Below are positions 1 through 64,000 of a stretch of 64,000 bases of DNA, piece by piece; within the stretch, counting starts at the first letter, position 1; every line of letters begins with the position of its first letter. Below the pieces are notes generated by a model. That model was not told the DNA's origin. It saw only the letters and a list, made by a program, of their open reading frames with translations, and ran no database searches. The position numbers were made by a program, and so were the translations under genes. Origin of the DNA: Octopus bimaculoides (lineage: Eukaryota); assembly GCF_001194135.2 (NCBI RefSeq), contig NC_068995.1, positions 2,868,477 through 2,932,476 on the forward strand, written 5' to 3'.

Positions 1-249
1 TTAAATATTTATTTTATATTTTCTTATTACTTTTTTTTTCTCCGTTAGTTCTTGTGTTTCATTTCATGAAGTGTGGAGTTGGGGGTTTGAGGTGGTAAGA
101 AGCTCTCAGACAATCTATTCAACATATAGAAAACTGGAGAAATATAGAGTGAAATAAAGCAAGTCGACCCACCGAGGGACCCTTAAAATTAAGGTGAACA
201 GTAAGTGTGGAGGCCAAAGGACATGGGACTGTATTTTCAAGAAAGTAGA

Positions 250-1560
250 TGACAATTAGAGAGAATCAAGTGGACGCCATATTGGGGGAAAAAGTGTCTG
301 GATGTGGTTTTGTGTTTTGATCGCGGCAAGGATGTCTTTTTTAGGAGGGTGGCGACATACAGAAGGGCTGCAAAGATAGACGAACACTGCTTTTATGGAT
401 CCACCAGCTTCAAAACAACCATTTCCGACCAATAAATAACCAAGTGAAAAGACTAAGGTAGCGTAAGGAAATGAATCTTGATTTTTCACAAGAAATATTA
501 AAAATAAAACCAGAAGAGAATATTCCGAAAGCATTTACGAAGATTAAAATCAATGGTTTGTGGGGAGATCGTTGAAATATCATCAAGAAGAGAGGAAAAG
601 GTTTGTTATTTGTGAGAAAAATAATCAACGATGTCGGCCATGATGTGTGAGAGAGAAAAAAGTAAGAAGCGAGAAAATATTAAGGACAACGACGATGGAA
701 ATATGAATAAATCTACACACATATATAGAGAGAAAGATAGACCTACCTCCGGTTCAGGTTTCGCTGGTGACCGCTTGGTTTTCGGAGCTGAAAAAGACGA
801 AAGAAGACCATCTACGTTAATGTAGGTGGAGTGTGAGGACATTTGGGTAAAAAACCAGTGAAGAAACACTTAAGTCCCACTCACAGCACTTTTGCAACAA
901 GGTTTGAAGGGCTCGTGGTCGATGGTGGGGGTCATCGGTGGGGGGGAGAGAGTGTTCCTGCCCCGAAACGTAGGCAGAACGGTGACTATTAAATGGAGTT
1001 GGTCATAAACAGAGAAATAAAACTAATGGACAAACGTGTCTACCTTTAAAAAGAGCTTCTGTCATCGGTGAAGATGGACAGTTTGGTAAGGAAGAAAGAC
1101 TAGGGTCTGTGGAGCCATTGATGGTCCAAGTAGAATGGAGGTCGTGACACGGCAAATTTGCATATTGTCCGGAAGCTTCAGAAATAATAAAGATGTCAGG
1201 TTGTTGGGTTATGAAAGAGAAGAGAAAAACCTGCCGAGTCTTTTCAGTGGAAACGGCCAGAGAAATATTAAAAGGTAGGACTGAAGGGTGGAGGAAGTGA
1301 GGTTTAGATTTGATGGAAAGCGAATGGGGTTGAGAAAAATAAGATGGAGAAGAACTTCGAGACAATAAAATAGATATTATTTGGTTGGTGGTGATGGTCG
1401 TATATGGATTGAGGGAAGGAGAGGGAGAAAGGCTCAGTGAATTAGTAGATGGCAAAGATAACACCTCATGGAGGAACACACACACACACGTATCTAAATG
1501 AAAAGAAAACTGATGGACGTAATCCAGGGTTTCGATATTTATTAAAGATGTTGGATAACT
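250..1560 (-). mobile_element. Decayed Penelope-like retroelement, reverse-transcriptase region
   Basis: Interrupted minus-strand frames give PDIFII, DDPTIDH and KNQDSFPY in the order expected for PLE RT motifs (PDIVIKPADKG, DPT, CKDSIPY). Many stops and frameshifts; boundaries approximate. Confidence 0.4.
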
Positions 1561-2469
1561 GCAAATAAAATCATACAAGATGAAAATATATAATTCTTGC
1601 CAATCTGAATATTAACAACATACAGACGGAGAGCTGGTGCTGTTGAACCGCCTATATAATATATGTATATATATATATACACACACATATATATCGTGTG
1701 TGTGTGTGTTTGTGCCTATGTAAACGTGTTTAACTATGTAAATGTGTGTGTAGATGTTTTGGTGAATATTTAGCCGTAAAGGTGCCTTTTGAGAATATGT
1801 GTGATATAATGGATATCTATAAACACGAGATGTTTATATATATTGTGTGTGTATGTATACACATCACATACACACACACATACTGCACACTCGTGTGTGA
1901 CACAATAATCACATATATGTATTTATGTATGTGATTATAACACGAGTGTGCAGTCTGTGCGCAGTGAACGATGTGTGCGTGTATGTATATGAAGTATACT
2001 ATCTACCTATATATACATATATGTGTGTGTATGCAAATGTGAGGGCGAGTGAGTGTGTGTATGAATGTATGTATAGTGTGTACGTATATATACACATATA
2101 TATACATATGTAACGTTTTCCGGGCTATATATTCATACATACACATATACATTTATCCAGAAAGAGAGTGTGTGTGTGTGAGTATATATATGTATGTGTA
2201 CATACACGATCGGCCATATTAGATGGAGTAGCTGGTGGTTTATTGATTTGGAAAAATTGAGTGGAAGTGAGAAATATAAGAGGACAGATGATATAAAAGA
2301 CATTGTTTTACCATCAATGTCAACTAAATGTGGAGATTTGTGGAAAAATAAACGACAGAACAGGGAGATTCGCCATTATTAGTGAAGAGGGTGAATGTAG
2401 GGGGGGGGGGTAGTTGCTGCCACGAGTGGTCTTATGTGTATATATATATGTATAAATATCTATGTGTTT

Positions 2470-3670
2470 ATAGATGTTATATAAAATGTGTGTCTCTTTA
2501 AAAATCTGTGTAGAGTCGTTATATAAAATATGTGTGTATATGTCTATACAATCTGTGTGTGTAGTCGTTATGTATGTGTGTGTCGATACAATCTGTGTGT
2601 ATTGTCGTTATATAAAATGTGTGTATATAGTAATACACGAATTGCAAGTCTACAGTATATCTATCTATATATCTATAAACACACGCGATGTGTGTGTATA
2701 GTTAGTCGTATTATATACACTGTTAAAATCGTCACATAAAATCTGATGTCTAGTCACTATACACAATCTGTGTATATATGATTATATAAAATCTATGTAT
2801 ATAGTCATAGTACACACAATAACGATTATGCAGATTCGTCATATAGAATGTGTGTATGTATTATATACAATCAATCTATATAGAAATATGTGTGTGTGTG
2901 TAATCTTTATGTGCAAAGTGTGTGTGTATGGTCGTTGTATACAATCTGTGTGTGTAAAGTCATTATTCACAATGTTTGTATGTATATATGTATGTTTGTG
3001 TGTGTATACAGTCGTTGGACGACATCTCAGTGTGTATAGTCCTTATTCACAATTTCCGTGTGCTTATGTCGTTGTTCACTGCGCGCGTGTCTATATATAT
3101 ATATATAGTCGTTTATTCACTATATGTGTGTATAGCCGATTATTCACTGTGTGTATAGTCGTTATTCACAATGTGTGTGTATAATTTTCATATACAATGT
3201 GTGTGTGTGTCATCGTTACATGTACTTTTTGAGCGTATAGTCGTTATATACAATCTGCGTGTGTTTATACATGGTATACAATGTGTGTAGACGTTATATA
3301 TATATATACAATCTGCGTGTGTTTACAGTCGTTATAGGCAATCTGTATATCTACTGTCGCTATACGGAGTCTGTGTGATGTGTGTATAGTCGTTATACAC
3401 AATCTGTAATGTATGTATAGTCGTTATGTACAATCTGTGTGCTTACAGTCGCTATATATAGTCAGTGATGAGTGTACAGTCGTTATACATCATGTATGGT
3501 CGTTATACACAATCTGTGATGTAGGTTTAGTCGTTATATACAATCTGTGTGTGTATAGCCGCTATATACAGCTTGTGGTGTGTGTCCAGTCGTTATACAC
3601 AATCTGTGATGCGTGTACAGTCGTTATACACAGTCTGTGATGTATGTATAGTGGTTATATAAAATGTGTG
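2470..3670. repeat. Degenerate minisatellite of ~28-32 nt unit (GTCGTTATACACAATCTGTGTG-like)
   Basis: gtcgttat and acaatctgtg recur throughout, interspersed with (GT)n and (AT)n. Confidence 0.85.
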
Positions 3671-3989
3671 GTGTGTATGTGAGTGAAAGATGGTCTCGGA
3701 GCAGCAGATCTACGGTGAAAACATGGTAAATACCTTTAAAAGCGTTTCGAGGCATTGCTGAAAATGAATAGTCGACGGATTGTGAATTTTTCCTTTGTAG
3801 TAGCATGAGTTCTTCAAGTGCGGAGCAAATGAATAGTTAAAGTCTGTTGCAGTGTCGTAGCGACAAGTGATGGTGGCTGTGTGTGTGTGTGTGTGTGTGT
3901 GTGTAGCAGTGGGGCAGTGTGTAGCAGTAAGTGTGTAGTAGCAGTGGGTCGTCGTCGCCGTCGTTGTTGTTTTCGATGTGTGGAAGCGA

Positions 3990-4540
3990 GGAAAGACTAG
4001 AGAAGAAAGGGGAGGAGAATGAGAAAGAACAGCGGAGTGGGAGGCTGGAGGGAGAGAAAGAGGCGAGAGAGGAAGATAGGGATAGGAAAATAAGCGAGTA
4101 TGTGAGAAATGGTTGAAGAAGTGAGTGAATGAAAGAGAGAGAGAAAGAAAAAAAGAATAGGAGGAGAGTGAGAAAGAATGAGGGACTGATTGAGAGCGGG
4201 AATAGAGTAAGAAAGTGAGTAGGAGGAGAGAAATAAAGAGGAAGTAGAAAATGAAAGAAACAGGAAAAGATAACTGGAAAAAAAAAGAGAGCGTAAAGGA
4301 GGAATAGAGTAAAAGTATGAGACAGGGAGAGAGAGAAAATTAGGAAATCGTGTGAAATGAAGAGGAAATAAGTGGAAAGTGAAAGAGAGAGGACGAGACA
4401 ACTGTGTGAGGGAGGAGGAAATTAGATGAGAGAAAGGGTAATAAAGAGGAGGAAGGAGAAGGTGAGACAGGAGGAGATAACTGGAAAGAAAAGATAAAGA
4501 AGGAAGGAGTAGCAGGAAGAGAAAAGAGAGTAGGAGTGAA
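3990..4540 (+). repeat. GA-rich polypurine low-complexity tract
   Basis: Almost entirely G/A on the plus strand; explains the L/S/F-rich ORF 3997..4401. Confidence 0.8.
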
Positions 4541-5879
4541 GTCTATCGAGGGGGGAGTTCTAGTAGTAGAAGCAGCAACGACTACCTTTGACAGAATGGA
4601 ATGGTGAGCAGTCGTGAGACTGCTTTATTTATTGTTGTATTCGAAATCGAGGAGAGACTTGGTGTCTTTTCTACAGTAAGTGGATCTTGGTTAATTCGTC
4701 AATGTTTTAAACAACATATTACCGTAGACCCACGTTAATCGTAGATAGCCACAGCCTCTTGTTTTTCCCCAGTCTTTCTTTAGACCTCTCCCAATAAAAC
4801 AGTTTTCCAATTCCTAAGTAAAAAAAAAAGAAAAACCGACAAAAAAAATATACTTAAACGACCTTATTTACACGATCGGATCATCTCAAGTGGTGTAAAA
4901 AAAATTAACATCAACCAACTCAAAACTCGATAAAACAACATAAAATCTATTTTATTAATTTGGCATTTATTTATTTAAATTTAACTATGATAAGAACATA
5001 AATAGAGGTGCTTCGGGGACACACTCATCGTTTCTTTCCATTTTCATTGACCTCTAGTTTTTATTCCCTCACAGAAATTAGATATTTGGGTCTCTCTAAC
5101 TTGACATAGATTCTATGTATATCCGTGTACGAAGCAGAGAAAACACCGCAGGAAACTACCATTTATTATTCATTTTTTTCAGAATAATTTTTTTTAAATG
5201 ATGAATTTTCCAATCGTTATCTTTGTGTTTTGTGAAGTGTCCATAATTTGTTTAGAGATCGAATCTAAAATTAACTTAAGGAGACGGTTGTAGTAGTGTT
5301 CTTGTTCCTATAACTACTACTAATACTGCACCTGACCTAAATGTCTGTGGTTCCATCCAAAGAGAAGAGATTCTCACTGGCTGAACTAAGGTATCAGACC
5401 TACTTGGAATGGGGGGTGGCAGCAGCTCTTATAGTTGCTGGATTTAAACGAAATCGGTTCGGATTCGGTTTCATTCTGTGAGTCTCACCTGCTGTATTCT
5501 TCATGTGAAGTTAACAAACTCCAGAGCCAGAACAAGTTACCTACATTAATGTCAAGGCCACAATGTACTTTGATGGCAGCTTTTAATTACAACGCTAACC
5601 CAAACCGTTTCACATCCATCTGCTTTTGAACACCTGGGCTGTTTCGGTCATATAATCAAATCACCATATTTCAATCGACCTTTTTAAAGTGCTTTCCAAG
5701 ATTTCCGGTTGTTCTAAAGAGAAACCCCGATTTATTTTTTAATTAACTTATGTTTGTTTTCTTCAGTTTCATTTAAATCAATTTTTGTTTTGTTTTCTTT
5801 AAAAAAAAACCCCAACAAATATACTAGATTTCCGCCGCCCTTTCTCCGTCGTGTTCCATAAAATATTAACATTTATTTC

Positions 5880-6245
5880 ACTCTGACAAATAATCTGCTT
5901 CACTCACACTCGGGTCTTTTCTAAAGATCTACCTACATCTATCTCTTCCTCCTCCTCCACTTCGTACATGGCAACAACGTTCAATAATATATTTCTGTCG
6001 TTCTTCCCGACACAATCGAAGAATTTCTCTGTTTCAAACACATTCGGAAATGTCTGAATTAGTAAGAAGGTGTTGTTTGGACACTGTCTGCTTTCTTCTC
6101 TCCACCACTTGCTGTCTGTCTGTTCAGACATAATCAGTCTTCCCCGATCTTGCTTTATTGTCATCACGTGTATCACCAGCAGACACTCGACATAGAAAGA
6201 GGCCGATATCTCAGATTCCGTTGGTTGAGCGCTTTACACTAAGAG
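5880..6245 (+). other. Candidate non-coding 5' exon
   Basis: GC box (ccgccgccc ~5832), pyrimidine-rich leader and strong donor GAG|GTAAGC after 6245. Start coordinate uncertain. Confidence 0.3.
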
Positions 6246-7844
6246 GTAAGCTCTGTCGCGACTCGGTTTCGATTCTTGGTTGAAGTAAATTGCTAATCCT
6301 TTTTGAGGATATACACGTTCCCTCTGTTCTTTCCCCTTTAAATATAGGGCCCTAAACGTTTTCTCCCCTTTAAATACTGTACCCTAAACATTTTCTTTGT
6401 ACCTCACCCCCACCCCTATAAATACTGGGCCTTAAACGTTTTCTCTTTGTCCCCAAACGCCGACGATCATTCGATGTAGGGACTATTGTGGTTTCAGTTT
6501 CAAACCCGCACTTGTGTCCCCAAACCGAGAGATCTAACGGTGCCTTGCTAGCCACAAAACAAACCAACATAATCTAATAATGTTATGGACTTTACTAACC
6601 ATATCTCGACTATCGTCTCTCATAGATAAAACTGTCACCAAAGATAATCTTTAATCCATTACAAATCACACGAGTGTTAACCCGATGCCATGTGCCAAGT
6701 ATTTCATCAGTCTATAGACATCTTAAAACCAGTTCTACTTGTGTAGTATTTCTTTAAATTAACGAAACACCAGCCTTTATCGATTGTTAAGACTGAGAAA
6801 TGTCCTAAAAATACACCAAGGTCTGCTTGGACACTCCCACATAGCTACGAGTCAGTAACACCGTATTTGACTGTTGAATGTTTTAATTCGTCATCGACAG
6901 GATGTTTGGTTCGTATCAAACAGACAAATAAAGAATAATGATTAAGTCTCCGTGACCAGCTCTCCACACCCACCTGTTCTAATCATTTTTACCTTACATC
7001 GTCAATGGCCTTAAGAAAAGGCATCACTACCACACACTCACACATCCCGTTCTCTCTTGGTGGTGGTGAGGAACAAAAAATAAAACAAAAAAAAGTGCTC
7101 TAATCGCGGTCTTCGCCTCGACTGGCAGTGTTTAAAGGTATGGTGTCACTGTGAGTTGTATATCGAACCTACGACCTTTTCGCACAGGGTGTCCACCACG
7201 TTCAATGTCCAGAGTACAGAAACTATGGGAAATTTACAAATAAGGCAAGGCATTTAACATTTAAATTACACATCGATTAAATTGTGTGTGTGTGTGTGTG
7301 TATGAAGGTGTCTTGTCCTTATCCCAGGTCGGATCTCATCGATCGAGCAGATATTTGTTCAAAGGCATTCCACCCATGATTATTTGTCTTCTTTTAGTAA
7401 CAGTATACAACGAACTACATTAATCAGAATATCATTTTTTTCTTTTTACGCCGTAGAAGTATATTTTGAAGGTGGCTGCTATTTCTAGCGGGTCGAGTGA
7501 CCACATAGAGTCAATGTGTAGTCATATAGCCACGGTGTGTAAACATCATGTAATATAACATATTTCATGTAGGGGGTATATAACATTATGTATTACTAAT
7601 ATGTAGCCAGTTAATGGTTGTATATAACAGTATGATATCATATGTATCCATGTAGATGTATATAAAATTGTGTAGTTCGAATATATAGCTGTCTAGTGGT
7701 ATAAGACATTACATAGTGTGATGTAAGACCAGGTAAAAATATATAGCAAGATGTAATATTATAAACTACTACACGGGGATATATTTCAATATATTACTTA
7801 CTATATTAGATGTATGTGTATGTGTGTATATATCTTCTATTTTT

Positions 7845-8060
7845 TTACTTTTTCAGTCATTAGACTGCGGCCATCCTGGGGCACCGTCTTATAGGATTTT
7901 TTCAGTTGAAAGAATCGACACCAGTACTTATGTTTTTTTTTTTTTAAACTAGTACTTATTCTAACAATTTATTTTGCTGAACCGCTAAGTTACGGGGGAG
8001 GTAAATACGCCAACACCGGTTGTCAAGTGGTGGGGGGGGGGACAAACAGCTCACACACAC
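7845..8060 (-). mobile_element. Octopus-type SINE (cttttacttgtttcagtcatt.gactgcggccatgctgg family)
   Basis: Same sequence recurs near 17078, 30975, 37640 and 43480. Confidence 0.7.
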
Positions 8061-8066
8061 AAATAT

Positions 8067-8103
<37 letters not shown>

Positions 8104-8180
8104 GATAGGCTTCTTTCAGTTTCCGTCTACCAAATCCACTCACAAGGCTTTGGTCGGCCCGAGGCTATAGTAGAAGACGC
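8104..8180 (-). mobile_element. tRNA-derived SINE, 3' part
   Basis: ggcttctttcagtttccgtctaccaaatccactcacaaggctttggtcggcccgaggctatagtagaagac, repeated near 10303, 39505, 59950 and 61258. Confidence 0.8.
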
Positions 8181-10302
8181 TTAGTTGTGTAGCTAACAAA
8201 ATTAATATTTCCGTTCAACAAGATTTATTTACTTTTCAAGCCCTCAGTGGCACTGAAATAAATACCAGCAATATACGTGTGTTAATTCAAATTACTTTAC
8301 GTCTACCGTTACAAACTAACCTATGACGTCATTCATCCTGCTAAAAATAGCAGCCAACCCTGTAATAATCACACCTTACTGTCTTTAGAAAAAAAAAAAA
8401 GAAGACATTTAGATAATGTAATGCTAAATATACTGTGTTTGAATATTAAAACCAAAACAAAATAGATGGTCACAGCTGCGGCACCTTTCGTCACAGAGCT
8501 GTTGACCTAACCATAAACAACTGACCTTGTGTCTGAAGATGTAATATCAGATCTGTAGTCAGAAGTTTACTACAACTGACATATTTATGTCAAATCAATG
8601 GATTTCTGGATCATTCTGACTAACAGACATGTAATATAAACTGACCTGGAAGGTTGTAAGTCTGATGGCTTTGTGAGTTTTCTGTGGAATAGTGTAACCT
8701 GTGAGCTGTCCTTAAATAATAACTGCACTGAAGAAAACATTGGTAAACAGTTAAACTTATAATCAGAAAACAAAGCTGGCCATTTTAAATAAAGGGGCTT
8801 ATATATGGGAGTATACGAAGGGATTTGCACTACTGAGGAAAATATCTGAGGTTCAAAGCAACATTTTAACATCCTTTTTTTTTTACCATATTTCTCTTGA
8901 AATACACTGCCTTAGTTTCAATTAATTTAGGAGGAGAATTTAGTAAAAAAAAAAAAAACAACTTTGTCATTACTAAGACAGTGTTTAGAACATAAATGAA
9001 CAAGGAAGATTGGTGGAAGATTTTAATTTAATCCACTTTAAAACAGAAAGTTTGTATCAGAGAAGCACGAGTGGTCTCAGGTGGGTGGGTTGGTATGAAA
9101 ATGGTTAAAGGAAGTGGGGGTAGAAGGAAGAATGAATTGCATTGGATAACCCTCAGCATAACACCGGTACTATCAGTTATCCATAAACTCATGAAATCTA
9201 AAATCAACTGCAGCATAACTTTTATTCTAAAGCAGACAAGCTACCATAAACCACCTGGTTACAACTTTCTAATTATTTGTGCTGCTTTCACTGCCGCCTC
9301 CCCTTATACACACGTGTTCTGAGCTCAGCCAAAGCTGATGTAACTTTTATTTTTCTCCTAAGTTATTGACAATTTTCTTCTGAGTTGGTTTCCTAGTATT
9401 TGCACAAAGTGACATATGCTTGAGTTTCAAACTAAACTGGCTTTTAGCCTCACACAGACAGCTTGGCATTTTCTCCACCATAGTAGAATCTCATTTACAT
9501 TGATTTACCTAGAAAGCATCCTTTGCCATCTACCTATTATTATCTTAACTTAATCCTCATTCCTATATACACTGTGTAGTTAGTATACCATTGAAATGAT
9601 GAAGCTTTGTCAAGGCTTCAAAACAGGACACGCAAAACAAACCTTAGCACCGTTTTCGTAAGTATTTAGTTTCATGTTCAATTAGAACAGTGAGCCTCAA
9701 ACAATGCACCAAACCACATAGTTGTGACATAGAATTAAAAAGAAAAACAAAATTGACGGTTTTAGAAAATTCAAGTTAATGCTTCAGTGACTTGAAAAAA
9801 ATATGTTATTCATAAATTTGTTATACACTAGTATGACCAGTATAATAAGGAAAGCAATAAGTTTTCTACACTATTTTCTCATTTTTAACCTTTTTGCTAC
9901 CAACCCACCTGAGACCACCCCTACTGGTTCCATGATACAAACTTCCTGTTTTAAAAGTGATCTAAATTAAAATCTTACATCAAAATTTCATGTTTTACTT
10001 CTAAACACCAACTTAATAATGACAAAGTTATTTTATTAAATGTTTCATTATCTTGAAAAATTAACTGAAACAAAAGCCGTGTATTTTACCAGAGATTATC
10101 ATCGTTTTCTAATGCTCACTTTTTTTATACTTCCATGGGTCAGGCAGATTTTCAATGGCCAGCTGCCCTTCCTGTGGCCAACCCTCATGTGGGGCCAAGC
10201 AAGGTAATATTTCCCCTTCACAAGATTGTTTGTATGATGGCCAAACTTATTTACAACCATCACATGATATCTAAACAAAAGTACCACACAAACACACACA
10301 TG

Positions 10303-10460
10303 ATGGGTTTCTTTCAGTTTCCATCTATCGAATCCACTTCCAAGGCTTTGCTTGGCCCAGAGCTATAGTAGAAGACACTTGCCCAAGGTGCTGTACCATA
10401 AACACGGTTTTGGTTTGCTATAGTAGAAGACACTGGCCCAAGGTGCCTCAAGGTATGTGA
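10303..10460 (-). mobile_element. tRNA-derived SINE copy with internal duplication
   Basis: Family sequence as at 8104; ctatagtagaagacact.gcccaaggtgc occurs twice. Confidence 0.75.
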
Positions 10461-13400
10461 ATGCACTGTATTTGCTTAATATCAAAATATTAGACATTTA
10501 CTGAACTACATATTAATCTCATGCATTAAATTAAATTAAAATATTTTAATAACGAATTGAGAATCATTTACTCTATATATTTAATAATGAGGGTTGGTGC
10601 TATGCATAAGGCAAATCAGGCTGTCACCAGGGGGTACAGCACAAATTCTGAACAACTTCAAAAATTTCTTCATCTAATTAAAAACAAGAAAGCTTAATTA
10701 TGAAGAGAATGGGTGAGGTTGTCCCGGAACAGATGGGTAGGGTGGGATGAGATAAGAAGCCTATGTGGTGTTATAAACTGTCACATGGTTTGTTTTGAAA
10801 CATTTCAAATTCTACCAGATATCAGATTAATTTGATGATGTGCAGGATCATAAAATTATAAATTATGTAAAGAGGGTGGTGGCTGGAGGAATATGTAGAA
10901 AAAAAAAACTGGAAAAGGAAGCACATTTTATAGGGATGAATGAGTAGGGTGCACATTATAGGGATGAAAGAAAGGGGTGTGTACTTTAGGGTAGGAGAGG
11001 AGTATGCACTTTATGGAGTTGGGAGAACACAATGAAGGACTAGGAGAAAAGGTCATATATTCAAGAGCTTGGGGACTAGGAGGGGGTGCATACTGTCAGG
11101 CTGGGAGAAGAGGGTGCATATAGAGCTAGGAAAATGGAGCACACATTGCAGGGCTGAGAGAGAAAATGCAGATTATAGGGCATAGGGCTTGGAGAAGGAG
11201 GATGTGGAATATCAAGACAGGAACCCTGCTAATAATTAGTATTTTACATTTAGACTCTGAAGGGACCTGCTTTGTTGTTTTGGAAACAGATTTTCATCTG
11301 TCAACTCTGCTTAATTCTTAAATGATTGACCACTTTGGAAAGCCAGTAAGATAGATATGTAGAATATCACAAAATGCTTTGTGGTATTTAGTTACATCCC
11401 TGTATAACAAGAGCAAATGAGAGCTATGTTGTTACTTGACTTGCTAGAAATAACAGCCAGCTCTCTTGTATACGACATTCTACTATCTTAAAGATAGAAG
11501 GGCAAAATGGACAACTTCATCTTTGGTTTGTGAAAAAGATGAGATGACTGTTCATCACAGGGCTGACTTAGGGCTAAATACGCCAGCAAACTTAGTTTAA
11601 CCCTAGTTGCCATCAATGATTCTATCTTCCATTTCTCTAGAGTCAATAAGTACCAGTTATATATTGGTGTTCATTCAAAAATCTTTACCTTGTCCCCTCA
11701 ATTTATGTCCTTGTGCCCGTGCAAAAAAATAAAGAATATTTGACAGCCTCTGCTTCTTAGAACTGGCTGCTTTTGTACTTCTTCCACCCAAACCCCTGTA
11801 ACCTGTTAGTCTCTCCACCTCTCTTCACCCTTGTTGCATCCTATTCCCTAAAAATAACCAATTACATCATCGAAATCTTGAAGCTATGAAATAATGCATG
11901 ATCAATTGAAAACAATATGAATAAATAAGCATTACATTTGAAAAAGTAATCTGAATGCTAAAGGATTGAAGTAACATAGGACCTCCCATCAAAATTTCAT
12001 GCTAATTTATGCTCCAAACCCCAACTAAAAAGGATTAATTGAAACAAAAGTTATGCATTTCAAAAGAAATAACGTAATAAAAAGGTTGATTTGAAAACCT
12101 AGTTTTGTTTAACTTTCCCTGCAAAGTGCACAATTCTTGATTCAATCTCCAGTGCTTCTGTAATCTTTTGAACTCTTTTGATACCAACTTACTTGAGACC
12201 CTCCCCCCCTGATTCTATGCGATAAGTTTCTGGTTTTAGAGTGGCCTCAGTTAAAACTTACTAGAAAATTTCATGTTAATTTATTCTGGTCATCAGCTTA
12301 ACAACAACAAAGTTATTCCACTATATTCTTCGTTATTTTCAAAATTAATTCAAACAAATGCAGTGTGTTGCAACAAAAAATATGGAAATAAAAGTTAAGG
12401 GTTTAAAGATGGCTTGACAAACTTTTATTTTTCATGTTTCTAGCTGAAGGAGTGTCACTGTCATTTAGCTTCTAGTGAAGAGGATGCTTGAATTACACCA
12501 AAGTAATTTAGCCTCCAAATAAACCACTTATGTCGCTTAATTTAGTAATGTATAATATAAGATAAATAATTAACAGTCATCATCATTTTACATCTGCTTT
12601 TCATGCTAGAATGAATGGGTCATTATGGCCCAAATCAGTTCTTATTTGGAGACAGACTGGAGAGCCATGTCTCGTTCATATATTCCATTGTGACACAGTT
12701 TACCAGCTGGATACCATTCTTAACACTAAACAGGTTACAGTGTACTGGACGAATTTTATTGTGGCACCAGCTCTAGTGAGGTTATCATGCCTTTAGACAT
12801 ATTAAAGGATCCTTTCAATTCTACATTGTCCCCACTCATTTGTTAACCACTGAACACAGTTTGCTGGATGCATTTTATTGTGGCACCAGCACTAGTGAGG
12901 TTGTTTTCTACCCTGTTACCCTGAAGAGTTTTCACTACTCTATGGTATCACTGTACACTGAACATAACATGATCAGAACAGTGAACAGAAGTGAACATTA
13001 ACAGAACTAGGGGGAGTAGGTGAGAGAAACAGTAATAAGTGTGAGAGGGTGGTAGTTGAGGGAGTAATAGAAGAGAGAAAGAGAGTAAAAGTGATGGCAG
13101 CTACATATCTGTTGGTGAAAAAGAGTGAACAAGGGATATCAATAATTAAAGTCTGGGAGAGACTGCCCAAAGTATCACATAGTAGAATTGAACCTGAAAC
13201 CATATGGTTAGCAAGATTCTTACCACACAGCCATGCCCGTCTCTGTCCCACTAAATGTCACCCTCCTCTTTTATCACCCATTCTGTGTCACTCATCGTAG
13301 ACCCCAACCGTTTTTTTTTTATCCAGTCCTTCTTCCCCTAGGGCATCAAGCCCTTGTAATTTTCTGCCTATCCACAATATTTCTCCTCAAGTATCAACTT

Positions 13401-16012
13401 GAAGCTATTCAAGTTAAACACCAATTCCATCAGTCTGACCAGCCGTTGAAGATCCGAGTTAGTCATCGGTAGACTTTGCTCATGATCTCAACAAAAAAAG
13501 GAAAAGAGGAGATGCTGTAATATATGAATGTCTACAACTACTTTGTCTTCCTTTTCACCAACCTTAGGCATTAATCGAATAAATAGAGAGGTTGAGAAAA
13601 GACGGTGGATAATAGAGTGCGGACAGCTAAATAGTGTACAAGTTATTTAGTAACAATCAGAGTTTAATTCCAACTGTCAACTTTGCTTTTTCACTAATTT
13701 GTTCGTCATTGATGAAACAAACTTACCAGTCGAATAATTGAGTTGGTATAAAATGTAGCTTTGAGTCTCGACAATTCCTAACATAGGCAAAGGGCCATTT
13801 ATTTTTGAGAAGTTAGTGAATAAATCGACTCCGGTAATTTGACTGTTATTTTATTTTATTGACACGGGAGTGGTAAAATGCAAAAATCAACCCCCAAAAG
13901 AATCGTAAACAGACCAAGGACTAAGTAACAACCACAAGCCCTCTGTGTTCAACAACATTGAACCAATCGACTGGTTTGATGCTCCACTGATTCTACAAAT
14001 CGACGACTCTGATAACAATAATTATTTTAACAAGGAAGTTATTCGTGTTCTATTTTTTTAGCGCTACTCAATTGGATAGTTTTTCTAAAGTAATGTTTCC
14101 CTCCACACAACTTCAACAAACAAAGCAACTTTGGTAAGTGTGAATGTTCACAGGATCCAGATATAGCTCTGTTTGTGCGCCAACACCAACATTGCAGTCA
14201 GGTGTCAACAGTCTGAATGTAGTAAGGTACCAATCATGGCTAGAGTGAAATAAAATACCAATAGTCGTAATGTAACTGCCAACACTTCTTAATGTAGTAA
14301 GGTGCTAATGTAGCTATATAGTGTAAATAAAATACCAGGAAAGGCATAGTGTAACGTAGTAAGGTACCAACACAAGTCAGTTTCAATGTTGTAAGGTACT
14401 AAACACAGGTATAATGTAATAAACAATCAACACAGGTATAATGTAATCAGGTGCCAATATATTTCTAATGTATTGAGATACTAACATAAGTGCAATAAAA
14501 ATATCAACGCAGTCTTCATGTAAAAAGGTACCAAGACAGTTTTAATATCAAAAGGTACTAACACAACTATGAAAGTAGGATCCGATGAAAGCTTTTCAAC
14601 GGACTGTAATGGCACATGTGAGTTCCCGCTGTATTTCTATTTAATATGTAAAACGTTTCTTTCGACCATATTACAATTATAATGTAGGTAGATGCCAACC
14701 AACAGCTTTAATATTATGATTGTAAGGTTAAGTAGTAGATTTAATCCGTCATCGGCTTTAAATGAACAACAGGGCCATTTGGGTATCTTTAGTATAATAT
14801 ATTTTATTAGAGGTAATCGTACCAGGTCTTCTGTTTGAGGATATCACGTTCCTTTCCTTCACTGAAAAGGACCGGGGTCGCGGCCCATGAGTAAATAAAA
14901 CAAAAGGTGAAAGTTAAACCAATATTGTTCTAATGTGTTACGAAGGTCGATGAGATTTAATGCGTTAAAAAGTCCAGCCGGGAGAGGTTAACGTAACAAA
15001 GGTCAATTGACAACGGATTGGAGGCTTCCGTGGACCTACCACGGATCATTTGGAATGAGGTTAAGATCCAGAGAGGAAGGAAAAAGACAAAATAGCTCGG
15101 TTACATAACGGATGTCGACAGGAAAAAAAAACCCAGTGTTGTTATTATAGTAGTAATAGCAGTAGCAGTGGTGGTAGCAGTCAGTGATTGTTGTTGTTTA
15201 GAGTAAACCTACGGTTAAAGGTATTCCAACCACGACTATCTCATCTTTTTTTAAAGTTATTTTGGACGTTTCTATTAATTAATGTGTCCTGTCGTTATAT
15301 AAGACGGGTCGGGTGAGATTTTAAAGTTTAACTGCTATTTCTAGTAGAACGGACGACTGCGCACCCTCACGAGATCGACAATGATGGTAGTAGTCACAGT
15401 AGTGATGGTGGTAGTGGTGGTTGTAGTCACAGTGGTAGTGATAGTTACAGTAGCAGCAGTGGAGTAACAGGAATAGTTATAGTGGATGTAGTAGTAGTAG
15501 TAACAAAATAGTAGTGGTAGGAGTAGTAACGTAATGCTGGAGCAAGCAGCAGCAGCAACAGCAGAGACGTGGTCGTGGTAGAAGTAGGTATAACTGACGT
15601 GGTAGCGGAAAATTCAGTATCCAGAAGCATACATTGTATAAAGGAGGAAGAGAGAGAAAGTAGAAGGGAAGGATAGAGCGGGAGTATGAGAGAACTCCCT
15701 GTCCCTCCTACCACTACACTACGCTAAACCACAAGGAAGCCTCTACATGGTCTATCAGCCTGCTAGAAATAACAGCCAATTTCCCCGCGATCATATCTTG
15801 ATGTTATAAAAAAAAACGAAAATATGCGATGGTCGTATTTGGAACATCTTTGATCATAGACTTACCAGGGGCTAAACAACACAAAGGATTTCGCCACAAT
15901 ATTTCACTACAACTACCAACAATATAATCCAAATATTACCTAGCACTTGCCAAGGACTAAATCTATTCACCTTATTTTGTTTGTTTCTCTTTTCTTTTAT
16001 TTAATGTTCCAG

Positions 16013-16291
16013 TTCAGTGTTTTGTGCGGATAATTCTGTAAAATCGATTTTGATTTCATTAAAATTGGATGTCCCACCGAACACTTTCCTCTCTTCGTTC
16101 ATTATACAACAACTGAGGGATTTCTGTAGGTTTTGACGAATCCACCAGAAAGCTGAGACATGTAACCGATCCGTATTTTTAGTGTGACTAACCCCACTCT
16201 CAAACTCCCTTTTATACCCTTTAAAATCGGTGTCACACGAGCACATGTATTTAACAGAATTTGCTTTATGTGAGGCCTAAAGGGACCACAG
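16013..16291 (+). other. Candidate non-coding internal exon
   Basis: Long polypyrimidine tract ending ttccAG| at 16012 and consensus donor CAG|GTAAGT after 16291; stops in all three frames. Confidence 0.45.
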
Positions 16292-17669
16292 GTAAGTCCT
16301 AAATTAACGACGGAATGACAATAAAAAAAAAAAAATTCCTAATGAACATTTTCTTTATACGCTTTGAAAATTGGGGTCACAAGAACCCCATGTAGTTGAT
16401 AGAACTGTTCTATGTAGCAACTTAAGTTCTAAATGAACGACGGGGTACCCCACAAAAAGGTGGGGGCATGAGACCAGTTAGCAAACTCGGCCTTCAATAG
16501 AAGGAACAGATTTTCAAACCTCTGCTGTGGTACCTTTATCTACATCGATTTGATTTTTTTTTTTTTGTTTTTAAATAGATTCTTCCGTGTGTTTTCTAAG
16601 GTATCATTTAAGAAGAGAGAGAGAGAGTATGTATGTGTCGGTGAACTGACTGGAAGGGGTGGCGACTGAGTTCCAATGAGCAAACAGATCTATAATCAAA
16701 CGTTTTCCTGCCCTGACCATCTCGCTGTGTTTGCAGGAATAGCGTATCTAGGACTACATTATTCAATGTCTTTACCTTTTTTTTATTATTATTATTGCAA
16801 AGATGTTTAGGTGTAAAATGAGATATTTAGCTCCTATTTCGGCCGAATGACTCCACAGAGAAGCAACCAAGTGAGATTGAAGTTTACTTCGATTATTGCT
16901 GACAGATGGGAAAATGGTTCAGAGGAAGAATAGGATTGTACGAGTAAACTTAAAGAAGCAAGTAGTTAGTCGGTAGTGATTTTTATCGTCGTTTAGTTTC
17001 AGGTTAGCCTTGCTCCAACAGACCCACAATCACAGACGTTCCAGATATGGCCATCACATCTTTTGGCATAATTATATCTTTTACTTGTTTCAGTCATTAG
17101 ACTGCGGCCATGCTGGGACACCACTTTGACATTGTTGAATGTATCTTTGCATTTTTAAGGCAGTCGTGTATGATTTGAGAGAAATTTGACTGCGATATCT
17201 AAGTAAGTCGAACAACTATGTTGAAGATCCCTCGTAATGGTAGATTGACAGCTTTTTCTGGGATATTACCCCGTTTGCGATAAAAACCGTTGTTAAGCTA
17301 ACCGTTTCCTCCTCTATTCTACTCCATCATATAACATTTTGCATATGGCTGTGTGGTTAAGAGGTTTGCTTCGTAACTATGTTAACTTCCGTGTTCTATC
17401 CCTTTGCACGGCACTTTGGGCAGGTGTTTTTTTAATTTTTATTATGGCCTTGAGTTGAACAATAAATACCTAGTGATTGAAATTTGCTAAATAAAATTGT
17501 AGAATCCTGCTCTGTGTATGTGTGTGTGTGTGTGTATATATATATATGCTTGCCTAACACAGGTGTTGTTTTTTATNNNNNNNNNNNNNNNNNNNNNNNN
17601 NNNNNNNNNNNNNNNNNNNNNNNNNNNNNNNNNNNNNNNNNNNNNNNNNNNNNNNNNNNTATGCTTAAA

Positions 17670-17771
17670 ATTATCACAAAAACTGCAGTTACTCAGAGTT
17701 TCACGTTTCCGCTCGTCGGACAGTTGCGTCGAACGGGAACGTGAAACTCTGAGTAACAGTTCTGTGATAAT
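17670..17771. repeat. Imperfect inverted repeat / hairpin (~40-nt arms)
   Basis: attatcacaaaaactgcagttactcagagtttcacgtttccg pairs with cgggaacgtgaaactctgagtaacagttctgtgataat. Confidence 0.85.
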
Positions 17772-17860
17772 TACGCAGTTTTTATAAAAGCATATTACTC
17801 TACCGTTGGTATTCGAGTACTATCTTTCCGCCCGTTTTTTTTCTCTGAAGTACTCACCTC

Positions 17861-17893
<33 letters not shown>

Positions 17894-19019
17894 GCTTGCC
17901 TAACACAGGTGTTGTTTTTTATGTTGCATATATACCCGCGAAACGTAGCAGCATGAATAGATAACAATAAAATAAATATTGAGGATATATGATCGACAAA
18001 CAGGTAGGTGATAGTGGTATGCCAGTATGGCGCCTTGTTGAAGTAACTTTAGGACGGCAATGCTTGGAAACTACTGCTTTTGATAATATTACCTGTGATT
18101 ATAATAAGCGGCTCCTACTGTGTGAGTACACACACACAAGCTCGATTTGCAACCAAGTGATTTGGAGTTTTCATTGCATGGCACCTTGGAAAGTGACATC
18201 TCCTCTGGCCCTGGGCCGACCAATGCCTTGTGAGGAAATATTTGGTTGACGGAAACTGTGTGGAAAGCCGTCGTGTGTGTGTGTCTGTGTCCCAACCCAT
18301 CGCTTGACAACCAGTGTTGGTTTGTTTACGTTCTCATGACATAGTGGCTTGGCAAGAGGGCGGAGCTAAAGAATACGTACACCACTCGTTTTCAGCGTAA
18401 CAAAAACCCTAAACACCGGGTGTGCTTATTTACTTTTGCCAACAAGAGACCCACAGAACAAGTACTTGTGGTCGATTTGTTCAACTAAACCCTTCAAGAT
18501 GGGTTCCAACATGGCCACAGTACAATGATTGAAACAAATTACACACAATCTCTAACTTTCTGCTTTAAACATCCTCACCAGCAGCAATATATCGATGCTA
18601 TTCTGTCCTATACTACGATATTAATATCTCCAGAATTCACATACCTGATCAATATCACCTCAACTGTCACCTGATTCGTTACTTAAAATGTCACAATCAA
18701 AATATAAGAATCCATTACTCACTTTTGGTGTCACTGGCTTCCAAGGACCCGACTGGGGGGCTTCCATCGCCTGAAATAGTTTTCAAATAATACTTTTGAA
18801 AAATTTTTTCAGAAATTTGAATAAATGTTTCGGAATAAAATATGTGAAATGAAGTTTATATTAATGAGAAGAATGCACCACACACACACACACATACACG
18901 TGTGTGTGCGTGCATGCATGCATATTTACATACATACATACACAATGGAATGCTTCTCATAAAGGTGACATTAACCAGGTGATGTATTATGAAAAGTGGT
19001 CCCAATAAGTGTGTGTCTG

Positions 19020-19084
<65 letters not shown>

Positions 19085-22064
19085 GTATGTATGTTTATAT
19101 TTATCTTTTACTTATTTTAGTTAGACTGAAGGGTTTAATCTGGTACTTATTCTTACAGTCTCTTACCAAACTGCTAAGCTATGGAAACGTAAACAAACCA
19201 GCACTGGTTGCCAAGCAATGGTTGTGGTGGTTGTGGCAAACACACAAATTATGCATATGTGACCGGCTTCTACATTTTCTGTCAACCAAATACATGTGCA
19301 AGGCGTTGTTTGACCTGGGGCTGTATTAGAAACCACTTGCAACAGTGCCACACAGTGGGAATGAACCTGAGGCTGCATGGTTGCAAGGCGAGCTTCTTAA
19401 CCACACAGCCATGCCTACACACATATATATATTGAGGTCTACTTTGTCTTTCATCTTTTTGGAGTCAATAAATTAAGTACCAGTTGCGTACTGGGGTCGA
19501 TCTAATCAAATGGCTGCCTCCCCCTAAAATTTCAAGCCTTGTGCCTAGAGTAGAAAAGAATATAGATGGTTTTGAAGTGAGTTCCACTGCACAGCACTTT
19601 GGACATGTCTTCTACTATAACCCTGGACCAACCAGAGCTTTGTGAACAGACTTCGTTGAAAGAAACTGACAGAAACCCATCATATATATATATATATATA
19701 TATATGTGGCTGTGTGTCTGTCTGTTTGTCTACACATCACAGAATAGTTGTCACCATCATACTACAAGTGGTGTCCTGCATTTCCGATCTGCTATGAATA
19801 TATAGGGAAATATGATTTGGGAAGAGGTGAGGGTTAGCAAACACGAAGAGCAGCATTTGGTCATTGGATATCTGTCTCAACAAATTCCATCTGGCCCATG
19901 AAAGCATGGAAAAGTGAACATTAAAATGATGAAGATTATATACGTTAGTAGTAAACAGAGATGGATCAAAAAGATAAATTCTGTCTGACCCATACAAGTA
20001 TGGAAAAGTTGATATTAAAAAAATGATGATGATGATATGCACACATATTCATAAATGATCTCACAAAGCTAAACCGAAAGAAATCGTGTTAAATTAACAC
20101 CCTAACATCTTAGATAATGAGGTATAAAAGATTGGATTTCAAAAGTCTAACACATTCTCTAAAAGAGCAGATGGTCCCAGTTGAAGCATCTATGATTTAT
20201 ATGGCTATTTGAAGAGGTTTAGCTTACACTAAACAAAAACAACATAAAAATATTTTTAAAAAAATACAAAAGGACCACTTGAACATGTACAGACACATCG
20301 ACAAATACATTAGTAGTCCTTCACTACAACGTTAATATAAAACACATAATCTGCCTCAATCTCTCTCTCTCTGTCTATATGTATATATATATATACATAT
20401 ACATACACACCACAGATATCTTGTAATTGTCACAGGTGTATTTAACCCCTTAAATTTAAACTGGCCATACCCAGCCCAAGTATTGTTTTATGTTTAAATC
20501 AGCTAAATCTGGCTTCTCACACCTACCCTACAATACTATTCTAAAACTATACACTCACATCATTGAAATCTCAAAGCTACAAGATAATGCATGATTATTT
20601 CAAAACAGTGTAAAGAAATAAGTATTACATTTACTCATAACAAAGTAATCTGAATGCTAAATGGTTAAACTGCACTGGGTAACCAACAACCTTACTTACA
20701 AAATGTCACAGACGAGATGTTGGCAGATTCAGTCCCAGGGAGTAATATGCTGGGCAAATTCTATCGTGAACCCAAACAAACCAAAGCCATGTGAATGGAT
20801 TCGGTAGAGTGAAAGCAGGCTATCATATGTGTTTGTATGTTCCTGTCTTTACACAGCATGCTAACTGTAAAGAAATGGCGTTGACTGTTTGGGATCACCA
20901 TCATCATCCTTTAACATCTATTTTCCATGTTGGCATGGGTTGGACAGTTTCACTAGAATTGGCAAGCATGAGAGCTGCACTGGGTTCTAGTCTGATTTAG
21001 TTTCTATGGCTAGATGTCCTCCCTAAAGTCCACCACTTTACAGAGGTGTACTGAGCGCTTTTAATGTGGCATGGAAACATGTCTGGCCATTGTGGCTGTT
21101 TGTATTCAAAGATTAGGAAGGGAACTATTTCCTTATTTGGAAACAGGTGAAAGTTGGTAACAAGAAAATCTTTGGGTCCTAGGAAAAGTCTGTGTTGATG
21201 AAATACAAAGAGTGATGCAAGGTAGAAGGAACTTCTTGTGGTGGCAGAAAATCTCTCTGATGAAAGTGGTATGATAAAATGCACCCAGCTGTAAATTGGT
21301 TGATAAGAAGATGGTGCCCAGCCATGAAAAACCTAATCATGGAATATGGCACACATAATAGCAAAGATTGATGGATTTCCTCTGTTGTTAAGTATGTGTT
21401 AATGAAGGACAGCAACATGTGGAGAGATGCTGTGTTAAAACTGACTCATCCGATCTATACAAACATGGAAAATGGATGTAAAACAATTATGATGATGTGT
21501 CCCAAAACCAGGATAATCAATAATACGATTTTCTGGAAGACCAAAAATATACACTGACCACATCTGCCATGTTGGCCGTGTCTTTTACTAATCAACATTA
21601 TTACATCACACTGCAAGTCCTCACCACCACATTACACAACCTGGCCTCACGACTAAATCTATCACTGCAGGTTTTTCACTATTACTCTACACACACACAC
21701 TTTTAATTTCCTAATATAGACCATGTCTTTCCTACCATCCAACACCACCCCACATGTACTCAATACTACATGTACAACACCACACCTGCTCTCACACCCA
21801 CACTACACCATCAGACATGTCCTTACTACCATATCACACCATGAAATGTATTCACCACCACAACGTCACATACTGTACACTTTTAGACCAAACTGAAACC
21901 CATCATATTCCATAACAGAAGTTATGGGTTTGTTCTAATTATTCAGTTAATCTTACAGCTGTTACTAATGAGCTGACAAAATTTTCATCAAATTCTATCA
22001 TATATTTCAGTGTAAACGAACAGTTATGAAATCTTAACATAAACAGTCCAGGCAGCAAAAGCTG

Positions 22065-22265
22065 GCAGAAGCATTAGAACACTGGGGAAAAAGCTTGGTT
22101 GCATTTTATCCATCTTTACATTCTGAGTTCAAATTCCACCAACATCAAACTTACCTTTTGTCCTTTTGGGGTTGATAACATCAGTACCAGTTGAGCACTG
22201 GGGTCAATGTAATCGACTTAGCCCCTCCTCTGAAATTATTGACCTTAGGCCAAAATTCGAGACCA
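22065..22265 (+). mobile_element. Octopus-type SINE (ctggcagaa...tctgagttcaaattcc...ggggtcgat family)
   Basis: Matches copies near 40690, 61079 (+) and 36410, 46180, 54970, 62070 (-). Confidence 0.7.
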
Positions 22266-25219
22266 ATATAAACAGCCTTGGCTGCCACTGTATAAAAGTT
22301 CTACTTGCAACATCTGTCAGACACCACTTAGCACCTTTGGCAAGAGCAAGTGTCTTTTGCAATAGCCAGAGCAGAACAGAGGGACCAAATGATTACTTCC
22401 TATTTCAGAAGAGAGCATGGAAGTGATTGGCTGGAGCTGATGCGATCTCAGGGTGGACCTTCAAGGCACAAGGCAGGCAGGAATGAGCAGGAGAGTAGGT
22501 GATGTCTGGCAGTTTTGAGGAGGGAGAACAGGTAACTTGATTCCATTGACATGAGTACATGTGCCCTTCCTCTTGTTTAACCCTGTTTCTAAGCAACATA
22601 GGCCTTCCCCATCACCAAACATGTTTTGCACAGAAGACCGGAAACAAGTATGACACCCGCTTACAACTTTCACACAATATCAAGAGAAGACAGTAACACA
22701 CACACATATCATCATCATCATTGAACTTATGTTTTCTATGCTGACAGGGTCTACACCAGATTCCATAGTTTGTTTTGGCTTGGTTTCCACAGCTGGATGC
22801 CCTTCCTAATGCCAACCATTTTGCAGAGTGTACTGGATGCTTTTTATGTGGCGCCATCACCACATATCTATACTTAATACATCAATAAGATGATCAACAG
22901 ACTGAATTGTATAGTTTTATTTTTGTTTAATGAGTCTATAAAAATATTTGAGGTTAACAAACTTCTAAAACTGCAAAAACTAGTAAAAGAAATTCTATTC
23001 ACATTTATTTATAAAATATTTTAGTAATTAAAATAAAATTATTTATTCACTTGATTTACTCATTACAGCAATATTTTAATTAGTTTAATCCTTCAGCATT
23101 CAAATTACATTGTCCAAAATAATGTTTATTTATTCACATCATTTTCACTTAATCCTGGATTATCTCACGGCTCTGAGATTTTGATGATGTGATTGTTTAG
23201 TTTTAGAATGACATTGTAGGGTAGCTGTGAGGGGTCAGATCTTGTCAGTTTAAATGCTAAAGGGGTTAATATTTATTTCTTACATCCAAAAGTACATTTA
23301 TTTGTTGAGTGAAAGGTCAGTCATTGAGGTCCCTTGCAAAAGGGGACTCTATTTCAATGACAGCTGCAATGATGAAAAGGAAAATGAAACCCTTCTGGGA
23401 TTTGAACTCAACATGCAGAAAAAGTAAACTAAATGTCTTATATTTTGGTGGTTTATTCTTTCAGTTTTCTTCTAATCATTTTTGGTTCCTTTGCATAATA
23501 AAGGGGTGGTATTGAGTGGTGGTGGTCATGTCTTACCAAAGGAATGGACTGGAGGTATGGAAGCAAAGTAAAATAACTACAAAAGAAAAAAAAGAGAAAA
23601 ACTCCATCATAGACTCAACCAAGAACTTAACCAAAATCTTCTTATATATAACAGTGAATGTGTGTATATATATATATATATATATAGATAGATAGATAGA
23701 TACAAACATACATACACATCAGTGCACACATATATGTATATAGATGGTTGATCTACATGCATAAGTACGTGTGTGTTTGTTCCAAGTTGTTGGCTACAGT
23801 TGTGCACCCAGCAAGTTAAAATTTTGCCTGTGGGACATATTTTCAAGAATGTTACGGGCTGAGTTCATTCTTTGCTGCTATTTTCTATAAAGCTCAGTAC
23901 CACTATTTCAATATAATAGACTAGGTACTGTTGTTAGTGCCAAATAATAAGCTGGGTACTACTGCAATTTGTAAAACAAGTTGGGTACCACAGCTAGTTT
24001 TCTTAAAGCTGGGTACTGTGACTAATTTGACATAAGCTGGGTACTGTTGTTAGTTCTAAAACCTAAACTGTGTATAACTGTTAGTTCTAAGCATTACCAG
24101 TTTATTTTTCATTAACTGCAAAACACCTGTAATCTAGCATAGAGTGACATCTTAAGTGTCCTCCATGGCTATTTAGTAACATAATTAATAGCTACAACTG
24201 CAGATTGAAACCATATTGCTTCAATTGACACACTGTAATTTTCTAAATGATATTACACATCCATAATTTAATCCTTTAATTCCTAAAAAATTGTTGGCTA
24301 ATCCTCTTATTATAATGGTGTATCTGATGGGTATGAAGATATTTAGGTACAGTGTGTTATGCGTTGCACTGAAATGTCTGTCGGCAACCACACACAATGT
24401 TTTTAATGTCTTTTGTGAAGAAGGAGGGAGAGAAATTTTAAAGCATTATATATTGATAGTTTTACATGTGAAAACCCTTCCCTTGGAGCTGCTAGTCACT
24501 GAACTGGGAATTAAGAGTGGGAAAAAGAAGAAAAAGTATTTGGTGTCAATTAAGCAGGTTGAAAACGGAAGGTTTATCTGACTATAATAAAGTCTGAATT
24601 CATAAACCCCATGATCAGTAATCCAGTATGTAACCAGACCAATAATTGTACCTTAATTGTCAGAATAAAAAAATGAGAGTTTTAATACTCTTGTAACCAT
24701 ATCTCTGTTGAAATATATTACATTTGTTTCAATTATTTTCAGAAATGATGAAGAGTCATTATTAAACTGAAAATTAACATGAAATTTTGATAAGTTTTAA
24801 TTTAACCCATTTTAAACCTTGTAGCATTTAATCTAGCCATATTCAGCCAAAATATTTCCACCGTTTTATGTTGAAACTGGTCAGGTCCTGCCTTTCACAC
24901 CAACCTTACAATGTCAGTGTAAAATAATCATTGTTGAAATCTCAAACCTATGAGAAAACAAATGATAATCATTTATCATTTTTTAGCTTTTGATGATGTT
25001 TTTGAATGTCATTGTTGGGCTGGTGTGAAAAGCTGGATCTGGCCATGTTGAACATAAAACAGGTAGAATATTTTGGCCGGATGCAGCCAATTTGATAGGA
25101 AACTGCCTGATATTGCACATGGTTGCATGATACCAATTTCCAGTTTGAAAGTGATTTAAATCAAAATCTTCCATTGAAATTTCATGTTAATTATGTTCTA
25201 AACACAATCCAATCTGGCA

Positions 25220-25575
25220 AAGTTTCTACAGCTGGATGTCCTTCCTAACACCAACCACTCCAAGAGTGTAGTGGGTGCTTTTAACGTGCCACCAGCACGG
25301 GAGCCAGTCAGATGGTCCTGGCATCTGCCACAACTACAATTTCCATTTTTGATTGAGATTCTGATTGTGATGGGCAACATGCCATGCTTGAGGAGTCGTA
25401 TTGAGTCAATCAAAATCAATAAACGGTTGGCGCTAGGAAGGGCATACAGCCACAAAAGTTATACCAAAGCAGGCAGTAGAGTATGGTGCAGTCATTCAAC
25501 ACGCCAGCTCCTGTCAAACCGTCCAACCCATGCCAGCGTGGAAAATGGACGTTAAATGATGATGATGATGATGTG
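25220..25575 (-). mobile_element. RTE-LINE-related 3' tail element ending in (GAT)n
   Basis: Reverse complement of catcatcatc.tttaacgtcc.ttttccatgctggcatgggttggacgg, also seen near 20890, 37710 and 46800. Confidence 0.7.
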
Positions 25576-26385
25576 TATGATTGTTTTCTTGTCTTGACAT
25601 CACACGAAAGTTGTAAATGAGCGTCACTCTCATACAAGCGGTGTTATTCGTTTCTAATATTCTGTGCGAGCATGTCTGACCATGGGCAAATATTACCTTG
25701 CTTGCAAACGAGGTATGGATTGATGACAGGAAGGGAATCTGACCAGGGGAATCTACGTCAATAAATGCTGTCCGACTAATGCAGGCATAGAAAAATGGGC
25801 GTCAAAACGAGGACGATATGAAACAACAGAACATATTTTAAATAATTGAATAGATAACGAAAGCGTTACATAAAATATTAAAATATGGTATTTCCACTTT
25901 TAGTTAAATTAGAACCCGGAAAAATTCTAAACACTGCAAGTTGACCATCTTTTGCAAACGAATACATTACACACACACACACACATTACCTCTGTATAAC
26001 GGGGTTTATTCCTGTCAAATTAGGGAATCTAGAAGCTAAAGATATTTATTTCAAATACGAAATATAAAAGCAACACAACAAAATCTTCCTGATCTATTTG
26101 TTAAAAAAAAACAACAAACAACAAAAATCTGCAGAAGTGTGTAAAGGGAGCTAAGTACGTTAAGCACAAAACTATAAATTATTCCTCATGTAGTATATTA
26201 TTATTATTATTATTATTATTATGTTTCCGGCAGGAATAACTAACATAGCATGTGTTTTAAATTAAATTTAGTATCATATAGATGGATAGTTTTGCCTCAC
26301 TGTATCGAAAAAGATTAATATATATTAATTTATTAGCCTTTACTCGGTTTTCTGCAGATGATGCGTGTGTGTTTACACATACATA

Positions 26386-26971
26386 TGAAGTCTGTTCAAA
26401 ATGCATCCGACTTTATTGTTTCCCGCTAAAACTAACGCCGCGTGGGCGAAATCCTGTAGGTAGGAGGTCACGCCACCCTTTGTGCGCAAGCATGAAAAAT
26501 TTTGCGCCGGAAGGCCGCGCCAGTACCCGGCTGTTACGCCTAGAGTACAGACGTGTATGTAGTGCGCGCTCGCAGGACTTTCGTTTTCACGCAAAAATAC
26601 CGAAAACAACGAGCAGAGATATTGCATCAAGTTTCTGGCAAAACTTGATGGTACTCAAGCTCAAACCATCCAAAAGATTAAGCAGGCCTTTGGCGATGAT
26701 GCTATGTGGAAAACTCTGATCAAAGAGTGGCACAACCGCTTCAAACATGGCCACACCTCAGTGAAGAGCGATGACATGCTCGGGCAGGCCGTCCACAAGC
26801 CGAAACGATGAACCGATTGAGAAAGTTCGGCGAATAGTCATGGAAGACTGTCGTGTAACACTCCAGGAAAATGCTCACAAAGTGGGAATAAGCACAGGAT
26901 CAGTGTATTCCAATTTAAGGAATGATTTGTGCAAGCGGAAAGTGTCGGCGAAATTCGCCCCCAAGATGCTG
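26386..26971 (+). mobile_element. Truncated mariner element: left TIR plus transposase HTH region (pseudogene)
   Basis: TA followed by TGAAGTCTGTTCAAAA TIR-like end; EQRYCIKF...AFGDDAM...EWHNRFK.G, then a frameshift to SGRPSTS...GISTGSV...RKVSAKFAPKML. Start codon appears mutated; no DD34D domain. Confidence 0.9.
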
Positions 26972-27825
26972 GTATATGCTATGCATTGAAGAAATTTGTC
27001 ATACTTCGCATTCAAAAATGACTGAACTAATTATCTGTAATAATTAAATCACTCGGCTTTTATCATATTCGTTATCCCACAATTTAGCTTTAATAATTTC
27101 ATTGTTACCGATCCTAATGTTTTGTCATATAAAATATGCATTCATACCACGAAAATATATATTTATATAATTATTCCCTAATGACAACCCCAACCAAAAA
27201 CCACCTTCTTTGACATTTCTCTTCCGAGTAACAAAATAAAGATCACACTTTTTTTTTTCCTGCGACTACTACATTGACTTTCATTTCGAGATTATATATA
27301 TATATGACAACTGTAAATAGCAACACACGATTCTTGTCTGCATTTATCTACTGCTAACCAAACATGTTCAGATATTTATAAAACCATAAATATAACTATT
27401 TTATTTTTCGCTTAAAGAAAAAAAAAAAAATCAAACTTAATTCTGTATTTTATCCTACATTTTTTTTTTTTCGGATAATACAGAATTTTTTTGTTTTTTT
27501 TGTTTTACAGGAAAAGAAAAAAAAATCCACAAATAATGATGTTAAAGAGAGAGAAAAAGCGGAGTAAATAATCTTCACTCAACTTTCATTACAGAAAGTG
27601 AATGGCTATTTCTACTACTGTAGTAATATTTTGCGTTATTGAATGTAAATTAATTTCATTATTTTGGTCAGATATTCTGCAACAGAAGAAGAAACCCAGT
27701 ATTTTTGCTCATTATTAACCAGTATAATTTTACAACTTTCCTTACATTCAATTTGCGATTATTAAGTAAGCCGGTAATTAGTTTTAAGAATTATTTTAAT
27801 TAATGACACTTAAAAAGACATGTTA

Positions 27826-28556
27826 AATTTTAATTACGCCGCTTCTCTCCCAATTATACCTGAATCAGCGAACATCATTGGTTTACTCTACCTCTATTAT
27901 ATTTCCTGCTGGAAAAATGGGTCTTGTCTATTTTGACTACCACCGAAGTTCCATTCTTCAAGTCCATGTCATCACTTTGGATAGGAAGTTGTCCAATAAA
28001 ACGAATACCCTCATCTTTGCACAACTGGGCCCAGTCACTGCTGGCTTTCGCAACAGTATCTTGTAATAGCATATCTTTAGTCCAAGAATAAATGAAAATC
28101 ACTAATTGTGACAGATCCAGCTTAGATTTATCAAAGACCGAATCAGTTCTTATAGACTTCCTATTTTTACAACGGCTGCAGTACCACCTATATTTGTCTT
28201 CGCAACCTGTATATTTATTTACACCACATGGAATATTACATGTAGTGCATGTATATGTATTTCTAATCAATCGACGTTTGGCCAACCATTCCAAAATATC
28301 CAAAGAACCTGGATCACCAATTGACTTGGACAAAGAATTTAAGGTCCACTTTTCATCTCGGATTTCTGCATCTGTCAAAACTTGGTCGACAATTTTCAAT
28401 TTCTGCTTTGGACCTCTACGAGCCATGTTAAATGATTTGCTAATACAACTATTTTATTTCTCATCTTATGCACTGTATATCAGCTATTTTACAATTTGTT
28501 GTCCAATCTCATCTAAACTTTGGTAAAATGAAAGCAAAAACGGCGTAATTAAAATT
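27826..28556. repeat. 16-bp perfect inverted repeat bracketing the Merlin ORF
   Basis: AATTTTAATTACGCCG at 27826-27841 and CGGCGTAATTAAAATT at 28541-28556. Confidence 0.85.
27875..28426 (-). CDS. Merlin (IS1595/ISXO2-like) transposase N-terminal half, intact 183-aa ORF
   Basis: WLAKRRLI...CTTC...RWYCSRC...SIRTDSVFDKSKL zinc-ribbon region, then VVKIDKTHF..RKYNRGR (first catalytic Asp motif). Stops just before the QWVFG motif. Confidence 0.85.
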   Translation of the reverse strand: MARRGPKQKLKIVDQVLTDAEIRDEKWTLNSLSKSIGDPGSLDILEWLAKRRLIRNTYTCTTCNIPCGVNKYTGCEDKYRWYCSRCKNRKSIRTDSVFDKSKLDLSQLVIFIYSWTKDMLLQDTVAKASSDWAQLCKDEGIRFIGQLPIQSDDMDLKNGTSVVVKIDKTHFSSRKYNRGRVNQ

Positions 28557-29965
28557 GGAATCAGCAGTAATGGAGAAAGTCAAAAATCCGACATGGATTT
28601 CATGAATTGCCGAAACGAAAAGAAAGAAGAATGAAATGCTTTAAAATAACCAAAGTAGGCCTCCCACTCCAACTTTTGTTATTCATTTTTAACTGTCAAA
28701 GTAATTTTCAGATTTTTCTGATTTTGACATGGGATTGTGCAAAATTAAATTAATAAAAACAAAAGAAATTGTTAAAAATATCAAAATTTATTTACCCCTC
28801 CCCCAACATACATAAAGCGTCAATCTTGAGGAAACACAAATTTCTTAGAATTACATAAAGACAGGCGAAACACGACTAACTGTGCCTTCATATTAGCTCT
28901 TTACCATATTTGTTAACTATATTCCAGATTTATTTAGTCTCAGCACCAATTATATACAGTAGGATTATATTACATAAATATAGACAAACCAGAAGGCACT
29001 GGGTTTCTTTGATAATTTTGCAGACATCCGACCAAAATAACGAAAGTGATTATTATTAATAAAAGCATTAATTAGTATAATAATAATAACTCACTTTATA
29101 ATACAGAAATGTAAAAATGAGGTTATACTTTTATTGGCTTCGAATGGATAAAATAAATATTTGAGTCACTTAAATTTTATTAATCATTTTAGAAACTAAT
29201 TTAATTTTTAGGCTATTTTAATTAACTTCACTCGAAACTGCTTATATAACTATCACATACTAAATGCATATATATATATATATATATATATAGATATATT
29301 TGTTATATACATTACTTATGCATGTGTTTTATAGACCTAATACTAGGATATTGGGGTATTTAGTTTGACACTACGGTATTATATATATATATATATATAT
29401 AACGGTACATTATGTATACACTTGTCTGATGTATATAATACTAGTATCATATACATGAAATATTCATGTATATTTTCATTAGCACCATTCTATACAAGCT
29501 CCAAATAAATACCTCGTAATAAACACACGCACACATATATGTGTGTGTATATATAGAAATATTTATACATATTTGATCTAATTTAAAATCACTCGATATG
29601 CACACCTAAATGTATGTAATGTACTTCAACATCATCTATCTGCAGTACTTTATCATTATATGTATATGTGTATATGTGTATATGTATTTGTACAGGAGTG
29701 TATATATATTTATGAGGATGTGTTTATATATGCGTATTCATATTTGTATGTATATATGTATATGTTATATACATTATAAATGTATACACGTGTCTTGTAT
29801 GAATAACACACACACACCTACATACACAAGTCCAAAGTAAGCTAGAATCATATATTGCAGCAAACAACTGATGAGAGGAGGGGGAGAAGATGCACCTGTT
29901 TGCAAACGTGCTCAATTATTTGATGCAAGTTTTGTTTTAATACGGTTTCGACTATTAAATAGAGT

Positions 29966-30006
<41 letters not shown>

Positions 30007-30384
30007 TATATTATATAGAATACACTCTACAATATATATTCCATTGAGTGATGAAACATTTTAGAAAAAAATAAATATCAAAAATTCACCCATAAAACAT
30101 CAATGTAAGCGAAAGAAATTACTTTAAAATAGTAAAGATTATTAATTAAATAAATTAAAAATATTTAATCATGATGGAAAAAAAAAATTTTTTTGACCTT
30201 TGACCCAATATTAATATGTGGTCCTGCATTTTTTTTTTTTGTTAACGAAAAAATAAAACTTTTCTTTCTTTACACTTAGTAATTAAAATGATGTTTGTAA
30301 TGAGTTAAATTGATGAAGGGCAAAAAAGACACAATATGATTTTTTTAAAAAAAAAGCTTTGATCGTTAAAAGTGTCAGTCAGTT

Positions 30385-31150
30385 TCTGAACATGGCGTCG
30401 GGTCTATTTCAAAGAGGGGGGAAAATGGGACAGCAAGTTATCTATTTATCAAAGGGAAAATTTCTTGTGAGAAATACAGAGACAATGAATGTGTATATAT
30501 AAGAAATAAAAACCGTATGTATGTAGTATGTATGCGATACAATTTCATAGACTATCACCACCAACTCTTATAATAACAGTAAGATGAGGCAGTCCTACCG
30601 TAACAAGTGGTGAGACACACATTTTAACAGCCAACATGGAATAGAGAAAGAGAGAGAAAGAAAAAGAGTGAAACAAAGAGACAGAGAAAAAGAGAGAGAG
30701 AGTTGATACGCGCTTCAAGTGCGCATGCGTACAACATAGTCATTTTCTCTCATGATTCTCGCCGTAGGAGGAATGGTTTACCATATAAATGCATACGTAT
30801 ATTCACACACACACACATATATATATATATACATACATACACACACACACATATAAATACATACACATGTATACACACACACTATATATATATATAAATA
30901 CATACACACCATATAGGTACATACACACGCTATATAAATATATATATATGTATGTATGTACATTATATCTACTTTACTTTTATTTGTTTCAGTCAGTTTG
31001 ACTGTGGCCATGCTGGAACACCGCCTTTAGTCGAACAATCGGCCACACTCTGCGCGCGCGCGCTCGTATGTCTGAGAGAGAGAGATTAGCCTGGGCTGGG
31101 ACTATTATTAGATGCAATTTCGCTTCCGTCTTCACGGTTTTTGCTGTCAT
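30385..31150. promoter_or_regulatory. Candidate promoter region with YY1-like and NRF1-like motifs
   Basis: AACATGGCG at 30389-30397, TGCGCATGCG at 30720-30729, and a CpG-rich (CG)n stretch near 31050 in otherwise CpG-poor DNA. Confidence 0.35.
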
Positions 31151-31904
31151 TTTACGTTCGGTTGACTAGATGTCCTGTGATATTTTATTAGAGATTTACG
31201 GCAGATTGAGACCATGGAATTACGTCATTTGTCTAAATTGAAAGAAGATGTATTGAAAAATTTCGATTTTACTCAATTATACAACATGGAACTGTTGTTC
31301 TTCGACTAAACCATGCTGATATTTTATACACTAAATGATGTAGCTTGCTGTCAATAAATAAATACCATAGGGTCTAGTGCACTGTAATTATCTAAATTTG
31401 ATAATTACAGTGTAATTTTTGTTGAAAAGGAATCATTATTATCATAAATGTATTTGTACAAAATGAAACAAAATTTTAAAAAATAGAATTAATATTTTCT
31501 AATTGTCAAATTATAATTTTCCTTTAAATATTTTCATATATAAACATAATTTTAAATTATTTTTTCTAAGGTGTAATCATTTACAGATTTTACGTAGAGT
31601 TATTGCTGTTTGATAATATGACCAGGATTAGAATTAAATTTAACTAGGAATTTCATATTTTATTAATGGTAAATTATCTTCGAAAAAAAAAACTTCGAAA
31701 TTGATCGTATCAATAACATTCTTCGTTATTTATTCAATAAAATCCTCAAAGTTCAATCTTCATATATTTTGTTATGTATCTTTGGATAATATTTTTTTCT
31801 ATCTCTCCATAATTCAAATGGCATAATGTGCGATAAACTCCTTTCGGTTTTGCTTTGGATCGTAATTTTCATTAAAAAAAAAAAAAAACTTAAATTTACA
31901 GCAT

Positions 31905-32015
31905 CGAGTGACGGCGAAGGTAAAGGATAAGCACACCCGGTGTTTAAGGTAAAATTAGGGGTTAGGGTTACATCGAAAACGGGTGGTATGCGTATTCTTT
32001 ACCTCCGCCTGAGTG
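31905..32015. repeat. Short dispersed repeat (Helentron/MITE-like), inverted copy at ~18355-18440
   Basis: aagcacacccggtgttta...gggttagggtt...tgcgtattcttt here; reverse-complement match near 18360. Confidence 0.55.
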
Positions 32016-32270
32016 ACATCCGAATTAGTGATGGAAATGTAGGGGTACAGTGTCCCTCTACTTTTTAAAGAGAGTAGCTTAATCAGAGCCTATAAGCACC
32101 CGAGCAAATCAATGTACTAGGCTCCATAGTATTTATTTATTGACAGCAAGTCACATTATTTATAGGGCTTTCCCATAAGTAGGTTATCTCCCTTGGCTCG
32201 GCGGCGCTCCATGTGGACAATTAAACTTCCGCAGACTATCCACGCTATTGTTATTGTTTTACGTCTTATC

Positions 32271-32354
32271 ATGGATATAAAGCAGCTCGATGATTCAGCT
32301 ATTGAAGTACTTACTGTGCCTGAGTTAAAGAAATATTTAAGATTATATGGACAA
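32271..32354 (+). pseudogene. SAP-like motif, start of a transposon second ORF
   Basis: MDIKQLDDSAIEVLTVPELKKYLRLYGQ resembles the SAP pattern LTVxELKxxLxxxG; truncated afterwards. Confidence 0.55.
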
Positions 32355-32674
32355 ATATTTGAAATGTTTCTTCAAATTTTCCACATCTACCTTCACCTCT
32401 CTCATTCCCATGTCGCTGGTCGGCCTGCAGCTGCTAGCTGGTAGTCATATTAAACCCCCTCAGCAATGGCTTTCAACAACAAAACAAGCAACAATACAAT
32501 AACAGTTCCTCAACAAATTCCTACAACGTATTTCTACTCACGCGCTCCTTCAAAACATGACACGATAATAGTTCTTAAAACAATTTCAACAGAACGCAAA
32601 TCAGAGAACTCACCACGTTAACCGCTTTCTTCAATCAAATTCGCAACACAACTCCAAAAAAACTGGTGCTCAAC

Positions 32675-32744
32675 ATGCATAATAAGCACTTGCTAATATT
32701 AGCCCTAAATTGGGGGCTAATATTAGCAAGTGCTTATTATGCAT
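32675..32744. repeat. Perfect 31-bp inverted repeat with 8-nt loop
   Basis: ATGCATAATAAGCACTTGCTAATATTAGCCC-taaattgg-GGGCTAATATTAGCAAGTGCTTATTATGCAT. Confidence 0.95.
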
Positions 32745-33299
32745 TAGTGAATCCCTTTCCATTCTTAGGTCTTTGGGGCTGAAAACCTTGAATAAGTTTA
32801 TCGAGGTAATCCCTTTTTGCAATCATAAATTTTCCTCCACCTTCCTAAAACTATATAAAAATAGAAATAAGAACAAAAATAATAGTATTAGTAGTGGTAG
32901 TAATGGTAATGATAGAAATAAACATTAAAATAAAAAGACAAAAATATTGATATTAAAATGATAATAAAAATATGGATACAATGGTAGTATTTATTTTTTA
33001 TTTATTTTTCATCATGGCTTACGTTGGATTTGAAACCTAATAGTCTTTAGTTACCAAACCTGCCTGACTATTCTAAAGGGTATACTAAAAATTAGATTTT
33101 TTTTTTTTTTNNNNNNNNNNNNNNNNNNNNNNNNNNNNNNNNNNNNNNNNNNNNNNNNNNNNNNNNNNNNNNNNNNNNNNNNNNNNNNNNNNNNNNNNNN
33201 NNNNNNNNNNNNNNNNNNNNNNNNNNNNNNNNNNNNCTCATAATTATAATTTTTTTTTTTTGACTGGTAACTTTGTTGACGTCTGTGTCTTTTTTTTTT

Positions 33300-33960
33300 T
33301 TATCCTGAAGGGGTTATCACCAATTTGTGCTCTATTGTGTCCTAAATACGGCGATATACCCCCGAAATAGCCATGTGTTCTGTGTTTGTGTTCCACCTAT
33401 ACTTGTAATCCACTGTAAATGATGTTTATGGTTTGACTTTACTGATGTTACCTGCGGAATAGGTGAAATATGGATTTTACTTTGCCACACTTTGGATGTT
33501 CTGTTGTTGGTTTGTCCCGTGCGCTTCGGTATTCCTGTTTCTGAAATTGGATTTTACCTACGAAATTTGCTGTCATGAGGCAGGTAGTTGAACTTTCGTA
33601 CTATTTATCTTGAACTTCTTTATTGGTCTCAGCGAATGAACTGTTGTGCTATGTCTCCCTATGTATTACTTTTTTCTCTATATTTTTGCTATATATATAT
33701 ATATATATTTATTCTACTGTATTTGTACCGGTCTCTAATATTTTTAATCAACTTTTAATCGCAGTTTATTTATATTCTATTGTATTTTTAATCGATTTTT
33801 TTTATTCTTATGTATAAAAATTTTGACTTCCCTTTACTAATTTGTTTTTGTGGTCTATGTTGTACTTCTTATTTGTGATCATTGGTGGGCTACGGCTTTT
33901 TGAGTCGATGACCTAACGGTTTTATTCTGCAATTAACTTTGTACCTATGTCTCAACTAGT
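33300..33960 (-). mobile_element. Possible L1/Tx1-like LINE 3' fragment nested in the DNA transposon
   Basis: Minus frame HPKCGKVKSIFHLF resembles the C-terminal CxxC...HLF knuckle; heavily decayed. Confidence 0.3.
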
Positions 33961-34299
33961 TTGAGCACTTCTTTTACAGCCTTGTATAAATTCTTGGTTT
34001 TCTAATACAGAACTGTTAATATTGAATATATATATATATATATATCATAGCTAGGCTTACTCGAAATTCCCACATTCATTCAGAACATTAATAACAATTT
34101 CAATGTATTTATTTGAATGCAAAATTCTTTATTAAAAATACCTGTACATCAACACAACGATTGTTAGATTAAACATTCGTGTTTAGCCCAACGTACACCA
34201 CTCGAATTTGTTTCCCTCTTGAATTTTAACATGTTCTAATCTGTTAATGAGGAGATAAATCAAAGAGACATTTCACTCATCTACTAACTGCGTATATGA

Positions 34300-34578
34300 T
34301 CATGCACTTAATGATATTTTAAATACTTTGTTTGGAAAAACGGATGGCAAGGGGTGATCTTTCGATGGTCCATTAAAATTGACGAAATGCTGGGAACACA
34401 TTTGGCTATTTGCAGTGTAAACAAAGTCTTTCATCACATGTCTCGATCTCTGAAGCCAAATACGACGAATAGCTACGTTTGCAGGATATATATGCAGTGA
34501 AATAACTTTGCCGTCTACATTCTTCCTTCTATAGTGGCTGCATATACAGCAGTATTTGCGTGATTTCTTCGGAGACAT
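34300..34578 (-). CDS. THAP zinc-finger domain (transposase N-terminus), 92-aa ORF
   Basis: CCICSH...SLHIYP...RRIWLQ...MCSQHF...PLPSVFP carries the C2CH ligands and the conserved P, W, F, P of THAP domains. Confidence 0.85.
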   Translation of the reverse strand: MSPKKSRKYCCICSHYRRKNVDGKVISLHIYPANVAIRRIWLQRSRHVMKDFVYTANSQMCSQHFVNFNGPSKDHPLPSVFPNKVFKISLSA

Positions 34579-37500
34579 ATTAACCGGTCAGTACAGTATG
34601 TGAGTCGTTAGTCTGCGGAAGTTAAAGCAAGTCACTGAGCATGCGTACATGTCATACGGGAGAGTTCCAATCAGGGGTGGATAACAACCTTATAGGAACC
34701 CCCTATAGTATCACAATCGGGCCTCTAGATCCGTAAGGCCTAAGTGTAACCATGCCTTAAGATGGCATTGGACATACACCCACCTTTCTAACCTCAGCAT
34801 ATCGGATCCTAGCTTACCCCTGGTACCCTGACAACCCAATATTGGATGGATTTTAAGAAAGACAGTAATGTGTCACGTATCACTTTTAATAATCCAAGGC
34901 CGTGTCGTGCCTCCAGATACAAATTAATTGTTGCGCAATATTTACAAAACAACCATTTTCGTATATATATATACACGAAATATTTTGAGGGATAGAAAAT
35001 CTGTTTTAAAATATACTTGCATTAAGCTCAGTGTGTGTGTGCAAGCAATGCACGAACAAAATGTCAGCTGGGCTCATTAGCCACCAGCGGACCCACAAGT
35101 GTAAAGTCGAAATTTGTCTAAGAGCATAAGGCTCTTAATGGTTAGTGATGGTCACGATTGGACAACCATTATATATATATATAAGCAATAACTACAGGGT
35201 TTTACCCCCCCCCCCCCCAGACTTTGCCATAACCTGCAGATGTTTCCTTCAAAATTCCTACATGCTCGAAATGTACATACATCAAGGTATATTTGTAGAA
35301 AATTTCACGAAAAAATATTAATTTTCATGGAAGTTAAGAATTTAAATGGACTCTGTTGGAATTTCCGAAAATTGTCCCCCACCCCCATTCCCAAACTCTT
35401 TCACCGAAAATTTTTGTATATTCGGAATCTACATAATAAATACAATTTGCATAGAAAATTTCATTAAAAAATATTCATTTTTCTGAAAGTTATGACCTTC
35501 CAAAGTCTGGGGGGTAGAACTCTGTAGTTATGCCTATATATATATATATATGTAAATATATGAACTCCAAACGTAAATCCGGAGGAAATACCGCTAAGCA
35601 TTTTGTCTAGCTCGCCGCCTTTATATATATATATATATATATATACATGCATACACACATATAGACACCCATCCATACATACACACGTCTCATTCAAACA
35701 CGTGCACACTCATACCCATTCAAGCAATCTTTCTATCTCACGCTCTTTCTTTTTATCCCCTCTCTCCCTCCCTCCTAACATGCACTCATTCATACACGAT
35801 ATCCTGCAATCACGTATTCTTCTTCTTCTTTCTCCCTCGATCACGCATTCATATACACTAATTCTTCACCTCCCTCCCTCTCACATACATTCACACTATC
35901 TCTCATTAACACACTCTTCTTTCTCTCTCTCTCTCTTATTCTCGATCATACATTCATTCATGAACATTTTGACTCACGTATTACCTCCTTTCTCTCTTTC
36001 TCTTTCTGTCTCATACGCATTCACTCGCATACCACCACTCACTCACAGACTCCCCCTCTCCCTTTCCCTCACACACATCCGTACCCACTATCACTCACAC
36101 TTACACTCACATATCCCCCCCTCTCTCTCTCCCTCTATCTTTATGTTGTAAATATTTTCAACAAGCCAGGTGTGATTATAACACCTGTCTGTGATGTTGT
36201 TACTAAGGATGAGAGAAATGTGACGTGAGAACAGTTCTCCGAGACTTTCATTCCACCATATTTTGAAATGTTGGTAACCTTGACCTACAAGAAATAGCAG
36301 TTAGATCTCCTCTAAATCACACCATAGTCACTTTTAGAAAGTTAACATCTGCAACACTTGATCATAGAACTGACCCAGGGTTAAACAATAGTGGTTTCAC
36401 ATTTTGGCACTAGGCCAGCAATTTCGGGGAAAGGAGAAAGTCGATTACATTGACCCTAGTACTCAACTGGGACTTATTTTATCGACCTCGAAAGGATGAA
36501 AGGCAAAGTCGACCTCGGCGAAATTTTAACTCAGAGTGTAAAAGACAGACGAAATGCCGCTAAGCATTTCGCCGGTTCGCCGTAGTTGTCTGCTAGAAAT
36601 AGCAGCTAAATCACATCTTACTATCTTTCAAAGGCTTACCTACTGTTCGATAGCCCACCTCGACTTTGTTCCCTAACATTTTTTTAAAAATACATATTTT
36701 TACCGAAATTCTGCAGATATACGCAGTTAAAATTGCATGGTGTAAAACTACATTAAACCCCTGTTTATGAGGAAAAACTACATCAATTTAGAGTGTTTAC
36801 GGTGTAAATCTGTGTTCGAAGCCTGCATTTATAATGTAAAACAATGTTAAAACACTTTCTGTATGAAACTGCTTGGAGATATTGCGTTTTGATGTAAAAC
36901 GACAATAAAACTGATATTTTAAAATATAATCTAGATTAAAACACTGCATTTATTAATATAAAACCAGATTAAATGGCATACCTACACAAGTGTGCCCTCA
37001 CCACGACTCTGTTTCCAGTTTTCAGAAAAGAAGGATATATTTTAATGATATTTTCTACAAATACGCTATAGATGCTGTAGATTCCGATTATATCGGAATT
37101 TGTTGTGAAAAGAATTTCCATGAGCGGGGACAGGGTTCCGGAAAATTCACTCGAGTCAGCTTTGTTTCCTCGTAATTTTCAGGAAAATGGGTAAATTTCA
37201 ATGAAATTTTCAAGAAATACCTTTCAGAGTGCGTAAATTACGATTATATCGGAATTTAATGTAAAACAAAATTTGTGCCAAAATTTAAAATCATTATTAA
37301 GCTGATGTTTGGAACATATATTGATATGAAATTTTGATGGAAGTTTTTAATTTAGATCACTTTAAACCTTTTGCTATCATACCTCTGTTGATATATACTG
37401 CTTTCACTTCAATTAATTTCGAAAATAATGAAGAGTTTTGTAAAACAATTTTGCCATTATAATAATGGCTGGTGTTTGAAACAACTTCAAATTTTGATGA

Positions 37501-37709
37501 CAGGTTTTAATTTTAAAGCAGAAAGTTTGTATCATAGGACCAGAGTTGGTTTCAAGTTAGTATCAAAAAGTTAAGACTCTTTTTATGATATAAAACTAGA
37601 TTAAGATACAATATATCTTTGTCTTTAATCTTTTGCTGGCTTTAGTCATTAGACAGTGGACATGCTGGGGCACTTCCTGGAAGGGTTTTACTCAACTAAT
37701 CAACGCCAG

Positions 37710-38280
37710 CTCTTCATCATCATCATTGTTTAGCGTCTGTTCTCCATGCTGGCATGGGTTGGACGGTTTGACATGGAGCTGGTTAGCAGGGATCTGTCCA
37801 GATTCCATTTGTCTATTGTGGCATGGCTTCTGTGATTCCATGCCCTTCCTGACGTCAGCCACTTAGCAGGGTATGCTGGGTGCATTTTACATGCCACTGG
37901 CACAGGTGCTTTTTAAGTGGCACCCGGAAAGGACAAGCCTGTATGTATGGAGGACAGTGGTTTTACTTGGCTTGATGTTTCTTATCAAGTACAGCAAATC
38001 GCTACATCTCACGGTCCCTTATCTCCTCAGTGAAGCCCAGTATGCGAAGACCTTCATCCCATGCCTTCAGGATCTACCCCTTCCACAGGGACCCTCCACA
38101 ATTAGAGCTCGGCACTTCTTTATGCAGCTGTCCTCGGTCAAACACACCATGTCTTTTGTTGATACCACTTAGTTACAGGGATGAAACAACCCAACGCTGT
38201 AAATCTCCTGTAAAACACTGAGTTTCTCACCTGTATTGATTGCATCACTTCCTCCATCATTGTATCAATTTAAGGTGTAA
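37710..38280 (-). mobile_element. RTE-type LINE 3' end
   Basis: Minus frame EDSCIKKCRALIVEGPCGRGR, typical of the RTE ORF C-terminus, followed by the (GAT)n tail family. Confidence 0.7.
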
Positions 38281-39357
38281 CATTATTGATTAGCTATTGA
38301 CTAATTGATTGCTATTTTGTTCACTGCACTCTGTGCACTCCTGATCATAATGCATGCAGAGAATTATTGAAGAATATGGAACTCTATGAGAGTTCAATGG
38401 AAGCTGGGTGATTGATAAGTTCTGTTACCTGGGAGAGCTGAGGATTTCTGGGAGGGGAGAGGAGATAAAAGAAATAAAAAAAAGAAACGAGAAGCAGAGA
38501 TTTAAGGACTTTTCTTTGTTCTTTGTATTGAGAATGAAAAATTCCTTTTTTTTAAAATACAAAAGAAGACACCATGCTGTATGCACAAAGCGTGTAATGT
38601 TGCCTGGCAGAGGAAGAGAGAGAGAGAGAGATTGAATTGTGGTGGTGGCACAGTGAGGACTGTGGAGAGTGGGATAGGATTAGTTGAATATGGCCTCGAG
38701 GAGATGGAATATTGAATAATGAATGACTGTTCAATGAAGATGGATGATTTGAGAAATATAATGAAGTCGGAGTGGTGGTGGATTTTAATAGAGAGAGAGA
38801 GAGAAAATACAGGGAAAGAGAAAGGGAATAAGAAAGAAGACAGAGAATGAGATTCAGACTAAACAAAAGAGAAAGACAGAAAGAAAGAGAGGGAGAGAGA
38901 TTCAGTTGTGTTACTTGAGATATCATCATCATCATCACCATCATTGTTTCAGTGTCCAATTTTCCAATGCTTACATGTGTCAGATGGAATTTGTTGAGGC
39001 AACGATCTCTATGGCTGGATGCCCTTCTTAACGCCAACCACTTTACAGGGTATACGGGGTTACTTTTATGTGGCACCAGTCCTAATGATGTCACCTGTGC
39101 TTGTGTTTGTCCTCCACCCCACCCATTGTTTCGCTGCTTTACAACCAGTGTTGGTTTATTTATGTCCCCTTTGTAGTTCAGTAAAAGAGACCAGATTAAA
39201 GAAAGAAAATATGAGCAACAGGGTTGACTAAAACCCTTGATCACAGTGCTCCAGTATGGGCTCAGTCCAATGAAAAATGAATAAAAGATAAGAAAAGGAC
39301 TAAAAGAACAACAACGTTAACTTCAGCTGCCAAACACGACCAACTTGTGGGAGCATA

Positions 39358-39660
39358 GGTGTGGCTGTGTGGTAAGAAGTTTGCTTTTTGCTTTCCAACC
39401 ACTTCATTATGGGTTCAGTCCCACTGTGTAGCACCTTGGACAAGTACGGCCGCAGTCAAATGACTGAAACAAATAAAAGAATATATATACATGCACACAC
39501 ATGGTAGGCTTCTTTCAGTTTCCGTCTAGTAAATCTACTCACAAGACTTTGGTTGTTCTAAGGCTATAGTAGTTGGCACTTGCTCATGGTGCCATGCAGC
39601 GGGACTGAACCGGAAACCATGTGGTTCGGAAGCAAACTTCTCAACCACACAGCTGCACTT
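39358..39660. mobile_element. Two tRNA-derived SINE pieces in opposite orientation
   Basis: Head gtggctgtgtggtaagaagtttgc (+) at ~39358 and a reverse copy at ~39505-39655. Confidence 0.7.
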
Positions 39661-42502
39661 CGACAAACACACATTCACTTGAGAATAGACTTCTGTAAGT
39701 GAAGGCTTCAGTATCTAACTCAGGTGAACCGTACAGGTTAAGGATAGAAATGCTTAGCCCCTTGAGATAACTAGCTAAAGGTACATGTTAGGGGTTTCCG
39801 GCATTGCCATAGCTTTAGTAACCACCAGGAAAAAAAGGTCACGATGTCTGGAAGTAGCACTTGCAGTTTCTCTGAAGATTGGCCAGAAAAACGACCTGAT
39901 TGAAAGCCGAAACGAGCAGTTGAAAATGTGAATATTTGAATAGATAAATACGATTATAAATAGAACTTTATAAAATAATTTAGGACATGTAGCAAGAAGA
40001 CCGTTATTTAAAATAAAGGAAATTCACAACTACAACCTCTTCCTCCTCCACCTTCTTCTACCGTCAGTGCTATCAACATAGCTACCACCATCACCACAGT
40101 AATTAACATTGATAAAAGTCGTAATGAGCTTCCATGAAGGTAATCGAGGAGTTATCTCCCATTAGCCAGCGAAACCTGTACAGCAGGTTTGCTTTCAAAG
40201 ACAATTTTGATTCTCTCTCCCTCTCTCTTCATTTTTATTCACTCCCTGCTCTTTCTCTTTGAAAGTTTTTTTTTTAATAAAGTTCTATATTTATCCATCA
40301 ATCAATGATATCTAGAAATATGTTTTAAACTTCGATTATTTTCAATAACAAGCTACCGTAATACATGGGATGAGAGAAATAGCTGTGTCTTGGATATTTT
40401 TTTGAAAAAAAACCCCCAAAAATCATGACTTAAAGCAGAAACAGTAGTGGCCATGACCCTGTTCAGAACTTCCAATACTCGTGGGACGAAGTTAACCCCA
40501 GAGAAGAGGTCTGACCTGAAAGCTTGCAATAAAACAGGACTCTATCAAAGGAAACCAAGAGCAATGTGGTTACAATGACTATAAGAACCGAAGGAAGTTG
40601 ACAAAACTAATTGCTTCGATCACAGATAACAAAACCACGCGTTTATGAAATAAATCGATTTCATTATTTGATTGTCATTAGGCTGCAAGCTGGCAGAATC
40701 CTCAGCACGCCGGACAAAATGTTAAGCGGCATTTCGTTCGTCTTTACGTTCTGAATTAAAATTCCTCTGAGGCCGACTTCGCCTTCCATCCTTTCGGAGT
40801 CGATAAAATAAATACTAGTTGAGTCCTGGGATCGATGTAATCGACTTACACCCTACCCACGAAACTGCTGGCCTTGTGTCAGAAATTGAAATAAAAATTA
40901 ATAGAACGGGAAATACAAAGATAACAAGATATAAACCCCGGACCCCCGTCAAGGCAACACCATAGCCCAACGTCCACAAGGGGCTAAATATAGAGGTTAC
41001 ATATTACAAAGACAATACAATTCTTTTTATCATTATTAGTGAACAATAACGTCGTTTGTCCAGAACCAATAACTGGTTCATTGCTTTTCTGCCGGTAAGA
41101 GTAAAGACAACATCGATGTAGACCAAATATCTTAAGGGACTTCTTTTGTAAAGCACCGGGTTTTAGGTTTCCTCGCCGATGTTTACACAATTCCTTCAAT
41201 TAACAATTTTTGTTTCCACTTGCAACGTATTGATTAATCCGAAGCTATGATAAAAGACACTTGCCCAAAGTGCCGCGTTGTAGGACCGAACCCGGAATCA
41301 CACAGTAGCTAAGCGAACTTCTTACCTTCACAGCCATGCTTTTACTGCTATTTCTAGCAGGTCGAATAGCCGGGTTAAGTTCCCTTTCATAAATGGAGAG
41401 AAGAAAATTTTTTGCTGTTGTTTTGAAAGGAATATTTCTACTCTCCAAACATACATTCTCACACACACATGCATTGTTTCTTTTCATACACTCACCTACA
41501 TTAATGTGCTCAGAAGGGATATTTCTACATTCGAACTACTCTCCACACATTCTCTCTCTGACACCCCGTCATACACACATATCGTCTCATATATTCTCTT
41601 TATCTTTCACACACATATTTTCTCATGTACGTACATATACTCTCTCTCATTCATACATTCTTTCAAATAGGGTCTCATACATACATTGTCACTCATACAC
41701 ATATCTGTCAGTCCCTCTCATATACATTGTCTTACACATATTGTCTCATATGCACACATTGTTTCTTATACACTCATTCATTTACTTTCTAACCCCTCTC
41801 TCTCTTTTTCACACTCCTGTAACGAAATACTATTTTAGTGAGTTTTCAGGGTTGACGGTTGAACGCTTTAAGAAACAAAAAACACCAAAATAAAAATAAA
41901 AATGGTTGGCTGGATTCCCCCGCACCCGTAAATAAATATTTATGTCTACAAAACAAGTGTATGCAACTACATTGAATTAGTTCTGCTTTCTTTATTTTAT
42001 TTTAGCCGACACAGGCCATCATTAATTCTGTTTTGTACTTCCTAGCAGCTGTGTGACCGGAAAACAACTGGGGCACCTAACAACAACAACAGGGAAGGCG
42101 AAAACACGTATGAGGGTAAAAGAGAGAGACAATAGTTTAATAAATAGGTGAACAAAAGACAACAAAAATACTAGTATTGTATTTTAACTTTGATTTTAAA
42201 CTTAACATAGAAGTTAGTTCTCCATTGAATTTTTACACTTTGTAGTTTATTAATATACAGTTATTTTCCTAGACTTTAACGTACTTTTTCAACGACATAA
42301 CAACCTGAGTTTATTTATTTTAACTGAGATTTCTTTCTCTCCACCTCGACCAGATTTTTACTTCCACTCAAAATCGTCTTTCCTTAAGATCGTGGCCGTT
42401 GTCTATCATGTTTGTGTATTATAAGTGTTGTAAAGACCATCACATGTACTCAGAATATTGAACATAATAAAAATTGTAAGACATTTGGGTACCCAGCCAG
42501 TC

Positions 42503-42793
42503 ATGGAAATCATAAAGAGTTCGTTGGGAGCAGATATGATCGTTTACAGAGAGTATATTTATAGAAAAGATAAAGCCAACTTGAATACCATGTACTGGCG
42601 ATGTGTTAAATCGAAATGTAAAGGGAGATTGGTGAGCATTCTGGATTATAAAGAAAAGGACGTGGAAGAAATTCAACTGAAGGTCAGGGGTCACCATTTT
42701 CATCCTCCTGATCCTTTGGATGTGAAGGCAAGGAAAGCATTAATTGAAGCGAAGTCAATTTTGAACTGCAACGAACTACCTAGAAACAAAAAG
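42503..42793 (+). CDS. FLYWCH zinc-finger coding exon A (97 codons, ATG to phase-0 donor)
   Basis: MEIIKSSLGADMIVYREYIY...YWRCVKSKCKGRL...GHHFHPP; C-x4-C and HxH intact; AAG|GTAATC after 42793; ORF tail beyond the donor is low complexity. Confidence 0.8.
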
Positions 42794-45099
42794 GTAATCA
42801 TTATTCGATTTAACCATTGTTTTAATTTTTTTTTAGCAAAAAAAACAAAACTTTCGAAATATAATTACAGCTTCAAAATGATGTTTATTTATTTTGTCTT
42901 TATTTCCAAAACATTTTTTTTTATTTATAAAGTATATATTTAATAGCTGAGTATGTATATCTGATAGACACACTCTCAACTATCTATTTCTCTCTCTCTA
43001 TTAGCCTGTCTGCCGGTCTAGTCGGGAGAAAGTTACAAAAGTGACTCTGGGGCCAACATTTTCGTCCAACCGACTTTGAATCTGAGTTTGTTTCTTTTTT
43101 ATCGATCGAATCATATATATATTCTTTTGCTGTTGGTGGACTGCAGCCTTCCTATGGAACCTAGTGACTTCTATAGTTTGAAACCAAGTATATCGATCTG
43201 TATTTGTAGAACCGTTAGTTGGACAACACCGATTTGTTTTTAAAAACCCTTGTAAACATTAACTAACCAGGTACGCGCGCGCACACATCACACATATTTT
43301 CAATACTTTTTTTTTTTACATATATGTCATCTGTTAAATTCCAGTCAACAACCTGAGGCTCATTATAGTTGAGTAGAGCCCCGTGTAAAATGTCGCGCAG
43401 TGAGATCGAACCTCAAATCTCAGTGCTGCAAAGCGAACTTTGTAACTAAACGGCCTAACGAATACGTGGAGTATATTATTTATCTTTTACTTGTTTCAGT
43501 CATTAGACTGCGGCCATGCTGGAGTACCGCCTTCAAGAATTTCTTGTCGACTCCAGTACTTATTCTATCGGTCATTTATGCCGAACAGTTAAGTTACGGG
43601 AACATTACCGGTTGTCAAGCGGCGTCGGGGGGTGGGTAGAGGACACACACAGAGCCAATCTTGCGGAGAAAGTTCATGAAAATGAAACTATTTGTTCGGT
43701 AATTTCCGACATACATGCACAAAAAAACTCCCATACTTACATACGCTAAGAATACAATAACAAGCGGTTCAAGTGAAAACAAAAGTTAAAGAAATAAAAT
43801 TTTTTACGGAAATTGCTGAACAAACACTTTCACTTTTCATGGTCTTTCTCCAAAAGAATGCCATATATATACATATAGAGAGAGAGAAGAGCGGACATAA
43901 CAAACAGAGAGAGAGATGAAATTTACTTACCATATCTATCTATCTGCTTGTCTATCTCTCCATATCTCTGTCCGTCCGTCCATCCATCTATCTATCTATC
44001 TATCTATCACACAAGTGTGCTCTCTTCCCCGATTTTGTTTCCTTACAATTTTCTGAAAAAAATGGGTATTTTTAATGAAATACCATTCTGACTGCATAAA
44101 TTATACGATTATATCGGAATTTAATGTGAAAAAAAAAATGTTGGGCGCACACACGTACATACTGTTATACTTTTCATATACATTACAAAATAAAGCTTGA
44201 TATTCTGAACACATTATGTGTGTTTTAGTATGTATGTGTGTACACCAACCTGTTTTGTTTTTTCATTATGATCGTAATCTATACACACGCACACATATGA
44301 AGTCTGTTTTTCGGCCATCGTCTCGTCACTTGTTGCGATTATTTCCTTTAGGAGGTTTCCCAATTTCTTGAAATCAGCGCTCTTCGTCCACTTTTCCCTT
44401 ATATTTTCCCATGTCTCTTCCTATTTTGCAGGTTCCTTCCATTGGAATCACTTGCCAATTCTTTTACCCAGCTTTACCCCGTTCTATACACATCACATGT
44501 CAGAACCAGTGCAGTCTTCTCTCATGCACGTTACATCTGATTCCACGAGCCAACGCGGTAGCCTGTATATTAGTCACTCGACGCGCTAGAAACAGCAGCC
44601 AAATCTCTCTCAAATTAACATCCTAAAAGATCGAACATCTTGATTATTGGAGTCTTGGGTTCCTTGCTTATAGGAAAAATACAGAATGGTCACGGTTGGA
44701 ATGTCTTTGATCAATGGTTCAATCAGGGCCTACATGAGACTATATAAACAATATCAACATTCGATTCCTCTAATATTTAGTCTTTCCCTGACCCGTTATT
44801 CACCTTCTCTGTAATGTCACCGTACAAGAAATACAGATATAATCGCATGTAACCCTTTCTCTCACAGATATCCTATCCATCAGAATAATCGAATTTGTTT
44901 CCACCTTAAATAATTCCAATCTCGTGGAAACATGCCATATGTAGTAACAATATCTTTTCTTTCTGAAACGATTTGTTTTAATTCCTTTTGTTATTCAAGG
45001 TCTGCGATATCTGCTCCTGTATCAGTTATTATTAAATCAACATCTTTATTAACAGAGTTTTAAATATCATTCAGAACAGATGGATTGACGTAGCTTCCT

Positions 45100-45290
45100 A
45101 AATGAGGAACAGCCTGATGACCCCAAGAATGTCCTTTTTACATTCATTATAAATAAGAGAACATTTACGTGGTAAATATTCTTTTAAACCCATTTTAACG
45201 TTCTCGATTATTCTGCCAGTATTTCCATTTGATTGTGGATGATATATAGAGGTGTTTTCGTAGGTCTACACCCAGTTTTAACGAAGCCAG
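45100..45290 (-). mobile_element. LTR-retrotransposon (Gypsy-like) integrase fragment
   Basis: Minus frame TSIYHPQSNGNTGRIIENVKMGLK matches the integrase YHPQSNG motif; flanked by stops. Confidence 0.6.
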
Positions 45291-45337
45291 ATGCTCGAGT
45301 TTATTATTTATGTAATTCACAGACATTGTCAAGAAGT

Positions 45338-45600
45338 CCGCCAACTTATCGCCGCCAATTCAGTGCGGAGTCAAGTTATCGGTAAACTAACTCATCGCCT
45401 CAATTAACTTACTTTAAAAATTGAAATTCATAGAAGTGAAATGGAATTGAAAAAAAAACCCTTTATTTAAAGAAATGGAATGTTAATTAAAATACCTTAT
45501 TTTACTAAAGTGTATATGTTTAAATCAGTGGTTCGCTACTAATTCATCGCCGCCAATTCATCGCGAGCCAAGTCCTCGCTCACCAACTCATCACCGAACT
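45338..45600 (+). repeat. Short direct repeats (CCAA(C/T)TCATCGC-like), Mutator-type subterminal array
   Basis: ccaacttatcgccgccaattc, ctaactcatcgcc, aattcatcgccgccaattcatcgc and ccaactcatcacc upstream of FLYWCH exon B. Confidence 0.55.
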
Positions 45601-45786
45601 ACTTCAGTATCAAACCAAATAATTACTAAGCAGACTAAATTAGCAAATTACAAGTCAGCTAATTATTAATTTAAATGTGACAGCGTTTACTTATTTACTG
45701 TTCGACGCTGGCAACTTCGGTTCATGCAATTAATTTAGAACTGTTTGAGCTACGATTGCTTAAATTTTTCAAGGAGGCCCTTCACA

Positions 45787-46095
45787 ATGGAACGTGTTTT
45801 CAGTCAGCGAGGCAAAGAGAAGTTCTCACACAATGGCTATTTGTTTATATTTGATAAATTTAGTAGGACCGACACTGACTTAATGTTTTGGCGTTGTGAA
45901 TTAATCGGCAGATGCAAAGCAAGAATTCACACAAAATTTGGCGATGTTGTGAAATTTATGAATACTCACACACATGATTGTTCACCAATAAGGGAAGTAG
46001 TAAAAATGGTCAGAAAATTGAAAAGCTGCTCTCGAAAGTCACTGGAAGGTCCAAATATAGTAATTGACGAAACATTGGGCAGTGTTTTCCGACCG
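45787..46095 (+). CDS. FLYWCH zinc-finger coding exon B (103 codons, ATG to phase-0 donor)
   Basis: MERVFSQRGKEKFSHNGYLFIFDK...FWRCELIGRCKARIH...NTHTHD; CCG|GTAAGC after 46095; possible acceptor tttttcAG-like aag| at 45773. Confidence 0.85.
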
Positions 46096-47023
46096 GTAAG
46101 CACTTCAAATAAGCATTTTTCCTTCTATATTTCTATGTATATAATAATAATTCTTTCTAATTTCGGCTCAAGGCCAGCAATTTTGAGGGAAAGAGAAAGT
46201 CAGTTATATCGATCCCAGCGTTAAGCTGGTACTTCATTTTATCGACCCGAAAGGCAAACGTTGATTTCGGCAGGATTTGAACTCAGAGCGTAGAGAGCCA
46301 GAAGAAATGCTGCTAAGTTCTTGTGTCGGATGCGCTAACAGTTCTGTCAGCTCACTGTCTTACTAATATTTTTTAATAGCAATTAAACATTTTGATGGAA
46401 TAAATTAAATGCGTGGAAATTGAACCGCTATGTTAAATTAAGGCACTGTGGCTCTCCGTTTTCATACACAAAATGCTCTAAGAATGTCCTTTCTGAATGA
46501 AATACAGTTCTTCCGTAGCTCCTTAACTCTTTCTCTTTCTTTATTCTTATTAATTCACCCACAGTATCAGTAGCGTAGCTTGGGGTAGAGCGAGCCGCCC
46601 CTGGGAAGAAACAATTTTTGGGTCTACTGTATAAACGCCTATATAGGCTCGTGAACCCGGGAGTAGGGGCTGGGTTCTTAAACTATAGGGCTTCCCCGGC
46701 GGCACATGCCACATCATTGCATAGTATACGTCAACAAATATTAACAGTACTTCTAAATTCTTGACATAAACATGATCAATGGACGCATGTATCCATTCTT
46801 CATCATCATCATCACCATCATTTAACGTCTGCTTTCCATGCTGGCATGGGTTGGACGGTTTGACAGGAGCTTGCAAGCCAGTGGATCGTGCTAGGTTTTA
46901 CTATCTGCTTTGGCATGGCTTCTATGGCTGGGCGCCTTTCCTGATGCCAATCCCTTTACAGAATGTACTGGGTGCTTTTTACGTGACACTAGAATCAGCA
47001 GTAGCAAGGTCACCAGGTAACTT

Positions 47024-47069
<46 letters not shown>

Positions 47070-47489
47070 AAAAGAAAAAACCTCAACTGAACAAGGGAGT
47101 AATATTGAGAGTACAAATGTCATGTTTTCAAAAGTTCTGAATTAAAATCTTCCACCAAACCTTAGTCTAATTGAAAGAAACACAGAGCATCTCAACAGAA
47201 ATATGGTAACAGAAGGGTTAAAGATTTTCAACAGAAATGACAACATCACACTTCTAAAACAAAATATAGACTTGTAAACCTTCAATATTCTTGGTAGTTC
47301 GTCTGTCTTTATGTTCTGAGTTCAAATTCTGCCAAAGTTGACTTTGTCTTTCATCCTTTCGGGGGGAGGGGGTCGATAAATTAAGTACCACAAAACATCA
47401 TAAAGAAGAATGAATAATTATACATCTTCAAAAGTTATTTATTACAGCATTATCCCCATTTTGAGAATAATGCTGTCAAACCCATATTG

Positions 47490-47760
47490 GTATCAAAATC
47501 TATACCAGCCCCTGTTCCAAAGGTCCCAGCTATTCCGTCTAGATTCAAGGGCCCACAACTATTTAACACCTTGCTAAAACATCTGAGGGTTCTCTATGGA
47601 CTAGGGGTAGATGTTTTCAAGAAACAACTTGAGCTCTTGCTATCCAAGCTTTGGATATTAACCTATATCAAGGCAGGAAACTCAAAAGAGGGCAGCAGTG
47701 TTGAACTCCCTCCTTCAGCAAATGCCAATCACATATAATTGACCATTGAAAGGGTGATTA
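47490..47760 (+). mobile_element. CR1/L2-like LINE 3' fragment
   Basis: FKGPQLFNTLLKHLRVLYGLGVDVFKKQLELLLS resembles the CR1-type RT C-terminus. Confidence 0.6.
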
Positions 47761-47883
47761 CACTGGCAGTGCTGCAGCATGGCCGCAACCACAGGGCTGA
47801 AATGTATAAAAGAATTCAAAGAATTTACTTCCAATCCAATACGCGTTTCTGCTGGATAAATGCCTTAATGTCTTTTGACGCAG

Positions 47884-47931
47884 TATTTAGGTGCATTTAG
47901 TTGGTTCAGCCGCAGTAAATATCCGTCCAAG
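47884..47931 (+). CDS. Candidate 48-nt phase-0/0 micro-exon (YLGAFSWFSRSKYPSK)
   Basis: ttaatgtcttttgacgcAG| acceptor, AAG|GTAAAC donor, open frame; no homology recognised. Confidence 0.2.
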
Positions 47932-48317
47932 GTAAACATTCCCATGTAGCTTTGTCCATGTTCAAAGAACATGGGTACAAACTGTTAACCTCCAATTTTA
48001 TTTCTCTTTGACTTCCAAAAAAATTCTTTTTAATATTTGATAAGATGGATGCCATCGAAACCGGTTATATTTTAAATCACTCACTCTAACAAAAATATTA
48101 AACATTCTGTAAAATATATTTTTGTGCCTTTTCAAATTTTAGTTACTTTTTTAACCATAATTTTTGATTCGTATGTACTCTTAACTCCTTTTCAACTATA
48201 TATATATATATATATAAATATATATATATTGGGGGAGAGGGATTATCACCTAGATATCCAATTAAGTTATACAAGAAGGAATCATTCCTAATAACTGACA
48301 TTGCAGTATCCTCATAA

Positions 48318-48525
48318 ACAGCTATCAGGGCAAAGGAGATGTCTTAGAGTGAAGTAGCTATTTAGGAATCAGATTATTGGATCCGATTATGAAGGTCATG
48401 GAGAAAGTTATGGCTCAATTGATTTGTGATAAGATTGACCAAGATGAGATATTGTATGGCTTCATATCCAGGAAAATACCACAGATGCAGTCTTCCTTAT
48501 GAGGAGGCAACAGGAGGTGAAATGT
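48318..48525 (+). mobile_element. RTE-type LINE reverse-transcriptase fragment
   Basis: Decayed GKGD...GIRLLDPIMKVMEKV...YGF...TTDAVFL motifs. Confidence 0.7.
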
Positions 48526-49254
48526 TTGGCTCAGAGTTGAGGGCCCGCTTTACGAGACCCTGGGTTTACGAGTTTTATTTTATTATAAATTTTTCAAACA
48601 CAAGATCCAAATTTTGAACCAAGTGCAAAAAAAGTTTCTACCACCATAACAAATGCTTCTGCATGTTACTGAGAAATTTATTGAGAGCGAATAAAAGCTT
48701 CTTCTAATCAAACAACTCTACACTTGTGTGTAAGTACAGGCAGAGGCATTTGGTTAACAAAATGGTTTCCTAACTCTAATCATGTAGTCTTGTGTGGCAC
48801 CATGTGTTTTGTATAGCCCTGGGCCAACCAAAGCCTTGCAAATGGAAACTGAAAGAAACCCATTGTGTGTGTGTGTAGTAATGTAAGTGTTAAAAAGTAT
48901 ATTATTAAACTATGCTTTACATAGTGAAAACATTCTGATACGGAACTCAATGCAGTGATAGTTGTGTGCGGCCCAACCTGGAGCAAAACTCAGAGTAGAT
49001 TATCAAATTCTGATATAATAAATACAGAGACACACACACACAACATTTGTGTATAATTATGGGTATGTGCGAGTATGTGCATATATGAGTGCAGTGGTGG
49101 GACCCTGCGCCATTAGAACTTGCAGGTGGGACCCTTTAGTCTCCTGGCAACCAATATTTTTAGACCCAGTCCGCCACTGTATGAGTGTATGTATATGTCT
49201 CTTCCTCTCTCTCTGTATATATATATATATATATATACCGGAGTAAGCACATGA

Positions 49255-49375
49255 AATGTGCAACAAGGTGGAAAAAAGAGTACTCAAATATCTTGTTCCA
49301 GGATAAGAAGGCGCTTAACCAAAGACGCGAACTTTTAAACACATGTAGGCATGCGTCCAAATTTAAAATGTCTAC
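49255..49375 (+). mobile_element. Penelope-like GIY-YIG C-terminal remnant
   Basis: LNQRRELLNTCRHASKF resembles the PLE LNKRSELVSKCRH motif. Confidence 0.5.
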
Positions 49376-49936
49376 ATGTAATATTCCATATGGGTAAAAT
49401 TTTGGACTATGATCGACTCCTTATAACCATTGTGCAATCTGACTATATATANNNNNNNNNNNNNNNNNNNNNNNNNNNNNNNNNNNNNNNNNNNNNNNNN
49501 NNNNNNNNNNNNNNNNNNNNNNNNNNNNNNNNNNNNNNNNNNNNNNNNNNNNNNNNNNNNNNNNNNNNNNNNNNNNNNNNNNNNNNNNNNNNNNNNTATA
49601 TATAGGTTACTTGGAAAAGGACGCGTGGCGTTCGGAGTACATAAAACAGGGGACAACTGATGAAGGGAATGTTCTTTATGCTGCATGTCTGTTTCTCTGT
49701 TTGTTTGTTGTTTTTGTTGTTTGAAAAAAAGTTCGTTTTCTATGCTTTTGTTTTTTATGTTCTCGTTTCTCATTCTGTCCACGTTTTTTTGATGTCCTGT
49801 ACCCATATATGCATGTATGTATACATATATATGTAGGTATGTACATATATGTATGTATATATTTATATATTATTTATATTATTATTATTATAATATACAG
49901 ACGATACAAAGAAAACAAGGATGTATCATGTGAATA

Positions 49937-49991
<55 letters not shown>

Positions 49992-50029
49992 TACTTGAAG
50001 ATCATGGTGGTGGTGTCACTGATTTTTCC

Positions 50030-50115
50030 CAGTCGCATTTTCCCAGCCAACATTTCCTAGTCACATTTTCGTAGCCGACATTTCTCGATAGCAGTTTTCT
50101 CCCAGCAAGACTACT
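50030..50115 (+). repeat. Short direct repeats (CATTTTCCCAG-like), Mutator-type subterminal array
   Basis: tttttcccagtcgcattttcccagccaacatttcctagtcacattttcgtagccgacatttctcg upstream of FLYWCH exon C. Confidence 0.55.
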
Positions 50116-50443
50116 TTAGACAATATTTTCCGTTTTTATTTGCAATAATTCTATGAAAATTATAATTAACACAAGTAATCAGTAAGGAAGAAGATTACAT
50201 GACGGAAAATGTTTTTATTTTGTTATGTTTAATTAAGGCTGTAAATAAATTATTTTAACTGTAAAAAGGTTATCAAACAGTTAACATTACAATTTCTCTT
50301 TATAAATACGTCATAAGATTTAAGATTAATAGCGATAAAAATTATCAAGTTATAAAGTTTGATTCATTTAGTATTTGCTTCCAGGAATATTCGAGAAATA
50401 TTCGTTTGCTATAATTGAGTATTAACAAATTTTATGCTGGAAT

Positions 50444-50803
50444 ATGGATAACAACGTTTCATACATCGCAAGTATCAGAGGCAAGGAAAAAGCTTGCAAC
50501 AATGGCTATGTTTATGGGTTTGACAAGAAAAGCAAGAAAGACGACCAGCTCTTCTTTTACCTCTGCGAGAGACAAAGATACGAGCAATGTCCATCGAGAA
50601 TCCATGTAAAACATGACACGGTGGTGAAACGCATGCATCAACATAACCATGCTCCAAATCGATCAAGGAAAAAAACCTTGAAAATAGCTTCTGAGATCAA
50701 AGATCATGCGGCCACTTCCGCGGAACCGTTCATAAATACCATCATAGCAGACAGGACAACTCATATACCAGCCTCTGTTGCAGCAGCAGTAATTATACCA
50801 AAT
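50444..50803 (+). CDS. FLYWCH zinc-finger coding exon C (120 codons, ATG to phase-0 donor)
   Basis: MDNNVSYIASIRGKEKACNNGYVYGFDK...FYLCERQRYEQCPSRIH...HQHNHAP; AAT|GTAGGT after 50803 (alternative phase-1 donor 4 nt later); acceptor tttgcttccAG| at 50384 with an in-frame stop (50423-25) before the ATG. Confidence 0.85.
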
Positions 50804-50866
50804 GTAGGTACTCTGTTTACTTTGCCTGTTCATTCACACAGATACAAAATACTATATATATGTAAA

Positions 50867-50901
<35 letters not shown>

Positions 50902-51035
50902 ATGTAATGTCTTTTTGTTGATATAGACACACGTACGCAGATGTGTTTATATACATACATGTACCTGTGCGGCTGTAATGGTCTGTCTTGGCTGGGATAT
51001 CGATCGCTGGGAAAAGCGGCTGGGAAATGCGTTAC

Positions 51036-51069
<34 letters not shown>

Positions 51070-51512
51070 CATTTTATATTGTCGAGAGATATTCTTGCTT
51101 TTGGCACAACCGGTCTATTTTTCTTTTAGAGTGTATCCTTGTTTTTCCTGACTTATAGACTAACTGATCACACACACACACAAAGATGTGTGTAATTTCA
51201 TTTATGTACCTGGAAATTCTACGAACAAATTCTGCTCATCGTATCAATGTTAATATGTATGTATGTATGTATGTATGTATGCGTGCGTGCGAGTGTGCAT
51301 GTCTATACGAGTTCCTGTTTATGTGTTCTTGTCTGTGAGTGCTTGTATCGATGTTACTGTGTATATATATTTAAGCGTCCAACCCATGCTAGCATGGAAA
51401 ATGAACGTTAAACGATGAGGATGATAAATGATTATATATATATATATATATATATAGACCTTTTGCGATGAAATCTCTTGCTATATTGGTAACGATTACA
51501 TGTTTTTCTATG

Positions 51513-51555
<43 letters not shown>

Positions 51556-51580
51556 TTATTAATATTTCTANNNNNNNNNN

Positions 51581-51620
<40 letters not shown>

Positions 51621-52203
51621 TTATTAATATTTCTAAGTCTCTCTAAAGGGGATATTTAATAACTTTATTAATAGTGACTTCGAATGCCACATACAAGTGT
51701 GTGTATGTTTTTATATGACTAACATTTTGAGGTTACTTACAATACCAAAAAGCTTCCACAACCATGGTTCCAGGTTCATTTCTACTGCATGGCACCTTCA
51801 TCAAGTGCCTTCCACTATGATCCGAGGCAAACTAAATATTTGTGATTAGATTCGTGTGGGTCAGTCACAATTTGATGGGGCAGATTTTTTTTATGGCCAG
51901 ATGCTCTTCCTTCTATCACTTCTCATCTGATTCAAAGCAGGTAATATTTCTTTTCTAGTTCAGACATGGTTGTAAATGGAAAATTGCAAACAAATGATAC
52001 TGTTTGTATAATGGGATTGAACCTGCAATCACTCGGTTGTGAAATGAAACACTTAACCATACAGCCATGACAGCACCTCTCTGTCTGTCTGTCTCTCTCT
52101 CTTACATACATACACACACGTTCTTTCTCTTTTCCTCCCTCATCTCTGTGTGTGTGTGTATGTTTCTGGAATCTGAGGAAATATTTCTTTCATATTTTTG
52201 CAG

Positions 52204-52302
52204 AATGCTAGCTACAGTACCAGAAAGAAATTGAGCAAATCTCCAAGAGAAGAACCCATTTCTGATATGGATCCTTTCAGTTCTGAAGTTAGTAAAGTAA
52301 AG
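52204..52302 (+). CDS. Phase-0/0 mini-exon 1 (NASYSTRKKLSKSPREEPISDMDPFSSEVSKVK)
   Basis: tttcatatttttgcAG| acceptor, AAG|GTAAGC donor, 99 nt, open frame. Confidence 0.7.
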
Positions 52303-52429
52303 GTAAGCAGTGTGTGTGTGTGTGTAGGGGTGCAATCGGTTGTTGTTGTGATACAGTGAGTTAAGAGAAATTTGGCTGCTCTTTTTAGCATACTGAATAA
52401 CTATGTAGGGGTCTCCCTATTGTCTTGTG

Positions 52430-52830
52430 TTATGACTGGTTGATAACAAGTTGGGGTAGTTGACAGAAGATTGAGAAAGATGATTGAAGACTGAGGTAGG
52501 TGACATTGTAGTAGATGACATATTGTGGTTGATGATTATATTGTGTTAGATGCCTGGAGATTGAGGCTGGTGACAGAAGATTGAAGTAGATGATAGAGAA
52601 TTGGGATAAATAACTGAAGATTGAGGTAGATGACTGAAGATTGACTTAGTTGACAAAAGATTAAAGTAGAAGACTGAAGAATGAGATAGTTAACAGAAGA
52701 TTGAGCTAGATGACAGAAGATTGAGGTAGATGACTGAAGATTGTGGTAGATAGCAGAAAATTGTGGTAGATGACAGAAAATCGAGGTAGGTGACTGACAA
52801 TTGTTGTAGATGACTGAAGATTGAGATTGA
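52430..52830. repeat. Minisatellite of ~20-nt unit (TGACTGAAGATTGAGGTAGA)
   Basis: Many degenerate tandem copies between the two mini-exons. Confidence 0.9.
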
Positions 52831-52876
52831 TAAAAAAAAATGTGAGGAAACTGAAAATATTTCCGATATATTTCAG

Positions 52877-52993
52877 CAATATAGTCGTTTCAACAGAAGA
52901 AAGAAAGTGAACAAATGTCCAAGAGTGGAAAATATCAAAATGTTGTCCAGCCCTGTCACGGCTCCCTTCATTCATGAAGTCACTGAATTCAAG
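52877..52993 (+). CDS. Phase-0/0 mini-exon 2 (QYSRFNRRKKVNKCPRVENIKMLSSPVTAPFIHEVTEFK)
   Basis: gatatatttcAG| acceptor, AAG|GTAAGC donor, 117 nt, open frame, similar to mini-exon 1. Confidence 0.7.
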
Positions 52994-54674
52994 GTAAGCA
53001 AACAAATGTATAAGGTTAGGTTTTGTAGCTGTTTTTCTTTTTCACTCAGTTTACTTAGTAACCACCAGGCAGTAGGGCACCATCTCCTTGTCTTCACTTG
53101 TCATAATGTATGTATGTATGTATGGTACACTGTGTGTATGTATGGTATAGTATGTGTGTGTGTATATATGGTATAGTATGTATGTGTGTGCGTGCACACA
53201 TGTATATATGTAAAATATAACTGGTGTGTATATAATGAAGACACTAATTTACAACTATCACTCAATGTCAGGACATTCACACTGCATGGTACATTGGACA
53301 AATGACTTCTGTATCCATATGAACTAATGGTTCTTAACCTGGATTGTAGTGTCCAGTTGTGGGCATTGTGGGATCACAAGATGGTGGCAAATGCCTAATG
53401 GGAACTGGATGTTTAGACAAATTGTGAATGTTCTCAGAAACAAAATATTTAAACTCAGTGGAATCCTTTTATTTTAAATATATTAAAAAAATAAAACAAA
53501 AGTCTGTCAGGATTAGAATGTAAGTTGGACATTGTGTTATCAGTGAGTAGATACTTGACTGATGATGTGGCAAGGTGTGTAATATCACTGCCATTAGTCC
53601 TCACTTCAGTAATTTCTATAAATAAATTCAACATGGTGCCACTTGTCCTTGCAAATATCGAAAAAGAGGCTCCTGTTTGATGGTTTAATGAAACCTCTAA
53701 GTGCAAAATTAGCTACTGTTAGGTTAAAAAAAAAGAATTCACAAAATATGGCGAGGGTGATATTCATGAAAATGCCATTTGTTGAAAGGAGGTGATGAGG
53801 TACAGGAAAGAACGACTGGGAAAAGTATGATAGGCTTAAAATGATATCGAATATCCTTTTAGAAATGATTATTTTCTGAAAAACTGGTGGAAGTCTGTAG
53901 AGTGACTGAACAATTGTGTCCACTGATTAAATAAAACAATGGAGAGGTGGCAGTGCCGTTTTCAGGCATGGGAACATGGAACAGTTGCTTGGAGGCCACA
54001 CCACTATAGGCACCCAGTTCTGATCTGTGTACGACAGTGGTTCTCAGCCATTTTTTGCCCATAGATCTCTTTGATTCCAATTTTACTCTACAAGATCCAA
54101 ATAAACATTTGTTGTTTAAAACAGTCCCATTATATTTTCATAATTAAATATCATTTGGAATTGTATGCAAAAAATTAAAATATTTTGTATATTGTAGAAG
54201 TAAAACCAGTTTATTGCACATGAATTTTAACAGCAAAATCTTATGTACACCCCCAAAAAGGGCCATGTGGACAGCGTATATTGTATGCTGTCAATAAGTA
54301 AATAGTATGGGGCCTATAATCCTAGTAAGACTGCTCTGGGTGGTGTTGAAATATAAACGATTATTTCCACCTTCCGGCTGAATGTGTCTCTCCGTAGTTA
54401 TGTCCCTTTATTTTCTTGCCAACTTCGATATTCGCAGTAAAAAAAAATCAATAATACGAGATACCACCGAGGATATTATTTATTGTCTATAGCTTTTAGC
54501 ACTAGGATAGCTTCAATTTACAGTAATGAGTAATGTTATAAATGGAATCACACATAATTTGATCGACGACTAATTATAGCAATTCTTGCATATATGCAAA
54601 TGTCGTTCGGTGAGGATGCAGTTTTCAGTTTTAGAAACCAATTTATCACCGATCTTTCACTTTGGGGCTCATAA

Positions 54675-54945
54675 GGGCTGGTTTCCTGGTGTCATTGGTG
54701 TATAGGTTCCCCATCTGAACAGGACGCTGCTCTGTTGCAGGTGAGCTGCTAAATGCTGGAGGAAAGAGTGAGAGAAAGTTGTGGCAAAAGAGTCAGCAGA
54801 GGTTCACCATTACCTTCTGTCAGAGCCACATGGAACTTAAGGTGTTTTGCTCATAAACATACACATCGCCCGGTCTGAGATTTGAACCCATGATCCCTTG
54901 ACTGCGAGTCCGCTTCTCTAACCACTAGGCCATGTGCCTCCACTA
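54675..54945 (-). mobile_element. tRNA-derived SINE, near full length
   Basis: Ends in gagatttgaacccatgatccc...ctctaaccactaggccatgtgcctccac, the reverse complement of a tRNA-like head. Confidence 0.75.
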
Positions 54946-55589
54946 GTTATATATGTAATGACTTCAAATTTTGGCACAAAGCCAGCAAGTTTGGAGAGGG
55001 GATAAGTCGATTACATCGACCTCAGTATGCAACTGGTACTTATTTTATCAAACCTCAAAAGAATTAAAGGCAAAGTCAACCTCGGCAGAATTAGAACTCA
55101 AAATGTGAAGACGGACAAAATGCTACCAAGCATTTTACTTGGCATTCTAATGATTCTTTTCTACTCTAGGCACAAGGCCCGAAATTTTCGAGGGAGCCCT
55201 AAACACTTAAAAGGGTGGCCTCATGTATATGAAATTCAAACTATAAAAACCATAAGATAAATTATTAAACACATTGATTAAATTTATTAGGCGAATATTA
55301 ACAATATTCAGTCGCATTAAGTATGGTTACTCACATACATTATAAAGTACACGTAATTACATAACAGCACTGACGTACGAACACGCACGCACGCTTAATG
55401 CACGTTGTTTTTCAACTTCATTCATCTTTTAAATGATTAATATTGAAATTAAAACAAAGATATTTTAATCCGAAGAAACTTCGTTGGGTTCTGTGAATGA
55501 ATATCTCTGCTGAAATATCGAACACATTGGGACAAGAAACAACTTCACGAAATATATAAACATTTGAAAGTTTATAATAACTTCGACAT

Positions 55590-55945
55590 ACCCTCGTAAA
55601 AGAGTTTGATTTCCCCATAGCTTCCAGAAAAATGGATATTTGTAATGAAATTTTCTACAAATTCCTTCTAGATAATGTGGATTAAGATTATGTCGGAATT
55701 TAACGCAAAAAACAATTGAGGGCGCGCACACATCAGTACTGACAAACACCACCTACCTTAAAATGAAACTTGAAATTTTGAAAAAAATTATGTGATTTGT
55801 TTCTGTGTAATGTGTGCGCGCTCAGTATTATATTTTTTTTTACATTAAATTCCAATATAATCGTAATCTATACGACCAGAAAGTTACTTGTACAAAATTT
55901 CATTAAAAAATATGAAATTTTCTGAAAGTTATGAGGCAAAAAAGC
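55590..55945. repeat. Palindromic arrangement of a dispersed MITE-like family
   Basis: aatgaaattttctacaaa...ggaatttaa...gcgcgcacacat is mirrored by atgtgtgcgcgc...ttaaattcc...aaaatttcatt; related pieces near 35240, 37050, 44030 and 58990. Confidence 0.55.
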
Positions 55946-56640
55946 CAGGGCGGCACAGTTGTGTTGGTATGCTGTAAATCGTTCGGTCAGCTACGTTTGT
56001 GAAAGTCCTTCTGTCGTCGTTCGCGATCCCTTCATTGACATGCTCGCTTTACTCCAAGTCGGTCTCCTAGTTTATAAGTTCTGTATTTAAATTTATATGG
56101 ACGTGATTGAGAAATCCTCCTGAGATACAACAAAATGTATTTCAACGCACGGATCTTGCAAAACCAAATACAAAAACCTAAATATTTGAAAAATAAGGAA
56201 AAATAAAATAAAAATATGACCTGATGGTTACGTGTGAAAATCTGGTAGGAATCGAAACCTTTACGTCGAGTACTTGCTTTTTTGGTATGTATTGTATTTT
56301 ATAAGCTTACTACACTCACAATAGAATATCGTCTTGGATAGAGAGACAAATGCAGAGATACGAGAGGAGGTATGTTGGTTCTTAAAACGATCGTTTGACA
56401 GTGACTTTACAATGACAGAGTGTAGCTGTCATTTTTACTGACTGATCGATTTGCCTTGTCACACAGCAGCCAGTCACAAATACACGTAATTAAGTTCACA
56501 GCCTTCCTCGTTTACAGCTACAATATGTCATGACGATTTGCTGTCATCTCATTCGTTCATTGATTAAATTTTTAATAATAAACAACCTTTGTTTTCCCTT
56601 CTTTTGCCAACCAATTTACTTTGTAATCATTTGACACATG

Positions 56641-56690
56641 TGCGTCATTACGCGAGCTGTTACTCACGTGATTCGGCTCCTCCAATCAGA
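56641..56690 (+). promoter_or_regulatory. Candidate proximal promoter of the DUF3504 exon
   Basis: TGCGTCA (56641-47), E-box TCACGTGA (56664-71) and CCAAT (56682-86) clustered 50-95 nt upstream of the ATG at 56736. Confidence 0.45.
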
Positions 56691-56735
56691 TGCAGGAGTT
56701 TGATATACGACAGTTTCTCGGAAATTTTGGTGATC

Positions 56736-57950
56736 ATGTCGGATGTAGCTGACTCAAAGCCATTATCGTCTTCACTCACGCAATCCTTTATGAATGACTT
56801 CAACGCTGATATTGTTAGCGGAACCAAAAGCGATAAAAATGTTCTGTTAGTTGCAGATGACCCTCCTCCTGCAATGAATTCTATAAACTTCATAAACCTA
56901 GACGAATGTAGCCAGCTGGCAGGTTCGAGGAACACTAAACGGGTCACCGCCAGTTCTGTTAAATTGTTTCGAGCCTTTTTAAAGGAGACCAATAATGGAA
57001 GGACTGATTTTGAAAATTTTGATGAAGAACTCCTTATCAGTCATTTGATAACTTTTTTTAAGCGGGTAAGAAAGCCAGATGGTGATCTGTATACGAAGAA
57101 TGGTTTGCTGTCGATTCGTTTCGGACTAAGAAGGCGCTTGTTAGACTTACGTAAAGTCGATATTACTAAGCACCCTCGCCTTAATTCAGTTTTTACTGCT
57201 CAGATCAATAAATTGAAACGAGAAGGAAAAGGAGATATAAACCATTATCCTCCCATTAGTCAGGATGACATGTTCAAAATTTATAGTTCAGGGATTTTGT
57301 CACCCGACACGCCAAAAGGGTTGTTAAGGAAGATTTTCTTTGAGACTGAAATGTTTTTTTGTCGACGAAGTAGAGAAAACCTAAGGGATTTGAAAGGAAG
57401 TCACTTTAAAATTGAAACCGACGATCAGGGCAAAATATATTTGACCACAGATTTTGATCCATCGTTTGGTGGTGGACCAATCAAACGGATTTATGAAACT
57501 GGCACAGACATATGTCCAGTGAAAGCCTTTCGGAAGTTTTTGCTGAAACGTCATTCTGGCTGTGAGGCGTTATTTCAACGTCCCGTGGATATAATTCCGT
57601 TTTCTGAACAGGATCCTTGGTTTTATTGTTCAGCTCTCGGCCTCAATAAACTCGCCAACATGATGAGAGAAATTTCTTCAGAAGCGTGCCTATCCAAGAT
57701 ATATACAAATCATTCCATAAGAGCTACCTCAAAATCGGTCTTTGATCTCGTCTGGAACGGACTCTTCTCGCAGAACTCACCGAATACAATAGCACCTGCC
57801 TCTAGTGATGTCAGCAATATTAGTGACATAACTTCTGTTTCAATGGAGAAGCCAAAGCAACGATCATCATCATCTCAAGGAAATGAAACTGATATCGATT
57901 TGAAATCGAACTTAGACATACAAGAAATTGAAAGGAAACACGTCCCTGTG
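56736..57950 (+). CDS. Crypton-derived tyrosine-recombinase-like (DUF3504, ZMYM/QRICH1/KCTD1-like) coding exon, 405 codons to phase-0 donor
   Basis: NTKRVT.SSVKLF..FL, FFKRVRKPDGDLY, LLRKIFF....FCRRSRENLRDL, CPVKAF..FL, WF....LGLNKL..MM, YTNHSIRATS; then a Ser-rich linker and GTG|GTGAGT after 57950; no stops. Confidence 0.85.
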
Positions 57951-59233
57951 GTGAGTTCTTCATTAATACTCATCTTTATAAAACAGACCTCCATCTCTAC
58001 TTCTTCACCTGTTGGACCTTATTTCTCTTCCACTGTCCTCCAGTCTTTTATGACTCTTGCTCGTCGTAAATTAAGTGATGTCACAAATTTAGTCGGGAGC
58101 TGCTTAACTGACATTGATAGACCGATAACAAAAGCAGTCTTAAGACAGAGTCACTCAGATATAACTGGGTGTGACTTAAAGGAGATTAAGCTACTATTTC
58201 TAGCAGATTGAGCGACCACTACACTCTTTGACTCGAGTATAGTGATGTATAGAGTGATGCGAAGTTGCGGCTATTATGCCTTTCCGTAATCCTTACTACA
58301 AACAATAACTATAACATGTAATGTGCCCACACTCTGGCGTATACCAGCCAATGTTTCATTTGAGTAAGGTGAAGGGTTCCATATATGTTGCCGTTGTTTA
58401 GCCCAAGGTCAACTTCACTGAGGCAACCTGTAATCAGCGTCTTTCCGACTGTGACAATCTCGTCTTTTTACTTAAAACGAAATTCAGCCAGTGTATCGAG
58501 GGTAAACCCTACCATCTTAAGGGAGGGGGGAGGATCTATTTGTTTTCTTTAAAACAGTGAGGATATAATCTGAAGATGAGTTGACTATTATTTCTAGCAG
58601 GTCGAGTGTCTACGTAGAGGGTCGACCTGCAAGAAATTGGGTGTTTAGTGGTATAAAAAAAGTGTGGGTTGTATTGTGATAGGAGGGTGGGCGATATCGG
58701 TGTGCGAAGGCCCTATTTATTGTTGTTGGGAGGAGTGGTGGTGTTCAGCTCCGCCAAGTCAACCCTGATCGAGCAGACTTTTTACCAAAGGCATTTCAAA
58801 CGTGACCATCCCGTCTTTCTTAAATACAGGCAACCGAAGACGTCATCTAACGGAGCCAGTTTAAAGATGAAGGCGTGATTTGAGGGAGATTTAGTTGCTA
58901 TTTCTAGCAGATCTAGCTACAACGAATAGATGTCCTTTGGACCGAGTGTAGGGATGTATAGGAAAGAGGTATTACCTACACAAGTGTGCTCCCCACCGAC
59001 TTTGTTTCCTCTTAACTTCCAGAAAAATGGATGTTGTTTAATGAAATTTTCTACAAATATGTTTCAGATGGTATAGTTTTTGATTCCATCGGAATTTGTT
59101 GTTAAAAAAGTTTTTCCGATGGTAGGGAGATGAGTTTCGGAAAATACACAAGAGTTGGCTCTGTTTTCTCATAACTTTACGAAAAATGGATATTTTTTAA
59201 TGAAATTTTCAATAAATGCTTTCCAGATGGTAT

Positions 59234-59876
59234 NNNNNNNNNNNNNNNNNNNNNNNNNNNNNNNNNNNNNNNNNNNNNNNNNNNNNNNNNNNNNNNNNNN
59301 NNNNNNNNNNNNNNNNNNNNNNNNNNNNNNNNNNNNNNNNNNNNNNNNNNNNNNNNNNNNNNNNNNNNNNNNNNNNNNNNNNNNNNNNNNNNNNNNNNNN
59401 NNNNNNNNNNNNNNNNNNNNNNNNNNNNNNNNNNNNNNNNNNNNNNNNNNNNNNNNNNNNNNNNNNNNNNNNNNNNNNNNNNNNNNNNNNNNNNNNNNNN
59501 NNNNNNNNNNNNNNNNNNNNNNNNNNNNNNNNNNNNNNNNNNNNNNNNNNNNNNNNNNNNNNNNNNNNNNNNNNNNNNNNNNNNNNNNNNNNNNNNNNNN
59601 NNNNNNNNNNNNNNNNNNNNNNNNNNNNNNNNNNNNNNNNNNNNNNNNNNNNNNNNNNNNNNNNNNNNNNNNNNNNNNNNNNNNNNNNNNNNNNNNNNNN
59701 NNNNNNNNNNNNNNNNNNNNNNNNNNNNNNNNNNNNNNNNNNNNNNNNNNNNNNNNNNNNNNNNNNNNNNNNNNNNNNNNNNNNNNNNNNNNNNNNNNNN
59801 NNNNNNNNNNNNNNNNNNNNNNNNNNNNNNNNNNNNNNNNNNNNNNNNNNNNNNNNNNNNNNNNNNNNNNNNNNNN
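59234..59876. other. Assembly gap (largest; others at 17577-17659, 33111-33236, 49452-49596, 51571-51580)
   Basis: Runs of N. Confidence 1.
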
Positions 59877-59949
59877 CCCCCCCCCCCAAGTTACGAGAAA
59901 GTAAACAAACATACGTGCGCGCACATAGACGCACACACGTAGTAAATAC

Positions 59950-60105
59950 AACGGGCTTCTTTCAGTTTCCGTCTACCAAATGTACTCACAAGGCTTTGGT
60001 CGGTTCGTGGCTATAGTAGAAGACACGAGCCCAAGATGCCACGCAGTGGGACTAAACGTGGAACCATGTGGTTGGGAAGCAAACTTCTTTCCACACTTCT
60101 TACTA
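59950..60105 (-). mobile_element. tRNA-derived SINE
   Basis: Same family as 8104 and 39505. Confidence 0.8.
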
Positions 60106-61074
60106 TAGCAGACCAGAGCCTTGGCGCGCGTGAATTGTTTTTTGTTATCTTTATTCCAACAATGGAGTTATGTATTTTTCTTAGAAACCAAATCCTTCCT
60201 CGGAGGAACAATTTAAATAATCTAAAACAGAAGGGAACAGGCAAATGCAATACTTTATTTCAGGGTTATCTCCCCTGCTCCACTTTATCAGAATTAATCA
60301 CAACACTAACGATTTTTTTCTCCTCATTACAAATGTAATTTTTTAAATGAATATATTAACGATTCTTGGCTCACTACATTATCTATGTTAACACCCACTT
60401 TACTGTTTGTTTTTCATACAAAAGGGAGACCCTGAGTACTTCTCCCCCTCTTCCCTTTCTCTCTCTTTCAGCCTTATTCGTTGTTTATAAAGAAAAGAAT
60501 AGTCTTACCATGTCTAGAAATTGCGTGTTACAGCAATATAGTGGTGGTGGTGGTGGTGGTGGTGGGGTACACACCACACTGCTGTGAATACAGAAGTGGT
60601 TGCTGTGTGTGTGTGTGTGTTTACTGGTTCTACCTAGACTCTCTAGTGTGAGTATCTAAGATCCACCCTCCCTCCAACATATACTCTAATACTCTGCATG
60701 ACTCAACATGACCAGCTGACAATAGGTGAAACCTAAGATCTTGATGTGATGTCCTACTTACCACACACAGTGTGTGTATGAGAGAGAGATAGAGGGACTG
60801 TATACATCTTTACTCTAAGCATGTGTATCGTATAACTTTTGAAGAAAGAAAACACTGTGTGTGTGTATCTGTGCACCCCCCCCCCACCACACACACATAA
60901 GCACAAGCAGACACACAAACACACATATCATATATCTTTGGTAGATCTTAACAGACAGTTCATCACTAGTTTTCCAGATGCTGTATTCCAATAATAATAT
61001 CACCCGATATATTTATTTATCAATAAATATCATTATAGATATTATTTTAATATATATTGATAAAATAAGGTAGC

Positions 61075-61410
61075 GAGCTGGCAGAAACGTTAGCAGGCCG
61101 GGTGAAATGCTTAGCGGTATGCCATCTGTCTTTGCCTTCTGAGTTCAAATTCTGCCGAGGTTGACTTTTCCTTTCATCCTTTCTGGGTTGATAAATTAAG
61201 TACCAGTTGCGTACTGGGTCGATCTAATTTGTTACCCACAAACACACATATACACAGCAAGCTTCTTTCAGTTTCTGTCTACCAGATCCACTCACAAGGC
61301 TTTGGTCAGCCCTGGGGCTGTAGTAGAAGTCATTTGCCCAAGGTGCTGTGCAGTGGGACTGAACCCAAGACCACATGTTTGGGAAGCAAGCTTCTTCACC
61401 ACACAGCAAT
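61075..61410. mobile_element. Two adjacent SINEs of different families
   Basis: ctggcagaaacgttagca...tctgagttcaaattc (+) followed by ggcttctttcagtttc...cttcaccacacagc (-). Confidence 0.8.
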
Positions 61411-62505
61411 ACCTGTGCCTGAACTAACTGATCAACTGCATGAGAGATGACTGTGTCCAACTTTGCAGAATGGTAGTTCAAATATGCCAGTGGCGTATTT
61501 GGAAAACAAGCCATTTACTGTGTTTTGTCATGGAGAAAATTTCTCGCTGCTTAGCGCTTCCACCCCACAATATTAGGTTCTGTTACAAGGGCCTGGACGT
61601 CCACAGTCTTTATGCTCCCCAAACGACGGAACTTCTATTGGTTGCTCGACATGCTAGAAATAACAGCCACTACTCCCTCATCATGCCCCGTCATCTTAAA
61701 AATATAATGTAGTCCTAGATACACTACGCCTGCCAGAAAGAAAATGAAAAGGAAAAAGCGAGAGAGTCGTGACTAGAACGCCTTTGGTCATTGATCTGTT
61801 CGATCAGAACTGACCAGGAGCCAAACGGCAGCATGGCCCTCGTTTTGGCTTCAGTAGTCTCATTGTGTTGGTCATTTCGTTGGAGAAAACGGGAGAAAAG
61901 ATAACGTTCTTGACCGTCTGCGCGGCTGTCCCCGCCATTCCTGGTGTGAACCTAAAGCTTTTCATGACTTATCTCAGAGATTCCTTTAGGAAAGGCACCA
62001 ACACCTATAACTCCTACTAAAAACATCGCCTTAGAAGATGACAGTAATAATAATCCTTTCTACTGTAGGCACAAGGCCTGAAATTTTAAGGGCGAGGGGC
62101 TAGTCGATTATATCGATCCTAGTACTTAACTGGTACCTGTTTTATCGACCGTGAAAGAATAAAAGGCAAAGTCGACCTCAGTGGAGATTGAACTCAGAAT
62201 GTAAAGCATTTCGCCCAGCGTGTTAACGATTCCACCAGATCGCCGCCTTAGAAGATGACATCAATTATGATCACAGCAGTAATATGTAAATGAAAGTCTA
62301 ACCTCTGTTCCGAGTTCAAATCCTGCTGAAGTCGACTCTTATCCTTCCGGGACAGGTGGTGGTTTAGCAGAAACATTGTTTCGACTCCTTGCGTTCTGAG
62401 TTCAAATCCCACCCTCATACTATTTGGGTGGTCACCTTAACCTGTTACCTCGTTTAATAGCAGAGCCTACTTTTCATACCAAGCATTCGAGTCAGGCTTC
62501 GGCGT

Positions 62506-62832
62506 TTAACCCTTTCACTGCACAATTAAATTTCTTGGTCCTTCCCGTTATGGTGTTATCTACCCCCAAAATAGAATTGCTGGGTACAGTTTTCATATCC
62601 TTCGCTTTAAGTATTTGATTCGTGCTCTGTAAAGAAATATTTAATGAAATATGTGGAAAAAGAAAAAAAAGAAAATTTAAAAAATTGTCTTTAGTAAAAA
62701 TGAGGATTTCTCTGCTCCTTGCAGCATAAGGAAAGGAGCTTTTAGAAAGCTTTTGGGTTAAAACCGTTTTCCGCATTTACCGGTAATAACATTTTGAGCG
62801 GAATATTTCTGCTTTCCACATTCAAAGGGTTA
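62506..62832. mobile_element. piggyBac-like MITE
   Basis: TTAA-CCCTTT at the left and AAAGGG-TTAA at the right; coordinates approximate. Confidence 0.5.
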
Positions 62833-63469
62833 AAGATACTTTCTTCCTATTTTGCTACCAGTTTCAGAGACCCTGTAAAATGTCAACGGCAACTTGCCTT
62901 TTCCTCTTGACTAAAAGATGAAAAAACAAACAAACAAAACCCCCAATGGTTCACAGAATTTAATTTTGTCCCTGTCCGTCTCGAGTTAAAATCCTGGCCG
63001 TCGATAACCCCTTCTTTTCTCGGTGTCCGGGTGAGTTGATGAAACCGACTATACGCCGCCTCTCATCATATTCTCGGTTCTGTACCAGTGGGAGAAACCA
63101 ATGTATTGACTGGTACCAGAATATGAAATGGATAAAGTTGCCAGGGAGTCAAACCAGCGACACAGTTTCGAACTCCGACTGGAATAGTTTCTCTTCAGTT
63201 AGTCCCTTACTTAACTCGTTGGAAGAGCCATGAACATCACAACACCCTCTTTATCATTTCGTATAGTAGTAACACAACATTGGTTTCTTTTTTTTTTTCT
63301 TTCTATTCTTTGTTTGTTTGATGAATTGAATTCGGTCTTGCCAGGATTCGAACTCGAATCTGGGAGAGACTAAGTTATTGTAATGAGTTTTAGTCCAACG
63401 CTCTGATGTCACAACTGCCTCAGCTTGCTTCTATTTATATTAGAAATTGTTAGCATTATTTGATTGTTT

Positions 63470-63670
63470 TATTAACACCGCCTCCATCCACCACCACCAC
63501 CGTCATTATTATCATTACCATCCCCACCACCGTCACAACCATCATCAACACCACCATTGTTGTTATTATTATTATTATTACTACCACTGTTAGTATTTTT
63601 ATTACCACCACCACAACCACCGCCATCATCACCATCATCATCATCACCATTAACAAGTCGACAGTCTATA
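63470..63670. repeat. Trinucleotide low-complexity tract (ACC/ATC/ATT)
   Basis: Mixed triplet runs; explains the T/I/V/G-rich ORFs here. Confidence 0.9.
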
Positions 63671-64000
63671 ACAACAAATATGGCAGCTGGTATTGAAGGT
63701 TTTGTTGTTCTGTTTTGCTTTGTGTGTGTTTTTCTTTTATTTTCCTTCATCTGAAAGGAATTCTGATGCTATCATATTTGACTAATATAGTCAGTCTGGT
63801 AACATTGTTATTTTGCTAACAATGTGAGGTTTTTCGCCTTGATTTTGTTGTTGCTGTTGTTAACAACACCACCGCCACCACCACCGTAACTACTACTATT
63901 ACCACCACCACGTAGTAATAGTAGTTGTGGTGGTAGTAGTAATAGTGGCAGAGCATTGTAACTTTTAATTGTTCTCTAACAAAGCACTTGGTATTCCCCC

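What the first reader, a model, noticed from the sequence alone, without database searches (positions are those of the whole stretch)
42503..57950. Candidate switchable DNA-binding-domain gene: array of transposon-derived first coding exons, all ending in phase-0 donors
Seen: four plus-strand units (FLYWCH 42503-42793, 45787-46095, 50444-50803; DUF3504 56736-57950), each with its own ATG, an unbroken DNA-binding domain and a GT donor exactly at a codon boundary (AAG|GTAATC, CCG|GTAAGC, AAT|GTAGGT, GTG|GTGAGT). Beyond each donor the frame decays into low-complexity or unrelated sequence. Other transposon sequences in the window are mostly full of stops. Two phase-0/0 exons (52204, 52877) are frame-compatible acceptors for the FLYWCH exons. 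Known: FLYWCH comes from Mutator-like transposases and DUF3504 from Cryptons; Drosophila mod(mdg4) swaps variable 3' FLYWCH exons onto a constant N-terminus; clustered protocadherins use variable first exons. Inference: a mirror-image mod(mdg4)-like locus where captured transposase DNA-binding domains from different superfamilies act as alternative N-termini on a shared C-terminus. I do not recall such a locus in cephalopods, and the constant 3' exons were not found in this window.
Basis: partly seen in the sequence, partly recalled or inferred. Interest (0 to 1): 0.9.

Follow-up and report, generated by a model that had tools for sequence, protein, structure and literature searches.

The report
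Octopus BTB gene with swappable transposon-derived heads
This is one Octopus bimaculoides gene (LOC106879774) in which alternative first exons, most of them domains taken from three kinds of transposon, are each spliced onto the same BTB-domain tail; public gene models already show it, but no searched paper describes it.

Summary

- **Units in the window.** There are three intact FLYWCH first coding exons (42503-42793, 45787-46095, 50444-50803) and one Crypton-type DUF3504 exon (56736-57950). Each runs from an ATG to a phase-0 GT donor.
- **Match to RefSeq.** Joining these exons at exactly those donors to exons 52204-52302 and 52877-52993, and then to three constant exons 11.6-24.5 kb beyond the window, reproduces RefSeq proteins of O. 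bimaculoides LOC106879774 residue for residue (isoforms X1, X3-X7). The DUF3504 exon joins the constant exons directly.
- **Constant part.** It carries a coiled-coil-like repeat and a BTB/POZ domain.
- **More first exons.** A second DUF3504 first exon (isoform X2) lies about 1 kb past the window end. Two first exons without a DNA-binding domain lie at 33575-33583 and 51875-51940.
- **Conservation.** O. sinensis has the same exon order. It also has an extra CENP-B-type first exon carried by a 699-bp pogo-like insertion with inverted repeats and a TA duplication. O. bimaculoides has the empty site.
- **Selection.** It is strong on the DUF3504 and constant exons, clear on the FLYWCH-2 and FLYWCH-3 domains, and undetectable on FLYWCH-1.

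It is a new variant of known kinds (KCTD1b-type transposase capture; mod(mdg4)/lola-type BTB loci). Transcript evidence was not checked directly.

The parts
33575..33583 (+). Most distal first coding exon, ATGAGGCAG|GTAGTT ('MRQ'), phase-0 donor. It gives isoform X7, which has no DNA-binding domain.
   Evidence: Sequence read. Spliced to exon A, exon B and the constant exons it reproduces XP_014784962.1 exactly. The recorded gene range starts here.
42503..42793 (+). FLYWCH-1 first coding exon (97 codons), donor AAG|GTAATC. Isoform X5.
   Evidence: Pfam FLYWCH E 2.8e-9. The splice product equals XP_052829115.1. The O. sinensis orthologue is 84.5% identical with ATG and donor kept. omega 0.7, not distinguishable from neutral.
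45787..46095 (+). FLYWCH-2 first coding exon (103 codons), donor CCG|GTAAGC. Isoform X4.
   Evidence: Pfam FLYWCH E 8.5e-13. The splice product equals XP_014784960.1. Syntenic orthologues exist in O. sinensis and in a third species (L001). omega is 0.18 overall and 0.04 in the domain.
50444..50803 (+). FLYWCH-3 first coding exon (120 codons), donor AAT|GTAGGT. Isoform X3.
   Evidence: Pfam FLYWCH E 1.7e-11. There is no AG between the upstream in-frame stop (50423-50425) and the ATG, so it cannot be entered in frame from upstream. The splice product equals XP_014784959.1. Domain omega is 0.08-0.33 and tail omega about 0.4-1.1 across three species, with the donor conserved.
51875..51940 (+). Short first coding exon without a DNA-binding domain (ATG at 51875 in the old model, 51893 in the current one), donor CAG|GTAATA. 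Isoform X6.
   Evidence: The splice products equal XP_014784961.2 and XP_014784961.1.
52204..52302 (+). Exon A (33 codons, phase 0/0, basic RKK..K.PR motif). Used by every isoform that starts upstream of it.
   Evidence: AG/GT sites are identical in O. sinensis.
52430..52880 (.). 20-bp minisatellite that fills the intron between exons A and B.
   Evidence: families D1 and D4.
52877..52993 (+). Exon B (39 codons, phase 0/0), a tandem paralogue of exon A. Both are included together in the models.
   Evidence: (72-76% nucleotide identity to A, including the splice sites).
56628..56715 (+). Conserved promoter-like block upstream of the DUF3504-1 ATG: TTGACACATGTGCGTCATT, TCACGTGA (E-box), CCAAT, CTATACGACA.
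   Evidence: Invariant blocks in a three-way alignment with loci L005 and L006, whose coding synonymous sites are saturated. The 19-mer occurs once in the window.
56736..57950 (+). DUF3504-1 first coding exon (405 codons): a Crypton-type tyrosine-recombinase fold without the catalytic His/Tyr end. Donor GTG|GTGAGT. Spliced directly to the constant exons. Isoform X1.
   Evidence: A phase-0 donor sits at the same place in L005 (GAG|GTAAGT) and L006 (GAG|GTAAGT). The constructed 910-aa product exists exactly as XP_014784956.1. omega is 0.19 against O. sinensis.
51672..51673 (.). Empty TA target site. In O. sinensis a 699-bp pogo-like element inserted here supplies a CENP-B_N first exon.
49452..49596 (.). 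Assembly gap within (TA)n, intronic.
   Evidence: The exon order matches the O. sinensis locus, which has no N run in the fetched stretch.
51571..51580 (.). Assembly gap flanked by identical 53-mers, intronic.

Best explanation
The window covers the 5' two-thirds of one gene, Octopus bimaculoides LOC106879774. The gene spans about 55 kb, from window position 33575 to window-equivalent position 88471.

**Structure**
- It has a string of alternative first coding exons on the + strand. Each has its own ATG and a phase-0 donor.
- In gene order these are a 3-codon leader, FLYWCH-1, FLYWCH-2, FLYWCH-3 and a short exon with no DNA-binding domain.
- Next come the shared exons A and B.
- Then come DUF3504-1 and, about 1 kb beyond the window, DUF3504-2.
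- All converge on three constant exons. These encode a QQAEFMEAQK repeat (probably a coiled coil), a classical dimer-type BTB/POZ domain and a long disordered tail.

**Origin**
- The FLYWCH exons are the first ~100 residues of Mutator-like (MULE) transposases.
- The DUF3504 exons are Crypton-type tyrosine-recombinase folds that have lost the catalytic end.
- O. sinensis has gained a further first exon from a pogo-like element.

**Shown and inferred**
- Shown here: the exons, their phases, their exact agreement with gene models in two species, their transposon origin, their synteny and the pattern of selection.
- Inferred: choice of first exon, most likely by separate promoters, gives one BTB scaffold several different DNA-recognition heads, plus headless forms. 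BTB-mediated pairing would then let isoforms act as homo- or heterodimers at different genomic targets, probably as transcriptional or chromatin regulators.
- Inferred: new heads are added when a transposon lands in sense orientation in the 5' region and a donor inside its transposase ORF splices to the next host exon.
For: **Gene structure**
- Exact reproduction of eight isoform proteins by GT-AG splicing of the genomic sequence (sources).
- BTB domain PF00651, E 3.5e-11, 43.7 bits against a cut-off of 20.5. The nearest solved structures are gigaxonin, KLHL and BACH1 BTB domains.
- The constant exons are absent from the window. They lie at window-equivalent 75649-75950, 78063-78204 and 87398-88471.

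**Conservation**
- Same exon order, ATG contexts and donors in O. sinensis.
- DUF3504-1 and DUF3504-2 lie in the same order, with phase-0 GTAAGT/GTAGGT donors, in a far more diverged species (L005).

**Selection (omega)**
- Constant exons 0.05-0.11, DUF3504-2 0.06, DUF3504-1 0.19.
- FLYWCH-2 0.18, with 0.04 in the domain.
- FLYWCH-3 domain 0.08-0.33.

**Transposon origin**
- 8 of 10 close single-FLYWCH relatives carry a MULE domain.
- L007 is 80% identical in nucleotides to FLYWCH-2. It runs on without an intron, across one in-frame stop, into further sequence that I judged transposase-like by eye but that gave no Pfam hit.
- No transposase catalytic domain is left in window 36-64 kb.
- The O. 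sinensis CENP-B_N exon sits in a 699-bp element with 14-nt inverted repeats and a TA duplication. O. bimaculoides has the empty site.

**Own promoter**
- A conserved promoter-like block lies upstream of DUF3504-1.
Against: - No transcript data were examined here. All XP_ proteins are Gnomon predictions, and the O. sinensis models may have been helped by O. bimaculoides proteins.
- No spliced product turned up among proteins called on Logan assemblies. Those hits were genomic read-throughs.
- FLYWCH-1 shows no measurable constraint between the two Octopus species: omega 0.7, p = 0.34. The FLYWCH-3 tail evolves at about the neutral rate.
- Separate promoters are supported only for DUF3504-1.
- DNA binding is untested for every head, and for DUF3504 it has no experimental precedent (Kojima and Jurka 2011, PMC3212892).
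- The DUF3504 Pfam match is below threshold.
Confidence: 0.82

Rival explanations
1. One distal promoter, near 33.5 kb, drives all upstream isoforms. The FLYWCH exons are then chosen by alternative splicing as mutually exclusive 5' exons behind a non-coding leader, rather than by separate promoters.
For: - A distal exon at 33575-33583 splices over all three FLYWCH units to exon A in isoform X7.
- No promoter evidence was obtained for the FLYWCH units. Identity upstream of them between the two Octopus species is about the same as the intron background.
Against: - FLYWCH-3 has an in-frame stop 18 nt before its ATG, and no AG lies between them.
- Against a third species, the 100 bp upstream of FLYWCH-2 are 93% identical, compared with 87% over the whole upstream flank.
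- The pogo-derived exon in O. sinensis starts 188 bp inside its element, where that element's own promoter would be.
- DUF3504-1 has a deeply conserved upstream block.
Confidence: 0.2
2. The FLYWCH units are transposon relics that the gene predictor stitched onto a real BTB gene. Only the DUF3504 and headless isoforms are biologically meaningful.
For: - FLYWCH-1 omega is 0.7, and the FLYWCH-3 tail about 1.
- FLYWCH exon identity between the two Octopus species is close to the intron background.
- No spliced FLYWCH product was found outside the RefSeq models.
Against: - The FLYWCH-2 and FLYWCH-3 domains are under purifying selection against a more distant species.
- All three ORFs, ATGs and donors are intact in two or three species, with only one 3-nt indel, while neighbouring introns are full of indels.
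- All are in sense orientation and phase 0.
- No close copies were found elsewhere among 5.8 billion protein clusters.
Confidence: 0.1
3. The units are parts of active or recently active transposons (MULE, Crypton) that happen to lie inside a large intron.
For: - Domain homology to transposases.
- L007 shows that a related MULE family exists.
Against: - No transposase catalytic domain is present.
- The DUF3504 units lack the catalytic His and Tyr.
- They are single-copy and syntenic across species.
- omega is well below 1 for most.
Confidence: 0.02

Closest known systems
Vertebrate KCTD1 isoform b (Kojima and Jurka 2011, PMC3212892)
   Same: A Crypton-derived DUF3504 domain, confined to one exon upstream of a pre-existing BTB gene, forms an alternative N-terminus on a BTB protein. 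A shorter BTB-only isoform coexists. The catalytic residues are lost and the sequence is conserved.
   Different: KCTD1 has one captured domain and a T1/KCTD-type BTB. The octopus gene has five captured heads in O. bimaculoides, a sixth in O. sinensis, from three transposon superfamilies. Its BTB is the classical PF00651 type, nearest to KLHL and BACH1.
Drosophila mod(mdg4) and lola
   Same: One BTB module is combined with many alternative DNA-binding exons. In mod(mdg4) these are FLYWCH domains of the same transposase ancestry.
   Different: In flies the BTB is N-terminal and constant, and the variable exons are at the 3' end, joined partly by trans-splicing. The fly BTB is the arthropod-specific TTK type (PMC11426971). 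Here the variable exons are at the 5' end with their own ATGs, the BTB is C-terminal, and the heads come from unrelated transposon families.
Host-transposase fusion genes formed by transposase capture (Cosby et al., bioRxiv 10.1101/2020.05.07.082677)
   Same: A transposase DNA-binding domain is joined to host domains by splicing after a DNA transposon inserts in or near a host gene. The O. sinensis pogo insertion with inverted repeats, a TA duplication and an empty orthologous site is a textbook early stage.
   Different: The described cases are single captures, mostly in tetrapods and mostly onto KRAB or SCAN domains. Here repeated captures accumulate at one locus.
Clustered protocadherin and UGT1A variable-first-exon loci
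   Same: Tandem variable first exons are each spliced to shared constant exons.
   Different: Those variable exons are paralogues made by duplication, each with a defined promoter. Here the units are of independent origin (the three FLYWCH units are only 26-28% identical), and promoters are not demonstrated.
Octopus BTB-linked CENPB and THAP factors (Mukherjee and Moroz 2023, PMC10027918)
   Same: That paper reports that most Octopus CENPB and THAP transposon-derived factors carry BTB/POZ, the same pairing of a transposon head with BTB.
   Different: It treats them as separate proteins. It does not use the words 'isoform' or 'alternative', and does not cover this locus's FLYWCH/DUF3504 array.

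Membership tests
Host-transposase fusion gene (transposase capture) | The domain is homologous to a transposase domain. | tested here: met
   FLYWCH relatives carry MULE. DUF3504 homologues carry Phage_integrase/DUF3504. The O. sinensis CENP-B_N exon lies inside an element with inverted repeats and a target-site duplication.
Host-transposase fusion gene (transposase capture) | It is joined by splicing to host-derived domains in one mRNA. | tested here: inconclusive
   Met at the level of gene models: exact identity to eight predicted isoforms in two species. Transcripts themselves were not examined.
Host-transposase fusion gene (transposase capture) | Loss of transposition machinery, single-copy, syntenic. 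| tested here: met
   No catalytic domain. Syntenic in O. sinensis and L005. No close copies found.
Host-transposase fusion gene (transposase capture) | Purifying selection on the captured domain. | tested here: met
   DUF3504-1 0.19, DUF3504-2 0.06, FLYWCH-2 domain 0.04, FLYWCH-3 domain 0.08-0.33. FLYWCH-1 alone is inconclusive (0.7).
mod(mdg4)/lola-type BTB locus | A constant BTB module shared by many isoforms with different DNA-binding exons. | tested here: met
mod(mdg4)/lola-type BTB locus | N-terminal BTB with variable 3' exons. | tested here: not met
   The variable exons are 5' with their own ATGs, and the BTB is encoded by the last two constant exons.
mod(mdg4)/lola-type BTB locus | TTK-type BTB. 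| not tested
   The best solved matches are gigaxonin, KLHL and BACH1. PMC11426971 reports no TTK motif outside arthropods. No TTK profile was run here.
mod(mdg4)/lola-type BTB locus | Trans-splicing of variable exons. | not testable with these tools
   All units are on the same strand and colinear, so cis-splicing suffices.
Variable-first-exon cluster (protocadherin/UGT1A type) | Each variable exon has its own promoter. | tested here: inconclusive
   A conserved upstream block was found only for DUF3504-1. There are no start-site data.
Variable-first-exon cluster (protocadherin/UGT1A type) | The variable exons are tandem paralogues. | tested here: not met
   FLYWCH units are 26-28% identical to each other. 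The two DUF3504 units are about 28-30% identical. The heads come from different superfamilies.
Active MULE or Crypton transposon | Intact transposase or recombinase with catalytic residues, and terminal repeats. | tested here: not met

The most novel reading that the evidence does not exclude
The locus may be a standing 'transposon trap'. Its 5' region repeatedly captures the DNA-binding heads of invading DNA transposons (MULE, Crypton, pogo) and couples them to a BTB module. Each isoform would then recognise the ends or relics of its source family and silence or organise chromatin there. That would be a heritable, modular defence or regulatory system against DNA transposons, analogous in logic to KRAB zinc-finger arrays but built by capture instead of duplication. 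The recent pogo capture in O. sinensis, the different extra head in the L005 species, and the fast evolution of FLYWCH-1 and the FLYWCH-3 tail are all compatible with ongoing turnover.
Probability: 0.15. Interest if true: 0.85.

Novelty: new variant of a known kind. Interest (0 to 1): 0.6.

Why it matters
- **Modular factor evolution.** It shows, outside vertebrates and insects, how a single host gene can collect DNA-binding domains from several unrelated transposon families and deploy them as interchangeable N-termini on one oligomerising scaffold.
- **Convergence with flies.** The order of parts is the reverse of fly mod(mdg4)/lola, so multi-headed BTB regulators were reached independently.
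- **A capture caught in progress.** The species-specific pogo-derived exon, with intact inverted repeats and an empty orthologous site, shows the capture step at an early stage. That makes the process directly testable.
- **Wider question in cephalopods.** Most Octopus CENPB and THAP factors are reported to carry BTB (PMC10027918). This raises the question of whether such arrays are a general route of regulatory innovation in cephalopods.

Tried and rejected
- **Word-indexed protein searches** with FLYWCH-2, and with a chimera of FLYWCH-1, FLYWCH-3, exon A and exon B, found no annotated protein. That wrongly suggested an unannotated locus. The exhaustive HMM search then found the RefSeq isoform.
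- **Transposase remnants next to the units.** A Pfam scan of all stop-to-stop frames of at least 60 aa in 36-64 kb, and tblastn with the L007 tail, found none.
- **Missing recombinase end.** I looked for it in a downstream exon of the DUF3504 unit and found none.
- **Conserved constant exons** were sought by tblastx between the window and L005/L006. Only the DUF3504 exon matched. The constant exons are outside both.
- **CENP-B_N exon in the 51571-51580 gap.** I tested whether the O. sinensis exon is hidden there. Rejected: the empty insertion site is in assembled sequence about 90 bp downstream of the gap.
- **L005's CENP-B/Tc5 unit** is absent from both Octopus loci.
- **Species behind the SRR/ERZ samples.** The attempt to identify them through the paper library failed.
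- **The bacterial promoter scan** is irrelevant to an animal genome and was ignored.
- **The distal leader exon** was not found within 10 kb upstream of FLYWCH-1 in O. sinensis.

Full report
**1. The observation**

- Three + strand ORFs at 42503, 45787 and 50444 start with ATG. They match Pfam FLYWCH above threshold (E 2.8e-9, 8.5e-13, 1.7e-11).
- Each meets a GT exactly at a codon boundary after 97, 103 and 120 codons.
- The fourth unit is a 491-codon frame from the ATG at 56736. Its DUF3504 match is below Pfam's cut-off: 24 bits against 29.7. Its homologues carry DUF3504, QRICH1 and Phage_integrase domains.
- Its frame runs 87 codons past the proposed donor at 57950, so that donor needed independent support.
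- Exons 52204-52302 and 52877-52993 have clean AG and GTAAGC boundaries and are 33 and 39 codons long. They are paralogues of each other, separated by a 20-bp minisatellite.

**2. The assembly gaps**

- The gap at 49452-49596 lies inside a (TA)n run.
- The gap at 51571-51580 is flanked by identical 53-mers.
- Both are intronic.
- The O. sinensis locus has no N run in the fetched 92 kb, and it shows the same exon order and similar spacing.
- No reading frame depends on either gap.

**3. First comparative evidence**

- FLYWCH-2 has a syntenic orthologue on Logan contigs of another species (L001-L004). The exon is 92.9% identical against 86.9% for the upstream flank, and the domain part is 95-98% identical with no indels. 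omega is 0.18 overall and 0.04 in the domain.
- The DUF3504 unit has relatives at 66-69% identity on L005 (a 237-kb contig) and L006.
- Homology among these three ends after the motif YTNHSIRATS. The His and Tyr that the wider family keeps are missing.
- About 70 codons further on, all three carry a consensus donor in phase 0: GTG|GTGAGT, GAG|GTAAGT and GAG|GTAAGT. After it they share nothing.
- L005 also carries, on the same strand, a CENP-B_N/HTH_Tnp_Tc5 ORF and a second DUF3504 ORF. Each runs from an ATG to a phase-0 GTAAGT or GTAGGT donor.
- Upstream of the DUF3504 ATG, four blocks are invariant among the three loci, although synonymous sites in the coding part are saturated. The blocks are TTGACACATGTGCGTCATT, TCACGTGA, CCAAT and CTATACGACA.

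**4. Identification of the gene**

- Word-indexed searches found no annotated protein.
- The exhaustive profile search with the FLYWCH alignment did. P0014 is 680 aa and consists of FLYWCH-2, exon A, exon B and 505 further residues.
- P0014 is XP_014784960.1, 'uncharacterized protein LOC106879774 isoform X4' of Octopus bimaculoides.
- Its cluster contains isoforms built on FLYWCH-1 (X5), FLYWCH-3 (X3), a short exon at 51875-51940 (X6) and a three-codon exon at 33575-33583 (X7). It also contains the O. sinensis orthologues from LOC115220336.
- I built the product expected if the DUF3504 exon is spliced at 57950 directly to the constant part. That 910-aa sequence exists exactly as isoform X1, XP_014784956.1.
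- The genomic locus (L008, CM046615.1) shows that window position = L008 position + 23574.
- The constant exons lie at window-equivalent 75649-75950, 78063-78204 and 87398-88471.
- A second DUF3504 first exon lies at window-equivalent 65016-66182, with donor CAG|GTAAGT. Its predicted product is isoform X2, XP_014784958.1.
- All eight conceptual GT-AG splice products equal the database proteins residue for residue.
- The constant part has a BTB/POZ domain (PF00651, E 3.5e-11). It is closest to the gigaxonin, KLHL and BACH1 BTB domains among solved structures.

**5. Origin of the heads**

- Of ten close relatives with a single N-terminal FLYWCH, eight carry a MULE transposase domain. They match the query profile through the ~35-residue tail after the zinc finger.
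- So each FLYWCH exon is the first ~100 residues of a Mutator-like transposase.
- L007, from a metagenome scaffold, is 80% identical in nucleotides to FLYWCH-2. It continues without an intron, across one in-frame stop. The sequence that follows looked transposase-like to me by eye but gave no Pfam hit.
- No catalytic transposase domain remains in 36-64 kb of the window.

**6. A capture caught early**

- The O. sinensis locus (L009) has the order FLYWCH-1, -2, -3, a CENP-B_N exon (isoform X5), A, B, DUF3504-1, DUF3504-2, C1-C3.
- The CENP-B_N exon lies in a 699-bp element at L009 19965-20663. The element has terminal inverted repeats (CAGTCAACTCTCGC) and a TA duplication.
- O. bimaculoides has the uninterrupted target, with the TA at window 51672-51673.
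- The element's ATG is 188 bp inside it, and a donor CCG|GTCAGT within the transposase frame joins exon A in phase 0.
- This isoform cannot have been modelled from O. bimaculoides proteins. I take that as indirect evidence for transcript support (inference).
- L005's species has a different extra head, CENP-B_N plus Tc5 HTH, between the two DUF3504 exons. Both Octopus species lack it.
- The set of heads therefore turns over between lineages, while the two DUF3504 heads are old.

**7. Selection, O. bimaculoides against O. sinensis**

| Exon | omega |
|---|---|
| C1 | 0.05 |
| C2 | 0.05 |
| C3 | 0.11 |
| DUF3504-2 | 0.06 |
| DUF3504-1 | 0.19 |
| Exon A | 0.21 |
| Exon B | 0.48 |
| FLYWCH-3 | 0.37 |
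| FLYWCH-2 | 0.54 |
| FLYWCH-1 | 0.71 |

- The two species are close: intron identity is 91-95%. Power is therefore low for the short exons.
- Against the third species, the FLYWCH-2 domain gives 0.04 and the FLYWCH-3 domain 0.08-0.33. The FLYWCH-3 tail gives about 0.4-1.1.
- FLYWCH-1 cannot be told from neutral (p = 0.34). Its ATG, frame, zinc ligands and donor are intact in both species.
- ATG contexts and donors of all units are conserved.

**8. How it most likely works**

- Shown: one gene, many first exons, all phase 0, one BTB tail.
- Inferred: promoter choice, or less likely splice choice from the distal promoter, sets which head is made. The heads give different DNA specificities. The BTB domain and the coiled-coil-like repeat let isoforms pair. 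The headless isoforms could modulate the others.
- Exons A and B carry basic RKK..K.PR motifs that look like nuclear localisation signals (inference from sequence). They are present only in isoforms that start upstream of them.

**9. Comparison with known systems and novelty**

- The closest single precedent is vertebrate KCTD1 isoform b. There a Crypton inserted upstream of a BTB gene gave a DUF3504 first exon (PMC3212892).
- The general mechanism is transposase capture by splicing (bioRxiv 10.1101/2020.05.07.082677).
- The closest system-level analogue is mod(mdg4)/lola, with the order of the parts reversed and a different BTB subtype (PMC11426971).
- Mukherjee and Moroz noted that Octopus CENPB and THAP factors usually carry BTB. 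They did not describe isoform arrays (PMC10027918).
- No paper in the searched library names this gene or this architecture.
- The gene models are public, so the locus itself is not a discovery.
- The new element is the reading of it as a multi-family, still-growing array of captured heads. I rate it a new variant of known kinds.

**10. Limits**

- I did not see any RNA data.
- The statement that Gnomon isoforms need transcript support is general knowledge about that pipeline, not something checked here.
- The species behind L001, L005, L006, L007 and L010 are unknown.

Noticed in passing
L009 19965-20663 (O. sinensis); empty site at window 51672-51673: A 699-bp pogo/Tc1-like non-autonomous element with 14-nt inverted repeats, an internal copy of the repeat and a TA duplication. 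It supplies the CENP-B_N first exon of O. sinensis isoform X5 and is absent from O. bimaculoides.
   Followed up: yes
L008 41442-42608 (window-equivalent 65016-66182, just past the window end): A second DUF3504 first exon (389 codons, donor CAG|GTAAGT), equal to isoform X2. It is 77% identical to the second DUF3504 unit of L005, which makes L005 the orthologous locus of a distant species.
   Followed up: yes
window 27875-28426 (-): A 183-codon ORF with Cys-rich motifs. It coincides with the 5' end of the upstream, divergently oriented gene recorded as a 651-aa PHD-finger protein (L008 1-4852, - strand). About 5 kb separates it from the first coding exon of LOC106879774.
   Followed up: partly
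window 52430-52880: A 20-bp minisatellite (consensus about TGAAGATTGAGGTAGATGAC, some 22 copies) fills the intron between the paralogous exons A and B. It is also present, with length differences, in O. sinensis.
   Followed up: partly
window 40728-40799, 47293-47364, 61116-61187, 55005-55110, 62102-62206 and others: Short dispersed repeats of about 70-110 bp occur in both orientations through the introns. They are likely SINE-type elements.
   Followed up: no
window 62964-63059 (-): A weak exon-A-like translated match on the opposite strand (E 0.005). It may be chance.
   Followed up: no
window 59234-59876: A third assembly gap (643 N) lies in the intron between the two DUF3504 first exons. 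In L005 a CENP-B/Tc5 head lies at the comparable place, but O. sinensis, which has no N run in the fetched stretch, has none there.
   Followed up: partly
Constant exon C1 (window-equivalent 75649-75950): The number of QQAEF(M/I)EAQK repeats differs by one between the 2015 isoform X2 model (900 aa) and X1 (910 aa). This may be a repeat-length variant or an in-exon splice variant.
   Followed up: no
L007 (metagenome scaffold ZHAN22-2_SAMN18200489): A FLYWCH sequence 80% identical in nucleotides to FLYWCH-2 runs on past an in-frame stop into further open frame. It sits in a sample labelled as a metagenome, so cephalopod or other mollusc DNA is probably present in that sample.
   Followed up: partly

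Follow-up and report, generated by a model that had tools for sequence, protein, structure and literature searches.

To our knowledge, domestication of Cryptons has been documented in few families, namely, WOC/ZMYM/QRICH1, KCTD1b, KIAA1958, and some fungal genes. The complete active site of a tyrosine recombinase comprises Arg-I, Glu/Asp, a hairpin Lys, His-II, Arg-II, His/Trp-III, and the Tyr nucleophile; in Cre, the C-terminal helices L, M, and N bear this tyrosine and mediate subunit exchange. CryptonA are the active DUF3504-type tyrosine recombinases of animals, and Glomhoppers those of fungi (PMC13465315). The family with an SGH...Y tail corresponds to CryptonA/DUF3504 (PMC3212892; PMC13465315). 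In isoform b of KCTD1, an N-terminal DUF3504 is encoded in one exon, which arose when a Crypton inserted ahead of a BTB gene (Kojima & Jurka 2011, PMC3212892). QRICH1 forms, together with SEPHS1, a coregulator named "Zincore" (PDB 9hjt; Bianchi et al. 2025, cited in PMC13538652).

Here we describe a locus of this kind in a 64-kb stretch of DNA, referred to below as the window. An earlier note, made from the sequence alone, had described an intact unit of the Crypton/DUF3504 type that lacks the catalytic tail, a description that stands. We consider it probable that the locus is a domesticated, noncatalytic CryptonA-type module with its own compact promoter, probably used as a 5' exon spliced at position 57950. 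It would be a host-retained derivative of a CryptonA-type tyrosine-recombinase gene, and its domestication would add a separate, well-delimited lineage to the few documented Crypton cases.

The reading frame, its family, and its predicted fold

The forward strand carries an open reading frame from 56589 to 58211. Its first ATG is at 56736, and exactly 405 codons lead from there to 57950, where a splice donor is predicted. The openness of the 491-codon frame is not due to chance; the probability of such a frame in DNA of 39% GC is ~1e-14 or less. The start context ATG(T/G)CGGAT is kept in the relatives in a three-way alignment. Our reading of the sequence agrees with the earlier statement that 405 open codons with the motifs CRRSRENLR (residues 209 to 217) and NHSIR (residues 325 to 329) end at GTG/GTGAGT (here and below, the slash marks the exon end).

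In a large protein collection, the window protein matched Crypton/DUF3504 proteins with E values of 1e-45 to 1e-136. Two of them are close relatives (P0001, 69% identity, and P0002, 66%), and seven further relatives, at 34 to 40% identity, bear PF12012 and/or PF00589. P0002 is encoded on a 237-kb ENA contig (L001), and P0001 and its 90%-identity cluster mates on Logan contigs of several sequencing runs (L002 to L008, L010, and L011). A HMMER search of 1.84 billion cluster representatives, standing for ~15 billion proteins, returned 3,266 related 50%-identity clusters (195 of them at E ≤ 1e-30), and the cluster of P0001 was the sole one with more than 50% identity to the window protein. Named family members come from corals, Exaiptasia, amphioxus, and a brittle star. 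The full tail, (R)HIMxVSGHxxExSxxSY, is present in at least 66 of the best 150 relatives, and SGH...Y in most of the closest ones. The Pfam DUF3504 profile (PF12012) matched residues 182 to 233 only, at 23.3 bits (E = 7e-5), under its gathering threshold of 29.7 bits, and the Pfam QRICH1 domain gave a subthreshold match of 14.6 bits. The homology to DUF3504 is established transitively, since the phmmer matches (E of 1e-30 to 1e-45) are annotated as PF12012/PF00589. The alignment to Crypton recombinases that the earlier note had proposed identifies the window protein as a Crypton/DUF3504 homologue lacking the GH...Y tail.

A sequence search of the PDB with the window protein gave no match, and a scan of JGI metagenomes for clade members gave just 41-residue fragments at 50% identity. 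No orthologue above 69% identity was found in the collection, which includes a species ~85% identical in nearby DNA; this missing orthologue and the subthreshold DUF3504 score count against domestication. In neighbor-joining trees, the window protein, P0001, and P0002 cluster together in 40 of 40 bootstraps, and their sister group is not settled by the tree. A common origin with P0034, a DUF3504-BTB protein discussed below, or with a second DUF3504 frame of the relatives' loci was rejected, having no tree support.

The coding features are as follows.

56736 to 57950, + strand: coding exon of 405 codons from the ATG to the predicted donor (reading frame, homologues, and conserved start context)
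56736 to 56876, + strand: N-terminal 47 residues, predicted to be disordered, fast-evolving (pLDDT <50; dN/dS ~0.9, L001 versus L002)
56877 to 57770, + strand: tyrosine-recombinase-like core, residues 48 to 345 (pLDDT >90; Foldseek; pN/pS)
57360 to 57386, + strand: CRRSRENLR, with the first catalytic Arg, R213, and the acidic E214 kept (near-invariant R and E columns in a 62-sequence alignment)
57450 to 57488, + strand: degenerate beta-hairpin DFDPSFGGGPIKR (alignment columns; pLDDT falls to 61)
57708 to 57722, + strand: NHSIR, the HxxR box, with H326 and R329 kept (N325 and H326 invariant, R329 nearly so)
57771 to 57950, + strand: Ser/Asn-rich disordered linker, residues 346 to 405 (pLDDT ~40; dN/dS ~0.9 in relatives)

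An AlphaFold2 model built on the 62-sequence alignment (pTM 0.69) has pLDDT above 90 for residues ~60 to 345 and predicts disorder for residues 1 to 54 and 348 to 405. The modeled core consists of a core-binding-like helical domain and a catalytic-type alpha/beta domain ending at the HxxR helix. The first Foldseek match in the PDB was QRICH1 in the Zincore-ZFP91-DNA complex (9hjt_H, E = 6e-8), followed by dozens of Cre-loxP chains (TM 0.61 to 0.68, target-normalized) and then by lambda Int, XerA, IntI, and Flp; every one of the 46 matches at E ≤ 1e-3 was a recombinase or QRICH1. Structure prediction, which had been suggested as a check, accordingly returned a recombinase-type fold with QRICH1 and Cre as top structural matches. 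As modeled, the window product has the two-domain, C-shaped tyrosine-recombinase fold of the Cre/lambda Int/XerD superfamily.

Part of the active site is gone. The hairpin-lysine motif of the family, DELTKNH, has become DFDPSFGG in the window protein and DLECGP in P0001 and P0002, and in the hairpin segment DFDPSFGGGPIKR the closest relatives have ~13 residues more. The last ordered helix of the model (residues 325 to 345) starts at the H326/R329 box. P0003, a Tyr-bearing relative modeled likewise, has three helices after its HxxR helix (320 to 327, 332 to 339 with Y338, and 344 to 359), none of which is present in the window model. Where active relatives have these three helices with GH and Tyr, the window protein has its linker, a low-complexity segment with 12 Ser in 60 residues that ends in CCT GTG/GTGAGT at 57950/57951. 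Alignment with Tyr-bearing relatives revealed no counterpart of the segment (R)HIMxVSGHxxExSxxSY in the window protein, and a profile built from 66 genuine tails scored -0.3 bits on its C-terminus, read-through included, while shuffles reached 8.1 bits. This score led us to reject the read-through peptide (...GPYFSS...ARRKLSDV...) as a decayed Tyr tail. Alignments and tail profile together bear out the claim that the GH...Y segment has been lost and replaced by a Ser-rich linker.

The losses of the lysine motif, the GH histidine, the tyrosine, and the three helices are common to the window protein, P0001, and P0002, which places the loss of the tail before their split, with long purifying selection afterward. 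With these elements gone, cleavage and rejoining of DNA are ruled out; judged from sequence and model, the window protein cannot work as a recombinase. It has neither the complete active site nor the Tyr-bearing C-terminal helices of an autonomous Crypton, and it combines lost catalytic residues with an intact reading frame, as a domesticated gene does. The product would be a Cre-like two-domain clamp that keeps R213, E214, H326, and R329 and is unable to cleave or rejoin DNA. The timing of catalytic loss is readable in this clade, with R, E, H, and R kept and K, H, Y, and three helices gone.

Selection at the locus and the upstream block

The relatives' loci are collinear, with conserved neighbors and one locus per sample. 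L002, L003, and L011 share 88 to 90% mutual identity over their full length, while L001 is ~84% identical to L003 and L011 in three blocks and unalignable between them. This identity of 84 to 90% and the collinearity indicate that these are orthologous loci of related species, and hence that selection acts at the level of the host. Nei-Gojobori estimates on the core (residues ~47 to 345) gave a dN of 0.067 and a dS of 0.434 between L001 and L002 (dN/dS = 0.155); between the window and L001 or L002, pN was 0.16 to 0.17 and pS 0.85 to 0.88, i.e., saturated. The core is under strong purifying selection; in the relatives, dN/dS is ~0.9 in the first 47 residues and in the linker. Synteny of the window locus with those of the relatives was not seen, which counts against domestication.

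Downstream of the exon, on the same strand, the relatives carry a CENP-B_N/HTH_Tnp_Tc5 frame of 177 to 197 aa and a second DUF3504 frame of 391 to 398 aa, likewise without GH...Y. Each has its own ATG, conserved noncoding sequence ahead of it (with TATAAAT ~115 nt 5' of the HTH frame), and a conserved phase-0 donor (DQ/GTATGT or DM/GTAAGT for the HTH frame and LQ/GTAGGT for the second DUF3504 frame), and both are under purifying selection (dN/dS of 0.096 and 0.086, respectively). Neither frame was found in the window by tblastn or by tblastx against the relatives' loci.

These data bear on whether the locus is instead a Crypton transposon copy, be it active, recently active, or nonautonomous, in which conservation would come from selection on the element family and not on a host gene. 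We regard this as very improbable. Such a copy would be at home in a family made mostly of Tyr-bearing, multicopy elements (coral clusters have 33 to 124 members) and in a repeat-rich region with MITE-like repeats on both sides of the frame, and it would explain the missing orthologue in the species ~85% identical nearby. Nevertheless, the motif and helix losses shared by the window and both relatives mean that the protein cannot catalyze transposition, and in the relatives each sample has a single collinear locus, at a dN/dS of 0.155. Moreover, tblastn with nine homologues found no second Crypton-like coding sequence anywhere in the 64-kb window, so that the single-copy check proposed earlier gives one copy within this stretch, and a single cluster exceeds 50% identity among the representatives of ~15 billion proteins. 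The flanking 119-nt inverted repeats (55835 to 55953 and 58991 to 59109) were rejected as element ends: they belong to a dispersed MITE-like family also found at 35.3, 37.0, and 44.1 kb. Weak tblastn matches at 13069 to 13233 on the - strand (E of 0.2 to 0.4) were deemed chance, their translation having no recognizable motif, and Rfam and tRNA scans of the window gave no match.

In the preferred reading of a domesticated gene, the exon would be transcribed from a promoter of its own. The cluster of E-box, CCAAT, and CRE-like motifs that had been noticed just upstream is present and is also conserved in the relatives. It comprises four elements.

56629 to 56649, + strand: invariant 21-nt element ATTTGACACATGTGCGTCATT (100% identical in the window, L001 to L008, L010, and L011)
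56660 to 56671, + strand: E-box block TTACTCACGTGA, of the TCACGTGA type, with CACGTG at 56665 to 56670 (11 of 12 positions kept versus L001 and L002)
56682 to 56686, + strand: CCAAT box CCAATCAG (aligned with CCAAT in L001, L002, and L003)
56704 to 56712, + strand: TATACGACA element, 24 nt 5' of the ATG (invariant in the three-way alignment)

The 21-nt element includes CACATGTG and TGCGTCA (56635 to 56647), and its core, TGACACATGTGCGTCA, is nearly palindromic. Each locus has one copy of the element, always ~105 to 125 nt 5' of the ATG, with a chance expectation of none in the window. The exact match to the relatives extends over 22 nt (56628 to 56649), though the coding DNA is just ~67% identical to L001 and L002. 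The 16-mer core was found only upstream of the exon, once per locus; with up to 3 mismatches allowed, it has no other occurrence in the window. Across the three-way alignment, the E-box block reads TTA(C/A)TCACGTGA. From the 21-mer to the ATG, 78 to 79 of 107 positions match the relatives (shuffles, 67.9 ± 2.5, maximum of 75), and the preceding 107 nt give 68 matches, the random level. In the three-way alignment, conservation is absent from the sequence farther upstream and from the first 47 codons, and the cluster has been kept in the relatives despite saturated synonymous sites. From this pattern of conservation we infer that the block is a promoter, in which the 21-mer, the TCACGTGA E-box, the CCAAT box, and TATACGACA would lie within 110 nt of the ATG. 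The TCACGTGA-type E-box and the CCAAT box CCAATCAG match common bHLH-ZIP and NF-Y sites at the level of the consensus. So sharply conserved an element offers a handle on how a transposon gene acquires host regulation.

The predicted splice donor and the sequence beyond it

Two features mark the end of the 405 codons.

57951 to 57956, + strand: predicted donor GTG/GTGAGT, phase 0 (the single GTRAGT in the frame; position kept in relatives)
57951 to 58211, + strand: in-frame read-through of 86 codons and a stop (unconserved; intronic or alternative C-terminus)

In L001 (at 11288) and L002 (at 2959), the lone GTRAGT of each frame is GAG/GTAAGT, also in phase 0. In all loci, the donor-like site lies 75 to 80 residues past the HxxR arginine, although the linker itself is unalignable between the window and the relatives. 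The alignability of L001 with L002 and L003 ends 8 nt past GTAAGT. The conserved hexamer, phase, and distance, together with this end of alignability, favor a real exon end, and a donor kept in phase and distance makes use as a 5' exon plausible.

The frame does not close at the donor but runs on for 86 codons, up to a stop at 58209 to 58211 (P ~0.005 for such openness given the local composition; the other two frames contain 12 and 7 stops). This continuation was overlooked in the earlier note. The 86 open codons would allow a single-exon protein or an intron-retaining isoform. The same dead Crypton-derived gene could then have a single coding exon of 491 residues to 58211, with GTGAGT unused or used occasionally and a disordered, fast-evolving C-terminus, which we hold to be rather unlikely while giving it real weight. 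Relatives too read on past the hexamer, for 10 to 49 codons, searches of the window and of the relatives' loci found no partner exon, and one GTRAGT per 1.5 kb is near the chance expectation of ~0.7. However, the read-through peptides of the relatives are mutually unrelated, with stops at differing places, and the alignment of L001 with L003 breaks off within 8 nt of GTAAGT, even though the tail ahead of this hexamer, which evolves just as fast, can still be aligned. Moreover, the window and the relatives share the hexamer along with its phase and its spacing from HxxR, although the linker around it is not conserved.

The favored reading remains that the 405 codons are probably a 5' coding exon, spliced in phase 0 at 57950 via the disordered linker. 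The downstream partner exons would sit outside the window. None was found in 57951 to 64000, a stretch including a 643-nt run of N at 59234 to 59876, by tblastn with the BTB-bearing P0034 and P0206, by tblastx against the relatives' loci, or in the frames listed for 59900 to 64000. L010 is the sole RNA-like contig over a relative's locus, and it lacks the segment 2836 to 5494 of L003. It was considered as a sense-strand splice and rejected: the CT..AC on the + strand is GTAAGT...TTGCAG on the - strand. The junction being antisense, L010 gives no support for the sense donor.

A next exon supplying the His/Tyr segment would make the locus a split yet complete recombinase, whose spliced protein would be catalytically competent. 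The strong phase-0 donor after the HxxR helix and linker would suit such a gene, and the run of N (643 nt) and the sequence past 64000 are unread. A tail-coding exon was looked for with nine homologues (tblastn) and with the tail profile, and nothing tail-like was found in the window; the 6.6 to 10 kb downstream in the relatives hold only the HTH frame and the second DUF3504 frame, the latter with its own ATG and also without GH...Y. The hairpin-lysine motif is, moreover, lost inside the exon itself, and we consider a competent spliced recombinase extremely improbable. The next-exon segment, which the earlier note had named as evidence against its reading, was thus found neither in the window as read nor in the 6.6 to 10 kb downstream in the relatives.

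The exon may also belong to a locus of the "variable first exon" type, in which transposase-derived modules splice to shared constant exons, though we think this improbable. Variable first exons spliced to shared constant exons are known from the protocadherin and UGT1A clusters. The idea is based on the three tandem frames of the relatives (tail-less DUF3504, CENP-B/Tc5 HTH, and second DUF3504), each with its own ATG, conserved upstream block, phase-0 donor, and purifying selection. The idea also draws on three FLYWCH frames that precede the exon in the window, in the same orientation; two of these have a donor-like site in phase 0 ~117 to 120 codons in. If it were true, the targeting module of one effector protein would be swapped, and the invariant 21-mer could be a promoter-choice element or an autoregulatory site of the DUF3504 module.

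Comparison with known Crypton-derived genes

The domesticated module favored here resembles CryptonA elements in sequence (30 to 43% identity over ~290 residues), in its two-domain fold, and in its R..E and YTNHxIR boxes. CryptonA elements are multicopy and keep TKNH, SGH, and Tyr. None of these three motifs is present in the window protein, which appears to be single-copy and subject to purifying selection at the host level.

Among domesticated relatives, the DUF3504 of QRICH1, ZMYM2-4, and WOC shares a noncatalytic recombinase fold with the window protein and serves chromatin and transcription regulation; QRICH1 is the best structural match (9hjt_H), and Pfam matches are weak. They differ in that their domain lies C-terminal to other domains, with just ~12% identity to the window protein, and in that they have lost the His and the second Arg, which the window protein keeps. 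For the window protein, no partner such as SEPHS1 or a zinc-finger protein is known. By analogy, the DUF3504 of QRICH1 in Zincore is the nearest characterized functional analogue, and the most likely role of the window protein would be that of a noncatalytic DNA- or chromatin-associated binding module, as for the DUF3504 of QRICH1, ZMYM, and KCTD1b.

The earlier note had called an N-terminal DUF3504 exon an unusual orientation and had listed KCTD1 among the genes carrying the domain downstream of host domains. The latter is wrong, the domain of KCTD1b being N-terminal (PMC3212892). The former does not hold either, because KCTD1b and the DUF3504-BTB protein P0034 share the N-terminal layout, and in many relatives the domain stands at the N-terminal end of a longer protein.

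P0034 and P0206 (813 to 862 aa, on transcript-like Logan contigs) have an N-terminal tail-less DUF3504 followed by BTB (PF00651). They are 38% identical to the window protein over 302 residues, their domain ends at the same point, and they show a similar pattern after HxxR (RATxKxVxxxV[FW]) with a low-complexity linker behind it. However, P0034 is not the sister of the window clade, a grouping recovered in 2 of 40 bootstraps; the 16-mer element is absent from its 5' region, and the BTB part of both proteins has no counterpart in the window or the relatives' loci.

As in KCTD1b, a Crypton-derived recombinase-like domain is contained in a single large coding exon, which is 5' and has a transcription start of its own (both predicted here), the catalytic tyrosine is lost, the conserved histidine is kept, and splicing to host exons is presumed. 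Unlike in KCTD1b, no BTB or other partner exon was found at the window locus, and the window clade is a different lineage, isolated in the tree; the second Arg, lost in KCTD1 (PMC3212892), is kept in the window protein as R329. At present, the locus is a clean but ordinary example of a known phenomenon. Should the donor be used, the locus would be a second, independent instance of the KCTD1b route, in which a new 5' exon arises from a Crypton.

FLYWCH reading frames and the search for a close orthologue

Three FLYWCH zinc-finger open reading frames (ORFs) lie in tandem in the window, on the same strand as the DUF3504 exon, with Pfam scores of 37-48 bits across the trio:

42458-42943, +, FLYWCH ORF 1 of 3
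45745-46224, +, FLYWCH ORF 2 of 3 (middle)
50444-50902, +, FLYWCH ORF 3 of 3

The middle ORF has a 106-aa counterpart, with 91% identity, on Logan contigs L012-L015, whose DNA is 85% identical to window 44780-46183. The motif CCG|GTAAGC is conserved between these contigs and the window, and since the counterpart ORF terminates 3 codons beyond it, the alignment suggests an exon end at 46095. A search of the protein collection with the DUF3504 exon (56736-57950) turned up no orthologue more than 69% identical, even though a species about 85% identical across the neighboring FLYWCH region is present in the same collection. The missing close orthologue could reflect absence, failure to assemble, or failure to sequence.

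Repeats and a minus-strand ORF

A MITE-like family (about 330 nt, partly palindromic) has inverted copies on both sides of the DUF3504 ORF, and it is not specific to this unit, because further copies occur elsewhere in the window. More dispersed SINE-like repeats (77-91% identity between copies) are found downstream of the exon, and the stretch 3' of its predicted donor consists mostly of repeats.

55600-55960 and 58980-59235, MITE-like, inverted to each other, flanking the DUF3504 ORF
35250-35515, 36986-37274 and 44058-44240, other MITE-like copies
59943-60089 and 61249-61396, SINE-like pair
55023-55190, 61083-61218 and 62054-62206, SINE-like set
52547-52825, minisatellite, 20-nt unit, about 14 copies
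3374-3674, minisatellite array, 31/110/141-nt periodicity
27875-28426, -, 183-aa ORF with an ATG start

The product of the last is Cys-rich with transposase-like features; it had no Pfam match, and no homologue was found among the 5.8 billion proteins searched.

The locus in related species

Compared with L003, a collinear locus of a related species, Logan contig L010 (SRR8281683) lacks 2836-5494 (2,659 nt). L010 is a spliced antisense transcript from a related species and crosses the DUF3504 exon there, as the minus-strand ends of the missing segment read GTAAGT...TTGCAG.

In the collinear loci L001, L003, and L011, the orthologous exon is followed by two ORFs in this order:

CENP-B/Tc5 HTH ORF: L001 13167-13760; L003 4428-4961; L011 3959-4492
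Second tail-less DUF3504 ORF: L001 15896-17071; L003 7184-8380; L011 6675-7859

Both ORFs begin at an ATG of their own, follow a conserved upstream block, and carry a phase-0 donor that is likewise conserved; dN/dS for both is about 0.09. The row of ORFs could represent alternative first exons or else three separate domesticated genes.
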